Origin: an uncultured Gemmatimonadota bacterium | GTDB lineage: Bacteria > JAAXHH01 | DNA length: 64,000 nucleotides | Assembly: GCA_964593235.1 (NCBI GenBank) | Contig: CAZQGS010000026.1 | Span: forward strand, 22,133-86,132 | Direction: 5' to 3' | Shown: piece after piece, positions 1-64,000 of the stretch | Layout: the number at the start of each line of letters is the position of its first letter | How positions within the stretch are numbered: the stretch's first letter is position 1 | Notes under the pieces: model-generated | The model's input: the letters and a program-made list of their open reading frames with translations, nothing else | Databases searched by the model: none | Told to the model about the DNA's origin: nothing | Program-made: the position numbers and the translations under genes

Positions 1-314
1 ATGATATTTCCATTGAAATGAATGGGGTATCGCTACAATCCTTTGGGTCTCAGGGGCAGCATAAGACAGCTGCTACAGCCCTTAAATTGGCAGAAGCGCA
101 CTTTCTCTGCCATCAGGGGCAGGCCCCACCCTTGTTGTTGTTGGATGATATATTTGCAGAAATTGATATAGCAAGGACTTGGCGACTCATGGAAATGATC
201 CCCGAATATGGCCAGACCTTTATTACAACGGCAAAGGAAGGTGATCTTGGGGGGTTTTGCCAGGACGTTACACGGTTTCGAGTTAGTGATGGTGTGGTGG
301 CCCCATATAGTTAA
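1..314 (+). CDS. recF: DNA replication/repair protein RecF, C-terminal fragment (5' end lies upstream of window)
   Basis: Frame is open from position 3 to the stop at 312-314. Translation ...SQGQHKTAATALKLAEA...PPLLLLDDIFAEID matches the RecF ABC-type signature and Walker B/D-loop region. Position immediately upstream of DUF721 and gyrB is the canonical dnaA-dnaN-recF-gyrB context. Confidence 0.85.
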   Translation, partial: DISIEMNGVSLQSFGSQGQHKTAATALKLAEAHFLCHQGQAPPLLLLDDIFAEIDIARTWRLMEMIPEYGQTFITTAKEGDLGGFCQDVTRFRVSDGVVAPYS

Positions 315-317
315 AGG

Positions 318-3013
<2,696 letters not shown>

Positions 3014-3085
3014 TCAATTGCCAACTGGGAGTCTAAAATTTATGGAAACGCCAAATTTATGGCATAACACGTTCAAGGGGAAAGT

Positions 3086-5569
3086 ATGGCGGTAGAACAA
3101 CACGATAATATTCAGCCCATTTTTATCGAAGACGAAATGAAAAGTTCTTATCTCGACTTCTCCATGAGCGTAAATCTGTCTCGGGCGATTCCAGATGTAC
3201 GGGACGGATTCAAGCCATCACAACGGCGTATACTTGTGGCGATGCGTGATCTGAACCTTACACCCAGCAGGCCCACCCGTAAATGCGCCAAAATCGTCGG
3301 GCAAACAATAGGTGATTACCATCCACATGGTGATCTTGCTGTTTATGATACCCTAGCTCGGATGGCACAGCCTTTTAGTATGCGCTATCCGATGGTTTTT
3401 GGCCAAGGGAATTTCGGGTCCATAGATGGCGATCCACCAGGAGCTATGCGTTACACTGAATCTAGAATGTCCCGTTTGGCTATTGAAATGATGGAGGATA
3501 TTGACAAAAACACAGTTAATTTCATGCCTAATTATGATGAATCTAAAGATGAGCCTACGGTATTGCCGGGGAAGTTTCCTAATCTTCTTTGTAACGGGTC
3601 TCTTGGTATCGGTGTTGGCATGGCTTCTAGTTTACCTTCTCATAATCTTAGTGAGGTAGTAGATGGAATTGTTGGGGTAATAGAAAATCCTGAGATATCG
3701 ATAGATGAAATCGCTGAGAAAATAAAAGGACCAGATTTTGCTACAGGAGCTATAATTTATGGTCGGAATGCAATACAAGAATACTTCAATACTGGTCGTG
3801 GCAAGGTTAAGGTCCGTGCAAGAACCCAAATCGAAACTCACGAACAAAACGAAAAAGAAACAATCGTCATAACCGAGATTCCTTATAAAGTTAACAAATC
3901 AACTCTGATTGAAAAAATTGCTGATCTAGTTCGTGAAAAGCAAATACTGGGAATTACAGATATCAGAGATGAGTCTGATCGATCTGGCCTCCGAATTGCT
4001 ATAGATGTACGAAGGGATATTCCAGCCAACATTATACTAAATCATCTTTTCAAAATGACTCCTCTCGAAACAACTATTGGGGTCACAATGTTGGCTTTGG
4101 TTGATGGTCGACCTAGGGTATTAAATATTAAGGAATGTATTCAACACTTTATTGACCACCGCCATGAAGTATTAGTCAGGCGTACATCTTTCGACCTTGA
4201 GAAAGCCGAACAACGTGCTCACATTGTTGAAGGTTTAAGGGTGGCTCTGGATAATGTGGATCGTGTTATCGAGATATTGCGAAGTTCTCAGACCGGCGAG
4301 GAAGCTATGACAGTTCTTTTGAGCGAATTTGGATTGTCACGGGCTCAGGTAGAAGCAATTCTAGATATGCGACTTCAGCGATTGACAGGTTTAGAAAGAA
4401 ATAAACTAGAGGACGAATACAATGAACTTGTCGCTCAAATTAGTGATTTCAAGGATATTCTATCTCAGTTGCCCCGCCGGATGCAAATTATAAAAGAAGA
4501 GATGATTGAACTTAAAGAAAAATATGGCGATGATAGAAGAACCGAATTAATCGATATAGAAGGTGATCTAAGTATTGAAGACTTAATAGCAGATGAGGAA
4601 ATGGTTATAACCATTTCTCACGCTGGTTACATCAAACGGATCCCCATGGATACTTATACGAGCCAAAATCGTGGTGGTAAGGGTATTACAGGAATGAAAA
4701 CGCGCGATGAAGATTTTGTAGAGCACCTGTTTTCTGCATCAACTCATTCGTATATACTGTTCTTTACAAACCGTGGTAAATGCTACTGGCTGAAGGTTTG
4801 GGAGATACCAGAAGCTGGACGAACTGCCCGTGGCAAAGCGATGGTGAATTTACTTGAACTTGGTCAGGGGGAAAGTATAGCAGCTTTCCTTCCAATTCGG
4901 ACCTTCGATGACGAACATTATATTATGATGGTTACACGAGGCGGGCTTGTGAAAAAGACCGTTCTTTCGGCTTATGGAAATCCTCGAAAGAACGGGATTG
5001 TTGCTTTGAATATCCTCGAAGGAGATGCACTTATCGAAGCATTATTAACTAGTGGAGATAATGACATTGTTATTGCTAGCCGTAATGGCCAAGCTGTTCG
5101 ATTCCACGAGGCTGATGTTCGGACAATGGGAAGAGGTGCCCAAGGTGTTAGGGGCATCCGGCTTGCAGAGGGAGATAGAGTCGTTGGAATGCTAGCTTCT
5201 GATCGGGATGCTACCTTGCTTTCCGTTACTGAAAATGGATATGGTAAAAGAACAGATATCGAAAATTATCGCTTAACCCGAAGAGCAAGCAAGGGCGTTA
5301 GTAACATCCGAACCAGTGAGCGGAATGGATTGGTCGTATCGATCCATGCAGTTGCTGACAAAGATGAACTTATGATCATTACTATGAATGGTCTGATTAT
5401 CCGTCTTTCAGTCAGTGACTTACGTCCTATAGGTAGAAATACCCAAGGTGTTAAATTGATAAACCTTGGTGAGGGAGACCGAGTAATAGATATTTCTAAG
5501 ATTACGCCCAATGAAGAAGAAAAATCAGAAGACATAGAAAACACTAATTCGTCAGAGCAAGCAGACTAA
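3086..5569 (+). CDS. gyrA: DNA gyrase subunit A
   Basis: 827 aa. N-terminal RAIPDVRDGFKPSQRRIL, QRDR-equivalent region, active-site Tyr context (AMRYTESRM), C-terminal beta-pinwheel repeats, acidic tail. Confidence 0.97.
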   Translation: MAVEQHDNIQPIFIEDEMKSSYLDFSMSVNLSRAIPDVRDGFKPSQRRILVAMRDLNLTPSRPTRKCAKIVGQTIGDYHPHGDLAVYDTLARMAQPFSMRYPMVFGQGNFGSIDGDPPGAMRYTESRMSRLAIEMMEDIDKNTVNFMPNYDESKDEPTVLPGKFPNLLCNGSLGIGVGMASSLPSHNLSEVVDGIVGVIENPEISIDEIAEKIKGPDFATGAIIYGRNAIQEYFNTGRGKVKVRARTQIETHEQNEKETIVITEIPYKVNKSTLIEKIADLVREKQILGITDIRDESDRSGLRIAIDVRRDIPANIILNHLFKMTPLETTIGVTMLALVDGRPRVLNIKECIQHFIDHRHEVLVRRTSFDLEKAEQRAHIVEGLRVALDNVDRVIEILRSSQTGEEAMTVLLSEFGLSRAQVEAILDMRLQRLTGLERNKLEDEYNELVAQISDFKDILSQLPRRMQIIKEEMIELKEKYGDDRRTELIDIEGDLSIEDLIADEEMVITISHAGYIKRIPMDTYTSQNRGGKGITGMKTRDEDFVEHLFSASTHSYILFFTNRGKCYWLKVWEIPEAGRTARGKAMVNLLELGQGESIAAFLPIRTFDDEHYIMMVTRGGLVKKTVLSAYGNPRKNGIVALNILEGDALIEALLTSGDNDIVIASRNGQAVRFHEADVRTMGRGAQGVRGIRLAEGDRVVGMLASDRDATLLSVTENGYGKRTDIENYRLTRRASKGVSNIRTSERNGLVVSIHAVADKDELMIITMNGLIIRLSVSDLRPIGRNTQGVKLINLGEGDRVIDISKITPNEEEKSEDIENTNSSEQAD

Positions 5570-5588
5570 GCGAAATAATAAAAAGCCC

Positions 5589-5616
5589 TTGACACAGTTG
5601 CCTCGAGCAATATATT
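5589..5616 (+). promoter_or_regulatory. sigma70-like promoter for lysW (TTGACA 5589-5594, 16-nt spacer, TATATT 5611-5616)
   Basis: Near-consensus -35/-10 hexamers about 65 nt upstream of the lysW ATG. A GGGAGG Shine-Dalgarno at 5670-5675 precedes the ATG at 5681. Confidence 0.5.
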
Positions 5617-5680
5617 GCGTCCGTTCTTACTCAGGAGACTTTGCAAAACCATCGATGATATAGCATAAAGGGAGGAAATT

Positions 5681-5845
5681 ATGGGAGCCTGCCCGGAATG
5701 TGGTGCTGCGACAAACTTAAATGATGATGTTGTGGAAGGCGAAATAATAGAGTGTGAAGAATGTGGAGCAGAACTTGAGGTAGTAAGTATAAATCCCCTG
5801 GAACTTGCGTTGGCGCCTGAAGAGGAAGAAGACTGGGGAGAATAA
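5681..5845 (+). CDS. lysW: LysW amino-group carrier protein (alpha-aminoadipate/glutamate carrier), 54 aa; below ORF-track size cutoff
   Basis: Translation [54 protein letters not shown]. It has the N-terminal CPxCG...CExCG zinc-ribbon and the acidic tail ending in the diagnostic EDWGE C-terminus, whose terminal Glu is the substrate attachment site in LysW. Strong SD, and lysX/Y/Z/J/K homologues lie immediately downstream. Confidence 0.9.
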
Positions 5846-5899
5846 TTTTTGGTTTGTAATAGATTAACTTCGTTTTCAGAAGGAACAAGAGAGATTGAA

Positions 5900-5977
5900 A
5901 TGAGCAAACGAATGAAACATAAACATGAAAATCATGATTGTGATTTACGTTTGTCCGCTCATCACAGTCCAGGTTAG
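5900..5977 (+). other. Candidate 25-codon leader mini-ORF (MSKRMKHKHENHDCDLRLSAHHSPG) between lysW and lysX
   Basis: ATG preceded by a purine-rich GAGAG. 5 His and 3 Lys codons in 25. Its stop codon lies inside a CCAGGTT/AACCTGG hairpin (5969-5998), just upstream of a strong terminator. Could be chance. Confidence 0.25.
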
Positions 5978-6015
5978 TTCAAGAAACGGAAAACCTGGAT
6001 AAAAAGGAACTGATA

Positions 6016-6066
6016 GGAGCCGCGTTCCTCTTCAGATTTGAGCGAAGAGGCCGGCTCCTTTTTTAT
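6016..6066 (+). terminator. Intrinsic terminator/attenuator hairpin between lysW and lysX
   Basis: GGAGCCG..TTCCTCTTC / GAAGAGG..CGGCTCC form a 14-bp interrupted stem (6016-6058) followed by TTTTTTATGTTGTT. Confidence 0.7.
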
Positions 6067-6094
6067 GTTGTTAATCGGGGATAGGGTCAAATAA

Positions 6095-6946
6095 ATGGAA
6101 ATAGGTATTGTATTGTCAAGGATCCGTAAGGATGAGAAACGACTGATTTCAGAGGCTAGTCATCGAGGATTCGGTGTTACAACTATTGACAACACTCAAC
6201 AGGTATTCAAACTGAATAGTTGTCCTGACAGTTTTGATGTAGTGCTAGAACGTTGTGTAGATCACCATAGGGCGGTTTATGTGCTAAGCTTATTCGACTA
6301 TTGGGGGATACCAACAGTGAACCAACAGTCCGTTGTTGAAACTTACGGAAATCGTTTGTTGACAAATCTGGCATTAAAAGACAATGGAGTACCTTTTCCT
6401 GAAGTCAGGTTAGCTTATACGCCAGGGTCTGCCTTAGAAGCTATGGAAACTATTGGATACCCTATTGTACTGAGGCCGGTTGAGGGATCAGGGAATCAAC
6501 TAGTCTCTCGTATCCAAGAAAAACATACGGCAGCCACTATCCTAGAGCATAAGAGGATTTTGGGTACCTATCATCATTCAATATTTTTTATTCAAAAATA
6601 TATTGAAAGCCCAGGCCATGATATCCGCGCATTCGTTGTTGGTGATCAAACAGTCGCTGCCATATCCGTATTAACCCACCACTGGATAGGATCAATTGCT
6701 GACGGTGGTCTAGTAGAGAACGAACCGGTTACAGAAGAATTAAATCAAATTGCTGTTTCTGCTGTTAAGGCTATTGGTGGGGGCATAGCTGTTGTTGATA
6801 TGATCCGTACAAAAACCCAGTGGTATGTTCAAGAGATGGGCCCACCAACAGGGCTGTCTGAAGCATCTGATGTTACGGGAGTTAATATACCCCAGAAAAT
6901 CATTGAATATGTGGCTAATATTGTGGAACAAGGAGGGAAAGTATAA
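6095..6946 (+). CDS. lysX: LysW--substrate ligase, ATP-grasp RimK/LysX family (LysX or ArgX paralogue 1)
   Basis: 283 aa, RimK-type ATP-grasp fold ([21 protein letters not shown]..., [10 protein letters not shown]). First enzyme gene after lysW. The stop overlaps the start of the next paralogue. Confidence 0.8.
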
Positions 6947-7785
6947 TGAAGATAGGCATGTTACTTTCTATTGTTTCCAAAGAACAGAAAATGTTATTTG
7001 AAGCTGCTAGCAAACGTGGTGTTTGTTTCGAAAGATTGGATGACCGGCGCCTCATATTTGACCTTGAGAATCAAAAGTATAATCATGATGTGATTCTTGA
7101 AAGGTGCATCAATCACTCAAGAGCCCTCTATTCTTTAAGAATACTTAATGCTAGCGGCATTAAAACTGTTAATTCGTATGATGTAGCGCGTATCTGTGGA
7201 AACAAATTTTTGACAACGATGGCATTGGTTAATAACAATGTTCCGACACCCAAGGCTTGTGTTGCTTTTACGGCGGAGTCTGCCCTTGATGCTATAGAAT
7301 CTATGGGATACCCAGTTGTGCTCAAACCACCCATAGGTTCCTGGGGTCGCCTAATCGCGCGGATTAATGACCGTAATGCAGCAGAATCGGTGCTCGAACA
7401 TAAGGAGACATTAGGATCTTTTCATCATTCAGTGTTTTACATTCAGGAGTACGTTGATAAACCAGGACGGGATATACGTTCCTTCGTAATTGACGGGCAG
7501 ACTATTTGTGCTATTTATCGTTATTCCGATCATTGGAAAACTAATACTGCTCTGGGAGGAACAGTAGCTGCTTGCCCAGTAGATGGAGATGTAGGAAAAT
7601 TGTCTATTCAGGCTGCCGAGGCAGTGGGCGGGGATGTTGTAGCTGTAGACCTGCTGGAATCTCCAGATGGTATAGTTGTCAACGAAGTTAATTATACAAT
7701 GGAATTTCGGAACAGTATACAACCTACCGGGGTAGATATTCCGGGACGAATTATCGATTATTTGATAAAGGTAGCTCAATCATGA
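6946..7785 (+). CDS. Second ATP-grasp LysX/ArgX-family ligase (paralogue 2)
   Basis: 279 aa, colinear with the previous protein ([21 protein letters not shown]..., [10 protein letters not shown]). Tandem duplicate. Two ligases with a single Z/Y/J/K set resembles the LysX+ArgX architecture. Confidence 0.8.
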
Positions 7786-8825
7786 TTAAAGTCTCTATCG
7801 TTGGTGCTTCTGGATACGGCGGCGGAGAGTTGTTACGTCTTCTTCTTGCTCACTCTGAAATAGAGATTCAGCAGGTTACTTCTGAATCGTTAGTTGGTAA
7901 ACCTGTTGGACGTTCTCATCCAAATCTACGTAGGCTTACTGACCTAAAATTCCATGCTATGGATGATTTAAAACCCTGTGACGTTATTTTTCTATGCCTA
8001 CCGCATGGGGAAGCTATGAAACAATGGGACTCGCTGTCTGGTCTTGCTGATCGTGTTATTGATCTAAGTGCCGATTTTCGCCTTCGCAATCCATTGGACT
8101 ACCCAATTTGGTACGGGCATGAACATACCAAGCCGGGAGTATTGAATCACTTTGTGTATGGTTTAGCCGAATTATACCGAGAAGAAATTAGGAATGCTGA
8201 ATTTGTGGCCTGTACGGGATGCTTAGCTGCTACAGCCATCCTATCTTTGGCGCCTTTGGTCAAGACTGGTAGTATCGATCCTTCAAGGTTATTTTTGGAA
8301 GGGAAAATTGGTTCGTCAGCAGGTGGTAATAAATCAGATCACTCCACTCACCATCCCGAGCGGAGTGGCTCTGTACGATCATTCAAGCCAACAGGCCATA
8401 GGCACACAGCGGAAGTAATACAGGAGTTAACTGTCGATGGGCAGGTTCCCCAGGTCCATTTTTCTGCGACAGCAATAGAAATGGTGCGAGGAATCCTGAT
8501 GACAAGCCATGTTTTTGTAGATAAGGATTTATCCGAAAGAGAAATTTGGGAGATTTACAGAGAAGTTTACGAAAACGAGCCTTTTATTCGTATTATTAAA
8601 GAACGGAATGGTATTTACCGATATCCCGATCCAAAAATCCTCTCAGGTACTAATTTTTGTGATATTGGATTTGAACGAGATAAGCACAGTGATCGTTTAG
8701 TAGTCCTAGGTGCCTTAGATAACCTAGTTAAAGGAGCTGCTGGACAGGCTGTTCAGGCTATTAATATAATGCATGGATGGGATGAGCAGACAGGTTTACA
8801 ATTTCCTGGGTTGCACCCTATATAG
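7782..8825 (+). CDS. lysY: [LysW]-aminoadipyl/glutamyl-phosphate reductase (ArgC/LysY family)
   Basis: 347 aa. [24 protein letters not shown](P)-binding N-terminus. A Cys is present in the region ([17 protein letters not shown]) where ArgC/LysY carry their catalytic Cys. ArgC-like C-terminus. Overlaps the upstream gene by 4 nt. Confidence 0.85.
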
Positions 8826-8831
8826 GAATTC

Positions 8832-10100
8832 ATGATGAACTACAAAGCACCTAGAGGCACCTACGATATCTTGCCCGAAGATCAATCCTATTGGCGTTAC
8901 GTGATCGAAACAACACATCGTGTTTGCCGGCTTTATGGTTACGAGCAAATAGATGTTCCAATATTCGAGCAGACGAACCTCTTCAAAAGGAGCGTTGGTG
9001 AATCCACAGATATTGTAGAAAAAGAGATGTATACCTTTGTTGATCGTAGTGATGAGAGTATGACTTTGCGTCCTGAATTAACTGCGGGCATCTGCCGAGC
9101 CTATGTTGAACGTAAACTTCATGGGCGGCCACAACCGTTAAAGTTTTTTACGATTGGCCCGGCGTTTAGGTATGAACGTCCTCAGGCTGGTCGTTATCGT
9201 CAGTTCTATCAGCTAGACGTTGAGGCTTTAGGTAGCCAGGATCCAGCTATAGACATAGAGATTATGCAAGTGGCATGGCAGATTTACGAGGAAATTGGTT
9301 TAGGTGGATTATCTTTCCAAGTTAATAGTACCGGATGTCCCGAATGCCGTCCAGGATATCTTAGCCTTCTTAAAGAATGGTACGAATCCCGTATATCAGG
9401 TCTTTGTCAAGACTGCCAGCGACGCTACGGACAGAATCTACTCAGATTGTTAGATTGTAAAAATGAAGCCTGCCGAGAAATATCTGATAGAGCTCCGAAG
9501 ATTACCGCTGCATTATGTGGCGACTGTGGCAATCATTTTGAAGAATTGAGATCTTATTTGGATATATTGAAACGTCCGTATGAGGTTAATCATCGGCTTG
9601 TTCGAGGATTAGACTACTATACAAAGACGGTATTTGAAGTCTGGGCCTCTGGCATTGGTGCTCAAAATGCGGTAAGTGGAGGTGGACGTTATGACGGCTT
9701 AGTTAAAGTGATAGGCGGTCCCGAAACCCCAGCAATAGGTTTTGCTTCGGGGATAGAACGTATTATCCTCGCAATGAAACAAGAAGGTATTATTCCTCCG
9801 GAACTGGCTAACCCAAAAGTTTTTATCGCTTACATTGGAACGGCTGCAAAATCAGCTGCTGTCCTTTTAGTGCAGGAACTTCGAAGTGGAGGAATCAGTG
9901 TGGCTGCTCTTTGGGATGATCGTAGTCTAAAATCTCAAATGAAGCAGGCAGATCGGGTTGGAGCAACATACACTGTAATCATAGGTAATAATGAAATAAC
10001 AAGTGGCAAATATATATTGCGAAGGATGGGAGAAAGCGCCCAGATTGTTTTAAGTCCTTCGGAAATTTTGCCAAGGTTAAAAGATGGAGATTTCTCATGA
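8832..10100 (+). CDS. hisS: Histidyl-tRNA synthetase (class II), embedded in the lys operon
   Basis: 422 aa. HisRS signature PRGTYDILPED near the N-terminus, class II motifs (TLRPELTAG, FRYERPQAGRYRQFYQ), HisRS-specific Cys-rich insertion, C-terminal anticodon-binding domain. Its stop overlaps the lysZ start (ATGA). Confidence 0.85.
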   Translation: MMNYKAPRGTYDILPEDQSYWRYVIETTHRVCRLYGYEQIDVPIFEQTNLFKRSVGESTDIVEKEMYTFVDRSDESMTLRPELTAGICRAYVERKLHGRPQPLKFFTIGPAFRYERPQAGRYRQFYQLDVEALGSQDPAIDIEIMQVAWQIYEEIGLGGLSFQVNSTGCPECRPGYLSLLKEWYESRISGLCQDCQRRYGQNLLRLLDCKNEACREISDRAPKITAALCGDCGNHFEELRSYLDILKRPYEVNHRLVRGLDYYTKTVFEVWASGIGAQNAVSGGGRYDGLVKVIGGPETPAIGFASGIERIILAMKQEGIIPPELANPKVFIAYIGTAAKSAAVLLVQELRSGGISVAALWDDRSLKSQMKQADRVGATYTVIIGNNEITSGKYILRRMGESAQIVLSPSEILPRLKDGDFS

Positions 10101-10894
10101 TCGTGATCAAAACAGGAGGGAGTAGAGGTATTAATATTGATTACGTTCTTGCGGATCTTGCTTTTCAAACAGAGCCACTTGTGTTTTTGCATGGGGCGTC
10201 TGACGAATTAAATCAAATATCCGAGCGGCTAGGTAAACCTCCTCGAATGGTCACATCGCCTTCTGGGTACACCAGTAGGTACACCGACTCAGGAACCCTT
10301 GATATTTTTAATATGGTATACTGTGGTAAAATAAACACTCGTATCGTTGAAAAACTTCACCAACTGGGGGTTAATGCTGTTGGACTAAGTGGTGTTGATG
10401 GTAGACTTCTTGAGGGTAAAAGAAAATCTACTGTCCGTATCATTGAGGAAGGGAAGAAGAAACTGCTTAGAAATGATTTTACGGGGCGTGTTGAAAAGGC
10501 GAACGTAAATCTTCTTACACTTCTTCTTGGCCAAGGTTATCTACCAGTCGTCAGTCCTCCGGCTATTAGTTATGAAGGTGAAATTATCAATGTCGACGGC
10601 GATAGGGCTGCTGCCGTGATAGCAGAGGGACTCGGAGCTGATAGGTTAATTATACTCTCTAATACACCAGGTTTTCTGAAAGATGCGGATGCCGAAGAGA
10701 CCTTAATACCACGGCTTAACCGAGATGATATTGACGATGTGATAAGGAAATATGCAAGAGGCCGGATGAAGAAGAAACTACTGGGTGCTCGGGAAGCCCT
10801 AGAGGCAGGTGTGGGTACGGTGATTCTTGGTGATGGTCGTATACCCAATCCAGTTACATTAGCTTTGCAGGGTAAGGGCACCGTAATTACGTAG
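10097..10894 (+). CDS. lysZ: [LysW]-aminoadipate/glutamate kinase (ArgB/LysZ amino-acid kinase family)
   Basis: 265 aa. MIVIKTGGS opening and GASDEL..., VVSP..NVDGDRAAAVIAEGLGADRLIILSNTPG AAK-family motifs. Confidence 0.85.
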   Translation: MIVIKTGGSRGINIDYVLADLAFQTEPLVFLHGASDELNQISERLGKPPRMVTSPSGYTSRYTDSGTLDIFNMVYCGKINTRIVEKLHQLGVNAVGLSGVDGRLLEGKRKSTVRIIEEGKKKLLRNDFTGRVEKANVNLLTLLLGQGYLPVVSPPAISYEGEIINVDGDRAAAVIAEGLGADRLIILSNTPGFLKDADAEETLIPRLNRDDIDDVIRKYARGRMKKKLLGAREALEAGVGTVILGDGRIPNPVTLALQGKGTVIT

Positions 10895-10956
10895 GGAAAA
10901 TAAAAATTAATGGTTGTATAGCATAAAGATTGGGATGATAACAGGGGGCAAAAGCC

Positions 10957-12150
10957 ATGATACAGTACAAGGAGATGGAAGATAAAGTCTCTATGGGAAT
11001 TTTGCCAAAGAGAGACGTCGTAATTGTCCGTGGGAAAGGTACCAGATTATGGGATACCGAAGGCAAGGAGTATATTGATTGTGTAGGAGGACATGGGACA
11101 GCGAATATCGGTCATAATCATCCGGTTGTTGTAGAGGCGTTGGTTCGTCAGGCGGAGCAACTTATGATATGTCCCGATATGTTTTATAATAATGTAAGGG
11201 CCAAATTAGTAACAACATTAGCCCAAGTAGCTCCGGCAGGACTAGACCGTCTTTATTTGTGTAACTCAGGGACAGAAGCGGTGGAAGCAGCATTGAAATT
11301 CGCTCGTGTGGCAACTAAGAGAACAGGAGTGATCGCAGCGCAAAGAGGTTTTCACGGGCGGACTTTTGGAGCTCTAAGTGCAACCTGGAATCCTAAATAT
11401 CGAAAGCCATTTCAACCTCTTGTACCAGGTTTCTCTCACGTAAAGTATAACGACATGCAGGCGATTGATTCTGCTATAGATGATGGCACAGCCGCCGTTA
11501 TTTTAGAAGTAGTTCAGGGAGAAGGTGGTGTGCGCCTAGGTACCGAAAGCTACTTAAAGAAAGTGGAAGCCCTTTGCCGAAACCGGGGTTCATTATTGAT
11601 ATTAGATGAAGTGCAAACAGGTTTTGGCAGAACAGGTACTATGTTTGCCTGCCAGCACTACGATATACAGCCAGATATTATCTGCGTTGCTAAAGCAATG
11701 GCAGGTGGATTGCCAGTAGGAGCGGTCCTCTGTTCTGATTTGGTTAAAGAAATTCCAACGATGTCTCACGGTAACACCTTTGGTGGTAGCCCTATTGTCT
11801 GCGCGGCTGCTTTGGGTACGTTGAGTGTACTACAAAACTCAGGGATAATCCAAAATGCCCGAGAGATGGGGATCTATTTTAGAGAACGACTTGAAACACT
11901 AGACCTCAGGATTATCCGAGAGATTCGAGGTCTAGGCCTTATGATTGGACTAGAACTGAAAAGCCGAGTTTCACCGGTATTGAAAGGTCTTATGGACCAT
12001 GGTATATTAGCTTTGCCAGCAGGCAACACAGTACTACGTTTCTTGCCACCTCTATCAATAACAGCAGATGACATTGATCAGGTCGTAGATGCTCTAAAAA
12101 TAGTACTGAAGCCACTGGATAAAATTTCAACAGAAGAATCCACAGAATAA
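10957..12150 (+). CDS. lysJ: Class III PLP aminotransferase (ArgD/LysJ family)
   Basis: 397 aa. GTEAVEAALKFAR, DEVQTGFGRTG, PLP-Lys region (ICVAKAMAGGLP), SHGNTFGGSP. Confidence 0.85.
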   Translation: MIQYKEMEDKVSMGILPKRDVVIVRGKGTRLWDTEGKEYIDCVGGHGTANIGHNHPVVVEALVRQAEQLMICPDMFYNNVRAKLVTTLAQVAPAGLDRLYLCNSGTEAVEAALKFARVATKRTGVIAAQRGFHGRTFGALSATWNPKYRKPFQPLVPGFSHVKYNDMQAIDSAIDDGTAAVILEVVQGEGGVRLGTESYLKKVEALCRNRGSLLILDEVQTGFGRTGTMFACQHYDIQPDIICVAKAMAGGLPVGAVLCSDLVKEIPTMSHGNTFGGSPIVCAAALGTLSVLQNSGIIQNAREMGIYFRERLETLDLRIIREIRGLGLMIGLELKSRVSPVLKGLMDHGILALPAGNTVLRFLPPLSITADDIDQVVDALKIVLKPLDKISTEESTE

Positions 12151-12202
12151 CTAGGATTAGACTGTTCTGTAGGTAAAGATCAATTTAGGGTAGGGAATAT
12201 AA

Positions 12203-13249
12203 ATGAGTGTTCAATGTGACGACCTGGACTTATTGCGTGGCCTAGTCGATCATTACAGTCCTTCTAGGCAAGAAGAAGATGCAGTATCTTTTCTAGTCGA
12301 ATCGATGGAACAGAGAGGTATAAATTCTTATATTGATGGGGCGGGAAATGCAGTTGGGGAAGTGGGTGATGGTTCCCCACATATTGCTCTCGTCGGGCAT
12401 ATAGATACTGTGAAGGGGATTATTCCCGTCCGAGAGAAATCTGGTCGTCTTTACGGTCGTGGAACAGTAGATGCTAAGGGTCCCCTCGCCACATTTGTGG
12501 CGGCCGTGTCTCGGTTTACTAAACTCGATCAAGGTAGGATTACAGTTGTAGGTGCTGTGGAAGAAGAGTGTCCGACATCACGAGGTGCCCGATATCTTGT
12601 TAATCAAATGAAACCAGATCATGTATTTATTGGTGAACCTAGCGGTTGGGATAGTATCACTATAGGATATAAGGGTATCGTTGGTTTCAATTTCAAGTTA
12701 AAACAATCTAATGCTCATTTTGCTGGCAATAATTTACGTTCGGGAGACAAAGCAATAACATTTTATAACAATCTTTTATCCTACCTTAACCAACATGAAA
12801 TCAAGAGTGAATTTGGATCTCCTCGACTTGAACTAAGGAGAATTAATACTCTTGATGAAGGGTTAACAGAAAATGTAGAGGCCTATTTTTCAGTGCGCAT
12901 TCCTCCTGGATATGGAGTGGAAAATCTTATTAACTTTATAGGAGTTCAGTCAGGAGATGCTGAAATAGAATGTGATCAGAAACTAGAGGGTATTATTGCG
13001 AAAAAAAATACTCCGCTAGTCCGGGCTTTGTTGCAAGGCATTCGTCAAGAGGGTGGGCAACCAACTTTCAAGAAAAAGACTGGCACTTCAGATATGTGTG
13101 TCATCGGTCCGGAATGGAAATGCCCCATCGTAGCATATGGTCCAGGAGATTCTAGTTTAGATCATACACCAGACGAACATATAATACTCGATGATTATCT
13201 TCGATCTATCCAAGTAATGACAAATGCGTTAAAATCCCTAATATTATGA
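12203..13249 (+). CDS. lysK: [LysW]-lysine/ornithine hydrolase, M20 (ArgE/DapE/LysK) family
   Basis: 348 aa. HIALVGHIDTV metal-binding motif, GRGTVDAKGPLA, M20 dimerisation-domain insertion. Last gene of the colinear block. Confidence 0.8.
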   Translation: MSVQCDDLDLLRGLVDHYSPSRQEEDAVSFLVESMEQRGINSYIDGAGNAVGEVGDGSPHIALVGHIDTVKGIIPVREKSGRLYGRGTVDAKGPLATFVAAVSRFTKLDQGRITVVGAVEEECPTSRGARYLVNQMKPDHVFIGEPSGWDSITIGYKGIVGFNFKLKQSNAHFAGNNLRSGDKAITFYNNLLSYLNQHEIKSEFGSPRLELRRINTLDEGLTENVEAYFSVRIPPGYGVENLINFIGVQSGDAEIECDQKLEGIIAKKNTPLVRALLQGIRQEGGQPTFKKKTGTSDMCVIGPEWKCPIVAYGPGDSSLDHTPDEHIILDDYLRSIQVMTNALKSLIL

Positions 13250-13324
13250 ATTAACCTCAAAAGTAAAAATTTTGATACAATCTTCCAATGTTTTTATAAC
13301 TTCTTTTTTAATAAACCACTCTCC

Positions 13325-14545
13325 TTAAGTCCTAAGAATTAATTCTCCGATTTCCTTAAGTTGGCCTAAGTTTCTACATTCAAGAACATGGTCACAGTAT
13401 GGATGGTAGGTAGACATGACAGAATCATCGGTGTTCCAATATTGTTGAGGTTCAGGGTTCAGCCATATCATTTTGTGAACCCTGTTCTGTAACTCATCTA
13501 GAACCCAATCTTGGGGATCAAACCAGTTTGTCCGGGCGTCGCCGAGTATGACTAGTACAGTATTCTTAGATAGCGAAGGAAGATATTCGTCGTAGAACTG
13601 GTAAAAGGCCCTTCCAAAATCACTTAGTCCAAAAAAATTGAGCGTATGATCATTTTTAAAATTTTCGACAATTTCTTCAAATGTGTTGTGGTCAAAATTG
13701 TCCGTGACCTCTGTGATACGATCTACGAAAAGAAAACTACGGGCTCGACGGAATTGACTTTGCATTTCATGGACTAATTTTATAAAGAAACGGGCGACTT
13801 CCCAAACAGATCCTGAAACATCACATAATACAACCAATTCATTTTTCTTGATTTTCTGATGTTTGTGTATTATGTGAAAAGGCAGATTACCTGTGCGAAA
13901 ACTTCTTTGAATAGTTTTTTTAATATCGACTCTTCCATGGCCTGACTTTTTGAAGCGTAATGACTTACGTGTGACAAGATTTCGGGCTAAGTCTTCCACC
14001 GCGTCGTAGAGGTTTTCAATTTCACCTGATGGTAATTCCTGGTAAAGATCAATAGTATCGGAGCTTTTGTCCCTTTGCACTCCTGGTTCGGTGGCATTTT
14101 CTGAGGTTTGTTCACCCAAATTAATACGGGCTAGGATTTTCTTGAGGACATCATCTTCTGATTCTTGGCTATCAGAAGTCTCTTCGTTAGTCGAGGTATC
14201 ATTTTGTTTATCTTCGTTATCTGGGGTCCCATTTTCATCATTTTCTGAATGATTTTTAGAATCAGTATGATCTTCGGAACTTTGGTCTATGTCGTTTGGC
14301 AAATTATCACTGTCGTTATTTTGATCCTCTATCTCAACTAGGAAAAATTGTTCAAAAGCTTCTTCAAAAGTGGGGATATCCTCATTAGATTTTATCAAAG
14401 TAGTTCGGAGCGAGGTCTTGAATGTATGGCGTTCAATGAGGGGAGTATGCCTAAGCATTTCAGCTGCATCGAGGGTTTCTGCCATAGAGATGCGAATACC
14501 AGACTGCCGGAGCATTCTGACAAATTCAACGAGACGACAGATCAT
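13325..14545 (-). CDS. VWA-domain protein, CoxE-like (MoxR partner), with acidic low-complexity linker
   Basis: 406 aa. C-terminal VWA with MIDAS-like LVVLCDVSGSV. About 90-aa D/E/N/S-rich region (NDSDNLPNDIDQSSEDHTDSKNHSENDENGTPDNEDKQNDTSTNEETSDSQESEDD). Overlaps the MoxR gene by 20 nt. Confidence 0.75.
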   Translation of the reverse strand: MICRLVEFVRMLRQSGIRISMAETLDAAEMLRHTPLIERHTFKTSLRTTLIKSNEDIPTFEEAFEQFFLVEIEDQNNDSDNLPNDIDQSSEDHTDSKNHSENDENGTPDNEDKQNDTSTNEETSDSQESEDDVLKKILARINLGEQTSENATEPGVQRDKSSDTIDLYQELPSGEIENLYDAVEDLARNLVTRKSLRFKKSGHGRVDIKKTIQRSFRTGNLPFHIIHKHQKIKKNELVVLCDVSGSVWEVARFFIKLVHEMQSQFRRARSFLFVDRITEVTDNFDHNTFEEIVENFKNDHTLNFFGLSDFGRAFYQFYDEYLPSLSKNTVLVILGDARTNWFDPQDWVLDELQNRVHKMIWLNPEPQQYWNTDDSVMSTYHPYCDHVLECRNLGQLKEIGELILRT

Positions 14546-15575
14546 TGTAATTTTCTTTCATGATCCGATCAATATCTTCTCTATCCTTCATAAGTACGTT
14601 CAAGGTACTTGAAAGAATATCGCGCGACAAATTTTCTGCATTAAGGACCACTAATGCCATTGCCCAATCAATTGTTTCCGCAATGCTTGGTGGTTTGCGG
14701 ACGTTCAGTTTTCTAATTTTTTGAACAAAACGGACTACTTGGTTCGCTAGATCTTCGTTAAGGCTTGGGACTTTGCAAAGAACAATCCGAGTTTCCTGGT
14801 CAAACGGAGGATAGTCTATATAGAGATACAGACATCGTCTTCTCAAGGCTTCAGAAAGACTACGATTAGCGTTGCTTGTCAATACTACCAGTGGCCTTTG
14901 AGCAGCAGTCAACGTCCCTAGTTCTGGTATGCTCACCTGAAAATCACTGAGTATTTCCAGGAGGAAACTCTCAAATTCATCGTCAGCTCGATCTATTTCA
15001 TCTATTAGCAAAACAACGGGTTCTGTCGAAAGTATAGCTTCTAGTAGGGGGCGCGGGAGCAGAAAATATCTTGAAAAGAAAGCTTTCCCTTCCTGGTTTA
15101 GTGTTTCCACCGCATTAGCAATAGTCTCAGTCTCGTTTACTAGGTCCCCTATGCGGTCTTTTAGGATCTGTGTGTAAAGTAATTGTTTTGTATATTCCCA
15201 TTCATAAAGTGCCTTGGATTCATCCAGGCCTTCGTAACATTGTAATCTAATTAAACGTCGTCCAAGGGTTACCGAAAGCGTTTTTGCAATCTCGGTTTTG
15301 CCAACCCCAGGGGGTCCCTCAACTAGTAGTGGTTTCTCTAGGCGCTCCATTAAAAAAATTGGCGTAGCCAGATTTGAATCACAGATGTAACCGTGCGATT
15401 CAAACTGCTGTAAAACATCTTTGGCAGATTTGAAAGAAGCCATACTACTCCTGAAAGGATAACTAACCTGTGGGATTATAACGGTCAAAACAAAGGAATT
15501 ACAGTACCTCATTCTCTGAGGATAATAACTGCTCGTGCATCGCCCAAAATTACCAATTATATGACATAATGTCAA
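14526..15575 (-). CDS. MoxR-family AAA+ ATPase (CoxD-like)
   Basis: 349 aa. Walker A LVEGPPGVGKT, Walker B VVLLIDEIDRA, MoxR-type helix-2 insert and sensor regions. Operonic with the VWA protein. Confidence 0.85.
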   Translation of the reverse strand: MTLCHIIGNFGRCTSSYYPQRMRYCNSFVLTVIIPQVSYPFRSSMASFKSAKDVLQQFESHGYICDSNLATPIFLMERLEKPLLVEGPPGVGKTEIAKTLSVTLGRRLIRLQCYEGLDESKALYEWEYTKQLLYTQILKDRIGDLVNETETIANAVETLNQEGKAFFSRYFLLPRPLLEAILSTEPVVLLIDEIDRADDEFESFLLEILSDFQVSIPELGTLTAAQRPLVVLTSNANRSLSEALRRRCLYLYIDYPPFDQETRIVLCKVPSLNEDLANQVVRFVQKIRKLNVRKPPSIAETIDWAMALVVLNAENLSRDILSSTLNVLMKDREDIDRIMKENYNDLSSR

Positions 15576-15734
15576 GTATATTTGATAAGGTTTTTACGAG
15601 ACGTCATGCCGGCAAAAAACCCACCTGATGGGTGTTTAACGTGTTATTTTATAGTTTAAATAGTCCTTGCCGAAATAAGTCCCAAAGCCTATATTGCGTC
15701 TGTCTAGATAACCTTCCAAGGTAAGGGTGATTTT

Positions 15735-16196
15735 ATGAGGAAAAAACAGAAAAAATTTTTAGTTGGTTTTGGGGTTGTAATAGTAGCGATAGGATACCTG
15801 ATCTATACTGGGGTAACCGATGCTACGATGTATTACTTAACTGCGAGTGAACTAGACACGGCTATAACAGAAGGGAATGTTGACTACGGCGAAAATATGC
15901 GGTTGCACGGTAGGGTATTAACTGGATCTATCGAAAAGGGTGAGGTGGGTTCCTTGCAAATCAGCTTTATAGCACATGAGGGGGGCACACAGATCCCTAT
16001 CGTCTACACTGGGGTGGTTCCTGACACGTTTAGAGACGATTCTGAAGTGGTTTTGGAGGGTGGTTACGGGCAGAATGGTACATTTACAGCTCACACATTG
16101 TTTGCCAAGTGCCCATCTAAGTATGAAAGTGACCAAGGATATGGCCAATATGAGAACCTCAAACCAATTCCGCCAGAATCCTCGACTAAGTCTTGA
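15735..16196 (+). CDS. ccmE: Cytochrome c-type biogenesis haem chaperone CcmE, variant with Cys-type CXXXY haem-binding motif
   Basis: 153 aa. N-terminal TM anchor, OB-fold core (VVPDTFRDDSEVVLEG). The haem-binding segment is LFAKCPSKYES (Cys126/Tyr130; Cys codon at 16110-16112) in place of canonical AKHDE-x-Y. ccmABCD lies downstream. Confidence 0.8.
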   Translation: MRKKQKKFLVGFGVVIVAIGYLIYTGVTDATMYYLTASELDTAITEGNVDYGENMRLHGRVLTGSIEKGEVGSLQISFIAHEGGTQIPIVYTGVVPDTFRDDSEVVLEGGYGQNGTFTAHTLFAKCPSKYESDQGYGQYENLKPIPPESSTKS

Positions 16197-16248
16197 ACAG
16201 ATTAGCTCAGAATTACGGTGTTGTTTACTAGAGGAGTAACATCTGGCT

Positions 16249-16848
16249 ATGACATTGTTCGCTTGTGGACTGCTTACATTGGGCGTCCTTGCTTTTATGA
16301 TCGTTCCAATGTTGGAGGGATCATCTCAACGTCGTCCTTGGGCTGTTCGATCTCGGCAGGATGATTTGCTTAAAAAGAAAGATTTTATCTATGCGTCCAT
16401 TCGTGAACTAGACATTGATTTTAATATGGGTAAACTGGCTGCTGAAGATCACAAGTTACTACAGCAAGAGTATATTAATGAGGCATCGGAAGTGCTAGAT
16501 GAACTGGACCAATTTGTTGAGATTGATATGCCCATTGAGGAAAAAATAGAAAAAGAAGTGTTAGATCTCCGAAATAGGAACCCCAAAAGTCCTATCAAAT
16601 CAGACAATAAAGAACCAACACTGGACCATATTGATGGATTAGATGAAACGGAAACTAGTAGTACAGGGAAGGTTGTTCTGTCTGAAGGTCAGCTTTTATG
16701 TAGACATTGTGGCAAACATAACGAGGAATATTCCAATTTCTGTGTCGAATGTGGAACTTCCTTAGAAACATACACTTGTGGAGGTTGTGGAAAGGAAAAT
16801 CAACCTTCAGCTAATTTCTGTTCAGAGTGCGGAGAGAAATTGGGTTGA
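16249..16848 (+). CDS. Membrane-anchored protein with C-terminal double zinc ribbon (CxxC-x16-CxxC-x9-CxxC-x15-CxxC); unknown function
   Basis: 199 aa. N-terminal TM helix (LLTLGVLAFMIVPML), coiled/acidic middle, C-terminal CRHCGK...CVECG...CGGCGK...CSECG. Lies in the ccmE-ccmA interval. Confidence 0.5.
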   Translation: MTLFACGLLTLGVLAFMIVPMLEGSSQRRPWAVRSRQDDLLKKKDFIYASIRELDIDFNMGKLAAEDHKLLQQEYINEASEVLDELDQFVEIDMPIEEKIEKEVLDLRNRNPKSPIKSDNKEPTLDHIDGLDETETSSTGKVVLSEGQLLCRHCGKHNEEYSNFCVECGTSLETYTCGGCGKENQPSANFCSECGEKLG

Positions 16849-16858
16849 TGGAGATCTT

Positions 16859-18025
16859 ATGAAGTGCCAATGGTATTCTAGCCCTTCGGGGCTTTTTATT
16901 TATTATATCAATATTCTGGTTTGCATTTTCTGTTGGAGTGGGGTGACAAAAGCTCAAGAAACGGGAAGCATTGACCTTGTAGTTTTAAATAAAACTACTG
17001 GCCTGCCAATAGCAGGGCACGAGCTGACATTGTTACGTCACAATAGTGAAGAGGAACAAGAAGAGACTCTTTTAAAAGTTGTAACAGATAGTAACGGACA
17101 GTATAAATTTGCTGGCCTACCAGCCGATGAATCCCACTACGTCATCGTTACTCGTTACCTCGAAATACCTTACCTTACAGAGCATATTACATTGGGCCCC
17201 GGGGAACAGCAAACAATAGTACTCGAAGTTTACGATATTACAACAAACGAAAATGAGTTAATTCATAGTGCTATTCATTTGGTAATAGAGACAACTCCAG
17301 ATATTCTTAATATTATGGAAATTATTGTTTTGGATAACAAAAGTAATATGACTTTTGCTCCACCACCCAATTCAGGCTTGGGCCTTATCTACTCTCTTCC
17401 TTCTGCCGCATTTGGTCTCCAACCTATGGTCCAGGGTCTTAGGCATACTGATCGGGGACTTTTATTTTCAGCGCCAGTAAAACCTGGCCCTGAACGAATC
17501 ATTTATACCTACAGCCTTGATAGGACTTCAGTAGACCACAAATTTGTAAGACAGATGGATTACAATATTAGTAGGGTCCAGGTATTGGTTTCCCCAAGTA
17601 CCGAGATTGTAACAGCTGTAAATCTGACCAACGATGGAGAACAACGAATTGGTGATAAGGATTATCTTTTACTCTCGAATCGTGTTGGCCTCCAGAAAGG
17701 GATGTCAGTAGAGGTTGCATTCCCTTATATATTGACTTGGCAGGTAGCTCTGAAGTGGGGAATGCTTGGGTTTGTTATATTAATTTTAATTGGTGGCATC
17801 TTTGTTGGGATTCGAATTAAGCCAGAAAAGTTGAAAAATTTTGATAACACAACCGGTGTCGAGCCAAAAAATAAGCGAAAATACACCGCGATCCTCCATG
17901 CTATAGCTAATTTGGATGATCAAAAAGACGCTGGAATATTAGACGCTAGGACATATAGAAGTCGTAGAGATGGTTTGCAAAAAAGGGCCTTAAGGCTTCA
18001 TCAAAATGGAAGTAAAAGTGAATAA
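16859..18025 (+). CDS. Secreted/membrane protein with CarboxypepD_reg-like beta-sandwich and C-terminal TM anchor; unknown function
   Basis: The ORF track starts at 16778 (overlapping the previous gene by 70 nt). The ATG at 16859 gives a signal-peptide-like N-terminus (MKCQWYSSPSGLFIYYINILVCIFCWSGVTKAQ) and no overlap. Contains the ...VVTDSNGQYKFAGLP motif typical of CarboxypepD_reg domains and a TM helix near the C-terminus (MLGFVILILIGGIFVGI). Its 3' end overlaps ccmA by 20 nt. Confidence 0.5.
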   Translation: MKCQWYSSPSGLFIYYINILVCIFCWSGVTKAQETGSIDLVVLNKTTGLPIAGHELTLLRHNSEEEQEETLLKVVTDSNGQYKFAGLPADESHYVIVTRYLEIPYLTEHITLGPGEQQTIVLEVYDITTNENELIHSAIHLVIETTPDILNIMEIIVLDNKSNMTFAPPPNSGLGLIYSLPSAAFGLQPMVQGLRHTDRGLLFSAPVKPGPERIIYTYSLDRTSVDHKFVRQMDYNISRVQVLVSPSTEIVTAVNLTNDGEQRIGDKDYLLLSNRVGLQKGMSVEVAFPYILTWQVALKWGMLGFVILILIGGIFVGIRIKPEKLKNFDNTTGVEPKNKRKYTAILHAIANLDDQKDAGILDARTYRSRRDGLQKRALRLHQNGSKSE

Positions 18026-18728
18026 TCAATTTACTCCTAGTATAAGATTACAAAACCTAACTAAGGTATACGGTCGTTTTAGGGCATTACGTGGAGTAAA
18101 TCTGGAGATTGCACCAGGAACCTTTTTGGCTCTTTTTGGTCCCAATGGCGCTGGGAAGTCCACCTTACTTAATATGATCGCTGGCCTTATTCAGCCATCT
18201 CGTGGAGCGTTGTTCTTGGATGATATCAATGTTACCCATGGTCGAGACGAGTGCTTAGGAAGCCAAGTTGGAGTATTATCATATGATACTTATCTATACG
18301 ATGAATTGACCGTTAATGAAAATCTCCAATTTTATGGGAAATTATACGACATTGTAGATCCTAGTAAAAAGATAGAAGAAATGTTAGTTGCGGTAGGAAT
18401 GTCTAGCAGAAGTGAAAGCCGGGTTTATACTCTTTCTCACGGAATGCGGCAGCGAGTAGCTATAGCAAGAGCACTTCTGCATGATCCAGATATTTTGTTA
18501 CTGGATGAACCTTATTCTGGGTTGGACCAAGATGCCCTAGTCACCTTAAAGGCAATCCTGACAGCTTATAATAAGACAGTTATTTTAGTAACTCATGACT
18601 TGGATCGGGGACTTGAATTAGCTGATCGAGTCGTTATTTTAAACCGTGGATATGTCGTTTTTGATACCCCCAAGAACGGTTTGACCAGTGATCAGATTAA
18701 ATGTTTCTATAAGGAGCATTCTGTTTAA
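18006..18728 (+). CDS. ccmA: Haem exporter ABC ATPase CcmA
   Basis: 240 aa. Walker A GPNGAGKST, LSHGMRQR signature, Walker B ILLLDEP. Followed by ccmB/ccmC. Confidence 0.85.
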   Translation: MEVKVNNQFTPSIRLQNLTKVYGRFRALRGVNLEIAPGTFLALFGPNGAGKSTLLNMIAGLIQPSRGALFLDDINVTHGRDECLGSQVGVLSYDTYLYDELTVNENLQFYGKLYDIVDPSKKIEEMLVAVGMSSRSESRVYTLSHGMRQRVAIARALLHDPDILLLDEPYSGLDQDALVTLKAILTAYNKTVILVTHDLDRGLELADRVVILNRGYVVFDTPKNGLTSDQIKCFYKEHSV

Positions 18729-18750
18729 GCCTATAAAGAGAACAATCTGA

Positions 18751-19431
18751 ATGAGATATTTACTTGCTAAATCATGGCAAATATACCGAAAAGATATGAT
18801 AGTAGAATACCGAACGCGCGAGCGTGTTGTGACTATGTTTGTTTTTTCGTTAATTGTAATGGTCATTTTTAATTTTGCTTTTAACATTGGGTCCAACTTT
18901 ATAGAAAGGGTTGTACCTGGAATGATCTGGGTCGCATTTTCTTTTGCAGGAATGCTGTGTGCGAGTCGATGTTTCGCTTCTGAAAAAGATCGAGCTACTT
19001 TTGATGGCCTACTCCTTGCTCCCATAGATAGAGGATCTATATTTCTTGGTAAATTATTTGGTAATATTACCCTTATTAGTTTAGTCCAATTGGCAGTACT
19101 TCCCCTATTTATTATTTTTTTCAACATGACAATCTTCCCTTATTTAACTAAACTGTTAGTTATATTTTTCTTGGGAACAATTGGATTTTCATCAATTGCC
19201 ACGCTGTTTGCAGCTGTGGCTATCAATACAAGAATGCGGGATGTTATGTTGCCAGTTTTACTGCTACCTGTGGCATCACCTATTTTAATTGCCTTGGTAG
19301 AGACAACAAGGACAACTTTTGAGGGTGGAGACTGGCAGGATATGACAAACTGGATAAGATTACTTTCGGTATTCACAGTCGTTTTTTTGGTAGCGTCGGT
19401 CATGTTGTTCGAGTATATCCTGGAGGAATGA
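18751..19431 (+). CDS. ccmB: Haem exporter membrane protein CcmB
   Basis: 226 aa, six predicted TM helices. CcmB-like ...FASEKDRATFDGLLLAPIDRGSIFLGK... segment. Confidence 0.8.
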   Translation: MRYLLAKSWQIYRKDMIVEYRTRERVVTMFVFSLIVMVIFNFAFNIGSNFIERVVPGMIWVAFSFAGMLCASRCFASEKDRATFDGLLLAPIDRGSIFLGKLFGNITLISLVQLAVLPLFIIFFNMTIFPYLTKLLVIFFLGTIGFSSIATLFAAVAINTRMRDVMLPVLLLPVASPILIALVETTRTTFEGGDWQDMTNWIRLLSVFTVVFLVASVMLFEYILEE

Positions 19432-19434
19432 ACC

Positions 19435-20157
19435 ATGGCAGAATTAACAACTCGTTTGCGCATAACACCGTTCGGAGTTATTTGTCTCGTTGGATTAATT
19501 ATATCGTTGTACCTTTCATTAATTTGGGCACCCAGGGAGCGGGTTATGGGGGACGTGCAGCGGATAATGTATTTCCATGTTGCTACAGCATGGATTGCAG
19601 AGTTAGCTTTTCTTTTAGTGGGTATTTCGAGTATTATTTATCTGTGGCTTAGAGAACGTAAATGGGATATTGTGGCTTATAGTGCTGCCGAAGTGGGCTT
19701 TGTATTTTGCTGTTTCGTAATGATAACTGGACCAATCTGGGGGAAACCAGTCTGGGGGACTTGGTGGACATGGGATCCACGTCTCACGTTTTCAATGATA
19801 TTGTGGCTTATATATGTAGGTTACTTAATGCTTCGGGTTTATGGTGACGATATCCCTCAGGTGAAAACCTTTCTTGCAGTACTTGGCATATTAGGTACTT
19901 TAGACATCCCGTTTATTCATTTCGCTACAATGTGGTGGCGGGGGTTACATCCCGATTCTCTAGTTATGAGCGAGGAAGGATTGGGGGCAGGGATGGAAGT
20001 TGATATGCGCATTGCTCTGGCTGTGTCGGCTATTGTTTTTACCTTGTTTTTTTTCTATCTTATGGGACGTCGAATGGCCTTGGAACGTTTACGAGATGAA
20101 ACCGAAGATCTGCGAGATCGTTTAGAATATATGAATAATGATAATATCAGAAATTAA
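19435..20157 (+). CDS. ccmC: Haem lyase/exporter component CcmC
   Basis: 240 aa. Tryptophan-rich WWD motif GKPVWGTWWTWDPRLT and conserved His in flanking loops. Confidence 0.85.
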   Translation: MAELTTRLRITPFGVICLVGLIISLYLSLIWAPRERVMGDVQRIMYFHVATAWIAELAFLLVGISSIIYLWLRERKWDIVAYSAAEVGFVFCCFVMITGPIWGKPVWGTWWTWDPRLTFSMILWLIYVGYLMLRVYGDDIPQVKTFLAVLGILGTLDIPFIHFATMWWRGLHPDSLVMSEEGLGAGMEVDMRIALAVSAIVFTLFFFYLMGRRMALERLRDETEDLRDRLEYMNNDNIRN

Positions 20158-20234
20158 TTTGTAGTTCAAAGATATCAGGAATCATTTTTGTTTAACAGTC
20201 ACCAAGGATAAAATGTTTAAAGGAGTTAATAGTT

Positions 20235-20396
20235 TTGGATCAAAATTTCTGGTATCTATTTTCTGCTTATACCTTAATATGGGTTGGACTTTTCGTTTAC
20301 CTTTTCACCTTAGCAAGTAGAGAGAAAAAGTTAGAGACAGAAGTGGTCCAACTAAAGAAGTTATTAGAAGAGTTGGAGAAAAAATTTAAAGAGTAG
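20235..20396 (+). CDS. ccmD: CcmD-like small membrane protein (TTG start; absent from ORF track)
   Basis: 53 codons, LDQNFWYLFSAYTLIWVGLFVYLFTLASREKKLETEVVQLKKLLEELEKKFKE: one TM helix then a charged tail, the CcmD architecture. AAGGAG RBS 9 nt upstream of the TTG. Directly follows ccmC. Confidence 0.55.
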   Translation: MDQNFWYLFSAYTLIWVGLFVYLFTLASREKKLETEVVQLKKLLEELEKKFKE

Positions 20397-20520
20397 GCGA
20401 TCTATACCATATCAGCAGAGTCATTTTTTTCTTCTCTAGAGGGCTGGCCAGGTCCTTAAAAGTGCTCGGTTCCATCTGTTTACCCCCTGGCTTTTCTTAA
20501 TACACCTGGAAGTATCCCCT

Positions 20521-21315
20521 ATGGCGGATCGGTCAGCAAGCATAGCACCAGACTATTTTTCAAATATACATATAGTCCTTGTAGAACCTAGTGTCCCTGG
20601 CAATATTGGTGCGGTTGCTAGAGCAATGAAAACAATGGGTCTTTCAAGTCTTATTTTGGTTAACCCAGTTGAGTTTCGTCATGAAGCAGAGGCTCGTTGG
20701 ATGGCCCACGGTGCTGGTGATATTCTTGATACGGCTAAAGTAGTCTCTACCGTGGGGGAAGCAGTTGATGAATTTGCTCTGGTTGTCGGAACAACTAATC
20801 GCACGCGAAGTCCTTGGTTAAACCCTATAAAACCACTTGAAGAAGGTCTGGCCGAATTAATTGCTGTAGCTTGGTCCCAACCATCTGGAATATTATTTGG
20901 ACGGGAAAAAAGTGGATTGTTGAACGACGAATTGCAACGGTGCAATCTTATTGTTAGAATTCATTCAGCAGTAACCTACCCCTCTTTAAACTTATCTCAA
21001 TCAGTTATGGTGTGTGCCTATGAATTATTTCGTTTAAGTTGTGAAGCACCACAACAATCTAAAACAAAACTAGCTGACAATGAAGATGTAGAGAGGATTT
21101 GCCATCGAATGAACCAGGTGTTACTCCGTATAGGATTTGTTGGCCAACCAACAGAAGATACTTTTATGCGATCTATACGGCGGGTTTTTCGCCGCAGTCT
21201 GCGCCTCGAAAAACGTGATGTAGCAACTTTACATAAGTTTTGTAATGAGATTGATTTGTATGTAGACCACTGCAGTGGATCATCAAAATCTCATTTGTCG
21301 AATTCAAAAGAATAG
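20521..21315 (+). CDS. SpoU/TrmH-family RNA 2'-O-methyltransferase (TrmJ-like)
   Basis: 264 aa. SPOUT motifs (IVLVEPSVPGNIGAVARAM, LLFGREKSGL, NLSQSVMVCAYEL). Confidence 0.75.
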   Translation: MADRSASIAPDYFSNIHIVLVEPSVPGNIGAVARAMKTMGLSSLILVNPVEFRHEAEARWMAHGAGDILDTAKVVSTVGEAVDEFALVVGTTNRTRSPWLNPIKPLEEGLAELIAVAWSQPSGILFGREKSGLLNDELQRCNLIVRIHSAVTYPSLNLSQSVMVCAYELFRLSCEAPQQSKTKLADNEDVERICHRMNQVLLRIGFVGQPTEDTFMRSIRRVFRRSLRLEKRDVATLHKFCNEIDLYVDHCSGSSKSHLSNSKE

Positions 21316-22049
21316 AGTATCGATTCCAGACAAAGTCCATGAGGAGGGGCATTAATACCGGCAATTTTCCTATCTTTGGCACTAAGAATCTCGGTCATTG
21401 CCTCTGGAGAGCGATGTCCTCTACCGATATCTACAGCTGTACCTACGATGGTTCGTACCATATGATGAAGAAATCGGTTCGCTTCGACTTGCAGACGTAG
21501 TTCATCTCCCATCTCTACCCAATCAAGTTTTCGTATTTCGCAGTTCGTCCCGTCGGTTATAGATGAGGCCTGGCAGAACGACGTGAAATCATGTTGGCCA
21601 ATCAGAGCTTTACAGCTATTACGTAAGGCTTCAAGATCTAACGGATAGGTTACATGCCAAGCAAAATGTCTATGGATAGCACTAGGTCGTCGTATGATTC
21701 GATAAATATACCTTCGCCCTAAAGCACTAAAGCGAGCATGGAAATCTTGAGAAACTTCCATTCCGTCCAATATGCGTAAATCAGGTGGTAAAACACCGTT
21801 TAAACTTTTCTTAAGTTTGTTTATGTTAACATCCAGGGTTGTCTTGAAATGGACAACCTGTCCACTGGCATGCACTCCAGCATCAGTGCGTCCAGCTGCA
21901 GTTACTCGAGTTTCCGTTCTGAGGATGGTCCGAATTGCTTCTTCAAGCACCGATTGAACCGTGCGTCCTTGTGATTGAATCTGCCATCCTAGAAAATTGG
22001 TTCCGTCGTATTCAATTTTGAAAGCAAGGTTTGGCATAATGAAAAACAA
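21291..22049 (-). CDS. truA: tRNA pseudouridine(38-40) synthase TruA
   Basis: 252 aa. KIEYDGTNFLGWQIQ, catalytic Asp context (AAGRTDAGVHASGQVVHF). Start probably at the second Met (MPNLAF). Confidence 0.9.
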   Translation of the reverse strand: MFFIMPNLAFKIEYDGTNFLGWQIQSQGRTVQSVLEEAIRTILRTETRVTAAGRTDAGVHASGQVVHFKTTLDVNINKLKKSLNGVLPPDLRILDGMEVSQDFHARFSALGRRYIYRIIRRPSAIHRHFAWHVTYPLDLEALRNSCKALIGQHDFTSFCQASSITDGTNCEIRKLDWVEMGDELRLQVEANRFLHHMVRTIVGTAVDIGRGHRSPEAMTEILSAKDRKIAGINAPPHGLCLESILYSFEFDK

Positions 22050-22052
22050 AAG

Positions 22053-22865
22053 TCAGTTCAAAGTTATGAAAACATTACCAAGAATTAGTATAACCAAAAG
22101 TGCTGCAGTAGTGATTATAGCGAAGTAATCGTTTCGGGTTAGGATCATAACACGGTACTGAGTGCGACCTGTACCTCCGCGGTAACATCGAGCTTCCATA
22201 GCGACAGCTAATTCTTCAGCTCTCCGGAAGGCTGAAATCATTAACGGAACCAATAACGAGGCTATTTTTCGTAGTCTCTTTATTGGATTGCCAGTAAAAT
22301 CAGCCCCTCTGGACATCTGAGCTTTTTGAATACGGCCTGCTTCTTCAACTAAAGTTGGGATGAATCTGAGTGCTATAACCATCATTATTGCCAACTCATG
22401 AGCTGGTAAGCCAATTTTTTCAAAAGGTTTAAGAAGCCGTTCAATCCCATCTGAGATATCTAATGGGGCTGTGGTCAACATCAAAAGGGCTGCGATTAGT
22501 ATAATGACAATAAGGCGTATACAGAATAACATACCTTGCAATATTCCTTCCCAAGTTAAACCTGGAATCGTGATTTCGTAGATGATTACATTTATACCAG
22601 GCGTAAAACAGGCGTGGGCAGCAAAGGTGATTATAAGTAAAAATCGGAAAGCTTTTAGGTTATTTAAAGCAATGTTCATTGGAACTTCAGAGATCCGTAT
22701 GACAATAAGGACCACGGTTAGTATAAAAATGAATAGGAACAGTGATTGTGCCCAGATTAATATCCCCATAAATGCTAGGCACATACACAGCTTAGTTCGA
22801 GGATCGAGACAATGGATCATCGACACGGCTGGATAGAATTGTCCCAGAGTAAGATTCTGTAGCAT
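22053..22865 (-). CDS. ecfT: ECF transporter T component (EcfT/CbiQ family)
   Basis: 270 aa polytopic membrane protein with EcfT coupling motifs (AMEARCYRG..RT). Immediately upstream of truA. No ecfA genes adjacent. Confidence 0.7.
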   Translation of the reverse strand: MLQNLTLGQFYPAVSMIHCLDPRTKLCMCLAFMGILIWAQSLFLFIFILTVVLIVIRISEVPMNIALNNLKAFRFLLIITFAAHACFTPGINVIIYEITIPGLTWEGILQGMLFCIRLIVIILIAALLMLTTAPLDISDGIERLLKPFEKIGLPAHELAIMMVIALRFIPTLVEEAGRIQKAQMSRGADFTGNPIKRLRKIASLLVPLMISAFRRAEELAVAMEARCYRGGTGRTQYRVMILTRNDYFAIITTAALLVILILGNVFITLN

Positions 22866-23059
22866 GATTAAAAGGATGGAGGTTGAGTGGTTTTAATTTA
22901 TCGATCCTACAAATTTAGGTTGTAAAAAAGAAAGGCAAACAAGAACTCTTAACTGTTAAGGTAAGAGTTAGGTTAGTCTAATAGATTGAAAGTTAACCTT
23001 GGTTGACCGAAATCCCTTTTATCTTATTCAATTTTAGTTTAGGAAAACCAGATATTTTG

Positions 23060-23108
23060 TCTTTTTAAAAAATATTAAAACAAAAACACCATCCATAACG
23101 ACGGATGG
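23060..23108 (-). terminator. Putative intrinsic terminator for the minus-strand gene 23363..24637
   Basis: CCATCC-ATAACGAC-GGATGG hairpin (23089-23108), followed on the minus strand by a T-rich run (plus-strand A-run 23067-23088). Confidence 0.4.
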
Positions 23109-23362
23109 CGTATATTGTCTTTAGAAAGAGTTTCTCCCAACACAGGTTGGCATAAGTATTTTTAGGAGAACCTGTCTGGAACAGTGGTTGTCCCCCCAAG
23201 TATTTCTGGCGTCCTCTATTCTGGTGAGGCATGTCATAGATACTCAGAGCAGGATTCCCTATAGTAAAGCAAAGGTTCTTTTAAAATAACTTTGCCCTTT
23301 ACCTGTGTTGGATTCTCCAGATTATATTATGCTTAACAAAGGAAAGCAATACTTTAATTGGG

Positions 23363-24637
23363 CTATGTTTTCCGTTTCTTTTTCTTTGCTGCCGGGAAGA
23401 GAACATTATTTAGAATAAGGCGGTATCCAGGGGAGTTTTTGTGGAGACTAAGATTTGTTGGGGGGTCGCCTACGAGATGTTCTTCATCTTCTGGATCGTG
23501 CCCTCCGTAAAATGTGAAAGTTCCCGCTCCGTAGTTCCCATGTATATACTTGATGTAGTCAGTCTCCGATTCCTTAGCCAGAACTACTGTCGTAGGTTTA
23601 AGGACCTGTCTACTGAAAGTGGTAGATAGTCCATAAAAACCAGCAATATAGTTTACGTGGTTTTGTGTAAGCATCGACGGAACAGGGTCATATTTAGCCG
23701 AAAAATCAAAAAGAGTAAATGGACCGGTTGGTATCTTAGTAGCGTTAACCTGGTTGACATCAATATTCGAAAAGGAACCGATAAAAGGGTTTAATTGTAG
23801 AGTAAAATCTTTAAAAGCAAAAGTTTGATCAAATTCCAACTTAGATTGGGCATCCGGATCAATAGGAGTATGATCGTATTCTGGTGCAACTATGTCGGTA
23901 TGATAGGAGGATAGAGCGATTTCTATGGTTTCTGTTGCAGCACACATTGCAAATAAAAAACCGCCGTTCCCCACATATTTTTGAATAGATCGTGCAACTG
24001 CTTTTTTTAATTCGGCAACTGTAGGATATCCCTGGTCCCTTGCTAGTGTTTCATCAGTCAGTTGCTGCTGTTGGTACCAAGGCATTCTGTGATAGCTGTA
24101 AAATTTGCTATATTGGCCAGTGAAATCTTCGTGGTGAAGATGTAACCAATCGAATTGATTCAGTTTCCCACCCAGTACCTCTTTGTCAAAGATGGTTTGG
24201 TACGGTACCTCAGCATATTTCAACGCCATGGTTACAGCGTCATCCCATGGGCGCTTATCAGGGCGAGTATACACTGCTATTTTGGGTACTTTTTCTAGTA
24301 TTACGCGGTCCATATTGTTGTCTTCAATAAGATCGTAAATCTGAGTTAACTCTGCTCCACTAAGGATTTTAAAACTAACACCTCGTAAATAACATGAGCG
24401 AGCCCGGTCAGTTGTTGGGTCCATAATAAATGAACCACCACGGTAGTTTAGTAGCCATTCGACGGTATAACCTTTTTCTAAAGCCTGAAAAGCAATGCCA
24501 TAAGCTTTGAGATGATCCTGCTGCTCCAAGTCCATTGGTATTAGTATCTTTTGAGCACTAGTGGTAAGCGGTACTATACAAAATCCCACAAATAAGAGAA
24601 TGAGTTTAGACATTTCTACTTCCCTAAGGTATGCCAA
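23363..24637 (-). CDS. Secreted protein of unknown function (signal peptide; possible class-I glutamine-amidotransferase-like/ThuA-like fold)
   Basis: 424 aa. MSKLILLFVGFCIVPLTTSAQ signal peptide (start probably at the internal MSKL). GGFLFAMCAATE nucleophile-elbow-like segment. Lys-rich C-terminus. Confidence 0.4.
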   Translation of the reverse strand: MAYLREVEMSKLILLFVGFCIVPLTTSAQKILIPMDLEQQDHLKAYGIAFQALEKGYTVEWLLNYRGGSFIMDPTTDRARSCYLRGVSFKILSGAELTQIYDLIEDNNMDRVILEKVPKIAVYTRPDKRPWDDAVTMALKYAEVPYQTIFDKEVLGGKLNQFDWLHLHHEDFTGQYSKFYSYHRMPWYQQQQLTDETLARDQGYPTVAELKKAVARSIQKYVGNGGFLFAMCAATETIEIALSSYHTDIVAPEYDHTPIDPDAQSKLEFDQTFAFKDFTLQLNPFIGSFSNIDVNQVNATKIPTGPFTLFDFSAKYDPVPSMLTQNHVNYIAGFYGLSTTFSRQVLKPTTVVLAKESETDYIKYIHGNYGAGTFTFYGGHDPEDEEHLVGDPPTNLSLHKNSPGYRLILNNVLFPAAKKKKRKT

Positions 24638-24772
24638 CTAATATTAAATTAGCGTTATTTATTAACAAACTTCAAAGTGATGCTCCGAAATAAACAAGTA
24701 TTGGCCATATTATAATAAAAATTGATTAGGCAGTAAGGAAATATTCGGTCTGTTGTTAGATTTCAACAAGTA

Positions 24773-25948
24773 CTATAAAAGTGTTTCCATATTGTCTACA
24801 TATTTATGCCCACTCCCCGTATTGAAAAGGACAATTTGTTCTGATGAGGTAATATTTCCCAGTGCAAGCATCTTCTTAAGAGCAGCTAAAACGGCACCTC
24901 CTTCGGGGGCTGCGAAAATACCCTCGGTTTGTCCAAGCTCTTGAACACCATAAATCATATCCTCATCTGGGACAGCTAAAGCTGTCCCCTTGCTCTTCCT
25001 TATAATAGAAAGCATAAGTCTGTCTCCTACAGCGGAGGGTACGCGAAGTCCACTAGCTAGAGTCTTAGCATTCTCCCATTCGGGAGCCTCCTGCCAATTT
25101 TTTTCCCAGGCTCTAACAATAGGTTGGCAACCAGTAGCTTGAACGGCAATCATTCGAGGGCGTTTGGTTCCAATCAATCCTAGGCTTTCCATTTCAGAAA
25201 AGGCCTTCCACATACCAATCAGACCAGTACCCCCCCCAGCAGGATAGTATATAGCATCGGGAAGATTCCATCCCAACTGTTCTGCTAGTTCATAACCCAT
25301 GGTTTTCTTGCCTTCGACTCGGTAGGGTTCTTTTAGGGTTGAAACATCAAACCACCCCTCACGATCTTTTCGTACGGCTATCTCCTTGCCACAATCTGTG
25401 ATAAGTCCATCAACTAGTTCCACCTGGGCGCCATGAGCTCGGCATTCTATGATGAAAGGCTTAGGGGTGTCTCGAGGCATAAAAACATTAACTGGAATAC
25501 CAGCCTTAGCACCGTAGGCTGAAAGTGCTCCACCGGCATTACCTGCAGAGGGAATCGCTAAAGATTTTACACCTAGTTCAAGAGCCCGTGACACCGCCAT
25601 AGCTAATCCACGAGCCTTAAACGAACCCGTAGGGTTAACAGATTCATCTTTGATATAAAGATTGTTTATACCAAGACGGTGCCCCAGATTTCGAGCATGG
25701 ATAAGCGGAGTTCCGCCTTCACTTAGTGTGACGATAGATGATTCATCTCGAACCGGGAGCATTTCCCTGTAACGCCAGAGAGTAGGCTCCCTTATAGCCA
25801 ATTTTTCTGGAGTTAGAAATTTTTTCGCCTCTTCGGTGTCATATTTTGCTAGAAGTGGCTTGGCACAATCAGGGCATAAATTTAGCAACTGCTCGGCTGG
25901 AAAACGCTGGTTACACGCACTACATTCTAGGTCAATAAGGAAAGTCAT
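24773..25948 (-). CDS. thrC: Threonine synthase (PLP fold-type II)
   Basis: 391 aa. N-terminal Cys4 cluster (CSACN..CPDC), PLP-Lys region (NPTGSFKARG), GNAG glycine loop. Confidence 0.75.
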   Translation of the reverse strand: MTFLIDLECSACNQRFPAEQLLNLCPDCAKPLLAKYDTEEAKKFLTPEKLAIREPTLWRYREMLPVRDESSIVTLSEGGTPLIHARNLGHRLGINNLYIKDESVNPTGSFKARGLAMAVSRALELGVKSLAIPSAGNAGGALSAYGAKAGIPVNVFMPRDTPKPFIIECRAHGAQVELVDGLITDCGKEIAVRKDREGWFDVSTLKEPYRVEGKKTMGYELAEQLGWNLPDAIYYPAGGGTGLIGMWKAFSEMESLGLIGTKRPRMIAVQATGCQPIVRAWEKNWQEAPEWENAKTLASGLRVPSAVGDRLMLSIIRKSKGTALAVPDEDMIYGVQELGQTEGIFAAPEGGAVLAALKKMLALGNITSSEQIVLFNTGSGHKYVDNMETLL

Positions 25949-25999
25949 AGAGTATTCCCATCGGTATGAGTTGCATTCAATACACTTTTATATAGCTAT

Positions 26000-26887
26000 T
26001 TATAGTTCGAAGAACATTCCGAGTCCTAAGTAATTATCTTCCATTTGATGGAATTGTCCGTGCTCACTCCGGCCTAGATGGAGTACCAGAGCAATTCGTA
26101 GGCCTCTCGATTCTTCATTTCGTAGCATCATTCCAATGTGTGCTGTACTGTTTGCTACTAGTCCTTTATTTCGAAACAACCGTATGTCATAAGCCAAATA
26201 AGGTCGAGCGTTAAGAATTTTGAGAGGGTAGGAAATCAGTTCGGCACCGAACTGAGCTTGCCAACGTCGTATATTTGGAATTGCATGGTTAGACCACTGT
26301 AGACTACTATATATACGTGTTGTGCTTTGATTCAAACCTATTTTGTAGTCACCATAAATGGTAAAATATTCTCTGCTATAAGTAAATGCTTGGCTTGGAT
26401 CGTCGTGTCCATCAACTAGGTGTGCGCTTAAGTGTTCATATTCAAATCGACCAGAAAATTGATTAGTTGCTAGATCAGCGTGAAATCCAATAATATAATC
26501 TGATGTTTCGAGAGGGAAGAATGTTCCAGACCAACGGAGTTGTGAGAAAACACCAGCATGAATTCCGGTTCGGAAACGGAGTCTTACATTTTGGTTTCCC
26601 TCATAATCGAATGCTTCCCATGAACCTCCAATATCTCCATTCAGTCTATTAACAAAGTTAGTAGTAATAGCAAACTGTGTCTCTGTAGGGTCAGCCAGCA
26701 GTGGTTGAAATAGTCTTTTTTGGGGGGAAGCAAAACGCCAAGTTCCTGCTTCGGTTTCGAAATCTAGGCCTGAAAACAAGAAAATTAAGCCTGTAAAAAA
26801 CACTAGGCGTGTTAATTTCTTTAACCTATGGCAACTGTTTGTTTCAAGATTTTTATAAGATAAACTTTTACTAAATTTCAAAAACAT
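26000..26887 (-). CDS. Putative outer-membrane beta-barrel protein, unknown function
   Basis: 295 aa. Hydrophobic signal-like N-region, alternating amphipathic pattern rich in aromatic and Gly residues, C-terminal ...GLGMFFEL. Confidence 0.4.
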   Translation of the reverse strand: MFLKFSKSLSYKNLETNSCHRLKKLTRLVFFTGLIFLFSGLDFETEAGTWRFASPQKRLFQPLLADPTETQFAITTNFVNRLNGDIGGSWEAFDYEGNQNVRLRFRTGIHAGVFSQLRWSGTFFPLETSDYIIGFHADLATNQFSGRFEYEHLSAHLVDGHDDPSQAFTYSREYFTIYGDYKIGLNQSTTRIYSSLQWSNHAIPNIRRWQAQFGAELISYPLKILNARPYLAYDIRLFRNKGLVANSTAHIGMMLRNEESRGLRIALVLHLGRSEHGQFHQMEDNYLGLGMFFEL

Positions 26888-27191
26888 TTGGTGTCCGAGG
26901 TGTATAAGTGAGTTATTATTGACCAGTCCGGTAGTCTAGTTAAGTATTGCAACCAGTACAGGTGATGAAATAAAGTAAGGTAACACTACCTTCCATAGTA
27001 GATTGGAAATTACTCTTTTAATTCCAAAGATGATAGATCATTCAGCCCCATCATGTCAAGTTTCTATTACCCATCGGGTGCCTATATAGTGGGCAATAGG
27101 GGATTCTTCAGAGATGGAATAGACTTGACATAAGTACCGATTCGTTGTTATTTTTTAATAGACTTTTAACATTAATCGGGGGATTATTATA

Positions 27192-29954
27192 GTGTCAAGT
27201 AACCTCAATAGTTTTGGCGCGAAGACCCAATTGCTGGTGGCCGGGAAACAACAAACCTACTATTCGCTTTATCGTGCAGCGGATGGAGGTGCAGGCGATA
27301 GTTCTAGGTTGCCATTTTCTCTTAAAATAATGCTGGAAAATCTACTCCGTCACGAGGATGGTCTGACTGTTTCCGCGGAGGATGTGGTTGCCCTTGTAGG
27401 GAGTGTAAGTGGAGGGGCTGTCGAGAAAGAGATATCCTTTCGGCCAGCTCGGGTACTAATGCAAGATTTTACAGGTGTCCCTGCCGTTGTTGACCTGGCA
27501 GCTATGCGAGATGCCATAAGAAAATTAGGTGGGAAAACGGACCAAATTAATCCTTTACAGGATGTAGATTTAGTAATTGATCATTCTGTGCAAGTTGATG
27601 AATATGGTACTCAACAAGCTTATGCAACTAATGTAAATCTTGAATTCGATCGTAACCAAGAACGATATCTTTTCCTTAAATGGGGGCAACAGGCTTTCGA
27701 CAATTTTCGTGTTGTACCTCCTGGTACAGGTATAGTTCACCAGGTTAATCTTGAATATCTGGCAAAGGTAGTTGTCACCCGTAAACAAAGCGAAGATTGG
27801 ATAATATATCCTGATACCCTTGTAGGAACAGATTCCCATACAACGATGATTAATGGTCTTGGTGTGGTTGGTTGGGGTGTTGGGGGTATAGAAGCAGAAG
27901 CAGCTATGCTGGGGCAACCAGTCTCGATGCTTATCCCATCGGTAGTTGGTTTCAAGATGACCGGTGAATTACCAGTCGGAACCACAGCTACTGACCTAGT
28001 GCTTACGGTAACCCAGATGCTTCGTGCTCACGGCGTTGTTGGTAAATTTGTTGAGTTTTATGGGTCTGGCTTGGAGAATTTGACACTGCCTGATCGAGCT
28101 ACTATAGCTAATATGGCTCCCGAGTATGGGGCCACTGTGGGATTTTTCCCAGTAGATGATGAGACACTTTCATACATGGAACTAACAGGTCGATCTAAAG
28201 ACGATATTGCGCTAGTTGATGCTTATATGAAAGAACAGGGTCTTTTTCGTACTATCAATACTCCAGATCCCGTATTTTCAGATAGCCTGGAACTTGATCT
28301 GAGTACGATCGAATCGAGCATGGCAGGTCCGAGGCGACCACAGGATAGAGTAGCATTAAGTAATGTTAAATCATCTTTTAGAAACGAATTAGCTAATATG
28401 CTTGCTGATGAAAATCCTGAGCTTTCGAAAGATGAAATTACTCAATGGACTAAAGGCAACGAAAGTAAACCTGAAAAAATGGGAACACTGACCAAAAAAG
28501 TGCCGGCTTCTTTGGGTGGTTCGTTTTTCGAATTAGGCCATGGGTCGGTCGTAATCGCAGCGATTACAAGTTGTACGAATACTTCTAACCCAGCAGTATT
28601 GGCGGCCGCGGGAATTTTAGCCCGAAATGCTGTTGAACGTGGCTTAACGACGCGCCCATGGGTCAAGACCAGTCTAGCTCCGGGATCGAAGGTGGTAACA
28701 AGCTACTTAGAAGATATGAAATTACTTCCTTATCTAGAAAAACTCCGTTTTCACGTGGTAGGGTATGGGTGTACAACCTGTATAGGAAATAGTGGTCCAG
28801 TTCCAGGGCCGATAAGCGAAGTTATTTCTAACGCAGAGCTTGTCGCAGCTTCTGTCCTTAGTGGTAACCGAAATTTCGAAGGGCGTGTTAATCCTGTTGT
28901 TAAGGCTAACTATCTTGCTTCACCTCCACTAGTTGTTGCTTATGCAATTACAGGCCGTATGGATGTAGACTTTTCGAAGGAACCTATCGGAAAGGATAAG
29001 GAGGGGTATGATGTTTTTCTGCGGGATATATGGCCAACACCGAAAGAAGTTAGGGAAGCTGTTGAAGTTTCGGTACGTAGAGAAATGTTTCAATCGATCT
29101 ACTCTGATGTTTTTACGGGAGATGATCGTTGGGGTAGCCTGGCTGCGACAACAGACGAGTCTTTTGCATGGGAAGATTCTTCGACTTACGTAAAACAGCC
29201 TCCCTATTTTGAAAATATCCAGGTTGATCCACCTGGAATCGTTGATATCACAGGCGCCAGAGTATTAGCTGTGCTGGGGGATTCTGTGACTACGGATCAT
29301 ATTTCGCCTGCAGGATCAATACAAATTGATAGCCCCGCAGGGCAATATTTGATTGATAGGGGTGTTGCTCCTAAGGAATTTAATTCTTACGGTTCCCGAC
29401 GTGGTAATCATGAAATAATGATGCGTGGAACTTTTGCAAATATTCGGCTCCGCAATCAGATAGCACCGGGTACAGAGGGAGGGTGGACGAAAACTTCTCA
29501 AGATTCAACCCCAGTAACTATTTTTTCTGCCGCTATGGACTATTGTTCTTCAGAAACCCCTCTGGTCGTAGTTGCTGGTAAAGAGTATGGCACTGGGTCT
29601 TCGCGAGATTGGGCGGCTAAGGGACCTAGGCTTCTCGGTGTTCGTGCCACTATAGTAGAGAGTTATGAGCGTATTCACCGAAGTAACCTTATTGGCATGG
29701 GAGTTCTGCCACTTCAATTTGAAGATGGGGAAAGCGCTGATTTTCACGGAATAACTGGTTTTGAAACTTTTGATATTGAGGGGCTAGATGGGGGAATTAC
29801 ACCTCGTCAACAAGTAAATGTCCGTATTACCTCAGAAAATGGTGCTTCAAGAGTGATCAGAACTATTGTTCGTATCGATACCCCGGTGGAAGTAGAATAT
29901 TATCGTCATGGTGGTATTCTTCAATACGTGCTGCGAGGGTTATTAAAGAATTAA
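27192..29954 (+). CDS. acnA: Aconitate hydratase A
   Basis: 920 aa. Fe-S ligand Cys motifs ([23 protein letters not shown]), [19 protein letters not shown], AcnA/IRP-type length. Confidence 0.95.
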
Positions 29955-29986
29955 TTCTAGTTATAACTCCGAATTTAAGGATAAAT

Positions 29987-30985
29987 ATGAGCTTGACAGT
30001 AGGGATTAATGGTTTTGGTCGTATTGGCCGTATGGTTTTTCGTGCTATAGCAGAAAGATCAGATTTAGAGGTGGTTGCAATAAACGATCTTACTGATAGT
30101 AAAACACTTGCCCATCTTCTAAAATACGATTCGGTACATGGCCCATTCGATGGATCTATTGAGTCAGGGGAGAACGACATCTATGTTGACGGGAAAAAGA
30201 TCAAGATCCTCTCCGAAAAAAGCCCAAAAAAATTACCTTGGCAAAAACTTGGCGTAGATGTTGTGGTTGAATCGACAGGGTTTTTCTTAGATGGCGATAA
30301 AGCCGCGGAACATTTATCCGCTGGAGCCAAAAAGGTTTTGATAACTGCACCAGCAAAAAATGTGGATGCAACGATAGTTATGGGAGTAAATGACCATTTA
30401 CTAAAAAGTTCTCATCGTATTATCTCGAATGCTTCATGTACCACGAATTGTCTAGCACCAATGGCGTGGGTCCTCCATAAAAATTTTAATGTTCTTCGGG
30501 GATGTATGACAACAATTCATGCCTATACCAGTGACCAACAAATTATTGATTACCCTCATTCAGACCTACGAAGGTCACGGTCGGGTGCAGTATCTATGAT
30601 CCCAACAATAACCGGGGCTGCTAAGGCTATTGGTGAAGTTATTCCTGGGTTAGAAGGTCGTCTTAATGGTATGGCAGTACGAGTGCCAGTGCCCAATGTA
30701 TCCATGGTTGACTTCGTAGCCCAGGTCGAGCAAACTCCAACAGTCGACGAAGTTAACCAGGTTTTTTCAAAGGTGGCTGAAGGAAAATTAAAAGGAATTA
30801 TTGAATACTGCAATGACCCCATCGTTTCTATTGATCTAGTGCACAATGCCGCTTCTTGTATTTTTGATTCCCAAATAACTATGATTGTAGATGATAGTTT
30901 AGTCAAAATATGTGGTTGGTACGATAACGAATGGGGTTATTCCAATCGTTGCGTAGATCTTATAGAGCGTTTTTCCGAAATATAA
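29987..30985 (+). CDS. gap: Glyceraldehyde-3-phosphate dehydrogenase, type I
   Basis: 332 aa. INGFGRIGR Rossmann opening, active site ASCTTNCLAP, WYDNEWGYS near the C-terminus. Confidence 0.95.
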   Translation: MSLTVGINGFGRIGRMVFRAIAERSDLEVVAINDLTDSKTLAHLLKYDSVHGPFDGSIESGENDIYVDGKKIKILSEKSPKKLPWQKLGVDVVVESTGFFLDGDKAAEHLSAGAKKVLITAPAKNVDATIVMGVNDHLLKSSHRIISNASCTTNCLAPMAWVLHKNFNVLRGCMTTIHAYTSDQQIIDYPHSDLRRSRSGAVSMIPTITGAAKAIGEVIPGLEGRLNGMAVRVPVPNVSMVDFVAQVEQTPTVDEVNQVFSKVAEGKLKGIIEYCNDPIVSIDLVHNAASCIFDSQITMIVDDSLVKICGWYDNEWGYSNRCVDLIERFSEI

Positions 30986-31131
30986 CTATGGTAGAACTAA
31001 GAAGGACTGGTTCAAAGATTTCGTATAGCTAGGTAAGTAGGAACAACTTCAAAATCTAAATCATTATTAATAGTTTCTAAATAACCCACTTATCTCTCGT
31101 TCGTTTAAGGCGAGTAGAACAGGGGCCTATT

Positions 31132-33588
31132 GTGTGTAAGCGCGTTTTTTTTAGCTTTGTTTTGTTACTGGTCTATTTTGATTTATTAAATGCTCAATCA
31201 TCAAGCTCAGTAGCGAATAAACAATATCTGCCACCGAGAGTACTGATTGTAGACTATGCCATGGCCTACCCTAAGGAAAACGCGGGCTTGGTACGAATAT
31301 TCAAGGAAGCAGGCTTTAATGTCAACCTCCGTTCATACTATCCTGCAATGGTAGGAAAAGACGTTTCTACTTATGATATTATAATTTTGCTGGGAGGCGG
31401 TGATCCTGGAATGAGCACTCAGGAAATTGATCTAGCTATCAATTATGTCTCCCGAGGGAAAACATTAATACTTGGAACACCATCCAATGGATTTTACGGA
31501 AAAAAGAGAAAAACTAACCCAGGTGTTCATGATCGGTATCAATTCAATAACTTACTTAATCGGCTGAAAATTAATCTTTTTGTGGTTAATGCTGATAATA
31601 AACTTAGCAAAAACCTGAACTCGGTAGCGAAATTTAACCCAGTTATAAACGATTCAGTTGGGAATAACCTGGGTGATGAAATATCTTTTCGTCCTGGCAC
31701 TCGTGTGTTAGTTGGATCGGGGGCTAAGCCCTTACTTGTAGAGTCAAAACTAATAAAAGCCAACAAAGCTAATCAACAGGAATCAGAAAAGGAGCCTAAA
31801 TACCGATTCATTCGCCGCAACCTCCGCATTCTTCCCTCAAATGCAATACCAGGAGAGAATATAAATTTGTTACTACGGGGCCGCCAAAAATTTCGAACAA
31901 ATTTGTACTTCAGGAGGCGAGAACGTTCAAAACCTGTAGATTGGGAGACATCAAAATTTAAGGGAGTAGTGGAAAGTATATCAGAAGCATTAGATACGCT
32001 CAAAATACGGATGCCTGGTAACCGTTGGGGTGCTGAATATGCGAGATTAAATGTTCCAACAAAAGTGATTGCAGATGCCTTTGTTAGTCGGGAAATTAGA
32101 GAAGTTATCCAGTCTGAAGATAGTCTTAAATCAATATGGGTTGATGAGGAAACCTATGGGCGTATGGCGATAGCTGCGGTGGGTAGAACAGGCCGCTTGA
32201 ACAAGGGTTTTGTATTGGTGGTGGACCGGGATATTCTAGCCGGAATTGATCTCCCCTTGCCACCACTAGGGATGCCTGAGGCAGAAACTGAAATTTTGGA
32301 GCAATTTTTGGGTATCCTTGCCCAGTATACTCGATCACTCATCGAAAATCCTACAAACTGGTCCTCCGATCACGACTATCCAGTGGCCCAGTTGCCAGGT
32401 AATCCGAAGTCCAATATAGCAATCAACAACATTTCTGTACTGGCTGATTTACCCGGTCGGGCGCAGAAAGTGCCATTTGTATCTCCTAGTATATCAGCTT
32501 CCGGTATGAAAATTGATAACATTCCAATACAATCTTATAATTCCCCATTGCGAGGAGTATGGGATTTTGTCACACGTCAGCATGATCATATTACTACCCT
32601 AGCTAATATTTTGCCTGAACTCAAAATGGATTTTTTGTGGACTGTAGCCCCAGTAGAAAGCTACCTCGGAGAGATTCCGATAGCAGGAGGGGTACGGTTT
32701 AAGTCATGGGCTGTACCAATTTCAGATTTACTAAGTAGTACTTCAACCGATTGGTACGTGGGGCTTACAGCGTTTAGTGCCATCGAGGGAGATTATGAAC
32801 AAGCTTTAGATGTTCGCGGTAAACCAACAGGATTACCTTCAAGGTTTGACATGGGTTATTTGAATAGATCTCTCTTTGAACCGTCTCGTATTATAGCTCG
32901 ACATAGTCTTAGTTATAATAATTTGAAGGGCATTATTCATGATTGGGAACCTCACATTAATAGGTTATTCAGATCTTATGGAATGATGGATATTTTTGAT
33001 GATTTACATTTCCAATACTTCACCCGCCATCTTGTTCAAACAGGATTTTATCAGGGAGAGGAACTTAAATCGTTTATACAACTTGGTCGGGACAAACGTT
33101 TCGAGTGGCTTCTGAAATCCGGATACTTAGCGACTTATTTCTCGATCCTGGAAACTAATGCAGAACGGCTAGGTATTCTTTATCGAAAAACGTTAGACGA
33201 AATAAATCCAGGCTTAATCCATGGAGCTTTTGTCCAATCCTTAAAACTAGATTGGTACTCTCTTGGTTTTTGGAAAGGAGTCGGTACACCAGATCGACCT
33301 TTTCTGATCTTCTCTTACCAACGTCCTCCAATATGGTTACGGCAGTTTCTTCGGGAGCGGAATATTTCAGCCCGAATACTTCCTGTTGGCTTGCTGGGCC
33401 TCCTAAACGAAAATGATATTGCCAATCTTCACATAGCAACCTCTGATTTAGGAGGATATGCACTAGAGCGTGGCATATGGCTCGTAGAAGATCCACCCAA
33501 AGATGTTGAGTTAAACGCTTTGCCGAAAAGTGTTCCCCGAGATGCTTTGCTAGATGTTATCCAGCGATCAAATGAGTATAGTGAATAA
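31132..33588 (+). CDS. Large secreted protein of unknown function
   Basis: 818 aa. Signal peptide MCKRVFFSFVLLLVYFDLLNAQ. No motif recognisable by eye. Confidence 0.35.
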   Translation: MCKRVFFSFVLLLVYFDLLNAQSSSSVANKQYLPPRVLIVDYAMAYPKENAGLVRIFKEAGFNVNLRSYYPAMVGKDVSTYDIIILLGGGDPGMSTQEIDLAINYVSRGKTLILGTPSNGFYGKKRKTNPGVHDRYQFNNLLNRLKINLFVVNADNKLSKNLNSVAKFNPVINDSVGNNLGDEISFRPGTRVLVGSGAKPLLVESKLIKANKANQQESEKEPKYRFIRRNLRILPSNAIPGENINLLLRGRQKFRTNLYFRRRERSKPVDWETSKFKGVVESISEALDTLKIRMPGNRWGAEYARLNVPTKVIADAFVSREIREVIQSEDSLKSIWVDEETYGRMAIAAVGRTGRLNKGFVLVVDRDILAGIDLPLPPLGMPEAETEILEQFLGILAQYTRSLIENPTNWSSDHDYPVAQLPGNPKSNIAINNISVLADLPGRAQKVPFVSPSISASGMKIDNIPIQSYNSPLRGVWDFVTRQHDHITTLANILPELKMDFLWTVAPVESYLGEIPIAGGVRFKSWAVPISDLLSSTSTDWYVGLTAFSAIEGDYEQALDVRGKPTGLPSRFDMGYLNRSLFEPSRIIARHSLSYNNLKGIIHDWEPHINRLFRSYGMMDIFDDLHFQYFTRHLVQTGFYQGEELKSFIQLGRDKRFEWLLKSGYLATYFSILETNAERLGILYRKTLDEINPGLIHGAFVQSLKLDWYSLGFWKGVGTPDRPFLIFSYQRPPIWLRQFLRERNISARILPVGLLGLLNENDIANLHIATSDLGGYALERGIWLVEDPPKDVELNALPKSVPRDALLDVIQRSNEYSE

Positions 33589-33775
33589 TAATTGCCCCTG
33601 TCCTATTATATCTTAAAAAAATCCCTCAAATTCGACTAGAAAGTAATAAAAACCTGCACTTTTGTACGGCACAGGAATTTGGGTTCATATATTTTTAGTT
33701 TTTATAACCAAGATAAAATTAATCAGCTCCACGAATGAGCAGTGGAATAATTCTACATTATTGCCTGAAAAATAC

Positions 33776-33807
33776 TTGACAAAACAGACTAATGTCTTCT
33801 TTATATT
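33776..33807 (+). promoter_or_regulatory. lexA promoter (TTGACA 33776-33781; TTTATA 33800-33805) with embedded AGAC-TAAT-GTCT inverted repeat (33786-33797)
   Basis: Consensus -35, 18-nt spacer and an AT-rich -10, about 55 nt upstream of lexA. A perfect 4+4 inverted repeat sits in the spacer. A degenerate Cheo-like GAAT-N4-GTTC lies at 33675-33686. Confidence 0.35.
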
Positions 33808-33861
33808 TTAGTTATCTGTTTAGGTTTCTAATTTTTTTAAAAAAACCTCAAGGATTTTGAT

Positions 33862-34476
33862 ATGGCCTATACTTCTCCTGGAGAAACCAGGAATAAAATC
33901 TACAGTTTTGTAAGGGAGCAGATCCTAAATGGAACACCACCCACAACTCGCGAAGTTCAATATGCTTTTGGATTTCGAGCAGTTCAGTCAGCTCGACAGC
34001 ATTTAGAGAAGTTGGTACTTGAGGGTAAGCTCGCTAAAGTGGATGGAATGTCACGAGCCTACCGATTACCGGAGTTTGGAAAAGTTAGTCCTCCCCAGTT
34101 AATCCCTATGTTAGGCCGTGTCCAAGCTGGAGAATTAACAGAGGCTATGGAGGATCCTTCAGAATATATAATGGTACAAACTCGTTTTGATGACAGTGAG
34201 CTTTTTGCACTGACGGTAGAGGGAGAAAGTATGCTAAATGCAGGTATTATGCCCGGAGATATGGTTGTTGTGCGCCGACAACCTACTGCTAGTTCGGGAG
34301 ACATCGTAGTAGCATTGATTGGTGAGGAAGCAACAGTCAAGCGGTACCGAGAACGAAATAGTAGTATTGAATTACATCCGGAGAATGACACTTTTTATCC
34401 AATAATTCCCGAGGAACTAGGGACATCATTTTCAATTTTGGGTAAGGTTATTGAGGTCCGACGGTGTGTAGAATAA
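33862..34476 (+). CDS. lexA: LexA repressor (S24 peptidase)
   Basis: 204 aa. wHTH N-domain, Ala-Gly cleavage site (VQAGE), catalytic Ser (GESM) and Lys (VKRY) in the C-domain. Confidence 0.9.
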   Translation: MAYTSPGETRNKIYSFVREQILNGTPPTTREVQYAFGFRAVQSARQHLEKLVLEGKLAKVDGMSRAYRLPEFGKVSPPQLIPMLGRVQAGELTEAMEDPSEYIMVQTRFDDSELFALTVEGESMLNAGIMPGDMVVVRRQPTASSGDIVVALIGEEATVKRYRERNSSIELHPENDTFYPIIPEELGTSFSILGKVIEVRRCVE

Positions 34477-34495
34477 AGTTAATATAGAAAGAAAA

Positions 34496-34515
34496 ATCGA
34501 AAAGTGTTCTTCGAT
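34496..34515 (+). promoter_or_regulatory. Inverted repeat ATCGAA-N8-TTCGAT upstream of imuA (candidate operator)
   Basis: Perfect 6-bp arms with 8-nt spacer (AAGTGTTC), 29 nt upstream of the imuA ATG, inside the short lexA-imuA intergenic region. Confidence 0.3.
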
Positions 34516-34543
34516 AGGTCAAAGAAATATCTAAGGAGTTTTC

Positions 34544-35179
34544 ATGTCAGGTATAAGTGTTCTGGATCTGCAGAATCACGATCTCTATTTTAAGCGAATT
34601 CCACGTGTAGATAAGAAAAAGAAACCGATATGGTCTCGGAAAGAACTGGCTGGACGTCTCTGCGAGTTGTCCTCTATCTATGGTACGGCACAGTTAACAG
34701 CTGCATTCCAATTGGTTTTAGACGCACAATTTGAAGGCGAACCAACCGCTTGGATCACAACGACGTTAGATACATTTTTTGCTCCTGATGCAGCAGAGGG
34801 TGGTGTGGACCTAGATGCTCTTGTAGTCATCCATGTCCCCAATACGGCAGCCGCAACGCGTGCGGCTGATCGGATTCTACAATCCGGGGGATTTGGATTG
34901 GTAGTAATGGATCTTCATGGTGATTCCAGAATTCCAATACCGATGCAAATGCGCTTAGTTCAGCAAGTTAGGGAATACAATACAGCCTTTTTATGCCTAA
35001 CTATCAAGTCCAAAGATATGCCTTCATTGGGACCGATGGTTTCTCTTAGAGGTCAGACATCTTGTCGTCGTCTGACGGTTGGACGTTTTCAATATGAAAT
35101 CGAAGTACTTAAGGACAGAAGTTATGGGCCAGGCTGGCATTATGCCGAAATCTGCCGTGGTCCGGACGGCTTGCATTAA
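34544..35179 (+). CDS. imuA: ImuA-like (SulA/RecA-fold) mutagenesis cassette protein
   Basis: 211 aa, degenerate RecA-like core (FGLVVMDLHG...), placed between lexA and a Y-family polymerase paralogue plus dnaE2. Confidence 0.65.
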   Translation: MSGISVLDLQNHDLYFKRIPRVDKKKKPIWSRKELAGRLCELSSIYGTAQLTAAFQLVLDAQFEGEPTAWITTTLDTFFAPDAAEGGVDLDALVVIHVPNTAAATRAADRILQSGGFGLVVMDLHGDSRIPIPMQMRLVQQVREYNTAFLCLTIKSKDMPSLGPMVSLRGQTSCRRLTVGRFQYEIEVLKDRSYGPGWHYAEICRGPDGLH

Positions 35180-36608
35180 TATCTGGGACTTGCCATTACA
35201 GATCCTATTAAGGAACCACCCAGAGTGGTGTAAAAAGCCAGTAGCTGTGGTAGAAGAAGAACAACCTTTGAGTCCTATTTTGTGGCTCAATGCAGCTGCT
35301 ATCCGGGCTGGTATTAAACCAGGGATGCGATATTCCTCGGCTCTATCTCTAGATCAGGGCCTGTGTGCAGGAACGATTTCAGATCAAGAAATACATTTTA
35401 CAATACAGAATATCCATATGGTACTCGATCATTTTAGCCCCTGTGTAGAACCAAGCAGGGAGGATCCTGGTATTTTCTGGTTAGATGCAAGTGGATTAAA
35501 TTTGCTCTACAGTTCCCTCAAAAATTGGGCGAGTCAGATTCAATCTAGTATTTTGCGTTTGGAATTAAAAGCTAGTATAGTAGTTGGCTTCAGCCGTTTC
35601 GGTACTTATGCAATTGCCAAGGGAAAAAAGGCAATGGTTGTAATGCCCACTATGGAAGTAGAAAATTACGAGAGTAACAGAGTCCATTTACAGCACTTTC
35701 AACTTCATTCTAAACTAAAAAAACAGTTAATCAAATTAGCAATACATACTGTAGATGACTTCCTCGCGCTTCCGCAAGAAAGTATAGTACAACATCTTGG
35801 TAAGCAGGCCAGAGATTTCTACCACTTCGCAATGAATGAACAATCTCTACCTCTTCAACCCCAAAAACTCCCTGAATCTTTTCAAGCCCAGATAGAATTA
35901 AGTAGAAATGAATCTAACTCTCAGAGTTTACTACTTCGAACATCTCAATTGTTAATACCCTTGCTAAATAAGATAGGGAATAAAGGGCAAGTAGTTGTGG
36001 CTCTTCGGTTAGAGTTTCGGTGTGAAAATGGAACTAGGTGTTATCACCGTATCCAGGCTGCAGAGCCCACCTTAAATGCCAAAATTTTGTTGGAACTTGT
36101 TGGTTTGAAACTGGAAACAATAACTTTTATTTTCCCTGTGGTAGAACTTTATCTCGAGGCAGAAGGTGTATGTTTTACAGATAAAAAAAGGAGTTTGTTT
36201 CGAGAGAACCCAATCCGTGATAAGAGCTCAGCTATGCGTGCATTAGCACGAGTGCGTGTTGAGTTTGGTACTAATTCAGTACTCATAGCCCAACTTAAAA
36301 AAGGACACCTACCAGAAGCTCGCTTTGAATGGTATCGCTTTGATAGACTCACAATTGCCAAGCCACGATCGGTATCCATACGTTCTCTGATACGTCGTAC
36401 TTATACACACCCTAGAGCGGTAGGTGATTTGCTATTAAAATATCCGCCATCCCCAATATCTTCCCACGAATATTTAATAAACGGGGGTTGGTGGTGTCGA
36501 GAAATCCGGAGAAATTACCGTTTTGTAGATACTAGAAAGGGTGAAACCCTTTGGGTTTATTATGACCACCGGAAACATAGTTGGTTCGTGCAGGGTTGTG
36601 TTGAATAA
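35142..36608 (+). CDS. imuB: ImuB, catalytically inactive Y-family polymerase paralogue (start uncertain: 35079/35124/35142)
   Basis: About 490-510 aa with Y-family (UmuC/DinB-like) palm/fingers arrangement but no catalytic DxD acidic motif recognisable by eye. Lies between imuA and dnaE2. The ORF-track start at 35079 overlaps imuA by 100 nt, so an internal Met is more plausible. Confidence 0.7.
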   Translation: MPKSAVVRTACINIWDLPLQILLRNHPEWCKKPVAVVEEEQPLSPILWLNAAAIRAGIKPGMRYSSALSLDQGLCAGTISDQEIHFTIQNIHMVLDHFSPCVEPSREDPGIFWLDASGLNLLYSSLKNWASQIQSSILRLELKASIVVGFSRFGTYAIAKGKKAMVVMPTMEVENYESNRVHLQHFQLHSKLKKQLIKLAIHTVDDFLALPQESIVQHLGKQARDFYHFAMNEQSLPLQPQKLPESFQAQIELSRNESNSQSLLLRTSQLLIPLLNKIGNKGQVVVALRLEFRCENGTRCYHRIQAAEPTLNAKILLELVGLKLETITFIFPVVELYLEAEGVCFTDKKRSLFRENPIRDKSSAMRALARVRVEFGTNSVLIAQLKKGHLPEARFEWYRFDRLTIAKPRSVSIRSLIRRTYTHPRAVGDLLLKYPPSPISSHEYLINGGWWCREIRRNYRFVDTRKGETLWVYYDHRKHSWFVQGCVE

Positions 36609-36641
36609 TTTCGAATAGAGTGTTTAACATTTATAATCATT

Positions 36642-39600
36642 ATGAATGATAATGTAACTGGCGTACGATCTTTATCGAACTCAAACAGTATGGTATCTCC
36701 AGCTAAAACTTATACCCCCCTTTGGTGCAAAAGTAATTATTCATTTCTGGAAGGAGCAAGCCATCCCGAAGAGCTGGTCGATTCCTGTAAGAATTTGGGT
36801 ATTACTTCTTTGTCGTTAACCGATCGTAATGGAGTTTACGGTATTATTCGTGCTCATGTCCGTGCTCGTGATTTAGATATCCATTTGATAGTAGGATCTC
36901 AAGTTAGTCTTCAGAATGGCTCAGATATTTTACTCCTAGCACAGAACCAGGAAGGTTATTCTCAACTCTGTCAGCTTCTGACTAACGGCCAACTACGTTC
37001 ACATAAGGGAGAATGCCGTGTGAGTTGGGAGGAAGTTTGTCATCATAATCCGGGGTTAATTGCGCTGTGGATTGGTGAATCCTATCCGATTAAATCAACT
37101 TTATCCGAAAATTATAATTCGACATTCATCTTGGAGCAACTTAAGTCAAACTTTGAAGATCGTTTGTACGTTTTGCTAGCTCGTCATCACCACGCAGAAG
37201 AACCCCTAAGAGAAATCCAGCTTCGGGAACTGGCGAACAAGTTAAGGGTGCCTACCGTAGCAGCTGTAGAAGTTCTCTATCATGTACCTGAACGTCGGCG
37301 TTTGCAAGATGTACTAACATGTATTAGGGAGGGGGTTACACTACCTGAGGCAGGACAATTAATCCGCCCGAACGATCAATATTTTATGAAAAGTATGGAT
37401 GATATGAAACGCCTATTTGCTGATGATTTAGTGTCACTCGAGCGAACTCGTGAGATATCTGAACGTTGTAATTTTCATCTCGGAGAAATACACTACCGTT
37501 ACCCACTGGAACGCCTTCCGAAAGGAAAAACCTCTATTCAGTACTTAGAAGAGCGAACCTTCGAGGGTGCAGCTCAACGTTTGGGTGACAAATTTGAAAC
37601 TCAGATTCCTCAGTTGAGAAAGGAACTTACATTAATAAGAGAATTAGAGTACGAAGGGTATTTCTTGACTATGTTCGAGATAGTAGAGTACTGTCGTCGT
37701 CAGAATATTATATGTCAGGGGCGTGGATCGGCAGCAAATTCTGCCGTATGTTTCTCCCTAGGTATCACAAGTGTTAATCCGACACAGGTGAATCTTCTCT
37801 TCGAACGTTTCCTATCGAGAGAAAGAGCTGAACCTCCAGATATTGACTTAGATATTGAGCATGATCGCCGAGAAGAAGTAATTCAATATGTGTACAGGAA
37901 GTATGGACGCTCGCATGCAGCTATGGTAGCTAATGTCGTTCGCTACCGATATCGTTCAGCTATTCGGGAGGTGGGTAAAGTGTTAGGAATTCCGGCTACT
38001 TCCTTAGATCAATTAGCCAAGCAGGTATCTCATGGGAACTGGAATGGAACCCTTTTTCGGAATACTGGTCTTGACCCAGAGAACCCAATCATACGTCACT
38101 TAAATATCCTAGTGAGAGAGATTCAACATTTCCCGCGCTATCTTTCTATTCATCCCGGAGGATTCCTAATAGGCCACCTTCCTATATACGAATTGGTACC
38201 GATAGAAAATGCTACTAAGAATAGGCGAACAGTAATCCAATGGGATAAAGAGGATGTGGAAAATGCAGGACTTTTTAAGGTTGATTTATTAGGCCTAGGC
38301 GCTCTAAACTTGTTGCATCGCGGATTTGATCTCTTGAGTCGGTACCGTCAGAAAGAACTTTCACTAGCTACGATCCCCAGGGATGATATTGCTACTTTCG
38401 ATCTTATTTGTCGAAGTGAAACAGTGGGTGTGTTTCAAATAGAGAGCCGAGCCCAGATGGCTATGTTAAGACGAATGAAACCCCGAAGTTACTATGACCT
38501 TGTAGTACAGATTAGTATTGTCCGACCTGGTCCAATAACGGGAGGTATGGTTCATCCGTACCTACGGAGGCGCAATAGGGAAGAATATGTGACATATCCT
38601 CATGAATCACTTATACCTGTCCTTAAAAAAACCCTGGGCGTTCCACTTTTTCAGGAGCAAGTGATGCAGTTAGCTATGGTTGCGGCAGACTACACGCCTG
38701 GAGAAGCTGACCAACTTAGACGGGATATGTCCGCTTGGCGGTTTTCAGGACGGATCGACCGGCATCGGGGACGTTTAATTTCGCGCATGGTGAAAAAAGG
38801 TATTGAAAAAAAATTTGCAAAGCAAGTATTTGAGCAGATTCGTGGGTTTGGTGAGTACGGGTTTCCAGAGAGTCATGCGGCTAGTTTCGCCCATATTGCT
38901 TATGCCACAGCATATATGAGGTGTCACTACCCAGCTGAGTTTATCTGTGCCCTACTTAATGCCCAACCTATGGGATTTTACACGCCAGCAACTATTGTCA
39001 ATGATGCCCGGATACATGGAATAGAGATACGATCAGTTGATATACGTCATAGTCGATGGGAATGTACGTTGGAAAAGATTGAGGATACGTCTGGAAAAGC
39101 TAATATCAAAAATAGTAATGTTGGTACTAAACACAAAATATTTGCGGTCCGAGTAGGTTTACGTTATATCCGTGGATTTGGGAAAAAAGATTGGGATAAA
39201 TTAGAATTAGCTATGTCTAAAGCACCTTTTCGTGATATTCAAGACATTGTTCAGCGAAGTGGTATTAACAAGGGGAAATTGGAATCTCTCGCAGTAGCTG
39301 GAGCTTTCAATTGCTTTGGCAAGGAACGTCGTTATTCTATCTGGGATATTTTGGGAACCAAAGAGTACTATCAATCTCCTTTGCTTTTAAAAATGGATAA
39401 CCCTCTTCCTAAATTTAAGTCTTTAGGTGACTTAGAAACTATCTGCTGGGATCACCAAACTTCCGGGCATAGTGTTCAAGGGCATCTCCTCAAGCCACGA
39501 CGCTCTGAACTAACAGCTCAAGGTATACCCACAGCACGAGAACTCAACAGGATGTCGGATGGTGATACAGTTAAGTATGTAGGGTTGGTTATTAGCCGTC

Positions 39601-39845
39601 AAAAACCGAAAACAGCTCAAGGCGTTACGTTTATGACATTAGAGGACGAAACAGGTTTTGTAAATCTAGTGATTTGGAAACAGGTTTTCGAAAATAATAT
39701 CACACTGGCAAAAAAACTGTATTATATGGGAGTTACTGGTAAACTTCAGGTAGGAGAAGGCCTTGTTCATTTAATTGTAAAGTCAATTTGGAACCCAGCA
39801 CTGGATGATCAACTTCTCTATTTACAAAGTAGAGATTTTCGTTAA
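36642..39845 (+). CDS. dnaE2: Error-prone DNA polymerase III alpha paralogue DnaE2 (ImuC)
   Basis: 1067 aa. PHP domain N-terminus, Pol IIIalpha palm/fingers (GRGSAANSAVCFSLGIT, DIDLDIEHDRR, GFLIGHLPIYELVPIE), OB domain at the C-terminus. No tau/beta-binding tail, and a typical DnaE2 length. Confidence 0.9.
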   Translation: MNDNVTGVRSLSNSNSMVSPAKTYTPLWCKSNYSFLEGASHPEELVDSCKNLGITSLSLTDRNGVYGIIRAHVRARDLDIHLIVGSQVSLQNGSDILLLAQNQEGYSQLCQLLTNGQLRSHKGECRVSWEEVCHHNPGLIALWIGESYPIKSTLSENYNSTFILEQLKSNFEDRLYVLLARHHHAEEPLREIQLRELANKLRVPTVAAVEVLYHVPERRRLQDVLTCIREGVTLPEAGQLIRPNDQYFMKSMDDMKRLFADDLVSLERTREISERCNFHLGEIHYRYPLERLPKGKTSIQYLEERTFEGAAQRLGDKFETQIPQLRKELTLIRELEYEGYFLTMFEIVEYCRRQNIICQGRGSAANSAVCFSLGITSVNPTQVNLLFERFLSRERAEPPDIDLDIEHDRREEVIQYVYRKYGRSHAAMVANVVRYRYRSAIREVGKVLGIPATSLDQLAKQVSHGNWNGTLFRNTGLDPENPIIRHLNILVREIQHFPRYLSIHPGGFLIGHLPIYELVPIENATKNRRTVIQWDKEDVENAGLFKVDLLGLGALNLLHRGFDLLSRYRQKELSLATIPRDDIATFDLICRSETVGVFQIESRAQMAMLRRMKPRSYYDLVVQISIVRPGPITGGMVHPYLRRRNREEYVTYPHESLIPVLKKTLGVPLFQEQVMQLAMVAADYTPGEADQLRRDMSAWRFSGRIDRHRGRLISRMVKKGIEKKFAKQVFEQIRGFGEYGFPESHAASFAHIAYATAYMRCHYPAEFICALLNAQPMGFYTPATIVNDARIHGIEIRSVDIRHSRWECTLEKIEDTSGKANIKNSNVGTKHKIFAVRVGLRYIRGFGKKDWDKLELAMSKAPFRDIQDIVQRSGINKGKLESLAVAGAFNCFGKERRYSIWDILGTKEYYQSPLLLKMDNPLPKFKSLGDLETICWDHQTSGHSVQGHLLKPRRSELTAQGIPTARELNRMSDGDTVKYVGLVISRQKPKTAQGVTFMTLEDETGFVNLVIWKQVFENNITLAKKLYYMGVTGKLQVGEGLVHLIVKSIWNPALDDQLLYLQSRDFR

Positions 39846-40076
39846 ACAGAATTTTCTCTTAAAAACCACCATTTTTAAATACTTCAATAGTTTATCAAAG
39901 CAAACGGATATCTTGCTTACTAGTCCTATTAGATATATACTACCCTGAAGTCCTTTATAACAAGTTTAATAACCTCAACAGAGATCCTCATTTTTTGTAA
40001 TCTTTCAGATTTATAATTCTAAGACAGCCTGTTCGAAAACGACATTACCCTCAGGCTCACACGGAGACTTGTACCT

Positions 40077-41486
40077 ATGGGTTCGGAAAAAAACATCATT
40101 AGTTTTGTCAATAGTCAGGCGGCTAGATTATCTGCAATTGCCAAGGATATCTGGGATCATCCACAGATTGCATTTCAGGAGACCTACGCTTCTGAGTTGA
40201 TCGCGGGAGAGCTAGAAGCAGATGGTTTTTCCATAGAATGGGGCGCAGGTGGAATGGCTACAGCATTTACTGCTACTTGGGGCTCTGGAAGTCCTATCAT
40301 AGGTTTTCTAGGGGAATATGATGCCTTGCCGGGTTTGTCGCAGCAGGTTATTGCGGAACAAAAATCTATCGAATCAGATGCACCGGGCCATGGGTGCGGG
40401 CATAATCTGTATGGTACAGCCTGCATGGGTTCGGTAATAGCCCTCAAGCGTGAAATGGAAAAAGAAAATATAGTTGGAACAATAAGATTCTACGGTTGTC
40501 CTGCGGAAGAACAAGTAATTGGTAAAGTTTTGATGGCACGAGATGGCGTTTTCAACGATTTAGACGCTGCTATAACGTGGCATCCTGGTTCCACAAATCT
40601 AGTGTGGAATGGTTCATCCCTTGCCCTAAATTCTTTCAAGGTGAACTTTTATGGAGTAGCTTCTCACGCTGCTGCTGCACCCCATCTAGGACGCAGTGCT
40701 CTTGATGGGGTAATGTTAATGGATATCGGTATGAACTATCTAAGAGAACATGTGGCATCAGAATGTCGTATTCATAGTGTCGTGACGAGTGGTGGTGATG
40801 CTCCAAACGTGGTTCCAGCCTATGCCCAGATCTGGTACTATATTCGAGCTCCAGAACGAGAACAAGTAAACTTGATGTACGAGAGAGTAGTCGATATTGC
40901 TAAGGGGGCGGCTCTAATGAGTGGTACTTCTCATGAAATTGAATTCATAGCTGGTTGTTATGAAGTTTTACCCAATAATGCACTGTCTGACCTAATGTTA
41001 GCAAAAATGGACCGAGTTAATGATCTTGTCTTTACTGCTGAAGAGCGACGTTTTGCACGCCAAATACAAGCTACTTTCCCTGATGAAGCAATTCAGGGGG
41101 CCTTTGATCGGCTCCAAATGGCAGTACAGAAAGATACTATAGTCGAAAGTATTGAGAATCCCCTATGGACCCAAGTTTTACCTCACGATGAAGACGGGCC
41201 ATCGGTCGAAGGGTCTACCGATGTGGGTGATGTAAGTTGGATAACACCCACTGGACAAATCACCTCGTGTTGTTGGCCTCTGGGAACACCACCGCATAGT
41301 TGGCAAATGGTTGCTAGTTCTGGATCTAGTATTGGTAGTAAAGGAATGCTCTTTGCTACTAAGACTATGGCTTTGGCTGGTCTCGATCTCCTAAGAGATC
41401 CGGATATTCTTAATCAAGCTAGAAAAGAGTTTGACGAAGCAAGAAATGGATTGACCTACAAGAGTGCTTTGCCAGAGAACAATTGA
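40077..41486 (+). CDS. M20D-family amidohydrolase (AbgB/aminobenzoyl-glutamate hydrolase-like)
   Basis: 469 aa. M20 metal-ligand contexts (GHGCGHNLYG, ...EEQVIGK...). AbgB-like length. Confidence 0.65.
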   Translation: MGSEKNIISFVNSQAARLSAIAKDIWDHPQIAFQETYASELIAGELEADGFSIEWGAGGMATAFTATWGSGSPIIGFLGEYDALPGLSQQVIAEQKSIESDAPGHGCGHNLYGTACMGSVIALKREMEKENIVGTIRFYGCPAEEQVIGKVLMARDGVFNDLDAAITWHPGSTNLVWNGSSLALNSFKVNFYGVASHAAAAPHLGRSALDGVMLMDIGMNYLREHVASECRIHSVVTSGGDAPNVVPAYAQIWYYIRAPEREQVNLMYERVVDIAKGAALMSGTSHEIEFIAGCYEVLPNNALSDLMLAKMDRVNDLVFTAEERRFARQIQATFPDEAIQGAFDRLQMAVQKDTIVESIENPLWTQVLPHDEDGPSVEGSTDVGDVSWITPTGQITSCCWPLGTPPHSWQMVASSGSSIGSKGMLFATKTMALAGLDLLRDPDILNQARKEFDEARNGLTYKSALPENN

Positions 41487-41962
41487 TAGATTTTTCTTCC
41501 AATAGAGAGAAGTAGCCTTTCCTTTAGTGCTCAATTCCCCTACGGTAATAGCCTGTTATAAGTTTATTTATCCAGTCAGCCTCAGTATACATAAAGAAAA
41601 GGAACAATTACAGCGCTAACGATATCAGCGGAAACAGAGACTTGAACGCCCCATAATAATTTATATAAGATGAAAAATTTTTATGGAATTAACAACTTTA
41701 TTGCGTTCCCACTTTAAGGACCGTTAAATCAGATTAAAAGGTTTTTGAAATACCTTTGGGGTTAATTTTACAATAGGTTTGTTAGTATTTTATTCTTAAT
41801 CTGGGGAAATTGTAACCTTTTGCTTGACTTTCATTTGGGAAACATTAGCTTGCTGACCGAAAATAGGCCTATGTTTGGATAATTTAGTGAAATTTATTAG
41901 CTGTTATTAATTATACTTAGCCTCCAAGCGCTATTCCCGCAGAAAGATCTCAAAGGAACCCC

Positions 41963-44167
41963 ATGCCGTTGTCCGACTCTCTGCCGGACCCAATACACAA
42001 GAAAATTGATCCGATACTCGATCCCAATGAAGAAATTCGATTGGCGTTGGAATCTGACTTAGATTCGGAAGGAAAATTTGTCCCTTCCTGGTTAGTTATT
42101 ACCGACCGTCAGGTTATGTCTCTCGGCCTTAACGGCAAAGGTGATGATATAGCCGTGCCGCTAGAGGAATTGAATAAGGTGTCAGTGGAGCCCCTTGTAG
42201 GTGGTTCATGCCTCGAAGTATCAACGAAAACAGATACAATACCATTAATACGATACTCCCATAGTAGGAATGATCGTTTTAATGAGGCTCATCGGGGCCT
42301 AGAACAGCAGATTAAAGATAAACCTTTCCTCATTAAGACGGATTTGCCACGCATTATTTGTGATAATTGTGGCCGTCGTTTACCGGTTAAAGATGGGTTA
42401 TGTCCAGCTTGCGTTAGTAAGTGGAGTATGCTAAAACGAATATGTTCTTATTTGAGAAGTTACAAAAAACATGCGATAGCTATGGTAGCTATATTTTCAG
42501 TATTAAGCCTTGCTGAGTTAGCCCCTCCCAAAGTAACACAGCTAATTATAGATGATGCTTTTGCCAGTAAAGATAAAGGACTATTGTTTTTTTATATCAT
42601 AATAATGGCTAGCTTGTTGGCTTTGCGTTGGATCAGTGAAATCTCTAATGGCTGGTTGTCGGCATGGTTAGGAGCTCGTGTGGTAGCAGATATACGGGAT
42701 CAGGTCTACCGTCACATAGAGTATCTGTCATTAGGGTTCCATGATAAACAGAAAACGGGGGCACTCCTTTCACGGGTAACTAACGACACCCGTAACGTAC
42801 GAGGTTTTCTCGTTGATGGGATGCCTTTTATCGTGCTTAGATGTTTCACGACGTTGGGGATTATTGGTATGTTATTTTATACTAACTGGATTTTAACTCT
42901 TTACATCCTGATTCCTGTGCCACTGATGATACTTTGGGGTAAATTTCTGTATCGCCGTCTTCGGATATTTTACACACGTCTTTATAGGCAATGGGAAGGA
43001 TTTTTTGCGCACATTCAGGAATCCTTGTCGGGAATCCGTATCGTAAAGGCTTTCGCACAAGAAACTAAGGAAGTTAACCGATTTAAAAGTAATGCTAGGG
43101 CTATGTTCGAACTTAGGTATTGGACAGAAAAGCAATGGATTAACTACTTTTCTACTATGGGACTTATAAATTTCCTGGGATTCGTTGTCGTCTGGTTTAT
43201 AGGAGGCCAGCAGGTTTTGGGTCAGGAGTTAACACTCGGTGAACTTATGCTATTTTACTTCTATCTACAAATGTTTTATGGGCCTCTACGCTGGCTTGGT
43301 AGAGTAAATAGTTGGATGACTCGGGCTATGAGCGCAGCTGAACGAATATTTGAAATAGTCGATACAGAACCGGAAGCCTATTCTAATCAAAATGCCAAAA
43401 GGATGGAAAACACACAGGGTGAAATAATTTTTGATAACGTAAGTTTTGGATATGAATCAGCACTGCCGGTTCTCAAGGATATCAGTTTACACATTCGCCC
43501 TGGTGAAATGGTAGGATTGGTTGGAAAGTCAGGTGCTGGAAAAAGTACAATGGTTAATTTAATATCTCGATTTTATGATGTAAATTATGGATCGATAAAA
43601 CTAGATGGAGTAGACCTACGAGATATTCGATTAGAAGATTTGCGGGGACATGTTGGTGTCGTCATGCAGGAACCAATCCTTTTTAGCGGGACAATTCGTG
43701 ACAACATTGCTTATGGAAGGCCAGAAGCAAGTTTTGAAGAAATAATGACGGCTGCTCGAGCAGCAAACGCTCATACTTTTATTTTGTCCAAACCATCAGG
43801 GTATGAAACATTTATTGGGGAGAAGGGGGCAGATCTTTCGGGTGGTGAAAGGCAGCGAATCACCATTGCCAGGGCAATTCTTCACGACCCTAAAATTTTG
43901 ATCTTAGATGAAGCGACCTCATCTGTAGACGCACAAACGGAAAAACAATTACAAGAAGCCATAGGGCGTTTAACCCAAGGGCGTACGACCATTGCTATAG
44001 CTCATCGGTTATCTACTCTTCGGGACGCAGATAAATTAGTGGTATTAGATCAAGGTTCTATCGTGGAAATTGGTACTCATGAAGAATTAATAAGAAAGCG
44101 AGGCCATTTCCACCAACTACTCCGGCTTCAACAGGCTGCCTCCCAAATTATGAAGAGAGTTAAATGA
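41963..44167 (+). CDS. ABC exporter half-transporter (TMD-NBD) with N-terminal bPH-like domain + CxxC..CxxC zinc ribbon, subunit 1
   Basis: 734 aa. Residues about 1-125 form a soluble domain (FVPSWLVITDRQVMSL... reminiscent of bacterial PH/YdbT-like domains). CDNCGRRLPVKDGLCPAC zinc ribbon. Six-TM type I exporter domain. NBD with Walker A GKSGAGKST, LSGGERQR, Walker B ILILDEATS. Confidence 0.8.
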   Translation: MPLSDSLPDPIHKKIDPILDPNEEIRLALESDLDSEGKFVPSWLVITDRQVMSLGLNGKGDDIAVPLEELNKVSVEPLVGGSCLEVSTKTDTIPLIRYSHSRNDRFNEAHRGLEQQIKDKPFLIKTDLPRIICDNCGRRLPVKDGLCPACVSKWSMLKRICSYLRSYKKHAIAMVAIFSVLSLAELAPPKVTQLIIDDAFASKDKGLLFFYIIIMASLLALRWISEISNGWLSAWLGARVVADIRDQVYRHIEYLSLGFHDKQKTGALLSRVTNDTRNVRGFLVDGMPFIVLRCFTTLGIIGMLFYTNWILTLYILIPVPLMILWGKFLYRRLRIFYTRLYRQWEGFFAHIQESLSGIRIVKAFAQETKEVNRFKSNARAMFELRYWTEKQWINYFSTMGLINFLGFVVVWFIGGQQVLGQELTLGELMLFYFYLQMFYGPLRWLGRVNSWMTRAMSAAERIFEIVDTEPEAYSNQNAKRMENTQGEIIFDNVSFGYESALPVLKDISLHIRPGEMVGLVGKSGAGKSTMVNLISRFYDVNYGSIKLDGVDLRDIRLEDLRGHVGVVMQEPILFSGTIRDNIAYGRPEASFEEIMTAARAANAHTFILSKPSGYETFIGEKGADLSGGERQRITIARAILHDPKILILDEATSSVDAQTEKQLQEAIGRLTQGRTTIAIAHRLSTLRDADKLVVLDQGSIVEIGTHEELIRKRGHFHQLLRLQQAASQIMKRVK

Positions 44168-44271
44168 TGTTTTTTAGCGCGTGGTACGGTCTAACAAGGT
44201 GAAGTTTTTCCACCAATTCGGATAGCATTGACAGGGAACTAATTTTACTGAAGAGATATGGAAATAGAAGA

Positions 44272-46551
44272 ATGCTAGGAAATAAAATCTACAAAGAAAA
44301 GATGCCGGTAATATTAAAAGAAAGTATCGAATCGGTTCTGCGTAATGGAGAAACCGTTATTATTGCGGCTGAAACTGACCTATCCAAAGATCTTAAATTT
44401 GAAAAACGTTGGTTAATAGTAACAAGTCAGCGTCTTATAGAGTTCGATCCAGGAAAGAAGAATATTTCTGAGGTTATTGAACTAGTGAATGTCCGTAAAA
44501 TTTTTATAGAAGATTTAGTTGGTTCGGCCAGGCTCAATGCAGAGATTGGGAATGAAATTGTTGAAATTGTACGTTTCACTCCCTCACTTCGTTCTAAGTT
44601 TGGGAACATTGTTCAAGGTATAGATCAGTTAATCAAGGATAAGCCTGTAAATTTAGATGTTGATATTGAAAAAAAACGTTGTGATAAGTGTAAAAGGCTT
44701 CTGCCCGACTCTTCGGGGTTTTGCCCATCCTGTCCAGATCGATTAGGGATGCTTCGACGAATTACGGGTTACATGGCTCCTTTTAAGGCTCGGGTTATAG
44801 TAATGGTTTCAATCTCGCTTCTGTATTCTCTTGCTGAACTTGGGCCACCTTACATAATGAAGAATATAATAGATGGTGTTCTAATCAATGCAGGTAGTGA
44901 TGTGTCGGAAGATGGGACCACCCTACTTTATCTTTTAGTCGCTGGGTTTGCGGTCATTCGACTAATTTCTTACGTATTAGAAATCATAGGCACCCGGCTC
45001 TCTTTATGGCTTGGAGGGCGGGTTACAGTATCTATTCGGGAGGAGCTATACGAAAACCTGTCGCGACTAAACATGAAATTTTATAACAAACGTAAAGTTG
45101 GATCACTGATTTCTCGTGTTTCTAATGACACAGAGAGCATGATGTCTTTTCTAGTAGATGGTGTGCCCTATATTCTGACGAATGCCCTCCTTCTAGTTGG
45201 AATATTGATTCTTCTTTTCGTCACGAGCTGGAAATTAACATTGCTCGTCCTTATTCCCATACCCTTGTTAATAATTGGTGGATGGTTCTTTTGGTATCGG
45301 CTGATCCGGGCCTATAGGAACAAATACTATAGGTGGAGCAAATTAATTGGCTTAACAAGCGAAATGCTCCACGCAGTACGCTTAATAAAAACGTTTGTGC
45401 AGGAAAAAAGAGAAATGGGACGTTTTAACGAAAACAATGAAGGTGTATTTAAAGGGGATTTTAATAGTGAAAAAGAAGCAGCTCTTTTCTTTGGAACGAT
45501 TAAAGTCATAACTTCTTCTGGCTTGGTTCTCGTCTGGTTCTACGGTGGCGAGGCCATTATCGATGAAACCTTCACACTGGGTTCTCTTATGATGTTTATA
45601 AGCTACTTATGGATGCTTTATGAACCTTTACAGTGGTTTGGTGAACTTAACACGTGGTCGAGTCGAGCTATGAGTGGCGCGGAAAAAGTTTTTGAAGTAA
45701 TCGATACTCCTGCTGAGACAGAAGATCAGAAAAACCCTGTTAAGATTCCTAGGATAAAAGGTCAGGTAGAATTTGAGAATGCTTATTTTTCTTATGAGAT
45801 TGGCACCCCAGTACTCCATGGAATAAACTTGTTAGTAAAGCCTGGAGAAATGATAGGTTTGGTAGGAAGATCAGGATCCGGAAAGTCCACATTAGTAAAT
45901 TTATTATGTCGATTTTACGATATAGATGAAGGTAAATTATCTATTGATGGTATTCCAATCAAAGATGTTAGATTAGAAGACCTGCGGCGCCAAATTGGAG
46001 TAGTATTGCAAGATTCTTTCTTTTTTAGTGGATCTATCGAAGAAAACATTCGGTATAGTAATCCCCAAGCTACTCTTGATCAAGTTATGACTGCAGCTCG
46101 AACAGCAAACGCTCATGACTTTATTTGTAGTAAACCAGACGGATATGATACTCGGATAGGTGATAATGGTAAGGGTTTGTCCGGAGGGGAAAAACAACGC
46201 TTATCAATAGCCCGAGCCATTCTACACAATCCCAGCATCCTAATTTTGGATGAGGCAACTTCTTCGGTTGATACCCATACAGAAAAACTGATTCAGGAAG
46301 CGATCGCTAACCTTGTCAAGGGTCGAACTACTTTCGCAATTGCCCATCGACTTTCTACACTACGAAGTGCTAATCGCTTGGTAGTTTTAGATGAAGGGAA
46401 CATTGTGGAAACTGGGAGCCACAACGAATTGATGGATTTGAAAGGCCATTTTTATCGTATGGTAGAAACACAGAGGAAAAGCACAGAAATAGTTGCTGTT
46501 AGTGGAAAGAAAAATTTAAGTAATAATCAAGTCATCGAGGTTAATAGATGA
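44272..46551 (+). CDS. ABC exporter half-transporter with N-terminal bPH-like domain + zinc ribbon, subunit 2 (paralogue; likely heterodimer partner)
   Basis: 759 aa, colinear with the previous protein including the N-terminal domain (KFEKRWLIVTSQRLIEF, IDQLIKDKP) and zinc ribbon (CDKCKRLLPDSSGFCPSC). Walker A GRSGSGKST, LSGGEKQR, ILILDEATS. Confidence 0.8.
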   Translation: MLGNKIYKEKMPVILKESIESVLRNGETVIIAAETDLSKDLKFEKRWLIVTSQRLIEFDPGKKNISEVIELVNVRKIFIEDLVGSARLNAEIGNEIVEIVRFTPSLRSKFGNIVQGIDQLIKDKPVNLDVDIEKKRCDKCKRLLPDSSGFCPSCPDRLGMLRRITGYMAPFKARVIVMVSISLLYSLAELGPPYIMKNIIDGVLINAGSDVSEDGTTLLYLLVAGFAVIRLISYVLEIIGTRLSLWLGGRVTVSIREELYENLSRLNMKFYNKRKVGSLISRVSNDTESMMSFLVDGVPYILTNALLLVGILILLFVTSWKLTLLVLIPIPLLIIGGWFFWYRLIRAYRNKYYRWSKLIGLTSEMLHAVRLIKTFVQEKREMGRFNENNEGVFKGDFNSEKEAALFFGTIKVITSSGLVLVWFYGGEAIIDETFTLGSLMMFISYLWMLYEPLQWFGELNTWSSRAMSGAEKVFEVIDTPAETEDQKNPVKIPRIKGQVEFENAYFSYEIGTPVLHGINLLVKPGEMIGLVGRSGSGKSTLVNLLCRFYDIDEGKLSIDGIPIKDVRLEDLRRQIGVVLQDSFFFSGSIEENIRYSNPQATLDQVMTAARTANAHDFICSKPDGYDTRIGDNGKGLSGGEKQRLSIARAILHNPSILILDEATSSVDTHTEKLIQEAIANLVKGRTTFAIAHRLSTLRSANRLVVLDEGNIVETGSHNELMDLKGHFYRMVETQRKSTEIVAVSGKKNLSNNQVIEVNR

Positions 46552-47096
46552 AAAAAGCAACAAAAACAGAAAAAGTGGAAATCTCTGAATTAGATATAGG
46601 GATAGAAAACGCCCCGACTGAACCTTATCTCGCCCATGAAATTAGGGTTTTCAGGGCTCCAAGTAATTCTGTCCGAATGACTGTACGCAATGAACGGTCC
46701 TATATAAGAGTCCGACCTGTACGAGCATCCCCAATAGCTCATCCCGAAACCTATGTTTCGCTACTTGATATTAAGAACGAAGAAGTTGCTTTCATTAAAA
46801 ATCTTGGTGATTTAGATGAAACATCACGAAAGGTTATAGAGGAAGAGTTAACTCATCGTTATTTAAAAGCCAAGATAGAGTGTATCTATTCTATACAGAT
46901 GGAATATGGTATTACTTACTGGGATGTAATGACGGACCGGGGGAAACGAGAATTCGTTATTAGGGGGTATGACAGCATACACTGGGTTACTAAAACCCGC
47001 CTTCTAATTACAGATGTAGATGGAAATCGTTTTGAAATTATCGACTACACCCAATTAGATCCTCTCAGTATCAACTTAATCGAAACTCATATCTGA
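46548..47096 (+). CDS. Soluble 182-aa protein translationally coupled to the ABC pair (possibly DUF1854-like; unverified)
   Basis: Its ATG overlaps the stop of the upstream ABC gene (ATGA). No TM segments. Basic/aromatic-rich, no catalytic motif recognisable by eye. Confidence 0.45.
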   Translation: MKKATKTEKVEISELDIGIENAPTEPYLAHEIRVFRAPSNSVRMTVRNERSYIRVRPVRASPIAHPETYVSLLDIKNEEVAFIKNLGDLDETSRKVIEEELTHRYLKAKIECIYSIQMEYGITYWDVMTDRGKREFVIRGYDSIHWVTKTRLLITDVDGNRFEIIDYTQLDPLSINLIETHI

Positions 47097-47181
47097 TCAA
47101 AGCTTTATAGAAGATTTTTTGTTTTGTACTGAAATATGAATAGCTTAGTATTAAGGCATAATATGTTATTGGAAGGGCGCT

Positions 47182-48021
47182 ATGGCAGACGAGGCAACCC
47201 GGAAAAAGTACAAACAACTTATTAAAAATGGATTCTGTATTTTTGATCAAGTCCTCGATCCCACCATGTTGGATAGAGTCCGGATGGTTTCTGATCAGTT
47301 ACTCAATCGTCAATCACAAGCTCATTTCAGGGAACAGAAATCCACTGGAAGTATGGTAAGTGTCTTTGATGATGTTTTTTTTGCTGAATTGGTATCGTAC
47401 CCACCTGCACTTTCTATTCTTTTTCGTCTTGGATTTGATCAACCTATTTGGTCCTCCGGATATATAATCAGCAAACCTCCAGGCAGCCCAGCCCTTTTTT
47501 GGCACCAGGATTGGTGGGGGTGGAATCATCCCTGCAGTTATAAACCTATCCCTCAACAAATTTTCCTTATGTATTACTTAGCTGATACAACTAAAAAAAA
47601 TGGATGCCTTAGAGTTATATCAGGATCTCACTTAAAACGTCATCCCATGCATAATCATGTTGATAAGGCACACACTGATGAACTAAGATCAATGGTTGAC
47701 CCTGAACATCCAGCGTACCAGCCAGTTGAGGGTGAATTAGATATTCCCGTTAAGGCTGGTGATTTGGTCATTGGGGATTCCCGGCTTCTACATGCAGCTC
47801 ACGGCAATAGTAGCGACTATCGACGAACAGTTATCACACTCTGGTATCTTCCATTATATTACCAATTGCCGGAGCCTATCCAAGCTTTTGTTGGGCGAAA
47901 TGTTCTTCCAGAAAAATGGTTAAATAGTGATGTGGGCCAAATAAAACCACTGACTGCTGTTTATGAGGGGTGTGAAGAGCCTATTGTTTGGAACCGAACA
48001 CCGAGTTCAGCTCTTAAGTAA
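47182..48021 (+). CDS. Phytanoyl-CoA dioxygenase (PhyH) family Fe(II)/2-oxoglutarate oxygenase
   Basis: 279 aa. HQDWWGW... (HxD) and ...LLHAAHGNSS (distal His) consistent with a PhyH-type double-stranded beta-helix. Confidence 0.7.
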   Translation: MADEATRKKYKQLIKNGFCIFDQVLDPTMLDRVRMVSDQLLNRQSQAHFREQKSTGSMVSVFDDVFFAELVSYPPALSILFRLGFDQPIWSSGYIISKPPGSPALFWHQDWWGWNHPCSYKPIPQQIFLMYYLADTTKKNGCLRVISGSHLKRHPMHNHVDKAHTDELRSMVDPEHPAYQPVEGELDIPVKAGDLVIGDSRLLHAAHGNSSDYRRTVITLWYLPLYYQLPEPIQAFVGRNVLPEKWLNSDVGQIKPLTAVYEGCEEPIVWNRTPSSALK

Positions 48022-48137
48022 GTAAACGACCCAATTTAAACTTTGTACTTAAGGGTAGACAGAAATTTCTTGTTATAAGTCCAAAGGACCTCCTGATTTG
48101 GTAGGTTTGTTTATCACAAAGGGTAACAGTTATTATT

Positions 48138-49580
48138 ATGAATAACTGTATTATGTATCAAGAAGCTTTCAGACCACAGTTCCACTTTACGGCTAATAAA
48201 CATTGGATAAACGATCCAAATGGATTGGTCTATTTTGATGGGGAATACCATCTTTACTTTCAACACACGCCAGGTAGTATGGTCCATGGTAGAACTACCT
48301 GGGGTCATGCTATTAGTACAAACCTCATTAATTGGGTTCAGTTGCATACCAAAGCATTAGACGTTGATGAAATGGGTTGGATGTGGTCTGGATCAGCAGC
48401 GGTTGATCATACTAATACGGGTGGTTTTCAGATTGGTAAAAACCCTCCTATGATAGCATTTTATACTGCAGGGGGAGCCAAAATGTATCCCACTAAACAG
48501 TGTGTTCAATGTATCGCTTTCAGTAATGATAGGGGGCGCTCCTGGACCAAATACGAGAGAAACCCTATTCTCGGGCATATCATAGGAGAAAACAGGGATC
48601 CAAAGGTTATTTGGCATAAGGGATCTCAGCAGTGGATTATGGCACTATTCCTTGATAATAATGACTATGCTATTTTTTCGTCTCAAGATTTAAAAACTTG
48701 GCGTCACCTACAAGATTTGACTTTACCTGGTGTTTCAGAATGTCCAGATCTATTTGAATTACCAGTGGATAACGATAGTACTAATACAAAGTGGGTGTTT
48801 TGGGGTGCAAGCGGGGGATATGTTATTGGAGACTTTAACGGAAAAGGTTTTACACAACAAACTGACGTACTGCAATCAGAATTTGGTAGCAACGGTTATG
48901 CAGCTCAGACCTGGAGCGATATACCAGATAAGGACGGCAGACGAATTCAAATTTCCTGGATGCGGGACGGCCAGTATCCAGGGATGCCTTTCAATCAGCA
49001 GATGTCATTTCCTGTAGAGTTGACGCTCCGAAGAACCATAGCTCAAGAAATTAGGTTATTCAGAGAGCCAATTCGAGAACTTGGATTACTTTATGCTAAT
49101 ACCTACACCTGGCCAGCAGGAGATCTTGCTGAGATGGCAATAGAACAATTTAATCTACGATACGCCTCAGGAAGTATTAGTCCTTATAGAGTTACTAATA
49201 GACAGGAAGCCGAATCTGTACTCATTATAGCTGATGAAGGAGAATTATTCGATGTACATATGGAACTTGAGTTAGATCAAGGGAAGAGCGTAGAAATTGA
49301 AGTGCAAGGGCATCCTTTAAAATATGATGGACGAAAAGAACAATTAGTATTTTCGGGAAAAAACGCACGTTTGAGAAAAATAAAAAAAGTTATTAAACTA
49401 CAGCTTCTTGTGGATCGAACCTCTATAGAAATTTTTGGTAATGACGGAGAGGTTACGATGTCGTTCTGCTTTCTTCCCAAAGCAAACAACTACCCATTAA
49501 CAATGAGAACTATAGATGGTGGTGTCCGTATAGTTTCCTTAACAGTCCACCGCCTTCGATCTGCCTGGGAGGATAGTTAG
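48138..49580 (+). CDS. Glycoside hydrolase family 32 (beta-fructofuranosidase/levanase/inulinase-like)
   Basis: 480 aa. GH32 nucleophile motif WINDPNGL, RDPKV motif, ECPDLF acid/base motif, C-terminal beta-sandwich. No obvious signal peptide. Confidence 0.85.
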   Translation: MNNCIMYQEAFRPQFHFTANKHWINDPNGLVYFDGEYHLYFQHTPGSMVHGRTTWGHAISTNLINWVQLHTKALDVDEMGWMWSGSAAVDHTNTGGFQIGKNPPMIAFYTAGGAKMYPTKQCVQCIAFSNDRGRSWTKYERNPILGHIIGENRDPKVIWHKGSQQWIMALFLDNNDYAIFSSQDLKTWRHLQDLTLPGVSECPDLFELPVDNDSTNTKWVFWGASGGYVIGDFNGKGFTQQTDVLQSEFGSNGYAAQTWSDIPDKDGRRIQISWMRDGQYPGMPFNQQMSFPVELTLRRTIAQEIRLFREPIRELGLLYANTYTWPAGDLAEMAIEQFNLRYASGSISPYRVTNRQEAESVLIIADEGELFDVHMELELDQGKSVEIEVQGHPLKYDGRKEQLVFSGKNARLRKIKKVIKLQLLVDRTSIEIFGNDGEVTMSFCFLPKANNYPLTMRTIDGGVRIVSLTVHRLRSAWEDS

Positions 49581-49676
49581 TTATTAGAGTATAACCCTTT
49601 TTAAGAAGCACTTCAGATTGATTTAGCCTCTGCCAAAACCATTTTATGTTCTGTAAAATTGCGATAGCTATCTGGT

Positions 49677-50414
49677 TCAACCAAATGCATCACAAAACTT
49701 TTGTGAACGGGTGTTCAGAAGGTTGTAAAAAGCCCGAACTTCTGAATCAGGGTGGTCTCGCCAGAAACCTGTGGGTATAGTTGTAAACTGGCTAAGGACA
49801 CCACCGTCTCTATGCCCATAGTATAACTGAACAGTTTTACGCTCATGAATGGTACGTCGCACTGTAGCAGCATGTACCACCGAGAGATTGAAAAGTATTA
49901 CCGTGCCAGGTGGCCCATAAATGTGTACTTTCCCGCGTTGTTGGATCTGTTCCTTTATAGGGAGGATGGGACTATCATAGGATTCTGGTGATATTGAAAA
50001 ACAGTGAGTCTTTTCATTAACTTCTGATAGATACAACATCATGTGAATAAATCCGCAGCGGTATGGCCGGTCTTTTATATGATCATGATCTCGGTGCCAT
50101 TCTTCAACAGGTTCTCCATCATGGGGGGTCATATGACGTAGGCATGCTTCTGCAAGACAACTTGGTCCCTTCAAGATAATTTCAATTGGATCTAGAAGTT
50201 TAGGGTGGCGAATCAAACTGTCAAAGTCTGGTGAAGAGATTAGGGGATCACAATTTACCCTTTGGTGTCCATTAAACGCTATAGGGTGCCAGAAATATTC
50301 AGAATCAGATAGATCTCGATCATAAAGTTCGGTATAATATTGCAATTCTGCATCAGAGAATACGCCCTCCAGTTGGACATACCCGTTACGTTCAAAAAAA
50401 TCGAGATCTACCAT
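49677..50414 (-). CDS. Second PhyH-family Fe(II)/2OG oxygenase
   Basis: 245 aa. EEWHRDHDHIKD (HxD) and ...LSVVHAATV distal His; PhyH-like. Confidence 0.6.
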   Translation of the reverse strand: MVDLDFFERNGYVQLEGVFSDAELQYYTELYDRDLSDSEYFWHPIAFNGHQRVNCDPLISSPDFDSLIRHPKLLDPIEIILKGPSCLAEACLRHMTPHDGEPVEEWHRDHDHIKDRPYRCGFIHMMLYLSEVNEKTHCFSISPESYDSPILPIKEQIQQRGKVHIYGPPGTVILFNLSVVHAATVRRTIHERKTVQLYYGHRDGGVLSQFTTIPTGFWRDHPDSEVRAFYNLLNTRSQKFCDAFG

Positions 50415-50490
50415 GATAGTCAGTTCCTTACACTATTTGAGGATCTATCTTAAAGTGATGGAAACTATAGTTAGTTGGGAACATTTTTCT

Positions 50491-51588
50491 TTAATCGAAA
50501 TCAATAATAGCCTGGAAGATTTTTAAAAAAAGTGCTCGATCCTCTGGTTTTCCTATTGTTACTCGGATAAGCTGATCTAATTCAGGGGCAGAAGGTTTTC
50601 TCAAAAAAATGCCTTTCTCAGTAAAAGCTTTCATTGCCAAATTAGCCTGTGCGCTAGATCCAAAATCAAAAGCTACAAAATTAGTCTGAGAAGGTACAGT
50701 TGAGATTCCATTTTTTTGGGCTATCTCTTGGTATTCTAGGCGTCCTTGATCAACAGCATTAACTACGTTTCTAATAAAGCTCGAATCATGAAGCGAAGCT
50801 AGAGCTCCGATTTGGGCTAAAAGGTTAACACCGAAATGCAGACGGACTTTATCAAAAACACGAATTATGTCTTTGTTTCCGATAGCATACCCGACTCGAG
50901 CTCCAGCCATTCCATGGGCTTTGGAAAAAGTACGTAAACGAACTATTCTAGGATCAGTCATGTCAAATGGAAGCGTTGTATCAGAGGGAACAAAATCTAT
51001 GTAAGCTTCATCAAGTACAAACAAACAATTTGGAGGCATACGATCTAAAAGATCACCTATTGAGTTGTAGCCGAAATAAGAACCAGTAGGGTTGTCAGGA
51101 TTTGCCAAATAAAGAATAGAGGGGCTATATTTTGTCGCAACGTCCGTTAGAGCAACCAAATCATTCCTATTATGACGGTAGGGTACTGTTTTTAGTGTGC
51201 CGCCGAAACCACGGACATGATAGGCGAATGTTGGGTATGAACCCTCCGATGCTATTACAATATCACCGGGGTTCATATACATCCGAACAATTAAACCCAA
51301 TAGGTCGTCTATTCCAGCTCCCAAAACTATATTTTCGGATTTAACCCCGTGATGAGTAGCCAATGCAGCTCGAAGCTCATACCCTTCTGGATCACAGTAA
51401 GAGGGAATACCACTAACGGCATCCCTCATAGCCCCAACAGCCAAAGGTGATATACCAAAAGCACTTTCGTTGGCTCCGATACGTACAATAAACTTTTTAC
51501 CTTGTTGGCGTTCAATAGTTTCCGGCCCGATAAAGGGAGCATTCGAAGGTAGATCCGAGACTATTTTGGAGTAGGGTATTTTGGGCAT
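50491..51588 (-). CDS. Class I/II PLP aminotransferase, histidinol-phosphate aminotransferase-like
   Basis: 365 aa. ANPDNPTG, FSKAHGMAGARVGY (PLP-Lys context), HisC-like length. Confidence 0.7.
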   Translation of the reverse strand: MPKIPYSKIVSDLPSNAPFIGPETIERQQGKKFIVRIGANESAFGISPLAVGAMRDAVSGIPSYCDPEGYELRAALATHHGVKSENIVLGAGIDDLLGLIVRMYMNPGDIVIASEGSYPTFAYHVRGFGGTLKTVPYRHNRNDLVALTDVATKYSPSILYLANPDNPTGSYFGYNSIGDLLDRMPPNCLFVLDEAYIDFVPSDTTLPFDMTDPRIVRLRTFSKAHGMAGARVGYAIGNKDIIRVFDKVRLHFGVNLLAQIGALASLHDSSFIRNVVNAVDQGRLEYQEIAQKNGISTVPSQTNFVAFDFGSSAQANLAMKAFTEKGIFLRKPSAPELDQLIRVTIGKPEDRALFLKIFQAIIDFD

Positions 51589-51660
51589 CTTTTTTATCAG
51601 AGTTTATAACATATTGTGACGAGGAGAGTCCCTTAATTATTATTATCTACTGGAACTTCT

Positions 51661-52686
51661 TTAAACATCAAGTTCCATATCATTTCTGTACTGGCCTGTC
51701 CGAGCTAAACTATTACAAAGAGCGCGATGATAAAATGCTTTCTGCCCTGCTGTTATATTACTTGAATCGCCTCCCCAAGATCGAATAGGTGCAGCTTGAA
51801 GTGCTCGCCCATAGGAAAAACTAAGCTCCCAAGGTAAATCTTTATACAGGGCATTCATAGCATTAAGATGTTCCGTTGCTTTCTCAGAAGATTGGCCGCC
51901 AGAAAGAAAAGCTATTCCTGGTACTTGCTTAGGTACATTATTCAAAAAATTTCTTACTGTGCGGTGGGCAACTTCCTCAATTGTAGATTGCTTTTTGCAA
52001 TCTGATCCAGATATAACCATATTTGGTTTGAGAATTGTTCCTTCCAAAGACACCTTGTATTCTCGAAGGGCTGAATATACACGTTGGAGTGTAATGTTGG
52101 TTAATTCATCGCACCGTTCAATTGTATGGTCCCCATCCATTAGAACCTCGGGTTCTACTATTGGAACAATACCATTTTCTTGGCAGATCGCCGCATATCT
52201 CGCAAGAGCATATGCATTGGCATTGATACATACCTCAGAAGGTATAGTTTTACCAACTGTAATTACTGCTCGCCATTTTGCGAAATTAGCGCCTAGCTCT
52301 TTGTATTCTTTGAGCCGATACCCAAGACCATCGAGCCCTTCGGTGACTTTTTCGCCTGAAAAACCTGGTAGGTCGTGAACTCCGGTATCAACTTTTATAC
52401 CGGTCAGGATGCCACGGTTAGCTAAGAGTTTTGGGAACGGTGTTTCCTGTTCGTCGAGAGCTTTTTGGCGAATGGTTTCATCATAAAGGATAATACCACT
52501 TATAAAATTATTGATACCTTCAGTAGTAAAAAGCATATGTCTGTATTTACGGCGATTTTCCAACGTGGAAGGTACGTCAATAGCATCAAATCTATCTTTA
52601 ATAGTGTTAGTACTTTCATCCGCCGCAAGAATCCCTTTATCGGAGGCAACCATTTTTTGCGCGATATCTTTAAGTTTATCAAGCAT
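51661..52686 (-). CDS. fba: Fructose-bisphosphate aldolase, class I (eukaryote-type Schiff-base aldolase)
   Basis: 341 aa. GILAADES opening, Schiff-base Lys region (LEGTILKPNMV), LSGGQS, C-terminal Tyr-containing tail. Colinear with animal/plant class I aldolases. Confidence 0.9.
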   Translation of the reverse strand: MLDKLKDIAQKMVASDKGILAADESTNTIKDRFDAIDVPSTLENRRKYRHMLFTTEGINNFISGIILYDETIRQKALDEQETPFPKLLANRGILTGIKVDTGVHDLPGFSGEKVTEGLDGLGYRLKEYKELGANFAKWRAVITVGKTIPSEVCINANAYALARYAAICQENGIVPIVEPEVLMDGDHTIERCDELTNITLQRVYSALREYKVSLEGTILKPNMVISGSDCKKQSTIEEVAHRTVRNFLNNVPKQVPGIAFLSGGQSSEKATEHLNAMNALYKDLPWELSFSYGRALQAAPIRSWGGDSSNITAGQKAFYHRALCNSLARTGQYRNDMELDV

Positions 52687-52918
52687 CTTTTATAAATCTC
52701 CTGGGAAGTGATAACCTTTCAAATTAAGATGTATTGATTTTTAAAAAACAATTATAACCCGAATGCTTAAAAAAGATTTTTGAGATGTACCTGTCAATCC
52801 CTTTTGGCTTGAAACCATTGATCGGGATCCTTATAATACTCTCTGTAGCTGGTAAATATTTTATCTTATCATGTCCCAGGACCAATTTCCTTCATCAATT
52901 TGATTCCAGATTAATATC

Positions 52919-54394
52919 ATGATCCGTGAACCTATAAATCTTCCTTGTGTTTTAACCATCGATATAGGGACCTCATCTGTTCGAGTTATTTTATTTGACC
53001 AGACTGGAAAGATGGTTTCTTCTATTTTTAGGAATACCTATAATATGAAGACTTCATCAGATGGTGGGATCTACATTAACGCGGATTACCTAGAGCAAGT
53101 AGTATGCTCTGTTATAGATGAATTTTGTTCCGCGGGGGGACATCCACCTATTGATCATGTAGCAATGACAACTTTTTGGCATAATGTCGTGGGTGTTAGA
53201 GATGGACAGGCTATTACTCCTCTGATTAGTTGGGCCGATACTCGACCAGATTCCATATTATCTGAATTAGGTGAACGATTTGACCAACAATCTTTACATC
53301 AACGTACTGGTTGTGTTCTGCACGCTTCCTATTTACCAGCGAAAATATGTTGGTTTGAACAGAAAGATGCTAAACAATTTAAGCAAGTCGAACGTTGGAT
53401 GTCTATCAGTGAATATTTATTTCTAAAATGGTTTGGTACACCAACCTGTAGTATTTCTATGGCCTCTGGTTCAGGTTTATTCAATCAACATGTTTGCGAT
53501 TGGGACGATGAAACATTAGATGCGCTCCCAATAACCCGATCGCAGTTAACAGAACTATGTGATATCGATGAACCCGTTCACGGCTTGATGGATTCTTATG
53601 CTAGCCGTTGGCCAATCTTAGCAGAAGCATCGTGGTATCCTGCTATTGGTGATGGTGCCTCAAACAATATCGGGAGTGGTTGCTACGATGATAATCGTAT
53701 AGCTTTAATGGTTGGGACTTCGGGGGCCATGCGGGTAATGAGAAAGGTAGAGACCTTTACTATTCCGAATGGCCTTTGGTGCTACCGGTTAGATCGACGA
53801 AGAACCCTATTCGGAGGTGCTCTTAGCAATGGAGGCAATATATATAATTGGCTAAGCCATGTCTTATCTTTGAGCAACAAAGAAAATATCGAAGAAGCAC
53901 TTTCTACTATGTCCCCTGATAATCATGGTATTACTGTTCTTCCATTTTGGGCGGGAGAGAGGAGTCCGGGTTGGCATTCTAATGCGACAGCATCTATAAC
54001 AGGTATGACTTTGCATACAACCCCTCTAGATATTATGCAGGCGAGCCTTGAATCTACAGCTTTCTGTTTCGCTAACATATATAATCGATTATGTTCTTCT
54101 AGGCATGTTTCCGGAGAAATTGTAGCTTCTGGTGCCGGGCTTTTGCAATCCCCTACTTGGTTGCAAATGTTGGCCGATATCCTGGAACAGCCAATTACAG
54201 CTTCCTCTATTGCAGAAGCTTCGAGTCGGGGAGCAGCACTTGTTGCATTAGAGGCTTCGGGTATATTAGAAGATATTTCTTTAACATCAGTCCCTAGGGA
54301 CAAAACCTACAAGCCCGATTTATCAAAACGTGCTCGGTACCGTAAAGCGTTAAAACGACATAAAGATTTTTATGATATGATGATGGACAGTTAA
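52919..54394 (+). CDS. FGGY-family carbohydrate kinase (xylulokinase/gluconokinase-like)
   Basis: 491 aa. N-terminal LTIDIGTSSVRVILFD sugar-kinase phosphate-1 motif and FGGY C-domain. Confidence 0.75.
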   Translation: MIREPINLPCVLTIDIGTSSVRVILFDQTGKMVSSIFRNTYNMKTSSDGGIYINADYLEQVVCSVIDEFCSAGGHPPIDHVAMTTFWHNVVGVRDGQAITPLISWADTRPDSILSELGERFDQQSLHQRTGCVLHASYLPAKICWFEQKDAKQFKQVERWMSISEYLFLKWFGTPTCSISMASGSGLFNQHVCDWDDETLDALPITRSQLTELCDIDEPVHGLMDSYASRWPILAEASWYPAIGDGASNNIGSGCYDDNRIALMVGTSGAMRVMRKVETFTIPNGLWCYRLDRRRTLFGGALSNGGNIYNWLSHVLSLSNKENIEEALSTMSPDNHGITVLPFWAGERSPGWHSNATASITGMTLHTTPLDIMQASLESTAFCFANIYNRLCSSRHVSGEIVASGAGLLQSPTWLQMLADILEQPITASSIAEASSRGAALVALEASGILEDISLTSVPRDKTYKPDLSKRARYRKALKRHKDFYDMMMDS

Positions 54395-54505
54395 TAAATA
54401 AATTTTTATCTTAGCTCTCCCTTAGTTGTAATTAATTTGGGAACTGGTATTTTACATTGCATAAGTTTTCTATTGGATAATTCAAGAAAATTATAGAATA
54501 GATTT

Positions 54506-56578
54506 TTGAAGGTCAACACTTCCAATTCATTAGATAATACTAGGAAAAACGGAAGGGAGCAGATAGTGCCTAAGGACGATCTAGAAAATAGAAGTATAAA
54601 TGCTATACGGATGTTAGCTGTCGATGCTATTCAAAAAGCCCAAAGTGGCCATCCTGGGCTTCCTATGGAAGCAGCAGCTATTGCCTATGTTTTGTGGATG
54701 AGAATCATGCGATATAATCCTAAAAATCCGGATTGGCCAAATCGAGATCGATTTGTGCTATCGGGAGGACACGGATCAATGTTGCTCTATGCTATGCTTC
54801 ATCTTACCGGCTATGATCTTTCTCTTGAGGAACTTAAAAACTTTCGGCAATGGGATAGCTTGACTCCAGGACATCCGGAATACGGACTAACGCCAGGCGT
54901 AGAAACAACCACCGGCCCCCTTGGTCAAGGTCTGGGTACTGCAGTGGGACTAGCTATGGCCGAAGTACACTTGGCAGCTCGATATAATCGACCTGGATAC
55001 GATATATGCCAACATAATACGTATGTGATAGCGAGCGATGGTGATATGATGGAAGGTGTAGCTTCAGAAGCCTGCTCTCTCGCTGGGCACCTTGGACTTG
55101 GTCGATTAATTGTAATTTACTTGGATAATAGTATTACTATTGATGGTGAAACCAACCTAACATTTTCTGAAAATACGGGATTGCGATTTGATTCCTATGG
55201 TTGGCATGTGCAAAGAGTAATCGATGGCAATGACATTTCGAGAGTTGAAGCTGCAATAGAGTTGGCACGTCAAGAAACGAAGCGCCCATCAATAATCCTT
55301 TGCAAAACAGTGCTTGGATATGGCAGCCCTAATAAAGCAGGGACATCAAAAGCACATGGTGAACCTCTAGGTGAAGATGAAACTAACCTTACCAAAGAAA
55401 AACTTGGATGGCCATTAGAACCAAAATTTTTAGTCCCAGATGACGTTCGAAATCATTTTCAACAAATGGTATTAAATGGGAAGGGATGGGAACTAGGTTG
55501 GCAGAAATCTTTTGATGAGTATTCAGTCGTATATTCAGAATTGGCAGAATCTTGGCAGAACAATATGGATGGAGAATTACCAACAGGGTGGGATGAAAAA
55601 CTAAAATTGTTTGTCCCTGAAGAAGGCCCTATGGCTACGCGACAGGCTTCGGGTGTAATTATTAATGAGCTTTCTAATCGCATATCATCGTTATTAGGAG
55701 GTTCTGCCGACCTGGCAGCCTCTAACAACACGATGGTGGAAACAGAAACTAATTATAGCCCTGATAATTATAGTGGAAGGAATCTACATTTTGGCGTTCG
55801 TGAACATGCTATGGCTGCTGCTATGAATGGCTTAGTCCTTCATGGAGGGCTTCGACCTTATGGTGGAACTTTTCTTGTTTTTTCAGACTACATGCGTCCC
55901 TCCGTTCGCCTAGCCGCAATGATGAGGATCAACCCAATCTATGTTTTCACCCATGATAGTATTGGTCTTGGTGAAGATGGCCCCACTCATCAACCTATAG
56001 AACACTATATAGCGTTGCGAGCGATTCCAAACCTAACAGTAATTCGTCCGGCTGATGCTAATGAAACAACACAAGCTTGGATTGCCGCAGTAAGGCACAC
56101 AACAGGACCAGTAGCATTAATTTTGACTCGTCAAAAACTCCCAGTACTAGATAGAAAAATATTGGAACCTGCCGCAGGGCTCCATCGTGGAGCATATGTT
56201 TTAGAATCGACAGACGATAACCCGGACATTATACTTATTGCCTCTGGATCTGAAGTTGGGCTATCTCTAGAAGTAAGTAAAGTTTTAACAGCAGACGGGG
56301 TTTCTGTACGGGTTGTAAGTATGCCTAGTTGGGAACTTTTTGAAGCACAGTCAGAGCAGTACCGTAGTTCAGTCCTCCCTAAATCCTCTCCTAGTCGTAT
56401 AGCTTTGGAACCCGGCGTGAAACTAGGCTGGGATCGATATGTTGGCCCTAAGGGCGTTGTTATAAGCCAGGAAAGTTATGGAGCTTCCGCTCCTTATGAA
56501 ACTCTGTTTGAGGAATTTGGATTCACTACCATGAAGATCGTTGAAAAAGCGAAGTTTTTACTTGCGGAAAATGCTTAA
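54506..56578 (+). CDS. tkt: Transketolase
   Basis: 690 aa (real start may be internal). TPP-binding [22 protein letters not shown], transketolase C-domain. Confidence 0.95.
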
Positions 56579-56580
56579 GA

Positions 56581-57735
56581 TTATAATACCAAGTCTTTTT
56601 CAATTTTTGTAAGGTTTACCGAGTTTTTTTCGGTGATAATTATATTATCTTCTATTCTTACTCCCCCTCCCAAATCTGGGTAGTAGAGGCCCGGTTCTAT
56701 AGTGACAGCGTGACCAACTTGTAGAGTCTGGGATATGGTAGAAATTCGGGGGGCTTCATGGATTTCTAATCCAAAACCGTGGCCAGTGCCATGAAAGAAA
56801 CCCTGCATGCGTCCATTACTTAAGCCTGTGTTGTAACCTTGCTTCTTGAAAAAATTATTGATGCTTTCATGTATGACCCTGCCATCAATACCTGGTTTAA
56901 CTAGCGAAATCGCTTTTTGCTGTGCTTCTAAAACAGTATCGTATAACCGGAGGAAAATATCAGGAACAGGTCCTTTAGCTACAGTGCGGGTGATGTCTGC
57001 AAAGTAACCGGTTTTTGTAGATTTAGGAAACAGGTCGATAATAATAGGTTCACCGGCTTTGAGTGGTCCTTTCCCTTCATTATGAGGGTCACAACCTTGG
57101 ATTCCACCAGCAACAATAGTATGTTGGGCAATACAGTCCCGTTCAAGTAGAAAGATATGTAGTTGGCGTCGAATGTACTCTGATGTTATCTGCCCTTCTG
57201 GGCCCTGAAGGAAACCATTTTTTACGGTGCTCTCCGATAGGATACCAAAGACCATTTTTAGTGCATCTTCTGTGGTTTTTGAAACCTCTGATATTGCTGT
57301 CACCTCATCATGGGTTTTCAGTGGCCGGTCATCCCAAAATGGGTCATTTTTATAGTTTACGGAGATTCCTCTGTCCCGAAGCTGTTCGGCATAACCGAAG
57401 GGGAATCGATTAGGCACGAGTATTGTATGGACATCCCTCTCATGTAGTAGTTCAACAACAGAATTTATTAAACTGTTTTCTTTCCCTTTAATTTTATCTG
57501 TATATTCTGTTAGTGAAACCACTTCGTCAACTTTTGCCTGAGATCTAGCCCGATCAATTTCCAGATCATTCATCATTATAATCTTTCGGTCTCTTAACTG
57601 CAGCAAAGTGAAAGGATCTGGCACAAAAATTCCAGTGGCATACAACATGTCCGCATCGTTTTCACTATTTGCAATAATTAAAATAGGGTCTTGGTTAGAT
57701 TTGGAGTCGAAAGAGCTCATAGACAAACCTTTCAA
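56581..57735 (-). CDS. M24-family Xaa-Pro aminopeptidase/prolidase
   Basis: 384 aa. Pita-bread metal ligands (DLFP...D, HGTGHGFGLEIHEAP, IEPGLY, E...IEDNI). Confidence 0.85.
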   Translation of the reverse strand: MKGLSMSSFDSKSNQDPILIIANSENDADMLYATGIFVPDPFTLLQLRDRKIIMMNDLEIDRARSQAKVDEVVSLTEYTDKIKGKENSLINSVVELLHERDVHTILVPNRFPFGYAEQLRDRGISVNYKNDPFWDDRPLKTHDEVTAISEVSKTTEDALKMVFGILSESTVKNGFLQGPEGQITSEYIRRQLHIFLLERDCIAQHTIVAGGIQGCDPHNEGKGPLKAGEPIIIDLFPKSTKTGYFADITRTVAKGPVPDIFLRLYDTVLEAQQKAISLVKPGIDGRVIHESINNFFKKQGYNTGLSNGRMQGFFHGTGHGFGLEIHEAPRISTISQTLQVGHAVTIEPGLYYPDLGGGVRIEDNIIITEKNSVNLTKIEKDLVL

Positions 57736-57839
57736 AGTAATTTTTTCTGAACGACTAAATTGGTAACTGACAGGATTTTAATCTTAAATCATTTAGTATC
57801 TTAACAAACAGATGTTCTAGAGAAGAATAGCTTTAGACT

Positions 57840-58691
57840 TTAATTATATTTGTAGAATCCTTGCCCACTTTTTCTTCCTGTAATTCCTGCGGCAACCATC
57901 TTGCGAAGTAAGGGTGGGGCGGAATATCGATCAGAATTAAAAGCTTTCAAAAGTACGTCAGCGATATATAACGTGGTATCTAATCCGATAAAGTCTAGAA
58001 GTTTGAGTGGCCCTAATGGGTGTTCGCAGCCTAAAATCATTCCAGTATCGATATCTTCCTTCGTGGCAACTTCCGATTCAACTAGGCGAACAGCATCAAG
58101 TAGGTAAGGAATAAGAAGGTAATTTACAATGAACCCAGGGGTATCTTTAGTTTCAATAACTTCCTTTGCAAGGGACTTCCCAAAATGATGGCCTATTTCA
58201 ATAGTCTTTTTATTTGTCTGAAGCCCTACAACCATCTCAATAAGTCTCATAATTGGAACGGGATTGAAAAAGTGAAGTCCAAGAATACTTTGGGGTCGGT
58301 TTGTTTCAGCAGCTAATTCAGTAATAGAAATAGAAGAGGTGTTACTAGCAAGGATAGCATGTGGTGGAGCAATACTATCTATTGCCTGAAAAACAAGCTT
58401 TTTCTCGTTGAGGTTTTCGGTAACAGCTTCAATTACAAGGTCACAAGAAGCAAGGTCTTCGTATTTTGTGGTGGATGTGATCCGATCAAGAGTTGCAACC
58501 TTTTCAGTGTTTGTCAATTTATCTTTAGACACATCCCGTGATAAAAAGTTGTTGATCCGCCCCATACCCAACTCTAAACTGTTTTCTGAAGATTCCATTA
58601 CGATTGTCCTATAGCCAGCCTGGGCACATACCTGAGTAATGCCCGATCCCATGAGCCCACATCCGACTATTCCCACAGTTTCTATTGTCAT
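57840..58691 (-). CDS. hbd: 3-hydroxyacyl-CoA/3-hydroxybutyryl-CoA dehydrogenase
   Basis: 283 aa. VGIVGCGLMGSGI Rossmann motif, catalytic His context (GLHFFNPVPIMRLIE), HCDH C-domain. Confidence 0.85.
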   Translation of the reverse strand: MTIETVGIVGCGLMGSGITQVCAQAGYRTIVMESSENSLELGMGRINNFLSRDVSKDKLTNTEKVATLDRITSTTKYEDLASCDLVIEAVTENLNEKKLVFQAIDSIAPPHAILASNTSSISITELAAETNRPQSILGLHFFNPVPIMRLIEMVVGLQTNKKTIEIGHHFGKSLAKEVIETKDTPGFIVNYLLIPYLLDAVRLVESEVATKEDIDTGMILGCEHPLGPLKLLDFIGLDTTLYIADVLLKAFNSDRYSAPPLLRKMVAAGITGRKSGQGFYKYN

Positions 58692-58693
58692 AT

Positions 58694-60208
58694 CTAGTCC
58701 TCCGCGACCTGGTTTTTGTGATTTGTATTATTTTTCGATTTTCTATCAAGTTCTATAACGGCGGCCTTAAATTTATTTCCTCTTTCTTCAAAGTTGACAA
58801 ACATATCATAGCTGGCACATCCAGGCGATAACAAGACTGTATCTTTAGGTTGTGCGATTACTGAACTTACGTAAACCGCCTCATCAAGTGTTTTTGCGCG
58901 TATAACTTCAGTGTTATACGAGGTGTTTTTCTTAATAGCTTGTTCTATCCTATCACCGGTAGATCCTATCAGAATAACAGCCCGAGCACGTAGGTTTATT
59001 TCTTCCGCCATATTGTCAAAATCTATACCTTTATCATAACCACCTGCGATTAGTATTAGCGGGTTTTCAAAAGCCCGTAGGGCTGTAACTGTTGATGTAG
59101 GTGTGGTACATGCGGAATCATTATAATAGGATATTGCATTTATAATACCTACTTTTTCTAGTCGATGTTCAACAGCTTTAAAATTTTCAACAGTAGACTG
59201 AATTAAGGGAGGAGGTATTCCTGCTAAGCATGCGAGAGTTACAGCAGCTACAAGATTAGCTTGGTTGTGCCTACCAGGAAGTTGAAAACTTCTAGATGAA
59301 CAAACTATTTTTTCATCGTTTTTATCGCGGTAGATAATTTGTCCATTGTGTAAATAGCAACCTTTTTTGACGGTTCTTTCAGTACTAAACCACACAACCT
59401 GACCGGGGCAAAAATCTTTCCACATTCGTAATTGTTTATCATCCGCATTTAGTACAATTTGATTATTGTCATTTTGATAAAGGCCTATATACCTTTTCGC
59501 CTCTTCGTAGGATTCGAAAGACCCATGCCAGTCAAGATGGTTTGGTGATAGGTTGGTAACTACAGCTAACTGCGGACTCTTCTGTATCCAGGAAAGACGT
59601 TGCAATTGGAAACTAGATAGCTCTAGTACTAAAGGAGTGGGGTCATTCTCTCCACTAGTATAACTAGGGCTTTTCTTTGAATCTAACAGATTTTCGAATT
59701 TTGGTTTAAGAGCTACATTTTTCGATTCATTATTTAGTTCATTAAGAACAGATTTTCCTATGTTGCCACCAACAAGTGTTGTAGGATAGACGGAACGTAA
59801 TAATTCTCCAATTAACTGAGTAGTAGTAGTTTTTCCATTACTACCTGTGATGCCGATTATCGGCCGGTTCGACAATTGAAAAACTAAATTTGTCTCAGTA
59901 GTGAGTGGTATCCCTCGGTTTTGAGCCAGTTGGACAAAAGGATTTTCGATTTTTATCGCTGGATTAACTACCACCAAGTCTGCATCTATAATATCTTTTT
60001 CTCGATGTTCCCCAAGGACATATCGAATTGGCCAATTGGAGAGTGACTTTATGGAAGTGCTTAGCTCTTTATCGGACTGGAGGTCCGTGACAGTAACATC
60101 AGCCCCTTGGGCTGCAAAATAACGGGCGGAGGAGGTTCCACCGGAGAATACTCCGAGGCCCAGGATAGTGACTCGACGGCCCGCAAATTCTCTTGACACT
60201 TTGACCAT
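58694..60208 (-). CDS. murD: UDP-N-acetylmuramoylalanine--D-glutamate ligase
   Basis: 504 aa. N-terminal Rossmann VTILGLGVFSGG, Mur ligase P-loop GITGSNGKTTTT, C-terminal Mur ligase domain. Confidence 0.85.
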   Translation of the reverse strand: MVKVSREFAGRRVTILGLGVFSGGTSSARYFAAQGADVTVTDLQSDKELSTSIKSLSNWPIRYVLGEHREKDIIDADLVVVNPAIKIENPFVQLAQNRGIPLTTETNLVFQLSNRPIIGITGSNGKTTTTQLIGELLRSVYPTTLVGGNIGKSVLNELNNESKNVALKPKFENLLDSKKSPSYTSGENDPTPLVLELSSFQLQRLSWIQKSPQLAVVTNLSPNHLDWHGSFESYEEAKRYIGLYQNDNNQIVLNADDKQLRMWKDFCPGQVVWFSTERTVKKGCYLHNGQIIYRDKNDEKIVCSSRSFQLPGRHNQANLVAAVTLACLAGIPPPLIQSTVENFKAVEHRLEKVGIINAISYYNDSACTTPTSTVTALRAFENPLILIAGGYDKGIDFDNMAEEINLRARAVILIGSTGDRIEQAIKKNTSYNTEVIRAKTLDEAVYVSSVIAQPKDTVLLSPGCASYDMFVNFEERGNKFKAAVIELDRKSKNNTNHKNQVAED

Positions 60209-60240
60209 ATCCAGTTTAACTTTTGGTTATGAAATTAGCA

Positions 60241-60990
60241 TCATAGCTTTAGAATAAATCGCTCATTTAATGTTTTTAGAAAAACATTAGTATGTGGTGC
60301 ATCTGGGATCGTGGGACTTTTTATTAGTTTTGCTAAGTCTTCGACCGTGTCAATATCTGATAAATGATATTGATTAAGTACTTGGTGCGTAATTTTACGA
60401 TTTCTAAGTAAAGTAATAGTATCCTTAAGTTCTGTTCCAGAGCTCCAGTTTGGTATATCAAATATGTTATAAAGCTTCCTCATTCCGATAAGATTGTAAG
60501 CTCCATCTTCAGCAGGAACAAGTACTATATCGTGAGATTCAAGAGAGGAACAAACGGTTTGGATAATAATTTCATCAAGAGATGGAATATCGGTGCTTGA
60601 AATAAGAACAAATTGGTACTGGGTTAGGAGCTTTTTGAAAATACCAAATAACATATCTCCCATTTTAGCCTTTGATAAGACATGATAAGGAACTAGATTG
60701 CCGGTAATAGACCGAAAGTTGGATGTTTGCTCAGGTTCCGAAGTAGCTAGTAGTACGTCGTAATATTTTTCTTGGTGAGCTTTAAAACGATCCCTCAGAA
60801 ATGCAGCGTACATTTTGGCCGCCAAATCATACGCTTCGTTTTCGCTAATGATTCGGCCAGACTTGTCGGATATGTTTTTGAGGCCTACATACCCATTCCT
60901 AGATGTACCATTAACTAATCTGGTTTTGACATTTCTAGGTACAGGATACTTAGCTAATAGTACCAGGGCTGTGGACGGGTAGGAGGTCAT
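60241..60990 (-). CDS. DUF2064-like putative GT-A-fold nucleotidyl/glycosyl-transferase
   Basis: 249 aa. N-terminus ALVLLAKYPVPRNVKTRL resembles the DUF2064 (TIGR04282) signature. Confidence 0.45.
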   Translation of the reverse strand: MTSYPSTALVLLAKYPVPRNVKTRLVNGTSRNGYVGLKNISDKSGRIISENEAYDLAAKMYAAFLRDRFKAHQEKYYDVLLATSEPEQTSNFRSITGNLVPYHVLSKAKMGDMLFGIFKKLLTQYQFVLISSTDIPSLDEIIIQTVCSSLESHDIVLVPAEDGAYNLIGMRKLYNIFDIPNWSSGTELKDTITLLRNRKITHQVLNQYHLSDIDTVEDLAKLIKSPTIPDAPHTNVFLKTLNERFILKL

Positions 60991-61046
60991 TGGTCAGATA
61001 GATCTTAACACAAGATGGATGGCGTAACAATGACACCATTAAAACT

Positions 61047-62057
61047 ATGAATATCAACAAAGATAATATAGGTGAGTACGTCCACACAAGACATCTTTTA
61101 GGATCGTCACGAAATGACAACTACTCAATTGAGGAGTTGGGGGGGGGATTCCTGAATACTGTATTACGGGTATCGAATGGTCCTCATTCGATAGTGGTAA
61201 AACAGGCCCTAGATTCATTGCGTCTTTTCCCAGACCTTAAAGTAACAACAGAACGAATAAATTACGAAACCAATGCGTTAAGATTACTAGATAACTTATA
61301 TCCATCCGGAACTGTTCCATCAGTTTTATATTTTGATGATAAAAACCATATTTTAGTAATGTCTGATCTAGGGCGGCGGCAATCTCTTGAAACTGAACTA
61401 GTAGAAGGGATAGTGAATCTTTCTGTAGCAAAAAGGTTAGGGCAGTTCTTAGGTAGCCTTCATCGGGAAACGTGGATTAATTCGGAATTGAGAGAGCAAT
61501 TTAATAATGCTGCAATGCAGGATCTTAGATACAAGTATTGCTTCTATTTTGTTGAAGATAGTGATTTAAACAAAATTGCTTACCAGTTATCAGAGACTTT
61601 CACCGCAACCAAACAAACTCTGCTTCATGGTGACTTCTGGACAGCAAGCATAATCACTACAGAAGAAAGGGTTCATACATTTGATTTGGAATTTGTAAAC
61701 TATGGTCATCCTGCTCAAGATGTTGGTTTCATTATTGCTCATTATTTGTTGCATGCGTATAATAACCCATCTCTAACGGTTGACATTTTCAAGGCAGTTG
61801 AATATTTGTGGGGGGAATATAAAAAAAGTATGGGCAGATTGTTATTAGATGTGGAGGATATGGAGAAAGCAGTAATTCGGCAGGCAGGCTTAGAAATGCT
61901 TTTCAGAATTGACGGAATCAACCAAGTAAACTACATTTCAGATAATATTGTTAAAACTAATATAAGGGACACTGCTCGACTGATGATGATTGATGAAAAC
62001 CCATCAGTATTGAGATTAAAAAATATTGAGGTAAAACCAAAATCTGTTGGGCAATGA
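61047..62057 (+). CDS. APH-fold small-molecule kinase, methylthioribose-kinase (MtnK)-like
   Basis: 336 aa. N-terminal EELGGGFLNTVLRV (compare MtnK E-x-GDGNLN-x-V), catalytic loop LLHGDFWTASI, DLEFVNYGHPAQDVG. Confidence 0.55.
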   Translation: MNINKDNIGEYVHTRHLLGSSRNDNYSIEELGGGFLNTVLRVSNGPHSIVVKQALDSLRLFPDLKVTTERINYETNALRLLDNLYPSGTVPSVLYFDDKNHILVMSDLGRRQSLETELVEGIVNLSVAKRLGQFLGSLHRETWINSELREQFNNAAMQDLRYKYCFYFVEDSDLNKIAYQLSETFTATKQTLLHGDFWTASIITTEERVHTFDLEFVNYGHPAQDVGFIIAHYLLHAYNNPSLTVDIFKAVEYLWGEYKKSMGRLLLDVEDMEKAVIRQAGLEMLFRIDGINQVNYISDNIVKTNIRDTARLMMIDENPSVLRLKNIEVKPKSVGQ

Positions 62058-62115
62058 TGAAAACAATATTCGATGTTTTTAGAGAATTTTCACACATGGA
62101 AAGAGGAGCGATATT

Positions 62116-64000
62116 TTGAGTAACTTAAGATCTTTACTGTTTTTAGTATTTTTTGTGGCATTAGCGATGTGGATCGCTAGTGGCTTCTGGGCGAATATTT
62201 TTGTAGAGGCACTTTGGTTTGATCAATTAGGTTTCAATGATGTTTTCTGGACTACTATTAGTGCGAAGTTTTTCACTGGTTTAGTGTTCGGTCTGACGGC
62301 TATGATTGGTCTGGGTGTTAATGTCTACCTAGCGCGTTATTTTGCCTCCCGGCTAACCGAAGTACATTTAGCCAATGAAGAGATGTCAGAATTAGAGCAG
62401 CTATTTTCTTCATCCAAAGTAATAGGGATTGTAACGATTATAGGGGTATTGGTTTTATCTGCTATCATGGGTTTAATTGGATTAGCAAACTGGGATGGCA
62501 TACTCCGGTATTTTAGCCAGGAGCCTTTTGGAGCTACGGACCCCATATTCAATTTAGACATCGGATTTTTTGTTTTCTCTTTACCTATATTACATTTTGT
62601 AAGGTTCTGGTTACTGCTACTGGTAGTAGCTTCAGCGATTGCAATAACCCTCTACTATCTCTATCGCGGAGCTATAACAATTGAGGAGCGTGGTGTCCAG
62701 ATACGGTCGTACGCCCGTAATCACATATGCATTTTAGGAGCTATTGTATTTGTGCTGATGGCCTGGGGTTATCGACTGGATATGTACCGATTACTATATT
62801 CCGAATCTGGGTTTGCGTTTGGGGCAGGGTACACTGACCTACATGCTCGGATGACTTCTCTCTGGATCCTTTTATTTGTGGCTTTGGCAGTTGCTGTCCT
62901 ATTCGTAATCACCTTGTACTCCAGGCGTCGCAATCTACCATTTATAGGGATAGGTGGAATGATTGCTTCATCTATTCTTGTCGGATCTTTGTATCCAGGT
63001 GTTGTTCAGTACTTCATAGTAGCTCCTAACGAATTCGATCGAGAGGCACCCTATATTCAACATAATATCGATCATACCTTAAAAGGTTATGGATTAGATA
63101 ATGTTAATCAGGTCCCTTTTCAAATCAAAGAAACCCTTACTGCAGATGATATTCAAGCTAATATAACAACAATAAATAATCTAAAGATACAAGACAAACG
63201 TCCATTACGTAGAACCTACCAGCAACTTCAGGAGATTCGTACCTATTACGATTTTTCTAATGTAGACGAAGATAGGTATATTATTGATGGACAATACCGT
63301 CAGGTTATGTTGGCAGCTCGAGAGTTGTCTTATAATCAGATACCTTCACCCACCTGGCAAAACCGACATCTTTTCTATACACATGGCTATGGTTTATGCC
63401 TTAGTCCAGTAAATACATCTACTCCAGAGGGATTACCAGATCTCTATGTCAAGGACATCCCACCAGTTTCTATCAGTGAGGATTTGGTTGTGCATCGTCC
63501 TGAGTTGTACTTCGGTGAGAAGATGGATGCTTATGCTGTTGTAAAGACGACTCAAGAGGAATTTGACTATCCTGAGGGAGACCAAAACAAGTTTAGTCGG
63601 TACGAGGGGGATGGTGGCGTAGAACTTAGTTCGTATTTTCGTCGCCTTGCCTTTGCACGTTATTTCAGTGAAGCTAATTTTGTTATTAGTCCACTGATTT
63701 CTAGTGAAAGCCAGGTGATGTTTCATCGCCGTATCTTAAGTCGAGTGGAAAATATTGCTCCTTTTCTTGACTATGATCACGATCCATACTTAGTCATAGC
63801 AGATGGTAAGTTATACTGGATGATTGATGCATATACGACAACAGGATCTTATCCCTACTCTCAGCGTTTCAGTGGGTTGTTACAAATGCCAGATCAGGGA
63901 GATTTGGGTAGTGGGGCACAGGCAGATATCCCGGGACTTAATCAACCACCGCAAAGGCGGTTTGTCCAAGACCAGCCTACGCTCCAACAGATAAATTATA
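62116..64000 (+). CDS. UPF0182-like large polytopic membrane protein, N-terminal 628 codons (TTG start; continues beyond window)
   Basis: The open frame from TTG 62116 (AAGAGGAG RBS 62101-62108) runs to the window end without a stop. Seven hydrophobic helices in the first ~300 aa, then a large soluble domain (...YYDFSNVDEDRYIIDGQYRQVMLAARE...). Confidence 0.5.
   Translation, partial: MSNLRSLLFLVFFVALAMWIASGFWANIFVEALWFDQLGFNDVFWTTISAKFFTGLVFGLTAMIGLGVNVYLARYFASRLTEVHLANEEMSELEQLFSSSKVIGIVTIIGVLVLSAIMGLIGLANWDGILRYFSQEPFGATDPIFNLDIGFFVFSLPILHFVRFWLLLLVVASAIAITLYYLYRGAITIEERGVQIRSYARNHICILGAIVFVLMAWGYRLDMYRLLYSESGFAFGAGYTDLHARMTSLWILLFVALAVAVLFVITLYSRRRNLPFIGIGGMIASSILVGSLYPGVVQYFIVAPNEFDREAPYIQHNIDHTLKGYGLDNVNQVPFQIKETLTADDIQANITTINNLKIQDKRPLRRTYQQLQEIRTYYDFSNVDEDRYIIDGQYRQVMLAARELSYNQIPSPTWQNRHLFYTHGYGLCLSPVNTSTPEGLPDLYVKDIPPVSISEDLVVHRPELYFGEKMDAYAVVKTTQEEFDYPEGDQNKFSRYEGDGGVELSSYFRRLAFARYFSEANFVISPLISSESQVMFHRRILSRVENIAPFLDYDHDPYLVIADGKLYWMIDAYTTTGSYPYSQRFSGLLQMPDQGDLGSGAQADIPGLNQPPQRRFVQDQPTLQQINY

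Follow-up and report, generated by a model that had tools for sequence, protein, structure and literature searches.

The LysW gene cluster described here, which comes from an uncultured bacterium akin to MAGs labelled Gemmatimonadota and lies in a 64-kb window (the whole stretch of DNA that was analysed), is best read as an operon for the aminoadipate-to-lysine steps, the second half of lysine biosynthesis, with the steps assigned by homology to characterised enzymes. We give even chances to the fuller explanation that this is a Thermus-type LysW lysine operon in which lig1, one of two LysX-family ligases, is not ArgX but a non-catalytic partner of LysX, and in which the enzyme genes are reached by terminator read-through.

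The seven genes lysW, lig1, lig2, lysY, lysZ, lysJ, and lysK are intact ORFs, colinear on the + strand and each backed by profile scores, as in the original prediction. Its further claim that they are joined by 4-nt overlaps or short gaps held for the colinearity but not for the contiguity, because a hisS gene lies between lysY and lysZ and 249 nt separate lysW from lig1. Ten loci share the gene order lysW-lig1-lig2-lysY-hisS-lysZ-lysJ-lysK. In profile searches all six pathway functions scored above or near curated cutoffs; the predicted complete W-X-Y-Z-J-K set in a bacterium is supported. LysW (5681..5845, +), a 54-aa zinc-ribbon amino-group carrier protein, scored 69.4 bits in the suggested TIGR01206 search (cutoff 53.2) and 73.3 on PF21344. 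Its C-terminus, EDWGE, and both CxxC pairs align with Thermus LysW, and by sequence Thermus LysW 3WWL is its top hit in the PDB (58.8 bits). LysY (7782..8825, +), the putative [LysW]-aminoadipyl-phosphate reductase of the ArgC family (TIGR01850, 389.6 bits), matched Thermus 2OZP and 5EIO best in the PDB (394-398 bits; runner-up 226 bits). LysZ (10097..10894, +), the putative [LysW]-aminoadipate kinase, scored 380.1 bits on NF010659 (cutoff 223) versus 204 bits on the bifunctional model NF010662; its top PDB matches were Thermus LysZ 3U6U and 3WWM (262-265 bits), and the best acetylglutamate kinase reached 98 bits. LysJ (10957..12150, +), a class-III aminotransferase of the LysJ/ArgD family, scored 449.4 bits on the argD subfamily model TIGR00707 (cutoff 410), 457.5 bits on the Thermus LysJ model, and 374.4 bits on the Sulfolobales LysJ model, the latter two below their 700-bit equivalog cutoffs. 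LysK (12203..13249, +), the putative [LysW]-lysine hydrolase of the M20 family (PF01546), scored 383 bits on NF003367 (cutoff 363). For LysZ, LysJ, and LysK, Thermus-type or aminoadipate-specific models outscored the bifunctional archaeal models.

The operon thus has all six components of the Thermus thermophilus lysine pathway, LysW and LysX as well as LysZ, LysY, LysJ, and LysK; LysW, LysZ, and LysY are closest to the Thermus proteins, and the EDWGE end of LysW and the lig2 motif given below agree with Thermus. In Thermus, the LysW-pathway genes are split over several loci, whereas here the six genes stand in one operon, which in addition contains a terminator-like element past lysW, a hisS gene embedded among the others, and a second, degenerate paralogue of LysX. 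Another difference from Thermus is that aminoadipate-supply genes are not found near the operon. The ORFs of 120 aa or more across the 64-kb window included no further Lys or Arg genes, in agreement with the predicted absence of homocitrate-synthase, argJ, and argA genes. Since the aminoadipate-supply genes, such as homocitrate synthase, were not seen in the window, even the assignment to lysine is based on homology of the individual enzymes.

The two ligases differ in their scores. Lig2 (6946..7785, +) is a canonical LysX of the [LysW]-aminoadipate ligase type (TIGR02144, 332.2 bits, cutoff 275.6), scoring 290.7 bits against Thermus LysX 3VPD, with intact GSWGRL, QEY, TNTA.GG, and NEVN motifs. 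Its signature motif, F-I-T-NS, is the published aminoadipate type, as distinct from I-Y-V-GF of ArgX and Y-I-T-NA of bifunctional enzymes (PMC12998189). Lig1 (6095..6946, +; 283 aa; PF22626, 82.5) scored 243.7 bits on TIGR02144, so that the search proposed for both ligases identified lig2 but not lig1 as LysX; the one model whose cutoff lig1 cleared was the broad RimK-family model (221 bits against 143.4). Its signature motif is F-I-I-EA, and Y-V-I-DA in its relatives. Against Thermus LysX, Thermococcus kodakarensis TK0278 (the bifunctional LysX/ArgX, PDB 5K2M), and S. tokodaii ArgX, lig1 scored 197, 153, and 127 bits and lig2 scored 291, 231, and 183 bits. Since the lig1/lig2 ratio is uniform (0.66-0.69), lig1 is not particularly close to ArgX. 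In 12/12 lig1-family members tested, the F-I-T-NS LysX profile outscored the ArgX-like profile by 20-45 bits. At 50% identity the whole family falls into one cluster, with members seen only in MAGs labelled Gemmatimonadota, and its placement in the NJ tree is weakly supported (bootstrap ≤47). By these motifs and scores, lig1 is classified as a lineage-specific, strongly derived LysX paralogue, not ArgX.

Two other identities were rejected. The first is ArgX itself: the lig1 motif is neither I-Y-V-GF nor Y-I-T-NA, the profiles favour LysX, and residues kept by ArgX are lost. The second is a RimK-type S6-glutamate ligase, a placement that had been named as fatal to the original prediction: lig1 and lig2 scored 63.9 and 62.9 bits on the RimK equivalog NF007764 (cutoff 331), and each has the LysX pre-ATP-grasp domain. 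Lig1 shares with E. coli RimK, the poly-glutamate ligase of ribosomal protein S6, the ATP-grasp subfamily, a glycine loop that begins with E-G, and P-x-G-L past the metal-binding Glu; unlike RimK, lig1 carries the N-terminal domain specific to LysX and stands in a LysW operon.

Sulfolobus combines LysX and ArgX with one LysW and bifunctional LysZ, LysY, LysJ, and LysK (Ouchi et al. 2013, summarised in PMC12998189), and the present operon likewise combines two ligases of the LysX family with a single carrier protein and a single downstream enzyme set. In contrast to the Sulfolobus second ligase, lig1 lacks I-Y-V-GF, fits the bacterial LysX profile more closely, and is missing catalytic residues that ArgX keeps, and the downstream enzymes score best on Thermus-type or aminoadipate-specific models. 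The motif, scores, and lost residues of lig1, together with the Thermus-like LysW, LysZ, and LysY, therefore speak against the Sulfolobus-type LysX plus ArgX architecture proposed earlier. Because lig1 is not ArgX-like and the downstream enzymes are Thermus-like, the resemblance to Sulfolobus lies in gene count, not in homology of the second ligase.

Among canonical LysX sequences (n = 82), conservation reaches 95% or more at 141 positions, and the lig1 family keeps only 75 of those, with a retention of 84% in residues 41-85 and 20% in 246-280. R137 is replaced by Q and E170 by K in 37/37 family members, N202 by P, T, or S, R205 by D, A, or E, and N251 by G, S, or A. E170, N202, R205, and N251 are common to the four characterised enzymes compared: E. 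coli RimK, LysX of Thermus, TK0278, and ArgX of S. tokodaii. The family keeps the nucleotide- and metal-site residues K129 (K/R), Q169, D178, R180, D237, and E249 (E/D); because of these and the RimK-like features, lig1 may still bind nucleotide and catalyse something. The family also has invariant residues of its own, and its remodelled pocket conserves E130, P132, Q135, K168, V192, I201, W243, G253-L254, and (E/D)256-A257 (lig1 numbering). Y182 occurs in 26 of the 37 sequences, position 203 is occupied by I or V, and position 259 by A; the residues at these three positions resemble those of glutamate-accepting enzymes. The AF2 model of lig1 had a mean pLDDT of 86.2, and Thermus LysX 3VPD ranked first in the fold search (TM 0.89). 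In its model lig1 retains the ATP-grasp fold with all three domains; its N-terminal domain is well conserved, and its active-site half is remodelled. TK0278 has the same fold (TM 0.86) and Y182 and A259, which are frequent in the lig1 family too, but keeps GSWGRL, QEF, TNTARGG, NEVN, and N258, none of which is present in lig1.

The dN/dS values were 0.09-0.145 for lig1, equal to those of lysY and lysZ, and 0.09-0.125 for lig2. Purifying selection on lig1 is as strong as on true enzymes. The dN/dS, the invariant residues of the family, and the AF2 confidence indicate that lig1 is a functional gene; its product is probably not a canonical ligase.

Lig1 and lig2 are tightly linked. The lig1 stop codon overlaps the lig2 start codon as TAATG in the window, and the overlap is 4 nt in the related loci L001-L006, L014, L016, and L020. 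Further bacterial LysW loci also hold a degenerate LysX copy, and one of them (L021) has three ligases: an F-I-T-NS LysX, an F-S-T-GL ligase that is catalytically intact by sequence, and a third, degenerate copy. Judged by these motifs, the degenerate class exists at L021 alongside two intact ligases, one of LysX type.

In the preferred mechanism, LysX (lig2) would ligate alpha-aminoadipate onto the C-terminal Glu of LysW, LysZ would phosphorylate the LysW-bound product, LysY would reduce and LysJ transaminate it, and LysK would free lysine. Lig1 would have given up canonical ATP-dependent ligation and would work with the translationally coupled LysX, whether as a non-catalytic partner, as a regulatory subunit, or as a subunit that binds LysW. 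HisZ, a HisRS-like regulatory subunit of HisG, offers a parallel. Another is Ser4/Ser5, which PMC11726168 describes as a hetero-oligomeric aminotransferase and which has a catalytic and a degenerate paralogous subunit in tandem. Lig1 and lig2 resemble these in being a tandem coupled pair with one copy catalytically degenerate yet selected; a lig1-LysX heteromer is suggested by analogy only.

Lig1 could instead be an active ATP-grasp ligase with a different substrate or acceptor, acting for example with another amino acid on LysW or on another protein, which would be a new activity. The pocket has been remodelled in a conserved, non-random way, dN/dS is ~0.1, the nucleotide- and metal-site residues are kept, and the changes of R205 to acidic or neutral and of N258 to acidic residues would fit a substrate that lacks the distal carboxylate. 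We nevertheless regard this as unlikely. N202 and N251, the latter presumably the third Mg ligand, are near-universal in ATP-grasp structures and are lost in lig1, and since their replacements vary within the family, a catalytic role at these sites is argued against. Moreover, the operon contains no additional tailoring or acceptor genes, and the downstream enzymes could not carry any other amino acid on LysW further, because LysZ requires the distal carboxylate.

It is less probable still that lig1 is a functional glutamate-loading ligase by convergence, an analogue of ArgX. The operon would then serve lysine and arginine as in Sulfolobus, since LysW-Glu would be converted to ornithine by the same LysZ, LysY, LysJ, and LysK. 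Two ligases with a single LysW and a single Z/Y/J/K set would be accounted for, as would the strong purifying selection on lig1 and the occurrence in its family of Y182 and A259, found in TK0278, and V203, found in ArgX. A smaller, more hydrophobic LysX pocket gives higher glutamate activity, and Thermus LysZ and LysY tolerate LysW-Glu substrates, LysZ taking LysW-Glu at ~60% of native activity and LysY the phosphate at ~15-20% (PMC12998189). However, F182I alone lets Thermus LysX load glutamate (PMC12998189); the specificity switch thus needs no rebuilt active site, whereas that of lig1 is rebuilt. Lig1 lacks R137, E170, N202, R205, N251, and E255, all kept by S. tokodaii ArgX and TK0278, and the lost residues are also kept in nearly all ArgX-like cluster representatives inspected. 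The G-F or N-A pair at 258-259 is absent, the LysX profile was preferred throughout the family members tested, and the degenerate copy at L021 sits beside an F-I-T-NS LysX as well as an intact F-S-T-GL ligase. Finally, a decaying duplicate without its own function would fit the score below the LysX equivalog cutoff and the lost catalytic residues, but is highly improbable, as the selection data contradict decay, the fold is confidently predicted, some residues are invariant in this family alone, and the ORF is intact at the same position in 10/10 loci, even where lig1 identity is only ~59-60%.

The second element of the preferred explanation, read-through, concerns the lysW-lig1 spacer. Direct reading and RNAalifold revealed a structured spacer RNA with three conserved hairpins (5897..6064, +). 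Hairpin 1 (5897-5965) encloses a 25-codon mini-ORF (5900-5977, MSKRMKHKHENHDCDLRLSAHHSPG), and hairpin 2 (5966-6002) is followed by a terminator-like G+C-rich hairpin (6015-6059) and a T-run that ends at 6064, only ~29 nt before the lig1 start codon. RNAalifold on the window and L001-L005 predicted 60 pairs, with compensatory changes in 3. In each of these six sequences the mini-ORF is equally long and carries the motif KR(M/I)KHKH..HDCDLR, and the hairpin and T-run also occur in the more distant L006, L014, and L016. The spacer had no match in Rfam. The layout recalls the leader-peptide transcriptional attenuation of the Thermus lysine cluster and the classical his and trp attenuators: here a short ORF containing Lys and His codons is enclosed by a hairpin, and a strong hairpin with T-run comes next, just before the biosynthetic genes. 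Unlike in attenuators, no alternative antiterminator pairing appeared in the spacer when the Lys and His codons of the mini-ORF were masked; the mini-ORF has few regulatory codons (3 Lys, 5 His), its start codon is buried within the hairpin, and in more distant relatives the terminator persists without the mini-ORF. Transcription would probably start upstream of lysW, and the enzyme genes would be reached only via read-through of the conserved terminator-like hairpin. If so, the carrier protein may be produced in excess over the enzymes, or the element may act as a regulated checkpoint.

The hisS gene (8832..10100, +) encodes a full-length histidyl-tRNA synthetase (TIGR00442, 478.4 bits, cutoff 286.75) with both the catalytic core and the anticodon-binding domain. 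It starts 6 nt past the end of lysY and overlaps lysZ by 4 nt, and its position is identical in L001-L006, L014, L016, and L020. Neither hisS nor the structured spacer had been mentioned in the original prediction. Upstream of lysW, a promoter-like site (5589..5616, +; TTGACA, a 16-nt spacer, and TATATT), identified by consensus match only, is the top match in 5400-13600 (11/12 positions), in a region where the total count of such sites equals the shuffle expectation. The site begins at 5589, which is also where the operon had been predicted to start.

NCBIfam and Pfam profile scans supported every member of the predicted LysW gene set, all on the plus strand. lysW (5681-5845, 54 aa) matched TIGR01206 with 69.4 bits (cutoff 53.2) and PF21344 with 73.3 bits. 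It is followed by two LysX-family ATP-grasp genes, lig1 (6095-6946, 283 aa) and lig2 (6946-7785); TIGR02144 identified lig2 as lysX (332.2 bits; cutoff 275.6), and lig1 scored below the cutoff of the same model (243.7 bits). The downstream enzymes are encoded by lysY (7782-8825; TIGR01850, 389.6 bits, cutoff 233.6), lysZ (10097-10894; NF010659 for [LysW]-aminoadipate kinase, 380.1 bits, cutoff 223), lysJ (10957-12150; TIGR00707 of the ArgD subfamily, 449.4 bits, cutoff 410), and lysK (12203-13249; NF003367 for [LysW]-lysine hydrolase, 383 bits, cutoff 363). The order of the colinear run agreed with the original prediction, which had however overlooked two interruptions. A full-length hisS with its anticodon-binding domain (8832-10100, plus strand; TIGR00442, 478.4 bits) starts 6 nt after lysY and overlaps lysZ by 4 nt, and lysW is separated from lig1 by a structured spacer of 249 nt. 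The predicted absence of homocitrate synthase, argJ, and argA held for every ORF of 120 aa or more in the window. Homoaconitase, homoisocitrate dehydrogenase, and aminoadipate aminotransferase were likewise not found within the 64 kb, nor were any tRNA genes.

LysW aligned to Thermus LysW over the full length of the protein, with the CxxC...CxxC motif and the acidic tail EDWGE, and its best structure match was Thermus 3WWL (58.8 bits). The best structure matches of LysY were Thermus 2OZP and 5EIO (394-398 bits), and LysZ matched Thermus 3U6U and 3WWM with 262-265 bits, whereas the top-scoring acetylglutamate kinase reached 98 bits. LysZ also scored 380 bits on the aminoadipate-specific model as against 204 bits on NF010662, the model for bifunctional aminoadipate/glutamate kinases. 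LysJ remained below the cutoffs of 700 of both LysJ-specific equivalog models, and scored higher on the Thermus model (457.5 bits) than on the Sulfolobales model (374.4 bits). Residues at positions 182, 192, 203, 258, and 259 (Thermus LysX numbering) are F-I-T-NS in aminoadipate-specific LysX, I-Y-V-GF in ArgX, and Y-I-T-NA in the bifunctional Thermococcus enzyme (PMC12998189). The lig2 product carries F-I-T-NS exactly, and every catalytic motif is present. Given the Thermus-best matches of LysW, LysZ, and LysY, the model scores of LysZ and LysJ, and the signature of lig2, the operon is best read as a putative Thermus-type aminoadipate-to-lysine module. By homology, LysX encoded by lig2 would load aminoadipate on LysW, and LysZ, LysY, LysJ, and LysK would convert it to lysine. 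LysW pathways are already known in bacteria, and the pathway itself is ordinary, one more member of this group. What is new in the operon is a conserved degenerate LysX paralogue, an embedded hisS, and an internal terminator element.

The order gyrB-gyrA-(0 to 3 genes)-lysW-lig1-lig2-lysY-hisS-lysZ-lysJ-lysK was also found in nine related loci (L001-L006, L014, L016, and L020) and persisted down to ~59-60% identity of lig1. As in the window, each of these loci combines two LysX-family ligases with one LysW and one set of LysZ, LysY, LysJ, and LysK, and hisS occupies the same slot in 9/9. The nearest genomic relatives are metagenome-assembled genomes (MAGs) labelled Gemmatimonadota, with one labelled Latescibacterota; several isolate names suggest that samples may have come from sponges or corals. 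GyrB and GyrA of the window share 86-92% identity with their counterparts in the five closest loci (L001-L005), GyrA by itself 90-92%. The gyrB-gyrA-LysW block adjoins dnaN-recF-dciA. Since the recF 3' end and a dciA-like ORF (window 1-634) precede gyrB, the LysW operon is placed within the dnaN-recF-dciA-gyrB-gyrA block, which is usually located near the replication origin. The shared gene order and this neighbourhood thus indicate that the arrangement is old and stable in this lineage and is no assembly accident. The window has a G+C content of 41% (GC3 of lig2, 0.34), whereas L001-L005 have 61-65% (GC3, 0.86), and synonymous sites between them are saturated (pS 0.9-1.0) at a dN of just 0.1-0.17. 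The organism of the window has undergone a strong compositional shift towards A+T.

The lig1 product belongs to a distinct family (P0001-P0039) with 59-99% identity, the next relatives being at most 49% identical. The family formed a single 50%-identity cluster among 1.84 billion cluster representatives, in which the next protein was 43% identical. The five-residue signature of lig1 is F-I-I-EA, and that of its family is (Y/F)-(V/I/L)-(I/V)-(E/D)-A, which is none of the three published types. Among the 141 positions with at least 95% conservation across 82 canonical LysX proteins of bacteria, 75 are kept in the lig1 family. The losses cluster in the active-site half, with 84% of such positions retained within residues 41-85, compared with 38% within residues 166-210 and 20% within residues 246-280. 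To calibrate these losses, RimK of the E. coli K-12 genome was aligned with Thermus LysX, the bifunctional Thermococcus LysX/ArgX TK0278, and S. tokodaii ArgX. The lig1 family lacks four residues common to 4/4 of these enzymes. In the Q-E-Y hinge, K replaces E170 in 37/37 sequences, N202 and R205 of the (S/T)-N-x-x-R-G-G loop are replaced by P, T, or S and by D, A, E, or G, respectively, and N251 of the E-x-N motif, which we take to be the third Mg ligand in ATP-grasp structures, is replaced by G, S, or A. In addition, the LysX/ArgX loop G-S-W-G-R is changed to E-G-P-x-x-Q with an invariant R137Q, and the substrate-binding stretch Y-T-M-E-F-R-N-S is changed to P-P-T-G-L-(S/T)-(E/D)-A. The sequence comparison thus assigns lig1 to none of the characterised ligase types, residues common to all of them having been lost.

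K129 (as K or R), Q169, D178, R180, D237, and E249 (as E or D) are retained in the lig1 family, and its E-G and P-x-G-L features resemble those of RimK. Because of these retained sites and RimK-like features, lig1 may still bind nucleotide. We consider a ligase that remains active towards another substrate an unlikely identity for lig1. If lig1 still ligates, a wider chemistry would be tolerated by the ATP-grasp fold.

Two ligases with one LysW and one set of downstream enzymes are likewise found in Sulfolobus, where they are LysX and ArgX, and the original prediction had proposed this Sulfolobus-type pair in a bacterium. Three comparisons did not support the proposal. The lig1 signature is neither I-Y-V-GF of Sulfolobus ArgX nor Y-I-T-NA of the bifunctional enzyme, the F-I-T-NS profile outscored the ArgX-like profile by 20-45 bits in 12/12 lig1-family members tested, and the catalytic residues are lost. 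We therefore rejected ArgX as the identity of lig1. Against Thermus LysX, TK0278, and ArgX, lig1 scored 197, 153, and 127 bits, and lig2 scored 291, 231, and 183 bits. Since the lig1:lig2 ratio is steady at 0.66-0.69 across the three references, lig1 shows no special kinship to ArgX. That lig1 has come to load glutamate by convergence is a reading that we regard as improbable. As Thermus LysZ and LysY are partly active on LysW-Glu derivatives (PMC12998189), the downstream enzymes may, to judge by sequence, still be bifunctional for aminoadipate and glutamate. Assignment of either ligase to the RimK ribosomal S6 ligases was also rejected, since lig1 and lig2 reached 63.9 and 62.9 bits, respectively, on NF007764, for which the cutoff is 331. 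Each of the two proteins contains the LysX_preATP_grasp domain at the N-terminus and is encoded in the neighbourhood of lysW.

Pairwise dN/dS of lig1 was 0.09-0.145 among unsaturated relatives, alike to that of lig2 (0.09-0.125) and of lysY and lysZ. This purifying pattern contradicts the view of lig1 as a decaying gene, which we regard as very improbable. The family also has invariant residues of its own (E130, P132, Q135, K168, V192, and W243 in lig1 numbering). An AlphaFold2 model of lig1 built with 50 sequences gave a mean pLDDT of 86.2 and a pTM of 0.87, and the solved structure that the predicted fold matched best was Thermus LysX 3VPD (TM 0.89), ahead of TK0278, ArgX, and RimK. In a neighbour-joining tree of 90 LysX-family representatives, monophyly of the lig1 family had 100% bootstrap support; its deep placement had at most 47%, and the tree topology was not used as evidence. 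Net charge, taken as a proxy for LysW binding, was uninformative (median -10 in the lig1 family and -6 in canonical LysX). Taken together, lig1 is predicted to be functional and derived from LysX. In the window, the stop codon of lig1 and the start codon of lig2 overlap as TAATG, and coordinates give an overlap of 4 nt for each of the nine related loci. Such a stop/start overlap is the usual signature of translational coupling.

LysW, the amino-group carrier protein, defines pathways that are a textbook case of the divergence of lysine and arginine biosynthesis from a promiscuous ancestor. Characterised LysW systems have either one ligase, as in Thermus and Thermococcus, or two catalytically intact ligases, as in Sulfolobus. 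A protein that is conserved, under selection, and apparently coupled to LysX, yet has none of the four residues shared by RimK, LysX, and ArgX, fits neither of these models. We propose that lig1 is a partner of LysX with a non-catalytic or regulatory role, a reading to which we give a little less than an even chance. It is based on the apparent coupling to LysX, on an N-terminal half that is conserved and an active site that is remodelled, and on known tandem pairs in which one copy is catalytic and the other degenerate. If this reading is true, carrier-protein-mediated amino-acid synthesis has an extra component. Whether lig1 is a partner or a ligase, automatic labels such as 'LysX' or 'ArgX' are misleading for this lineage, and so is a count of two ligases read as a 'Lys + Arg' pathway.

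Degenerate LysX copies next to intact ligases were also observed in other bacterial LysW clusters. L018 (37-1982) contains lysW, the degenerate copy P0127, and a LysX with F-I-T-N-I, and L017 (3-2069) contains an intact ligase, the degenerate copy P0142, and lysY. In L019 (7779-10864), argG-argH-lysW is followed by the degenerate P0147, an M20 hydrolase, and an intact F-S-T-GL ligase. L021 (7697-16032) begins likewise with argG-argH-lysW, the degenerate P0281, an M20 gene, and an intact F-S-T-GL ligase, and continues with lysY, lysZ, lysJ, and an F-I-T-NS LysX; one cluster thus holds three LysX-family ligases, one degenerate, one F-S-T-GL, and one F-I-T-NS. All degenerate copies have an altered G-S-W-G-R loop (Q or T at 137) and an altered T-N-T-A-R-G-G loop. 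For each of P0127, P0142, P0146, P0147, and P0150/P0281, the canonical LysX profile gave a higher score than the profile of the lig1 family, and this comparison did not show a common origin of these copies and lig1. In L021 the degenerate copy stands beside two intact ligases, one carrying the LysX motif and the other F-S-T-GL, which suggests by analogy that degenerate copies represent a third type of component. No description of tandem or degenerate bacterial LysX paralogues was found in the literature searched. We tentatively extend the partner reading of lig1, with rather less than even confidence, to an undescribed recurrent part of bacterial LysW systems, in which a non-catalytic or re-purposed ATP-grasp subunit would work with a true ligase and would have evolved in several lineages, namely the Gemmatimonadota-type operon, L017, L018, L019, and L021. 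Such a degenerate subunit may serve LysW docking, end-product regulation, or quality control of loading.

The spacer between lysW and lig1 is predicted to form an RNA with three hairpins (5897-6064, plus strand), the fold of which is conserved in the window and L001-L005. Hairpin 1 encloses a K/H-rich mini-ORF of 25 codons (5900-5977, plus strand; MSKRMKHKHENHDCDLRLSAHHSPG), which includes 3 codons for Lys and 5 for His and whose start codon is paired within the hairpin. All six sequences share this length and the motif KR(M/I)KHKH..HDCDLR, and the differences among them are mostly non-synonymous. Hairpin 2 shows three compensatory pairs. A strong, G+C-rich, terminator-like hairpin (6015-6059, plus strand) is followed by a T-run and lies ~29 nt ahead of the lig1 start codon. 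L001-L005 share it, and L006, L014, and L016 have analogous hairpins; in more distant relatives the hairpin and T-run are kept and the mini-ORF is absent. That both Lys and His codons precede lysine genes and hisS is suggestive of attenuation. Classical leader-peptide attenuation was rejected, as the constrained folds contained no antiterminator; when the leader codons were masked, the terminator still formed in the folds of the window, L001, and L004. No Rfam family was detected at gathering thresholds in the spacer or the rest of the window, and matches at E up to 10 were at chance level. Since the terminator survived in the masked folds and there was no Rfam match, the spacer is recorded as a putative conserved terminator-like element. 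At minimum, such an element should make lysW transcripts more abundant than the transcripts of the enzymes.

In single-ligase LysW clusters of Bacteroidetes, Arenicellales, and Poriferihabitaceae MAGs, the lysY-lysZ gap, which is the slot of hisS in the window, is occupied by an ORF of ~215 aa (MCRLL...EYQGHGWG...NNMPF...FNGEL) at about 7060-7715 in L007, 11755-12447 in L008, 11892-12574 in L009, and 11886-12598 in L010. This ORF had no Pfam match in these four loci. Elsewhere in the window (33862-39845), a run of genes comprises lexA, an ORF lacking annotation, an IMS/ImuB-like gene, and a gene for a DnaE2-type error-prone polymerase, arranged as in an SOS mutagenesis cassette. At 41963-47096, two genes for ABC exporters and one DUF1854 gene matched NCBIfam 'cyanophycin metabolism-associated' models below the cutoffs (595-601 bits for the exporters, cutoff 880; 106 bits for DUF1854, cutoff 150), and no cyanophycin synthetase was found in the window. 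On the minus strand, convergent to lysK, a MadC-like gene with a VWA domain and a MadB-like AAA ATPase gene (13325-15575) both scored under the model cutoffs and are syntenic in most related loci.

Follow-up and report, generated by a model that had tools for sequence, protein, structure and literature searches.

The gene cluster described here has its closest known counterparts in the lysXYZJK system of Thermus, in the LysX/ArgX system of Sulfolobus and Sulfurisphaera (PDB 3VPB) and in the ArgW/ArgX system of haloarchaea. The Thermus system is bacterial and specific for alpha-aminoadipate (AAA), and its ligase LysX carries the specificity signature F-I-T-NS. The five residues of this signature (positions 182, 192, 203, 258 and 259 of Thermus LysX) have been defined experimentally; F-I-T-NS stands for LysX, I-Y-V-GF for ArgX and Y-I-T-NA for bifunctional enzymes (PMC12998189). 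The wild-type Thermus enzyme has trace activity only on glutamate, and Thermus LysZ and LysY accept LysW-Glu intermediates too (PMC12998189). In Sulfolobus and Sulfurisphaera a single carrier gene is followed by two ligase paralogues of the RimK family, LysX and ArgX, the latter with GSWGR, all ATP-grasp motifs and I-Y-V-GF in place. In haloarchaea such as Natrinema gari, the carrier ArgW possesses the same zinc ribbon and the same EDWGE end and is devoted to arginine only, lysine being made via the DAP pathway; specificity is set by the ligase, and the GSWGR loop of the partner ligase is the element that recognizes EDWGE (PMC10433800).

The locus analyzed in this work resides in a 64-kb stretch of DNA from an uncultured Gemmatimonadota bacterium, termed the window throughout, and comprises, in this order on the forward strand, lysW, a lysX-like gene (X1), lysX (X2), lysY, hisS, lysZ, lysJ and lysK (Table 1). 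With Thermus it shares the F-I-T-NS type of ligase and a carrier of 54 amino acids with four cysteines and an identical EDWGE end (T. thermophilus LysW; PDB 3WWL, 3WWN, 5EIN, 5EIO). Unlike in Thermus, lysW has its own conserved promoter, a structured spacer of 250 nt with a terminator lies between it and the ligase genes, and a degenerate ligase paralogue as well as hisS have been added to the operon. The arrangement of one carrier gene before two RimK-family ligase paralogues is that of Sulfolobus and Sulfurisphaera; however, while ArgX of these organisms retains its motifs, X1 has lost GSWGR, the conserved Lys and E-x-N. Carrier fold and EDWGE tail are likewise those of the haloarchaeal system, which differs in serving arginine synthesis alone and in a ligase signature of the type L/V-M-A-A-L, seen in six haloarchaeal loci.

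Table 1. Features of the lysW locus in window coordinates, with the evidence for each assignment.
Feature	Position	Strand	Description and evidence
Promoter of lysW	5589-5616	+	Sigma-70 type, TTGACA-16 nt-TATATT with A-tract upstream; 11 of 12 consensus positions
Ribosome-binding site of lysW	5670-5675	+	GGGAGG, 5 nt before the lysW ATG; read from the sequence
lysW	5681-5845	+	Amino-group carrier protein, 54 aa, zinc ribbon and EDWGE tail; TIGR01206, PF21344, LysW structures
Candidate leader ORF	5900-5977	+	25 codons, MSKRMKHKHENHDCDLRLSAHHSPG plus stop (beginning MSKRMKHKH); length fixed in the clade
Hairpin P1	5900-5962	+	Approximately 26 bp, G-U pairs counted; 5' and 3' arms lie within the leader ORF; folding
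Hairpin P2	5967-6000	+	Leader stop codon in the 5' arm; in every relative despite differing sequence
Intrinsic-terminator-like hairpin T	6015-6064	+	Hairpin (6015-6059) plus six U; folding, sequence conserved in the clade
X1	6095-6946	+	Divergent LysX paralogue, 283 aa; TIGR02144 243.7 bits, under the cut-off of 275.6
X2 (lysX)	6946-7785	+	Canonical [LysW]-aminoadipate ligase; TIGR02144 332 bits, cut-off 275.6
lysY	7782-8825	+	ArgC-type reductase; TIGR01850 389.6 bits, operon position conserved
hisS	8832-10100	+	Histidyl-tRNA synthetase; TIGR00442 478 bits, cut-off 286.75
lysZ	10097-10894	+	[LysW]-aminoadipate kinase; NF010659 380 bits, cut-off 223
lysJ	10957-12150	+	Aminotransferase; best NCBIfam model NF042418 (LysJ) 457 bits, below cut-off; TIGR00707 449 bits, above cut-off
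lysK	12203-13249	+	[LysW]-lysine hydrolase; NF003367 383 bits, cut-off 363

The original prediction had placed an unlisted lysW gene in the interval between gyrA and lysX. A frame consisting of an ATG start, 54 codons and a stop codon can indeed be read from the window at precisely this place. Its product has a calculated mass of 5736 Da, in rough agreement with the 5.8 kDa claimed, a pI of 4.05 and 17 acidic residues in the absence of any basic one; the two cysteine pairs (CPEC, residues 4-7; CEEC, residues 25-28) and the EDWGE C-terminus are present as described. A search with a LysW profile had been named beforehand as a check, and the protein scored above the curated cut-offs of both TIGR01206 (lysW; 69.4 bits, cut-off 53.2, E 1.8e-19) and the Pfam family PF21344 (Zn_ribbon_LysW; 73.3 bits, cut-off 27, E 1.2e-20). 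E-values of this magnitude rule out a chance match. The archaeal LysW/ArgW model NF041070 gave 66.5 bits and thus remained under its cut-off of 75, as is expected for a bacterial-type sequence. The anticipated correspondence with LysW homologues was found as well: a full-length alignment was obtained with the crystallized LysW proteins from Thermus thermophilus (3wwl; E 2.7e-15), Thermococcus kodakarensis (5k2m_E) and Sulfurisphaera tokodaii (3vpb_E), in which the four cysteines and the EDWGE end fall on the same positions in all three and the last five residues are identical.

It is also true that lysW is absent from the ORF list on which the original prediction was based. The omission is an artefact of the length cut-off, usually 60 aa; the gene is listed once the minimum falls below 54 aa and is seen at 40 aa. 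Two longer ORFs overlap lysW on the minus strand (5566-5907, 113 aa; 5679-5888, 69 aa), neither of which has a significant family match, and an ORF list with a 60-aa threshold would contain these antisense frames in place of lysW. In public data the identical protein has already been called on 78 contigs (NCBI, JGI, ENA, Logan and Tara data). Among 5.8 billion proteins searched, 151 homologues were retrieved, which all contain PF21344 and are called LysW wherever the source gives a name; close homologues bear this name at NCBI and JGI. The lysW gene at this locus is a genuine, ordinary and catalogued gene and not a new one, and public gene callers did not overlook it.

Upstream of lysW, the strong promoter and the GGGAGG ribosome-binding site that had been proposed are both present (Table 1). 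The near-consensus promoter hexamers, their spacing and the A-tract are kept in 17 of 17 aligned related loci and in five further ones, which makes 22 loci with distant lineages included. In four related loci, among others, the 5' untranslated region of lysW is longer, at about 110 nt, and has inverted repeats rich in G and C, features that are missing from the window (5575-5680).

All five enzymes that act as partners of LysW (LysX, LysZ, LysY, LysJ and LysK) are encoded downstream of lysW in one operon, and LysZ and LysK exceed the cut-offs of [LysW]-specific equivalog models of NCBIfam. A complete hisS gene is inserted between lysY and lysZ, and its 3' end overlaps the lysZ start codon. The complete order from lysW to lysK, with gyrA upstream, recurs in all related loci of sufficient length to reveal it. 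On the 5' side, lysW is preceded by dciA, gyrB and gyrA, and by dnaN and recF too in longer public contigs, which assigns the operon to the origin-proximal core genome. The related metagenome-assembled genomes are labelled Latescibacterota, Gemmatimonadota (Gemmatimonadetes) or Zixibacteria, and many of them stem from sponge and coral metagenomes. Taken on sequence evidence, the frame at 5681-5845 very probably is lysW, encoding the carrier of the AAA pathway, equipped with its own strong promoter and forming the first gene of an eight-gene operon.

Two statements of the original prediction about this context are true in part. The gap between gyrA and lysX does hold lysW, but the next gene is the degenerate paralogue X1 and not the canonical lysX, and the interval between lysW and X1 is not empty. 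Furthermore, it had been put forward that the operon would be misannotated as an acetyl-dependent arginine operon if lysW were missed. This applies to lysY and lysJ only, which would receive the names of arginine enzymes (argC and the argD family, respectively), whereas current NCBIfam models give lysZ, lysK and lysX their correct names with no recourse to lysW.

Two further clusters in the window may be mentioned. At 33862-39845, four genes lie in succession, namely lexA, an unassigned ORF, a gene resembling Y-family polymerases (IMS family) and a second gene for the alpha subunit of DNA polymerase III, in the layout of an imuA-imuB-dnaE2 SOS mutagenesis cassette. A cluster for cytochrome c maturation at 15735-20157 comprises ccmE, an ABC ATPase gene, ccmB and a ccmC-like gene and is interrupted by a gene for a double-zinc-ribbon protein (16249-16848) and by an ORF of 415 aa without family match.

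The spacer between lysW and X1 (5846-6094) has a fold z-score of -4.75 relative to shuffled sequence and contains a short candidate ORF, two hairpins (P1 and P2) and the intrinsic-terminator-like hairpin T. The latter was missed by a simple terminator scanner because of its internal loop and was recovered by folding. The ORF has exactly 25 codons in each of the clade's 15 distinct spacers; the stop codon varies between TAG, TAA and TGA while its position is fixed, and ORFs in the other frames of these spacers are not conserved. Three Lys codons and four to five His codons are found among the 25, not arranged in a tandem run, and a Shine-Dalgarno-like GGA(A) lies upstream. The ORF has no match in Pfam, and public protein sets do not contain a call for it. 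A distant lineage (L107), the spacer of which cannot be aligned with the others, contains a 25-codon ORF as well (MNRRNTFKHKHAWNKIRSSVRTVHS plus stop), with an identical AAACATAAACATG island (K-H-K-H), and there too the ORF is enclosed by a hairpin that is followed by a terminator.

The P1 region is 89% identical to that of relatives as compared to 76% for the lysW coding sequence, and third codon positions are identical in 91% of cases in P1 versus 48% in lysW. Since identity is this high even at third positions, P1 appears to be constrained at the RNA level beyond any coding constraint. Covariation is uninformative for P1 and T because both are almost invariant; in P2 two base pairs have changed on both sides. 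Sequence-unrelated terminator-like hairpins occupy the place of T in five diverged lineages, and in three diverged lineages a terminator is kept and the K-H-K-H ORF is absent. No promoter-like site was found between T and X1 in the window, and the enzyme genes from X1 to lysK therefore seem to depend on read-through. Neither the whole window nor six related loci gave a match at gathering score to any Rfam family, lysine riboswitch and T-box included, and relaxing the threshold to E-values of up to 10 for positions 5500-6200 returned matches at chance level only. A scan of metagenomes with a pattern for the leader core retrieved just three loci, one of them a duplicate; further instances came from look-ups of exact proteins.

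Several other readings of single elements in such spacers were considered and discarded. P1 is not a DNA operator palindrome, as it includes several G-U pairs, which can form only in the RNA of the plus strand. An ORF of nine codons within the first hairpin of one related locus was rejected as a leader because its ATG is missing in the sister locus. The window itself contains another mini-ORF of nine codons (MLLIGDRVK followed by a stop codon; 6065-6094), which starts at the end of the U-run of T and stops directly before the ATG of X1; it is not conserved in relatives.

Transcription attenuators that work with a leader peptide are known from the his, trp and pheST operons of E. coli, and a leader with lysine codons has reportedly been found for the lysine cluster of Thermus. 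The spacer studied here resembles these attenuators in that a short candidate ORF with codons cognate to the products of the operon is followed by hairpins and an intrinsic terminator before the structural genes, and its layout of three hairpins is reminiscent of the his leader. It departs from them in its location inside the operon after the first gene, in the alternation of Lys and His codons instead of a run, in the enclosure of both arms of the first hairpin within the ORF, in the lack of a detectable antiterminator pairing and in not belonging to an Rfam family.

Lysine is the presumed product of the operon and HisRS is one of its proteins, so that the Lys and His codons of the ORF suggest a leader-peptide attenuator. 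The spacer may thus represent a regulatory leader, composed of a translated Lys/His-rich ORF of 25 codons, two hairpins and a terminator, that limits read-through into the enzyme genes, an interpretation to which we assign a probability just short of even. Read-through could be limited by ribosome-mediated attenuation in response to lysine and histidine supply or, alternatively, by the setting of a high carrier-to-enzyme ratio. The stable fold, the ORF with its fixed stop position and the GGA(A) upstream are in favor of such a leader, and so are the retention of the K-H-K-H codons in the otherwise unalignable spacer of L107, the presence of a terminator at this position in every lineage, the lack of an internal promoter before X1 and the stronger conservation of the leader relative to lysW. 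Against it stands that no antiterminator mutually exclusive with T was found: when folding was repeated with a ribosome masking the K/H codons or the stop codon, the minimum-energy fold was still the terminator in 15 of 15 sequences. Inspection of the sequences by eye gave weak alternative pairings of 5-8 bp only, and pairings of the his type (B:C and D:E) drawn by hand amounted to only 4-8 bp and were rejected as evidence. The leader reading also gains no support from covariation and is weakened by the three diverged lineages that have a terminator and no K-H-K-H ORF.

That the terminator forms in every folding scenario is in line with T being a constitutive partial terminator that ends most lysW transcripts and leaves the carrier in excess over the enzymes, the ORF then being a by-product of P1 or encoding a separate micro-protein. 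An excess of carrier would make sense because the carrier is needed in substrate-like amounts. The very strong lysW promoter agrees with such an arrangement, as do terminator-like or very stable hairpins downstream of lysW, which occur across many unrelated phyla as well as in lineages lacking K-H-K-H. We regard this explanation as a realistic possibility, if somewhat below an even chance. It leaves unexplained why the ORF has a fixed length of 25 codons with varying stop codons, why K-H-K-H has been retained in a spacer that cannot otherwise be aligned and why four to five of the 25 residues are His in an operon that contains hisS. The conserved placement of hisS across the clade may connect to the His-rich leader ORF.

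Long spacers between lysW and lysX are also found in other phyla; in seven such loci they contain very stable hairpins, some of which precede T-runs. These hairpins hint that uncoupling of carrier and enzyme expression may be a recurrent theme.

The gene following the spacer, X1, is intact and conserved, and its product differs from LysX in several conserved motifs. GSWGR is changed to GSGNQ, VLKP to VLRP, QEYV to QKYI, TNTARGG to GSIADGG and NEVN to QEMG. The same losses are encountered in all X1 orthologues (GSGNQ or GPEDQ for GSWGR; QK(Y/H)(I/V) for QEYV; G(S/T)IAxGG for TNTARGG). To judge from ATP-grasp enzymes in general, the residues replaced in this way would be catalytically essential. 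GSWGR and TNTARGG represent the upper and the lower ATP-binding loop, respectively, both of which are lost in X1; the former is the counterpart of the upper ATP-binding loop in RimK (PMC10375531). X1 retains the DIR-motif arginine through which TK0278 makes contact with the last residue of LysW (PMC10375531). Proteins of the X1 type form a discrete group with at least 59% identity, followed by a drop to 49% for canonical LysX. Some X1 orthologues are named LysW-aminoadipate ligase by JGI. X1 probably is a non-catalytic derivative of LysX that is maintained as a conserved gene and not a canonical LysW ligase.

An assignment of X1 as ArgX was rejected. Its signature is F-I-I-EA instead of I-Y-V-GF, GSWGR, the conserved Lys and E-x-N are lost, and the protein remains under the cut-off of TIGR02144; the second ligase copy of this locus is, for these reasons, not an equivalent of ArgX. 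Every catalytic motif has been kept in the second ligase copies of further bacterial phyla, the signatures of which include I-I-T-GF. A catalytically intact second ligase is present in twelve bacterial lysW loci of our collection, with signatures that are ArgX-like or novel (I-I-T-GF, F-S-T-GL, L-S-V-GL, Y-A-A-A-S and others). These intact copies suggest that LysW-dependent synthesis of ornithine and arginine may be widespread in bacteria. Two loci from Thermomicrobiales contain a degenerate ligase copy directly after lysW as well.

X2 is of a different kind. It aligns with T. thermophilus LysX (3vpd) with 290 bits, and alignment to this structure as well as a MAFFT alignment reveal an intact GSWGR loop, intact ATP-grasp motifs and the signature F-I-T-NS. 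In most close relatives the signature of X2 is F-V-T-NS, with V for I. Lysine is the likely product of the operon: the F-I-T-NS signature backs AAA-dependent synthesis, and we infer lysine rather than ornithine as the compound formed. Genes for homocitrate synthase, homoaconitase and homoisocitrate dehydrogenase are not present in the 64-kb window, nor are genes of the DAP pathway or arg genes.

By analogy with the characterized Thermus system, the zinc-ribbon domain of LysW would serve as the handle that is bound by the enzymes of the pathway. At the expense of ATP, X2 (LysX) would attach AAA via its amino group to the gamma-carboxyl group of the C-terminal residue Glu54 of LysW, the EDWGE tail being recognized by the GSWGR loop of the ligase. 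The tethered AAA would then be phosphorylated by LysZ, reduced by LysY and transaminated by LysJ, before LysK frees lysine and regenerates LysW.

The zinc ribbon and the EDWGE end had been presented as the defining features of the carrier. They do define the LysW/ArgW family, small proteins of some 50-60 aa in which two Cys pairs form the zinc ribbon at the N-terminus, but do not tell lysine from arginine, as haloarchaeal ArgW shares both and serves arginine only (PMC10433800). The carrier could therefore be of the ArgW type or bifunctional, with glutamate being channelled towards ornithine and arginine instead of, or besides, aminoadipate towards lysine. Such a role would be compatible with the acceptance of LysW-Glu intermediates by Thermus LysZ and LysY (PMC12998189), with the two ligase genes after lysW that recall LysX plus ArgX of Sulfolobus, with the aliphatic residue at signature position 203 of X1, as in ArgX, and with the fact that acetyl-dependent arg genes are not seen in the window. 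We nevertheless consider it unlikely. X2 is the sole ligase of the locus with intact catalytic and LysW-recognition motifs, and its signature is the AAA-specific one, for which the Thermus enzyme shows no more than traces of glutamate activity (PMC12998189). X1 lacks both GSWGR and the ArgX signature, whereas the presumed ArgX copies of other bacterial loci retain all ATP-grasp motifs. Finally, the model matching lysZ best is that of the aminoadipate-specific kinase, with 380 bits as opposed to 204 bits for the bifunctional model.

Carriers dedicated to secondary-metabolite pathways exist in the form of the LysW homologues (AmCP) of Streptomyces, but such a function in place of primary lysine synthesis is hardly credible for a cluster that consists of five canonical lys genes plus hisS only, lies in the core genome beside gyrB and gyrA and close to dnaN, has an order conserved across the whole clade, and has no tailoring or non-ribosomal genes nearby.

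A more far-reaching scheme involves the two less orthodox elements of the operon. In this marine clade associated with sponges and corals, the spacer could constitute an undescribed type of leader, in which a translated and self-folded K-H-K-H peptide region of 25 codons together with a terminator couples the expression of the lysine enzymes and of HisRS to the charging of Lys-tRNA and His-tRNA and leaves the carrier unregulated, while X1 could be a new non-catalytic, LysX-derived subunit or a regulator of the LysW pathway. In its entirety we judge this scheme to be speculative and rather unlikely to hold.

The assignment of lysW fixes the operon as carrier-protein-dependent and matters mainly for annotation. 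As such it is a routine result, since standard profile models and public gene calls already capture the gene. Together with the signature of the ligase, it points to an uncultured marine lineage in which lysine is made via the AAA pathway. The degenerate X1 and the spacer element were less expected than lysW and would matter more if confirmed. Either of them, a dual Lys/His leader located after the carrier gene or a conserved LysX paralogue devoid of LysW recognition and ATP binding, would, if true, add a regulatory or structural layer to a pathway that has so far been studied only in Thermus and archaea.

What the first reader, a model, noticed from the sequence alone, without database searches (positions are those of the whole stretch)
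5846..6094. His/Lys-rich mini-ORF plus strong intrinsic terminator between lysW and the enzyme genes: possible attenuator or differential-expression device
The 250-nt lysW-lysX spacer holds a 25-codon ORF (MSKRMKHKHENHDCDLRLSAHHSPG; 5 His, 3 Lys) whose stop sits inside a CCAGGTT/AACCTGG hairpin. About 40 nt later comes a 14-bp GC-rich hairpin with a U-tract (6016-6066). Two readings are possible. (a) A constitutive partial terminator gives the stoichiometric carrier a higher mRNA level than the catalytic enzymes. (b) Ribosome-mediated attenuation, as reported for the Thermus lys cluster leader with tandem Lys codons. The His codons are intriguing because hisS is embedded in the same operon.
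Basis: partly seen in the sequence, partly recalled or inferred. Interest (0 to 1): 0.55.

Follow-up and report, generated by a model that had tools for sequence, protein, structure and literature searches.

The report
Lys/His-rich leader ORF plus internal terminator
Between the lysine-carrier gene lysW and the enzyme genes sits a conserved 25-codon mini-gene rich in lysine and histidine codons, followed by a strong transcription stop signal; this is most likely an amino-acid-sensing attenuator of a familiar kind in an uncultured bacterial lineage, but its switch mechanism is unproven.

Summary
The 249-nt lysW-lysX spacer holds a 25-codon ORF (5900-5977), two hairpins (H1 5900-5963, H2 5967-6000) and a terminator (6015-6059, six U).

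The element is conserved:
- All 39 lysW-lysX spacers from relatives with LysX at least 59% identical carry a terminator there. None of 9 longer spacers from distant relatives does.
- All 29 spacers of the two nearer groups have an ORF of exactly 25 codons. In 28 of them the run AAA-CAT-AAA-CAT (Lys-His-Lys-His) is intact.
- The stop codon stays at codon 26 but varies (TAG, TAA, TGA).
- Relatives with GC3 near 0.85 keep the rare AAA, CAT and GAT codons.
- H1 pairs the ORF's own start codon and shows compensatory changes.
- hisS lies inside the operon in every locus that reaches that far.

Best reading: a ribosome-mediated attenuator that responds to Lys and His codon translation, laid over a clade-wide internal terminator that also lets lysW outnumber the enzyme transcripts.

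Main weakness: I found no convincing antiterminator, and ten relatives keep the terminator without the ORF. No Rfam family matches. I rate it a new member of a known kind, of moderate interest.

The parts
5589..5616 (+). Promoter-like site TTGACA-16-TATATT upstream of lysW; the likely start of the transcript that carries the element
   Evidence: 11 of 12 consensus matches. Consensus match only; function is inferred.
5681..5845 (+). lysW, the amino-group carrier protein (54 aa)
   Evidence: TIGR01206 lysW, 69.4 bits against a cutoff of 53.2.
5880..5894 (+). Purine-rich Shine-Dalgarno-like tract (AAGGAACAAGAGAGA) ending 5 nt before the mini-ORF start
   Evidence: sequence. Relatives have AGGAAA or GGGAAA 7-8 nt before the ATG. 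L007 and L020 carry a 6-nt in-frame insertion (ATGAAG) that puts a new in-frame ATG at the usual spacing from this tract.
5900..5977 (+). Leader mini-ORF: 25 codons plus TAG, encoding MSKRMKHKHENHDCDLRLSAHHSPG
   Evidence: All 23 main-group sequences have 25 codons, and the stop is at codon 26 as TAG, TAA or TGA. All 6 distinct spacers of a second group also have 25 codons with different nucleotides.
5915..5926 (+). AAA CAT AAA CAT (Lys-His-Lys-His), the candidate regulatory codons
   Evidence: Invariant in the main group. Present in the L022 group two codons further on, with one sequence (L088) reading CCT in place of the first CAT. Single copy per locus. AAA and CAT are the rare synonyms in the GC-rich relatives.
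5900..5963 (+). Hairpin H1. The 5' arm holds the start codon through the Lys/His codons; the 3' arm is codons 12-21. AUG pairs with CAU.
   Evidence: Lower stem across both groups: 88.5% of cells paired against 20-46% when slid, 3 pairs with changes on both sides, and 0 of 500 shuffles reach the covariation score.
5967..6000 (+). Hairpin H2, which contains the mini-ORF's last codons and its stop codon in the 5' strand
   Evidence: z = -3.85. A hairpin forms at this position in all 20 distinct main-group variants with different apical stems, and the stop codon always lies in the 5' strand.
6007..6028 (+). Small pre-terminator hairpin GGAAC (6007-6011) : GUUCC (6024-6028), which uses part of the terminator's 5' arm. 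Weak antiterminator candidate.
   Evidence: Forms in every fold truncated before the 3' arm, whatever the ribosome position. No clear covariation.
6015..6064 (+). Intrinsic terminator: stem 6015-6059 with a 10-nt loop (6034-6043), then TTTTTT (6059-6064)
   Evidence: -23.9 kcal/mol, z = -3.3. A terminator-like hairpin with at least five U is present in 39 of 39 clade spacers and 0 of 9 distant spacers.
6039..6046 (+). Loop-to-3'-arm junction of the terminator (UGAGCGAA). It is complementary to the H1 3' arm (CGCUCA, 5957-5962). Candidate target of an antiterminator pairing.
   Evidence: 6 bp in 14 of 21 and 8 bp in 7 of 21 main-group sequences, with a conserved loop. Significance is weak: p = 0.005-0.27 and duplex z near 0.
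6095..13249 (+). Genes downstream of the terminator: LysX paralogue 1 (6095-6946), LysX (6946-7785), lysY/argC (7782-8825), hisS (8832-10100), lysZ (10097-10894), lysJ (10957-12150), lysK (12203-13249)
   Evidence: NCBIfam. Only 28-30 nt separate the U-run from the lysX ATG, so these genes must be transcribed through the terminator.

Best explanation
The spacer is a two-layer control device inside the lysW operon.

**Layer 1 (conserved in the whole clade).** A strong intrinsic terminator follows lysW. Every transcript makes the carrier LysW, but only transcripts that read through make the enzymes and HisRS.

**Layer 2 (the window's lineage and one sister group).** A translated 25-codon leader ORF lies just upstream of the terminator.
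- With no ribosome, or after fast translation, the ORF RNA folds on itself. H1 pairs the start codon and the Lys-His-Lys-His codons with codons 12-21. H2 then forms, the terminator forms, and transcription stops.
- When charged tRNA-Lys or tRNA-His is scarce, a ribosome stalls on AAA-CAT-AAA-CAT. H1 stays open and its 3' arm is free.
- The freed arm, possibly by pairing with the terminator loop junction UGAGCG(AA), hinders the terminator. RNA polymerase then continues into lysX, lysX, lysY, hisS, lysZ, lysJ and lysK.

**Status of each step.**
- Shown: the anatomy, the conservation of frame and structure, and the universality of the terminator in the clade.
- Inferred: translation of the ORF, stalling at these codons, and the link between an open H1 and read-through.
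For: 1. **The terminator is under selection.** It is present in 39 of 39 spacers from relatives with LysX at least 59% identical. Several unrelated stem sequences are used. None of 9 distant spacers of 65-223 nt has one. Among distant relatives, 24 of 52 have lysW and lysX no more than 30 nt apart.
2. **The downstream genes need read-through.** Only 28-30 nt separate the U-run from the lysX ATG.
3. **The ORF behaves as a reading frame.**
   - It is exactly 25 codons in 23 of 23 main-group sequences and in all 6 distinct L022-group spacers.
   - The stop at codon 26 switches among TAG, TAA and TGA.
   - The ORF has no indels, although the flanks do.
   - A 6-nt in-frame insertion in L007 and L020 puts a new in-frame ATG at the usual spacing from the purine tract.
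   - A purine tract precedes the ATG.
4. **Lys-His-Lys-His is the shared coding feature** of two groups whose peptides otherwise match at about 7 of 25 positions.
5. **The peptide itself is not strictly conserved.** Positions 5, 10, 11, 19, 21, 23 and 25 vary. By contrast, AAA (3), CAT (4) and GAT (2) are fixed in genomes whose lysX has GC3 of 0.76-0.91 and prefers AAG, CAC and GAC. This is the pattern of a leader under both codon and RNA constraints.
6. **The ORF is more conserved than its neighbour.** Nucleotide identity between the window and relatives is 84% for the ORF and 67% for lysX.
7. **H1 is real.** 88.5% of cells are paired against 20-46% when slid, with compensatory changes at three pairs. 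H2 is a hairpin in all 20 distinct main-group variants, with differing apical stems.
8. **The geometry fits.** A ribosome with Lys-His-Lys-His in its decoding centre would cover the whole 5' arm of H1.
9. **The regulated genes match the codons.** The LysW-pathway genes lie downstream, and hisS is embedded in them in the relatives that reach that far.
10. **There is precedent.** His-codon leader peptides were predicted upstream of hisS paralogues in bacilli (PMC2965389).
Against: - **No antiterminator demonstrated.**
   - Constrained minimum-energy folds keep the terminator whether the ribosome is placed on the Lys/His codons or on the stop codon.
   - In folds truncated before the 3' arm, the terminator's 5' arm forms the same small local hairpin in all states.
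   - The best candidate, the H1 3' arm pairing with the terminator loop junction, is 6-8 bp. It is not clearly above chance: p = 0.005-0.27 and duplex z near 0.
   - The candidate is absent from three of the five L022-group sequences tested.
- **Ten relatives keep the terminator without this ORF** (L024-26, L082, L085, L086, L091 and L100-102). The terminator therefore works without the leader. L099 also lacks a KHKH ORF before its terminator; its small ORF lies after the terminator.
- **Only two Lys and two His codons are adjacent.** This is few compared with the classical his leader.
- **H1 hides the leader's own start codon**, which is unusual for attenuators.
- **There are no expression data.**
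- **hisS may be partly independent in the window.** A promoter-like site (8741-8770) could give hisS its own transcription start.
Confidence: 0.5

Rival explanations
1. The terminator is a constitutive, partial terminator. Its only job is to give the stoichiometric carrier LysW more mRNA than the catalytic enzymes. The mini-ORF does not control it; the ORF is incidental, or it affects only stability or translation of the short lysW transcript.
For: - The terminator is clade-wide (39 of 39).
- Ten relatives have it without this ORF. Two of them (L100, L101) have only about 45 nt between lysW and the terminator.
- No antiterminator could be demonstrated.
- Internal operon attenuators that set subunit ratios are established, for example between rplL and rpoB in E. 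coli (own knowledge).
Against: - It leaves the strongest signals unexplained: the 25-codon frame kept in two diverged groups, the stop kept through TAG/TAA/TGA changes, the fixed Lys-His-Lys-His run in rare codons, and the in-frame insertion.
- A hairpin of -21 to -30 kcal/mol with 6-10 U in front of seven needed genes, including hisS, would be costly if it were never relieved.
Confidence: 0.25
2. The mini-ORF encodes a sensing (arrest) peptide. The nascent chain, together with a small molecule such as lysine, ornithine, arginine or a metal bound by its His/Cys residues, stalls the ribosome near the stop codon inside H2. This changes downstream folding or termination, as with TnaC, SpeFL or CruR.
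For: - The stop codon is always inside H2, so a ribosome held there keeps H2 open.
- With H2 open, its 3' arm can extend the pre-terminator hairpin by 0 to 5 kcal/mol (median about 3) in the 21 sequences folded.
- The peptide is rich in His, with Cys and Asp.
- Pro24 is kept in the main group through a synonymous CCG/CCA change.
- Leader peptides that sense ornithine, tryptophan or copper are described in PMC12360218.
Against: - The C-terminal residues vary: positions 23 and 25 within the main group, and the whole tail between groups. These residues matter most in known arrest peptides.
- Induction by an end product is the wrong logic for a biosynthetic operon.
- No similarity to TnaC or SpeFL beyond three or four residues.
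Confidence: 0.08
3. H1, H2 and the terminator form a structured RNA that is read by a trans-acting factor, or that acts itself as a small RNA released by termination. The factor could be an RNA-binding protein such as HisRS or a pathway regulator. The ORF would be secondary.
For: - The stems are conserved in sequence, not only in pairing.
- The terminator loop is conserved.
- The H1 3' arm contains GAUUGUGAUU, which matches from memory the core of the E. coli tRNA-His anticodon arm.
- Attenuator-derived small RNAs are known (PMC12612679).
Against: - The L022 group keeps the ORF, the Lys-His-Lys-His run and the H1 lower stem, but not the GAUUGUGAUU sequence.
- That sequence is simply the wobble complement of the two CAU codons it pairs with.
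- Frame conservation, the stop-codon switches and the in-frame insertion point to translation.
- No Rfam family matches, including T-box, at E up to 10.
Confidence: 0.1
4. The mini-ORF is an ordinary small-protein gene, for example a metal-binding micro-protein that works with the zinc-ribbon protein LysW, with its own terminator.
For: - There is a start codon, a purine tract and a conserved frame.
- His, Cys and Asp residues are conserved in the main group.
Against: - The codon usage is the opposite of the host's. All Lys, His and Asp codons are the rare synonyms in relatives with GC3 of 0.76-0.91.
- Only about 7 of 25 residues are shared between the two groups.
- Seven positions vary freely within the main group.
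- No protein in the 5.8-billion-sequence collection shares three 5-residue words with a 40-aa query. The query was a made-up 15-residue N-terminal extension plus the main-group consensus peptide. Such short ORFs are rarely called as genes, so this is weak evidence.
Confidence: 0.07

Closest known systems
Leader-peptide attenuator of the Thermus thermophilus lysine (alpha-aminoadipate) gene cluster (Tsubouchi et al., J Biol Chem 2005). Cited from my own knowledge; the paper is not in the searchable library.
   Same: A short leader ORF with Lys codons and a terminator controlling genes of the same LysW-type lysine pathway.
   Different: - The Thermus leader lies in front of the cluster, not between lysW and lysX.
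- It has tandem Lys codons only, with no His codons and no hisS in the operon.
- I could not compare the sequences.
- The lineage is different (Deinococcota, against uncultured bacteria labelled Gemmatimonadota or Latescibacterota).
His operon leader hisL of Enterobacteria (Rfam His_leader), and the His-codon leader peptides predicted upstream of hisS paralogues and hisZ in bacilli (PMC2965389)
   Same: A short ORF with His codons before an intrinsic terminator. In bacilli this is linked to a histidyl-tRNA synthetase-family gene.
   Different: - Here there are only two adjacent His codons, interleaved with Lys codons, against a run of seven in hisL.
- No six-segment alternative pairing was found.
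- No Rfam match, even at E up to 10.
- The element sits inside an operon.
Multivalent attenuators (the thr leader with Thr and Ile codons; the ilv leaders) and the pheM leader of pheST. Own knowledge.
   Same: One leader senses more than one amino acid. In pheST, an aminoacyl-tRNA synthetase is controlled by a leader peptide that lies behind upstream genes.
   Different: - The amino acids differ.
- A biosynthetic pathway and an unrelated synthetase (hisS) sit under one leader.
- The leader's own start codon is sequestered in H1.
Internal operon attenuators that set expression ratios, such as the partial terminator between rplL and rpoB in E. coli. Own knowledge.
   Same: An intrinsic terminator inside an operon, placed after a gene whose product is needed in larger amounts.
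   Different: Here most clade members also carry a conserved translated mini-ORF immediately upstream of the terminator.

Membership tests
Ribosome-mediated (leader-peptide) transcription attenuator | A short ORF with a ribosome-binding site lying directly upstream of an intrinsic terminator | tested here: met
   ORF 5900-5977, purine tract 5880-5894, terminator 6015-6064.
Ribosome-mediated (leader-peptide) transcription attenuator | The ORF is kept as a reading frame in relatives | tested here: met
   25 codons in all 29 spacers of two groups. The stop at codon 26 appears as TAG, TAA or TGA. The only indel is a 6-nt in-frame insertion.
Ribosome-mediated (leader-peptide) transcription attenuator | Clustered codons for the amino acid(s) served by the regulated genes | tested here: met
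   AAA-CAT-AAA-CAT is kept in both groups (one L022-group sequence, L088, has CCT in place of the first CAT). The downstream genes are the LysW-pathway enzymes and hisS. The cluster is short: two Lys and two His codons.
Ribosome-mediated (leader-peptide) transcription attenuator | A hairpin that a ribosome stalled on the regulatory codons would disrupt (segments 1:2) | tested here: met
   The 5' arm of H1 carries the regulatory codons. The H1 lower stem is supported by covariation.
Ribosome-mediated (leader-peptide) transcription attenuator | An antiterminator (2:3) that excludes the terminator and uses the segment freed by stalling | tested here: inconclusive
   The only candidate is a 6-8 bp pairing of the H1 3' arm with the terminator loop junction. 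p = 0.005-0.27 and duplex z near 0. Constrained folds always keep the terminator.
Ribosome-mediated (leader-peptide) transcription attenuator | Read-through rises when the cognate charged tRNA is scarce | not testable with these tools
   The organism is uncultured and no transcript data are available here.
Rfam His_leader, other Rfam amino-acid leader families, T-box and the lysine riboswitch | A match to the family covariance model | tested here: not met
   No match at gathering scores in the whole window. Within 5000-7000 at E up to 10, only five chance-level matches to unrelated eukaryotic or sRNA families.
Constitutive internal (ratio-setting) terminator | An intrinsic terminator between a high-demand gene and lower-demand genes of one operon, with no promoter behind it | tested here: met
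   Present in 39 of 39 clade spacers. 28-30 nt separate the U-run from lysX. Whether termination is partial and unregulated cannot be tested here.

The most novel reading that the evidence does not exclude
The element is a bivalent Lys+His attenuator, possibly trivalent for all basic amino acids given the conserved Lys/Arg-Arg at codons 3-4 and the ArgX-like LysX paralogue. One leader would couple a carrier-protein amino-acid pathway and histidyl-tRNA synthetase. It would work by an unusual route: the strand released from the ORF hairpin captures the loop of the terminator rather than its 5' arm. It would also divide the operon into an always-on carrier part and a starvation-induced enzyme part.
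Probability: 0.25. Interest if true: 0.6.

Novelty: new member of a known kind. Interest (0 to 1): 0.45.

Why it matters
- **A new leader family.** If confirmed, it adds a leader-peptide attenuator family in an uncultured lineage, where none is known to me. The related genomes are labelled Gemmatimonadota or Latescibacterota, and several appear from their isolate names to come from sponges.
- **An internal position.** It would show that such leaders can sit inside an operon, splitting a stoichiometric carrier gene from the catalytic genes.
- **An explanation for hisS.** It offers a reason why hisS travels with the LysW operon: a shared control by Lys and His codon translation.
- **An annotation aid.** It provides a marker (25 codons, Lys-His-Lys-His, terminator) for a spacer that gene callers leave empty.
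- **A caution.** The lack of a clear antiterminator, and the relatives with a bare terminator, show that a mini-ORF next to a terminator is not proof of attenuation.

Tried and rejected
- **Rfam.** The whole window at gathering thresholds gave nothing. Region 5000-7000 at E up to 10 gave only chance-level matches. No T-box, lysine riboswitch or leader family matched.
- **Repeat or mobile element.** The spacer has no other copy in the window. The Lys-His-Lys-His motif is single-copy in the window and in each locus.
- **Classical antiterminator search.**
  - I folded 9 representatives with a ribosome footprint forced single-stranded, on the Lys/His codons or on the stop. I did this for full-length transcripts and for transcripts cut before the terminator's 3' arm. 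The terminator always formed, and the 5' arm made the same local hairpin in every state.
  - RNAalifold on sub-blocks suggested the H1 3' arm pairs with the terminator loop. Shuffle tests did not support it strongly.
  - A long-range helix between the start of the spacer and the region before the terminator stood out only in L022 (z = -3.0). It was ordinary elsewhere.
  - A his-type B:C / D:E scheme found no conserved complementarity when inspected by eye. The helix enumeration also found none.
- **tRNA-His anticodon-arm mimic (GAUUGUGAUU).** Rejected. The flanks do not form a stem, the L022 group lacks it, and it is the complement of the CAU codons.
- **Other genomic contexts.** A metagenome pattern scan gave 6 hits, of which only 2 were real. 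Both were in the same lysW-lysX position and nearly identical to L022.
- **Protein search with the peptide.** A 40-aa version found no candidate.
- **Promoter between the terminator and lysX.** There is no room in the window (28-30 nt).
- **Thermus lysine leader paper.** It is not in the library.

Full report
**1. What is there**

Gene order in the window:

| Feature | Coordinates |
|---|---|
| gyrB | 635-3013 |
| gyrA | 3086-5569 |
| Promoter-like site TTGACA-16-TATATT | 5589-5616 |
| lysW | 5681-5845 |
| Spacer (249 nt) | 5846-6094 |
| LysX-type ligase, paralogue 1 | 6095-6946 |
| LysX-type ligase, paralogue 2 | 6946-7785 |
| lysY/argC | 7782-8825 |
| hisS | 8832-10100 |
| lysZ | 10097-10894 |
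| lysJ | 10957-12150 |
| lysK | 12203-13249 |

The spacer contains, in order:
- A purine-rich tract, 5880-5894.
- A 25-codon ORF, 5900-5977, encoding MSKRMKHKHENHDCDLRLSAHHSPG.
- Hairpin H1, 5900-5963, formed by the ORF itself.
- Hairpin H2, 5967-6000, which holds the stop codon.
- A hairpin at 6015-6059, followed by six U.

The whole spacer folds at z = -4.75. H2 folds at z = -3.85 and the terminator at -23.9 kcal/mol, z = -3.3.

**2. Not a known RNA family and not a repeat**

- Rfam gives no match at gathering scores in the whole window. At E up to 10 around the spacer, only chance-level hits to unrelated families appear.
- The spacer has no second copy in the window.

**3. Relatives**

I searched one genome per species with an alignment of the first LysX paralogue. 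This returned 80 loci.
- The 26 closest (59-78% LysX identity) are metagenome-assembled genomes labelled Gemmatimonadota, Latescibacterota or simply "bacterium". Several appear from their isolate names to come from sponges.
- Sixteen more contigs came from exact-protein look-ups.

Spacer length separates the clade from the rest:
- Distant relatives (42-48% identity): 24 of 52 have lysW and lysX no more than 30 nt apart, and only one spacer exceeds 150 nt.
- Within the clade, the spacer is 131-289 nt.
- All 39 clade spacers examined contain a hairpin followed by at least five U. None of 9 distant spacers of 65-223 nt does.
- The terminator stems differ between subgroups, so the terminator itself is under selection.

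**4. Three spacer types in the clade**

1. **Main group**: the window plus 22 loci, LysX 73-78% identical. ORF, H1, H2 and terminator are arranged as in the window.
2. **L022 group**: six distinct spacers (L022, L081, L088, L089, L090, L097) plus the truncated L095, about 65% identical.
   - The ORF is again exactly 25 codons, for example MNRRTKFKHKHIWDNTHSSVRTVHL, with different nucleotides.
   - It folds into one long hairpin that also pairs the Shine-Dalgarno region with the ORF's 3' end, and a terminator follows.
3. **Ten further spacers** (59-64%), which have a hairpin and terminator but no such ORF. L099 is an eleventh: it carries a different 27-codon ORF after the terminator, and it starts MSKSM much like the main-group leader.

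**5. Evidence that the ORF is read as codons**

- All 23 main-group sequences have 25 codons, and the stop at codon 26 appears as TAG, TAA or TGA.
- The ORF has no indels, while the flanking parts of the spacer do.
- The one exception is a 6-nt in-frame insertion in L007 and L020. It puts a new in-frame ATG at the usual distance from the purine tract.
- The second group keeps the same length and the run Lys-His-Lys-His. Only about 7 of 25 residues are otherwise shared.

**6. Evidence that the RNA also matters**

- The relatives are GC-rich: lysX GC3 is 0.76-0.91, with AAG, CAC and GAC preferred. Yet the ORF invariably uses AAA (3 times), CAT (4 times) and GAT (twice).
- Several peptide positions change freely (5, 10, 11, 19, 21, 23, 25), and the H1 loop codons vary.
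- The window's ORF is 84% identical in nucleotides to the relatives, against 67% for lysX.
- On an ungapped alignment of both groups, the H1 lower stem is 88.5% paired, against 20-46% when the partner is slid. Three pairs change on both sides, and the start codon pairs with codon 21.
- H2 forms in all 20 distinct main-group variants with different apical stems, and the stop codon always lies in its 5' strand.

A fixed frame, fixed regulatory codons, a loosely conserved peptide and a conserved hairpin are together what leader-peptide attenuators show.

**7. Fit to the regulated genes**

- hisS passes the equivalog cutoff (478 bits against 287).
- It lies between lysY and lysZ in the window and in every relative that reaches that far.
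- Lys and His codons therefore match the downstream functions.
- The first LysX paralogue scores below the LysX cutoff and may be ArgX-like. Codons 3-4 are Lys/Arg-Arg in both groups, so arginine could also be sensed. This is speculation.

**8. The weak point: the switch**

- With a footprint forced on the Lys/His codons or on the stop codon, minimum-energy folds still form the terminator.
- In transcripts cut before the 3' arm, the 5' arm always forms the same small hairpin, GGAAC:GUUCC.
- RNAalifold pairs the end of the H1 3' arm (CGCUCA) with the terminator loop junction (UGAGCG).
  - This is 6 bp in 14 of 21 main-group sequences and 8 bp (UUCGCUCA:UGAGCGAA) in 7 of 21.
  - The loop is unusually conserved and resembles the H1 5' arm.
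  - Such a pairing would be topologically incompatible with closing the stem.
  - However, shuffle tests give only p = 0.005-0.27, and duplex energies are ordinary.
  - It is absent from three of the five L022-group sequences tested.
- In the L022 group, a segment before the terminator can pair either with an upstream near-copy of the terminator's 5' arm or with that arm itself. This stands out only in L022 (z = -3.0).

The antiterminator is therefore unresolved.

**9. Verdict**

- The element is real, conserved and almost certainly functional.
- The best explanation, at about 0.5, is a leader-peptide attenuator responding to Lys and His codon translation. It sits on top of a clade-wide internal terminator that also lets lysW transcripts outnumber enzyme transcripts.
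- The main rival, at about 0.25, is a purely constitutive ratio-setting terminator. The relatives that lack the ORF support it.
- Sensing-peptide, trans-factor and small-protein readings are less likely.
- It is closest to the Thermus lysine-cluster leader (own knowledge) and to His leaders, including those predicted upstream of hisS paralogues (PMC2965389). It matches no curated family.
- I file it as a new member of a known kind, of moderate interest.

Noticed in passing
window 8741-8770: A promoter-like site TGGACA-18-TATAAT (11 of 12 matches) lies in the last codons of lysY, about 60 nt before the hisS start. In GC-rich relatives the same codons read CGGACA...CATCAT. It may therefore be a by-product of AT-rich codon use, but it could give hisS its own promoter in this organism.
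   Followed up: partly
window 6095-6946 and 6946-7785: Two tandem LysX-type ATP-grasp genes with overlapping stop and start. The first scores below the LysX equivalog cutoff (243.7 against 275.6) and the second above it (332). This looks like an ArgX/LysX pair, so the operon may serve both lysine and arginine or ornithine.
   Followed up: no
window 8832-10100; L081, L082, L086, L022, L024, L026: A bona fide hisS sits between lysY and lysZ. This placement is conserved in all three groups of the clade.
   Followed up: partly
L081:4122-4309, L082:5741-5937, L086:5747-5957: Some relatives have an extra 188-211 nt gap between lysY and hisS. It carries a shared motif (GCGAAUGGG ... GUUCGUAYCCAU) that resembles the 3' strand of the L022-type leader. 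L081 has an Arg-rich 25-codon ORF there (MNKQRRRQRMGRGRGTGSNPVRIHG). This may be a second, related leader placed directly before hisS.
   Followed up: partly
L024-L026, L082, L085, L086, L091, L100-L102 (lysW-lysX spacers): These relatives keep a strong terminator between lysW and lysX but lack the Lys/His ORF. L100 and L101 have only about 45 nt and one small hairpin before it.
   Followed up: partly
L099:1260-1500: Here a 27-codon ORF (MSKSMGGRGKGVRLFAYSPIRFLLHPF) lies after the terminator and ends 9 nt before lysX. It begins like the main-group leader and also folds back on its own start region. The region before the terminator keeps a remnant of the H1 3' arm (GATGTGATATTGC).
   Followed up: no
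L009, L010, L015, L023 (between terminator and lysX): Two or three tandem units of about 20 nt lie between the terminator and the lysX start. In L009, L010 and L015 the unit is ACGCGGGATATCCGAAAGG, which contains a GGATATCC palindrome. L023 instead repeats GACGCGGGC. Their purpose is unknown.
   Followed up: no
window as a whole, compared with L001-L023: The window is 41% GC, and its lysX has GC3 of 0.33. Its closest relatives have lysX GC of 61-67% and GC3 of 0.76-0.91, with the same gyrB-gyrA-lysW synteny. This is a large compositional shift within one clade.
   Followed up: no
window 5937-5946: GATTGTGATT in the H1 3' arm equals, from memory, the core of the E. coli tRNA-His anticodon arm. 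It is most simply the wobble complement of the two CAT codons it pairs with, and the L022 group lacks it.
   Followed up: partly

Follow-up and report, generated by a model that had tools for sequence, protein, structure and literature searches.

Tandem LysX paralogues with reciprocal residue losses in a LysW lysine operon: a predicted catalytic copy and its putative non-catalytic partner

LysX-family ligases and a coupled pair of paralogues

Sulfolobus has two LysW ligases, LysX and ArgX (Ouchi et al. 2013, cited after PMC12998189), which are LysX-family paralogues from duplication in one LysW pathway; both enzymes are catalytically complete, and they differ in a five-residue motif, F-I-T-NS in LysX and I-Y-V-GF in ArgX. 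Thermus thermophilus has a single self-sufficient LysX (TtLysX; 3VPD, 1UC8) with R8, R10 and E13, and the bifunctional LysX/ArgX of Thermococcus kodakarensis (TkLysX; 5K2M) is one enzyme of the same fold, which takes both substrates with the motif Y-I-T-NA and holds the LysW tail via R173, the equivalent of R180 in TtLysX. Outside this family, degenerate paralogues encoded beside an active enzyme are known to act jointly with it. HisZ is such a pseudoenzyme partner, of HisG. The aminotransferase Ser4/Ser5 is hetero-oligomeric and encoded by tandem genes, one copy of which lacks a catalytic residue (PMC11726168).

The locus described here lies in the window, by which we mean the whole stretch of DNA under analysis (64,000 nucleotides from an uncultured Gemmatimonadota bacterium). 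Two forward-strand genes, copy A (6095-6946, 283 aa) and copy B (6946-7785, 279 aa), follow each other so closely that the TAA stop codon of A (6944-6946) and the ATG start codon of B (6946-6948) have one base in common, and a strong Shine-Dalgarno sequence, AAGGAGGG, stands ahead of the B start at 6930-6937. Their products align without a gap over 279 residues at 39% identity (E = 9e-81), far above chance, and Pfam finds the LysX pre-ATP-grasp domain (PF22626) and the RimK-type ATP-grasp domain (PF08443) in both. The original prediction of two colinear ATP-grasp paralogues of about 280 aa, joined by a TAATG stop-start overlap at 6944-6948, is thus borne out, and the two are LysX-family paralogues, translationally coupled in tandem inside a LysW carrier-protein operon. 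Its further claim, that divergence is concentrated in an N-terminal substrate-recognition half, runs the wrong way on both counts: identity is 42.9% over residues 1-140 versus 35.3% over 141-279 and 26% over 211-279, and the published discriminating residues (TtLysX 182, 192, 203, 258, and 259; PMC12998189) sit in the C-terminal half. Divergence between the copies peaks in the C-terminal catalytic third, where the lowest identity, 13%, is reached over 30 consecutive residues near 230-260.

The pair is embedded in a forward-strand operon with the order lysW, A, B, lysY, hisS, lysZ, lysJ, lysK. The lysW gene (5681-5845) encodes a 54-aa amino-group carrier protein with a zinc ribbon and a C-terminal EEEEDWGE tail (TIGR01206, 69.4 bits, cut-off 53.2; Pfam Zn_ribbon_LysW, 1.2e-20). 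Downstream of B are a lysY/argC-type reductase gene (7782-8825; TIGR01850, 1.3e-116), the start of which overlaps the B stop (ATGA), and hisS for histidine--tRNA ligase (8832-10100; TIGR00442, 478 bits, cut-off 286.75, with an anticodon-binding domain), the stop of which overlaps the lysZ start (ATGA). They are followed by lysZ for [LysW]-aminoadipate kinase (10097-10894; NF010659, 380 bits, cut-off 223), a lysJ/argD-type aminotransferase gene (10957-12150; TIGR00707, 449 bits, cut-off 410; 457 bits with the LysJ model, under its cut-off of 700), and lysK for [LysW]-lysine hydrolase (12203-13249; NF003367, 383 bits, cut-off 363). LysZ and LysK thus exceed the cut-offs of lysine-specific NCBIfam models, and neither arg nor AAA-pathway genes were found among 10 further window ORFs scanned. 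The partners lysW, lysY, lysZ, lysJ, and lysK are the same as in T. thermophilus, whose LysX matches A and B best, in structure as well as in sequence; the hisS insertion is kept across the whole A/B clade.

Complementary residue losses and their conservation

Copy B looks like an ordinary aminoadipate ligase. It scores 332.2 bits with the LysX equivalog model TIGR02144 (cut-off 275.6), its best PDB match is TtLysX 3VPD (8.8e-86), and all 14 of 14 catalytic positions (K89, K129, GSWGR, E170, D178, R180, R194, N202, D237, E249, N251, and E255) carry the residues of TtLysX. Its specificity signature, read at the TtLysX positions F182-I192-T203-N258-S259 (PMC12998189), is F-I-T-NS, the aminoadipate (LysX) type. 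Judging from these residues, B is predicted to be a canonical [LysW]-L-2-aminoadipate ligase.

Copy A is below the LysX equivalog threshold (243.7 bits versus 275.6 with TIGR02144) and deviates at 10 of the 14 catalytic positions, or at 9/13 when E170K is set aside. The substitutions, in A numbering, are R87, R127, G133-N134-Q135, K168, V192, S200, G249, and G253. Compared with 91 LysX sequences in which the canonical residues are invariant or nearly so, A has replacements at K89, K129, W135, G136, R137, R194, N202, N251, E255, F256, K/R257, N258, and S259; the GSWGR loop, R194, N202, the Mg ligand N251, E255, and K/R257 are lost, while K89R and K129R are conservative changes, the latter not clade-wide, as half of the A clade retains K129. 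The replacements are conserved among the 46 sequences of the clade (Q137 46/46, V194 45/46, T196 46/46, I203 42/46, and L256 43/46). In RimK, K141 and N213 contact ADP and N262 contacts the substrate, and the residues lost from A correspond to these three by motif position (PMC10092738). We considered E170K as an inactivating change and rejected it, because K170 is found in 64 otherwise canonical LysX; single substitutions may therefore mislead. The signature of A, F-I-I-EA (Y/F-V/I/L-I-E/D-A in the clade, mostly Y-V-I-D/E-A), is neither the LysX nor the ArgX type, and the T. kodakarensis motif occurs in neither copy. D178, R180 (46/46 in the clade), D237, and E249 are kept, so A may have some altered chemistry. 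The LysX fold is retained with confidence (AF2 pLDDT 90.3; TM 0.93 versus TtLysX 3VPD). From the residue losses we infer that A is catalytically inactive; lacking the residues for ATP-Mg binding and carboxylate activation, it would be a pseudo-ligase. In databases, the A orthologues are named only 'RimK family alpha-L-glutamate ligase' at NCBI, while in IMG proteins of the A type are annotated as LysW-aminoadipate ligases, a label that is probably wrong.

The losses are reciprocal. R8, R10, E13, and W72, which are near-universal in LysX, are all retained by A and all absent from B, where the sites hold I/V/T8, S/T10, Q/I13, and a residue other than W at 72. In 12/12 distinct pairs A always has the four residues, and B never has them, yet B keeps the catalytic set. 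Both R10 and E13 are present in 103/103 LysX at 62-66% identity to B and absent from 18/18 full-length sequences that are at least 72% identical to B; among ~157 catalytically intact LysX/ArgX, R10 is missing only in the B clade and in 8 outliers. What the single LysX of T. thermophilus unites is here split over two proteins.

Both copies are conserved in a marine clade of MAGs labelled Gemmatimonadota or Latescibacterota. The A clade comprises 46 sequences down to 59% identity that share clade-specific invariant residues, and at 14 or more loci, without exception, the A reading frame is intact and its coupling to B is kept. The two copies strictly co-occur: in every member of the A or B clade with context read, the partner adjoins, the two genes share 1 or 4 nt, and the synteny is the same. 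The dN/dS ratio is 0.02-0.145 for A versus 0.05-0.125 for B. The dN is 0.163 (A) and 0.095 (B) between the window and the related locus L001, and 0.33 and 0.18 between L001 and the more distant L006, so that the non-synonymous rate of A is ~1.7 times that of B. Judging from its conservation, purifying selection like that on B, and confident LysX fold, A is not decaying.

In a neighbour-joining tree, A is not sister to B, and the A and B subtrees are congruent. A stands on a long branch and is not reliably placed; of this tree we used the subtree congruence alone, and we rejected it for dating the duplication. A duplication within the lineage is accordingly suggested by the shared residues and the congruent subtrees, while it is possible that one of the two copies was gained by transfer instead.

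Similar arrangements elsewhere were examined as well. A degenerate LysX at another locus (P0142 in L014) was considered as a member of a wider pseudo-LysX family, but every relative at 59-62% identity has an intact catalytic set, which leaves P0142 as an isolated copy that degenerated independently. Three loci with lysW and two LysX genes (L015, L018, and L019) were rejected as instances of the same phenomenon, because most catalytic residues are still present in the divergent copies there; they may be true LysX/ArgX-like pairs.

A candidate Lys/His attenuator between lysW and A

The lysine cluster of Thermus is controlled by leader-peptide transcription attenuation. The region between lysW and A holds a comparable arrangement on the forward strand, a short ORF with Lys codons and then a terminator, upstream of AAA-pathway lysine genes. 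The leader ORF of 25 codons, MSKRMKHKHENHDCDLRLSAHHSPG (5900-5977), is enriched in codons for Lys (3) and His (5), which alternate, and its 5' and 3' halves pair as a long hairpin. A second hairpin, TCCAGGTT...AACCTGGA (5968-5999), spans the leader ORF stop codon, and a terminator-like hairpin with arms AGGAGCCgcGTTCCTCTTC and GAAGAGGCCGGCTCC, the latter followed by TTTTTT (6015-6064), is the candidate attenuator. A short ORF with Lys/His codons followed by an intrinsic terminator is thus found within 5900-6064.

The leader ORF is kept at the same length and with most of its nucleotides in seven loci (L001-L005, L020, and L022), although GC content differs (41% versus 51-66%) and the synonymous sites of the flanking genes are saturated. 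An alignment fold showed compensatory changes in the second hairpin relative to L001-L005 (GGTCCG...CGGACC), and the terminator arms and T run are almost invariant across the subclade; deeper relatives (L006, L023, and L025) have a different GC-rich hairpin with a T run at the same location. Unlike the Thermus system, Lys and His codons alternate here, hisS is in the operon, and no antiterminator pairing was found: masking the KHKH region in constrained folding left the terminator in place in 4/4 sequences, and inspection by eye gave just weak pairings, 5-8 bp long. The interval 5400-6300 gave no meaningful Rfam match.

Competing readings of the pair and their implications

Our preferred reading, to which we assign a probability of roughly 0.6, is duplication followed by complementary degeneration, with B as the catalytic copy and A as a non-catalytic and probably LysW-docking one. 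A LysX gene would have been duplicated in the ancestor of the marine clade labelled Gemmatimonadota or Latescibacterota, and both copies would then have degenerated in complementary fashion. B, with full ATP-grasp machinery and the aminoadipate signature, would ligate alpha-aminoadipate to the Glu at the C-terminus of LysW; A would have kept the LysX fold, R180, and the N-terminal R8, R10, E13, and W72; and translational coupling would fix the A:B ratio. The two would most likely act jointly as an obligate two-protein LysX, in which A may dock or present LysW, or otherwise support or regulate B. In TkLysX, R173 bonds to the last residue of LysW (PMC10375531), and its equivalent, TtLysX R180, is present in A and B alike. 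RimK contacts the acidic tail through S7, R8, and S14 of the equivalent beta1-alpha1 loop (PMC10092738), an analogy by which R8, R10, and E13 may serve LysW-tail binding; alternatively, R8, R10, E13, and W72 could be oligomer-interface residues rather than LysW contacts. The complexes of HisZ/HisG and Ser4/Ser5 were shown experimentally, whereas a complex of A and B is suggested by the reciprocal residue loss, the coupling, and the co-occurrence.

The original prediction was that one copy loads LysW with aminoadipate and the other with glutamate; as in Sulfolobus, one operon would then serve both lysine and ornithine/arginine synthesis. Clustered LysX paralogues with split substrates are indeed real in Sulfolobales (PMC12998189), and the metagenomic loci L015 and L019 have lysW and then two LysX-like genes, one of them beside argG-argH. 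Single positions also point this way, namely the hydrophobic residue at position 203 of A (Ile, where ArgX has Val) and the K200/L205 arrangement of B, which recalls R200/L205 of the Sulfolobus tokodaii ArgX (StArgX, 3VPB). However, StArgX deviates at 0/14 catalytic positions against 10/14 for A, the F-I-I-EA of A mismatches the I-Y-V-GF of ArgX while B carries the aminoadipate type, LysZ and LysK score as lysine enzymes, and the ORFs scanned in the window include no arg gene. Substitutions in the ATP-grasp residues of one copy that would inactivate it, which had been set beforehand as counting against a substrate split, are what A carries. The split is not supported, and we regard a LysX/ArgX pair as very improbable here. 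Still less can A be a functionless relic, a decaying duplicate awaiting loss. The many catalytic residues lost and the faster non-synonymous rate would fit such a fate; the frame intact and coupled to B in all of the at least 14 loci, the low dN/dS, the clade-specific invariant residues in 46 sequences, and the confident fold prediction do not, and selection and conservation data effectively refute it.

We take more seriously, though as unlikely, a neofunctionalised A whose remodelled pocket binds another ligand (e.g., lysine or another basic compound). Such an A would either sense its ligand allosterically and modulate B or sequester LysW, like HisZ for HisG, or be an enzyme with a new LysW chemistry. 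The replaced active-site residues are fixed in the clade rather than random, and the strong purifying selection on A argues for a specific function. Basic phosphate- or carboxylate-binding residues are gone (R137Q, R177H, R194V, R205D/A/E, and K257S/T/A), new acidic ones have appeared (E132 in 46/46 and E/D258 in 40/46), and D178, R180, D237, and E249 are kept; but this charge argument is a mere residue count, partly offset by E170K, E240R, and E255G, and such an A is without known ligand or precedent. This reading overlaps with catalytic B plus non-catalytic A, as both need A to be a non-ligase working with B or LysW.

A more ambitious form of the preferred reading, to which we would give somewhat less than even odds, is an obligate two-protein LysX that arose by duplication-degeneration-complementation. 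There, A would supply the LysW-docking determinants R8, R10, E13, W72, and R180 and possibly a remodelled sensor pocket, B would be inefficient alone, and a previously undescribed Lys/His dual-codon leader would also govern hisS. The prediction that follows is that B requires A, and that A binds LysW but not ATP.

We found no precedent for a LysX or ATP-grasp pseudoenzyme in the literature searched, and if this more ambitious reading is true, A would be the first pseudoenzyme subunit described in an amino-group carrier-protein pathway, and likewise the first in the RimK/LysX branch of the ATP-grasp ligases. For genome annotation there is a risk that automated reconstruction could take such a pair for LysX and ArgX and so add a false arginine route. 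Lysine and arginine synthesis via LysW is a model for the evolution of carrier pathways and of specificity, and the field has viewed the paralogues LysX and ArgX as both active; a conserved pair in which one copy keeps catalysis and the other the N-terminal determinants would be a natural case of subfunctionalisation into enzyme and pseudoenzyme in the LysW system.

Operon context of the tandem lysX-type genes

The two LysX-type genes lie on the plus strand, downstream of gyrA, in an operon for lysine biosynthesis of the LysW type. In this operon, lysW (5681-5845) is followed, after a spacer of 249 nt, by ORF A (6095-6946; 283 aa), ORF B (6946-7785; 279 aa), lysY/argC (7782-8825), hisS (8832-10100; a full-length histidine--tRNA ligase with its anticodon-binding domain), lysZ (10097-10894), lysJ (10957-12150), and lysK (12203-13249). 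The TAA of A and the ATG of B have one base in common (TAATG, 6944-6948), a strong AAGGAGGG (Shine-Dalgarno) lies 8 nt upstream of the ATG of B, and ATGA overlaps are found at B/lysY and hisS/lysZ. The insertion of hisS between lysY and lysZ was present in every relative examined (loci L002, L023, and L025-L028). On the minus strand of the window (13325-15575), two adjacent genes resemble those for a MadB-family AAA ATPase and a MadC-family VWA-domain protein, both scoring under the curated cut-offs (336 vs. 475 bits and 180 vs. 600 bits, respectively).

Nucleotide conservation in the lysW-A spacer is far above expectation. The spacer contains a leader ORF of 25 codons, MSKRMKHKHENHDCDLRLSAHHSPG (5900-5977), whose two halves pair as a long hairpin. 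Another hairpin, at 5968-5999, shows compensatory changes, and a third, at 6015-6064, is strong, resembles a terminator, and is accompanied by a T6 run. The leader was also found in L001-L005 (about 5800-5970), L020, and L022, its nucleotides being nearly invariant among genomes >20% apart in GC; deeper relatives carry a different terminator-like hairpin at the equivalent position. The leader codons alternate between Lys and His (M-S-K-R-M-K-H-K-H...), which is striking because the downstream operon carries lysine genes together with hisS. No Rfam family matched the leader region, and a search for an antiterminator of the leader terminator identified none; therefore, we put forward 5900-6064 purely hypothetically, as a candidate Lys/His-sensing attenuator of the lysine-gene and hisS operon. 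A near-consensus sigma-70-like promoter (TTGACA, 16 nt, TATATT; 11/12 matches) is located upstream of lysW at 5589-5616, and thus lysW may have its own transcription, separate from that of the terminator-gated A-B-lysY-hisS-lysZJK.

Active sites and signatures of the two copies

The gap-free alignment of A with B spans 279 residues (39% identity, E = 9e-81), and both proteins combine the pre-ATP-grasp domain of LysX with a RimK ATP-grasp domain, so the original prediction of tandem colinear paralogues with a stop-start overlap holds. Its claim that divergence is concentrated N-terminally was wrong, as identity is 42.9% over residues 1-140 vs. 35.3% over 141-279 and 26% over 211-279. The published specificity determinants, F182, I192, T203, N258, and S259 of Thermus thermophilus LysX (TtLysX; PMC12998189), are also in the C-terminal half. 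The corresponding motif is F-I-T-NS in LysX, I-Y-V-GF in ArgX, and Y-I-T-NA in the bifunctional Thermococcus enzyme (PMC12998189). Sequences of TtLysX, Thermococcus kodakarensis LysX (TkLysX), and S. tokodaii ArgX (StArgX) were reconstructed from PDB alignments, on which the residue numbering was confirmed.

Judging from its sequence, B is a canonical LysX: it exceeds the cut-off of the LysX equivalog profile TIGR02144 (332.2 vs. 275.6 bits), matches TtLysX (3VPD) at 8.8e-86, carries the LysX-type signature F-I-T-N-S, and is intact at all 14 of the catalytic positions tracked (K89, K129, W135-G136-R137, E170, D178, R180, R194, N202, D237, E249, N251, and E255; TtLysX numbering). A is under the same cut-off (243.7 bits), differs from LysX at 10 of the 14 positions, and has the signature F-I-I-E-A, which is of neither type. 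When 46 A-clade sequences were compared with 91 canonical LysX, the residues (near-)invariant in LysX and replaced in A were K89, K129, W135, G136, R137, R177, Y193, R194, T201, N202, E240, N248, N251, E255, F256, K/R257, N258, and S259. The replacements are conserved in the clade (R89 43/46, E132 46/46, Q137 46/46, V194 45/46, T196 46/46, I203 42/46, L256 43/46, and A259 40/46). By motif position, LysX K129, E170, W199, T201, and N202 correspond to the ADP contacts K141, E178, F210, S212, and N213 of RimK, and N251 corresponds to RimK N262 (PMC10092738).

We rejected E170K as inactivating in itself, since K170 occurs in 64 otherwise canonical LysX; nine replaced positions are left to carry the case for inactivation, most importantly those in the GSWGR loop together with R194, N202, and N251 (a Mg ligand). 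Among proteins P0270-P0388, K170 (QKF instead of QEY) marks a large set of LysX that are canonical in other respects and carry the labels Marinimicrobia, Bipolaricaulota, and FCB-group; adenine-site Glu170 is therefore not essential in the LysX family. With these replacements the active site of A is dismantled, from which we infer that its catalytic ability is lost.

Conservation of copy A and reciprocal losses

In a word-indexed search, homologues of A formed one tight clade (39 protein clusters, 59-99% identity), followed by ordinary LysX at ≤49% identity; clustering of the library at 50% identity leaves one representative for the entire clade, and the next match is at 43%. Its members, from sources including MAGs of sponges and corals as well as Tara Oceans data, are called 'RimK family alpha-L-glutamate ligase' in NCBI, in MAGs labelled Gemmatimonadota or Latescibacterota, and some are labelled LysW-aminoadipate ligase in IMG. 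In unsaturated comparisons (L001-L005), dN/dS was 0.018-0.145 for A vs. 0.047-0.125 for B, the non-synonymous rate of A being ~1.7 times that of B. In the AF2 model of A (pLDDT 90.3), confidence drops only at two loops, the former ATP lid and 191-210, and the model superposes on TtLysX-AMPPNP with a TM of 0.93. A is thus maintained, not decaying. The proportion of synonymous differences between the window and relatives (L001-L006 and L022-L025) is >0.9 and GC is 41% vs. 51-66% in its closest relatives with matching synteny, indicating a strong AT shift in the window lineage. Over the available region, operon proteins of metagenome contig MDTE01068216.1 (L021) are 99-100% identical to those of the window.

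B lacks R8, R10, E13, and W72, which A keeps, and part of the B clade additionally lacks G185, I200, and R205, which A retains. Twelve distinct pairs were examined (the window, L001-L006, L023, and L025-L028). In each of them the catalytic set is degenerate in A, which keeps R8-R10-E13-W72, and complete in B, where position 8 is I/V/T, position 10 S/T, and position 13 Q/I, and position 72 is not W. R10 and E13 are present in 103/103 LysX at 62-66% identity to B and absent from 18/18 full-length sequences at ≥72%; among ~157 catalytically intact LysX/ArgX, the B clade aside, R10 is missing only from eight scattered outliers. The partner gene adjoins with a 1- or 4-nt overlap in every A- or B-clade member whose context was read, with the common synteny gyrA...lysW-A-B-lysY-hisS-lysZ-lysJ-lysK. 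These reciprocal losses and constant adjacency point to duplication with complementary degeneration, implying that A and B are needed together; the NJ tree fits either in-lineage duplication or acquisition of one copy.

Possible roles of copy A

Among known systems, the Sulfolobus LysX/ArgX pair comes closest, but both of its enzymes are catalytically complete, whereas A is degenerate. The proposed split, with one copy using aminoadipate and the other glutamate, was not borne out: on inspection of catalytic and substrate-discriminating residues, presumably inactivating substitutions were found in A, whose signature matches neither enzyme while that of B is of LysX type, and StArgX retains all residues replaced in A, which rules out a diverged ArgX. 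Hence a LysX/ArgX pair is very improbable here. Such pairs may exist in unrelated metagenomic lineages, where lysW precedes two LysX-like genes (L015, 7001-9864, adjoining argG-argH; L019, 251-1982) or one divergent copy (L018, 1081-1962); the GSWGR loop is altered in these divergent copies but the catalytic residues are mostly intact, so they may belong to genuine dual-specificity, LysX/ArgX-like pairs. In L014 (3-1498), from a further unrelated lineage, P0142, which is heavily degenerate, comes after a canonical LysX and before lysY; it is an independent, lone degenerate copy. The lost catalytic residues of A might also suggest a functionless relic, which we consider hardly credible given its clade-wide conservation, low dN/dS, and confident fold. 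A ligand sensor (e.g., for lysine) with a remodelled, clade-conserved pocket, or new chemistry, is considered because several Arg/Lys are lost from the pocket of A and E132 and E/D258 gained, but we regard it as rather unlikely.

We favor, with a probability of about 0.6, a catalytic B with a non-catalytic A as its partner. R180 is retained in A; its TkLysX equivalent, R173, forms a bond to the residue at the LysW C-terminus (PMC10375531). A also retains the arginines of the beta1-alpha1 loop, for which the RimK equivalents are S7, R8, and S14, residues in contact with the acidic tail of the substrate (PMC10092738). By analogy, A may dock LysW, although R8, R10, E13, and W72 could be oligomer-interface residues instead. 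No relevant publication on a LysX pseudoenzyme, or on a carrier-protein pathway with an inactive ATP-grasp paralogue, was found in literature searches. In function, the nearest parallels come from pseudoenzyme partners, one being HisZ, the partner of HisG. Another is Ser4/Ser5, a tandem-gene hetero-oligomeric aminotransferase (PMC11726168). In the favored partnership, B would be the [LysW]-aminoadipate ligase, and A, a LysX-fold protein presumably without activity, would dock or present LysW, or otherwise support or regulate B, in a putative hetero-oligomer whose ratio would be fixed by translational coupling.
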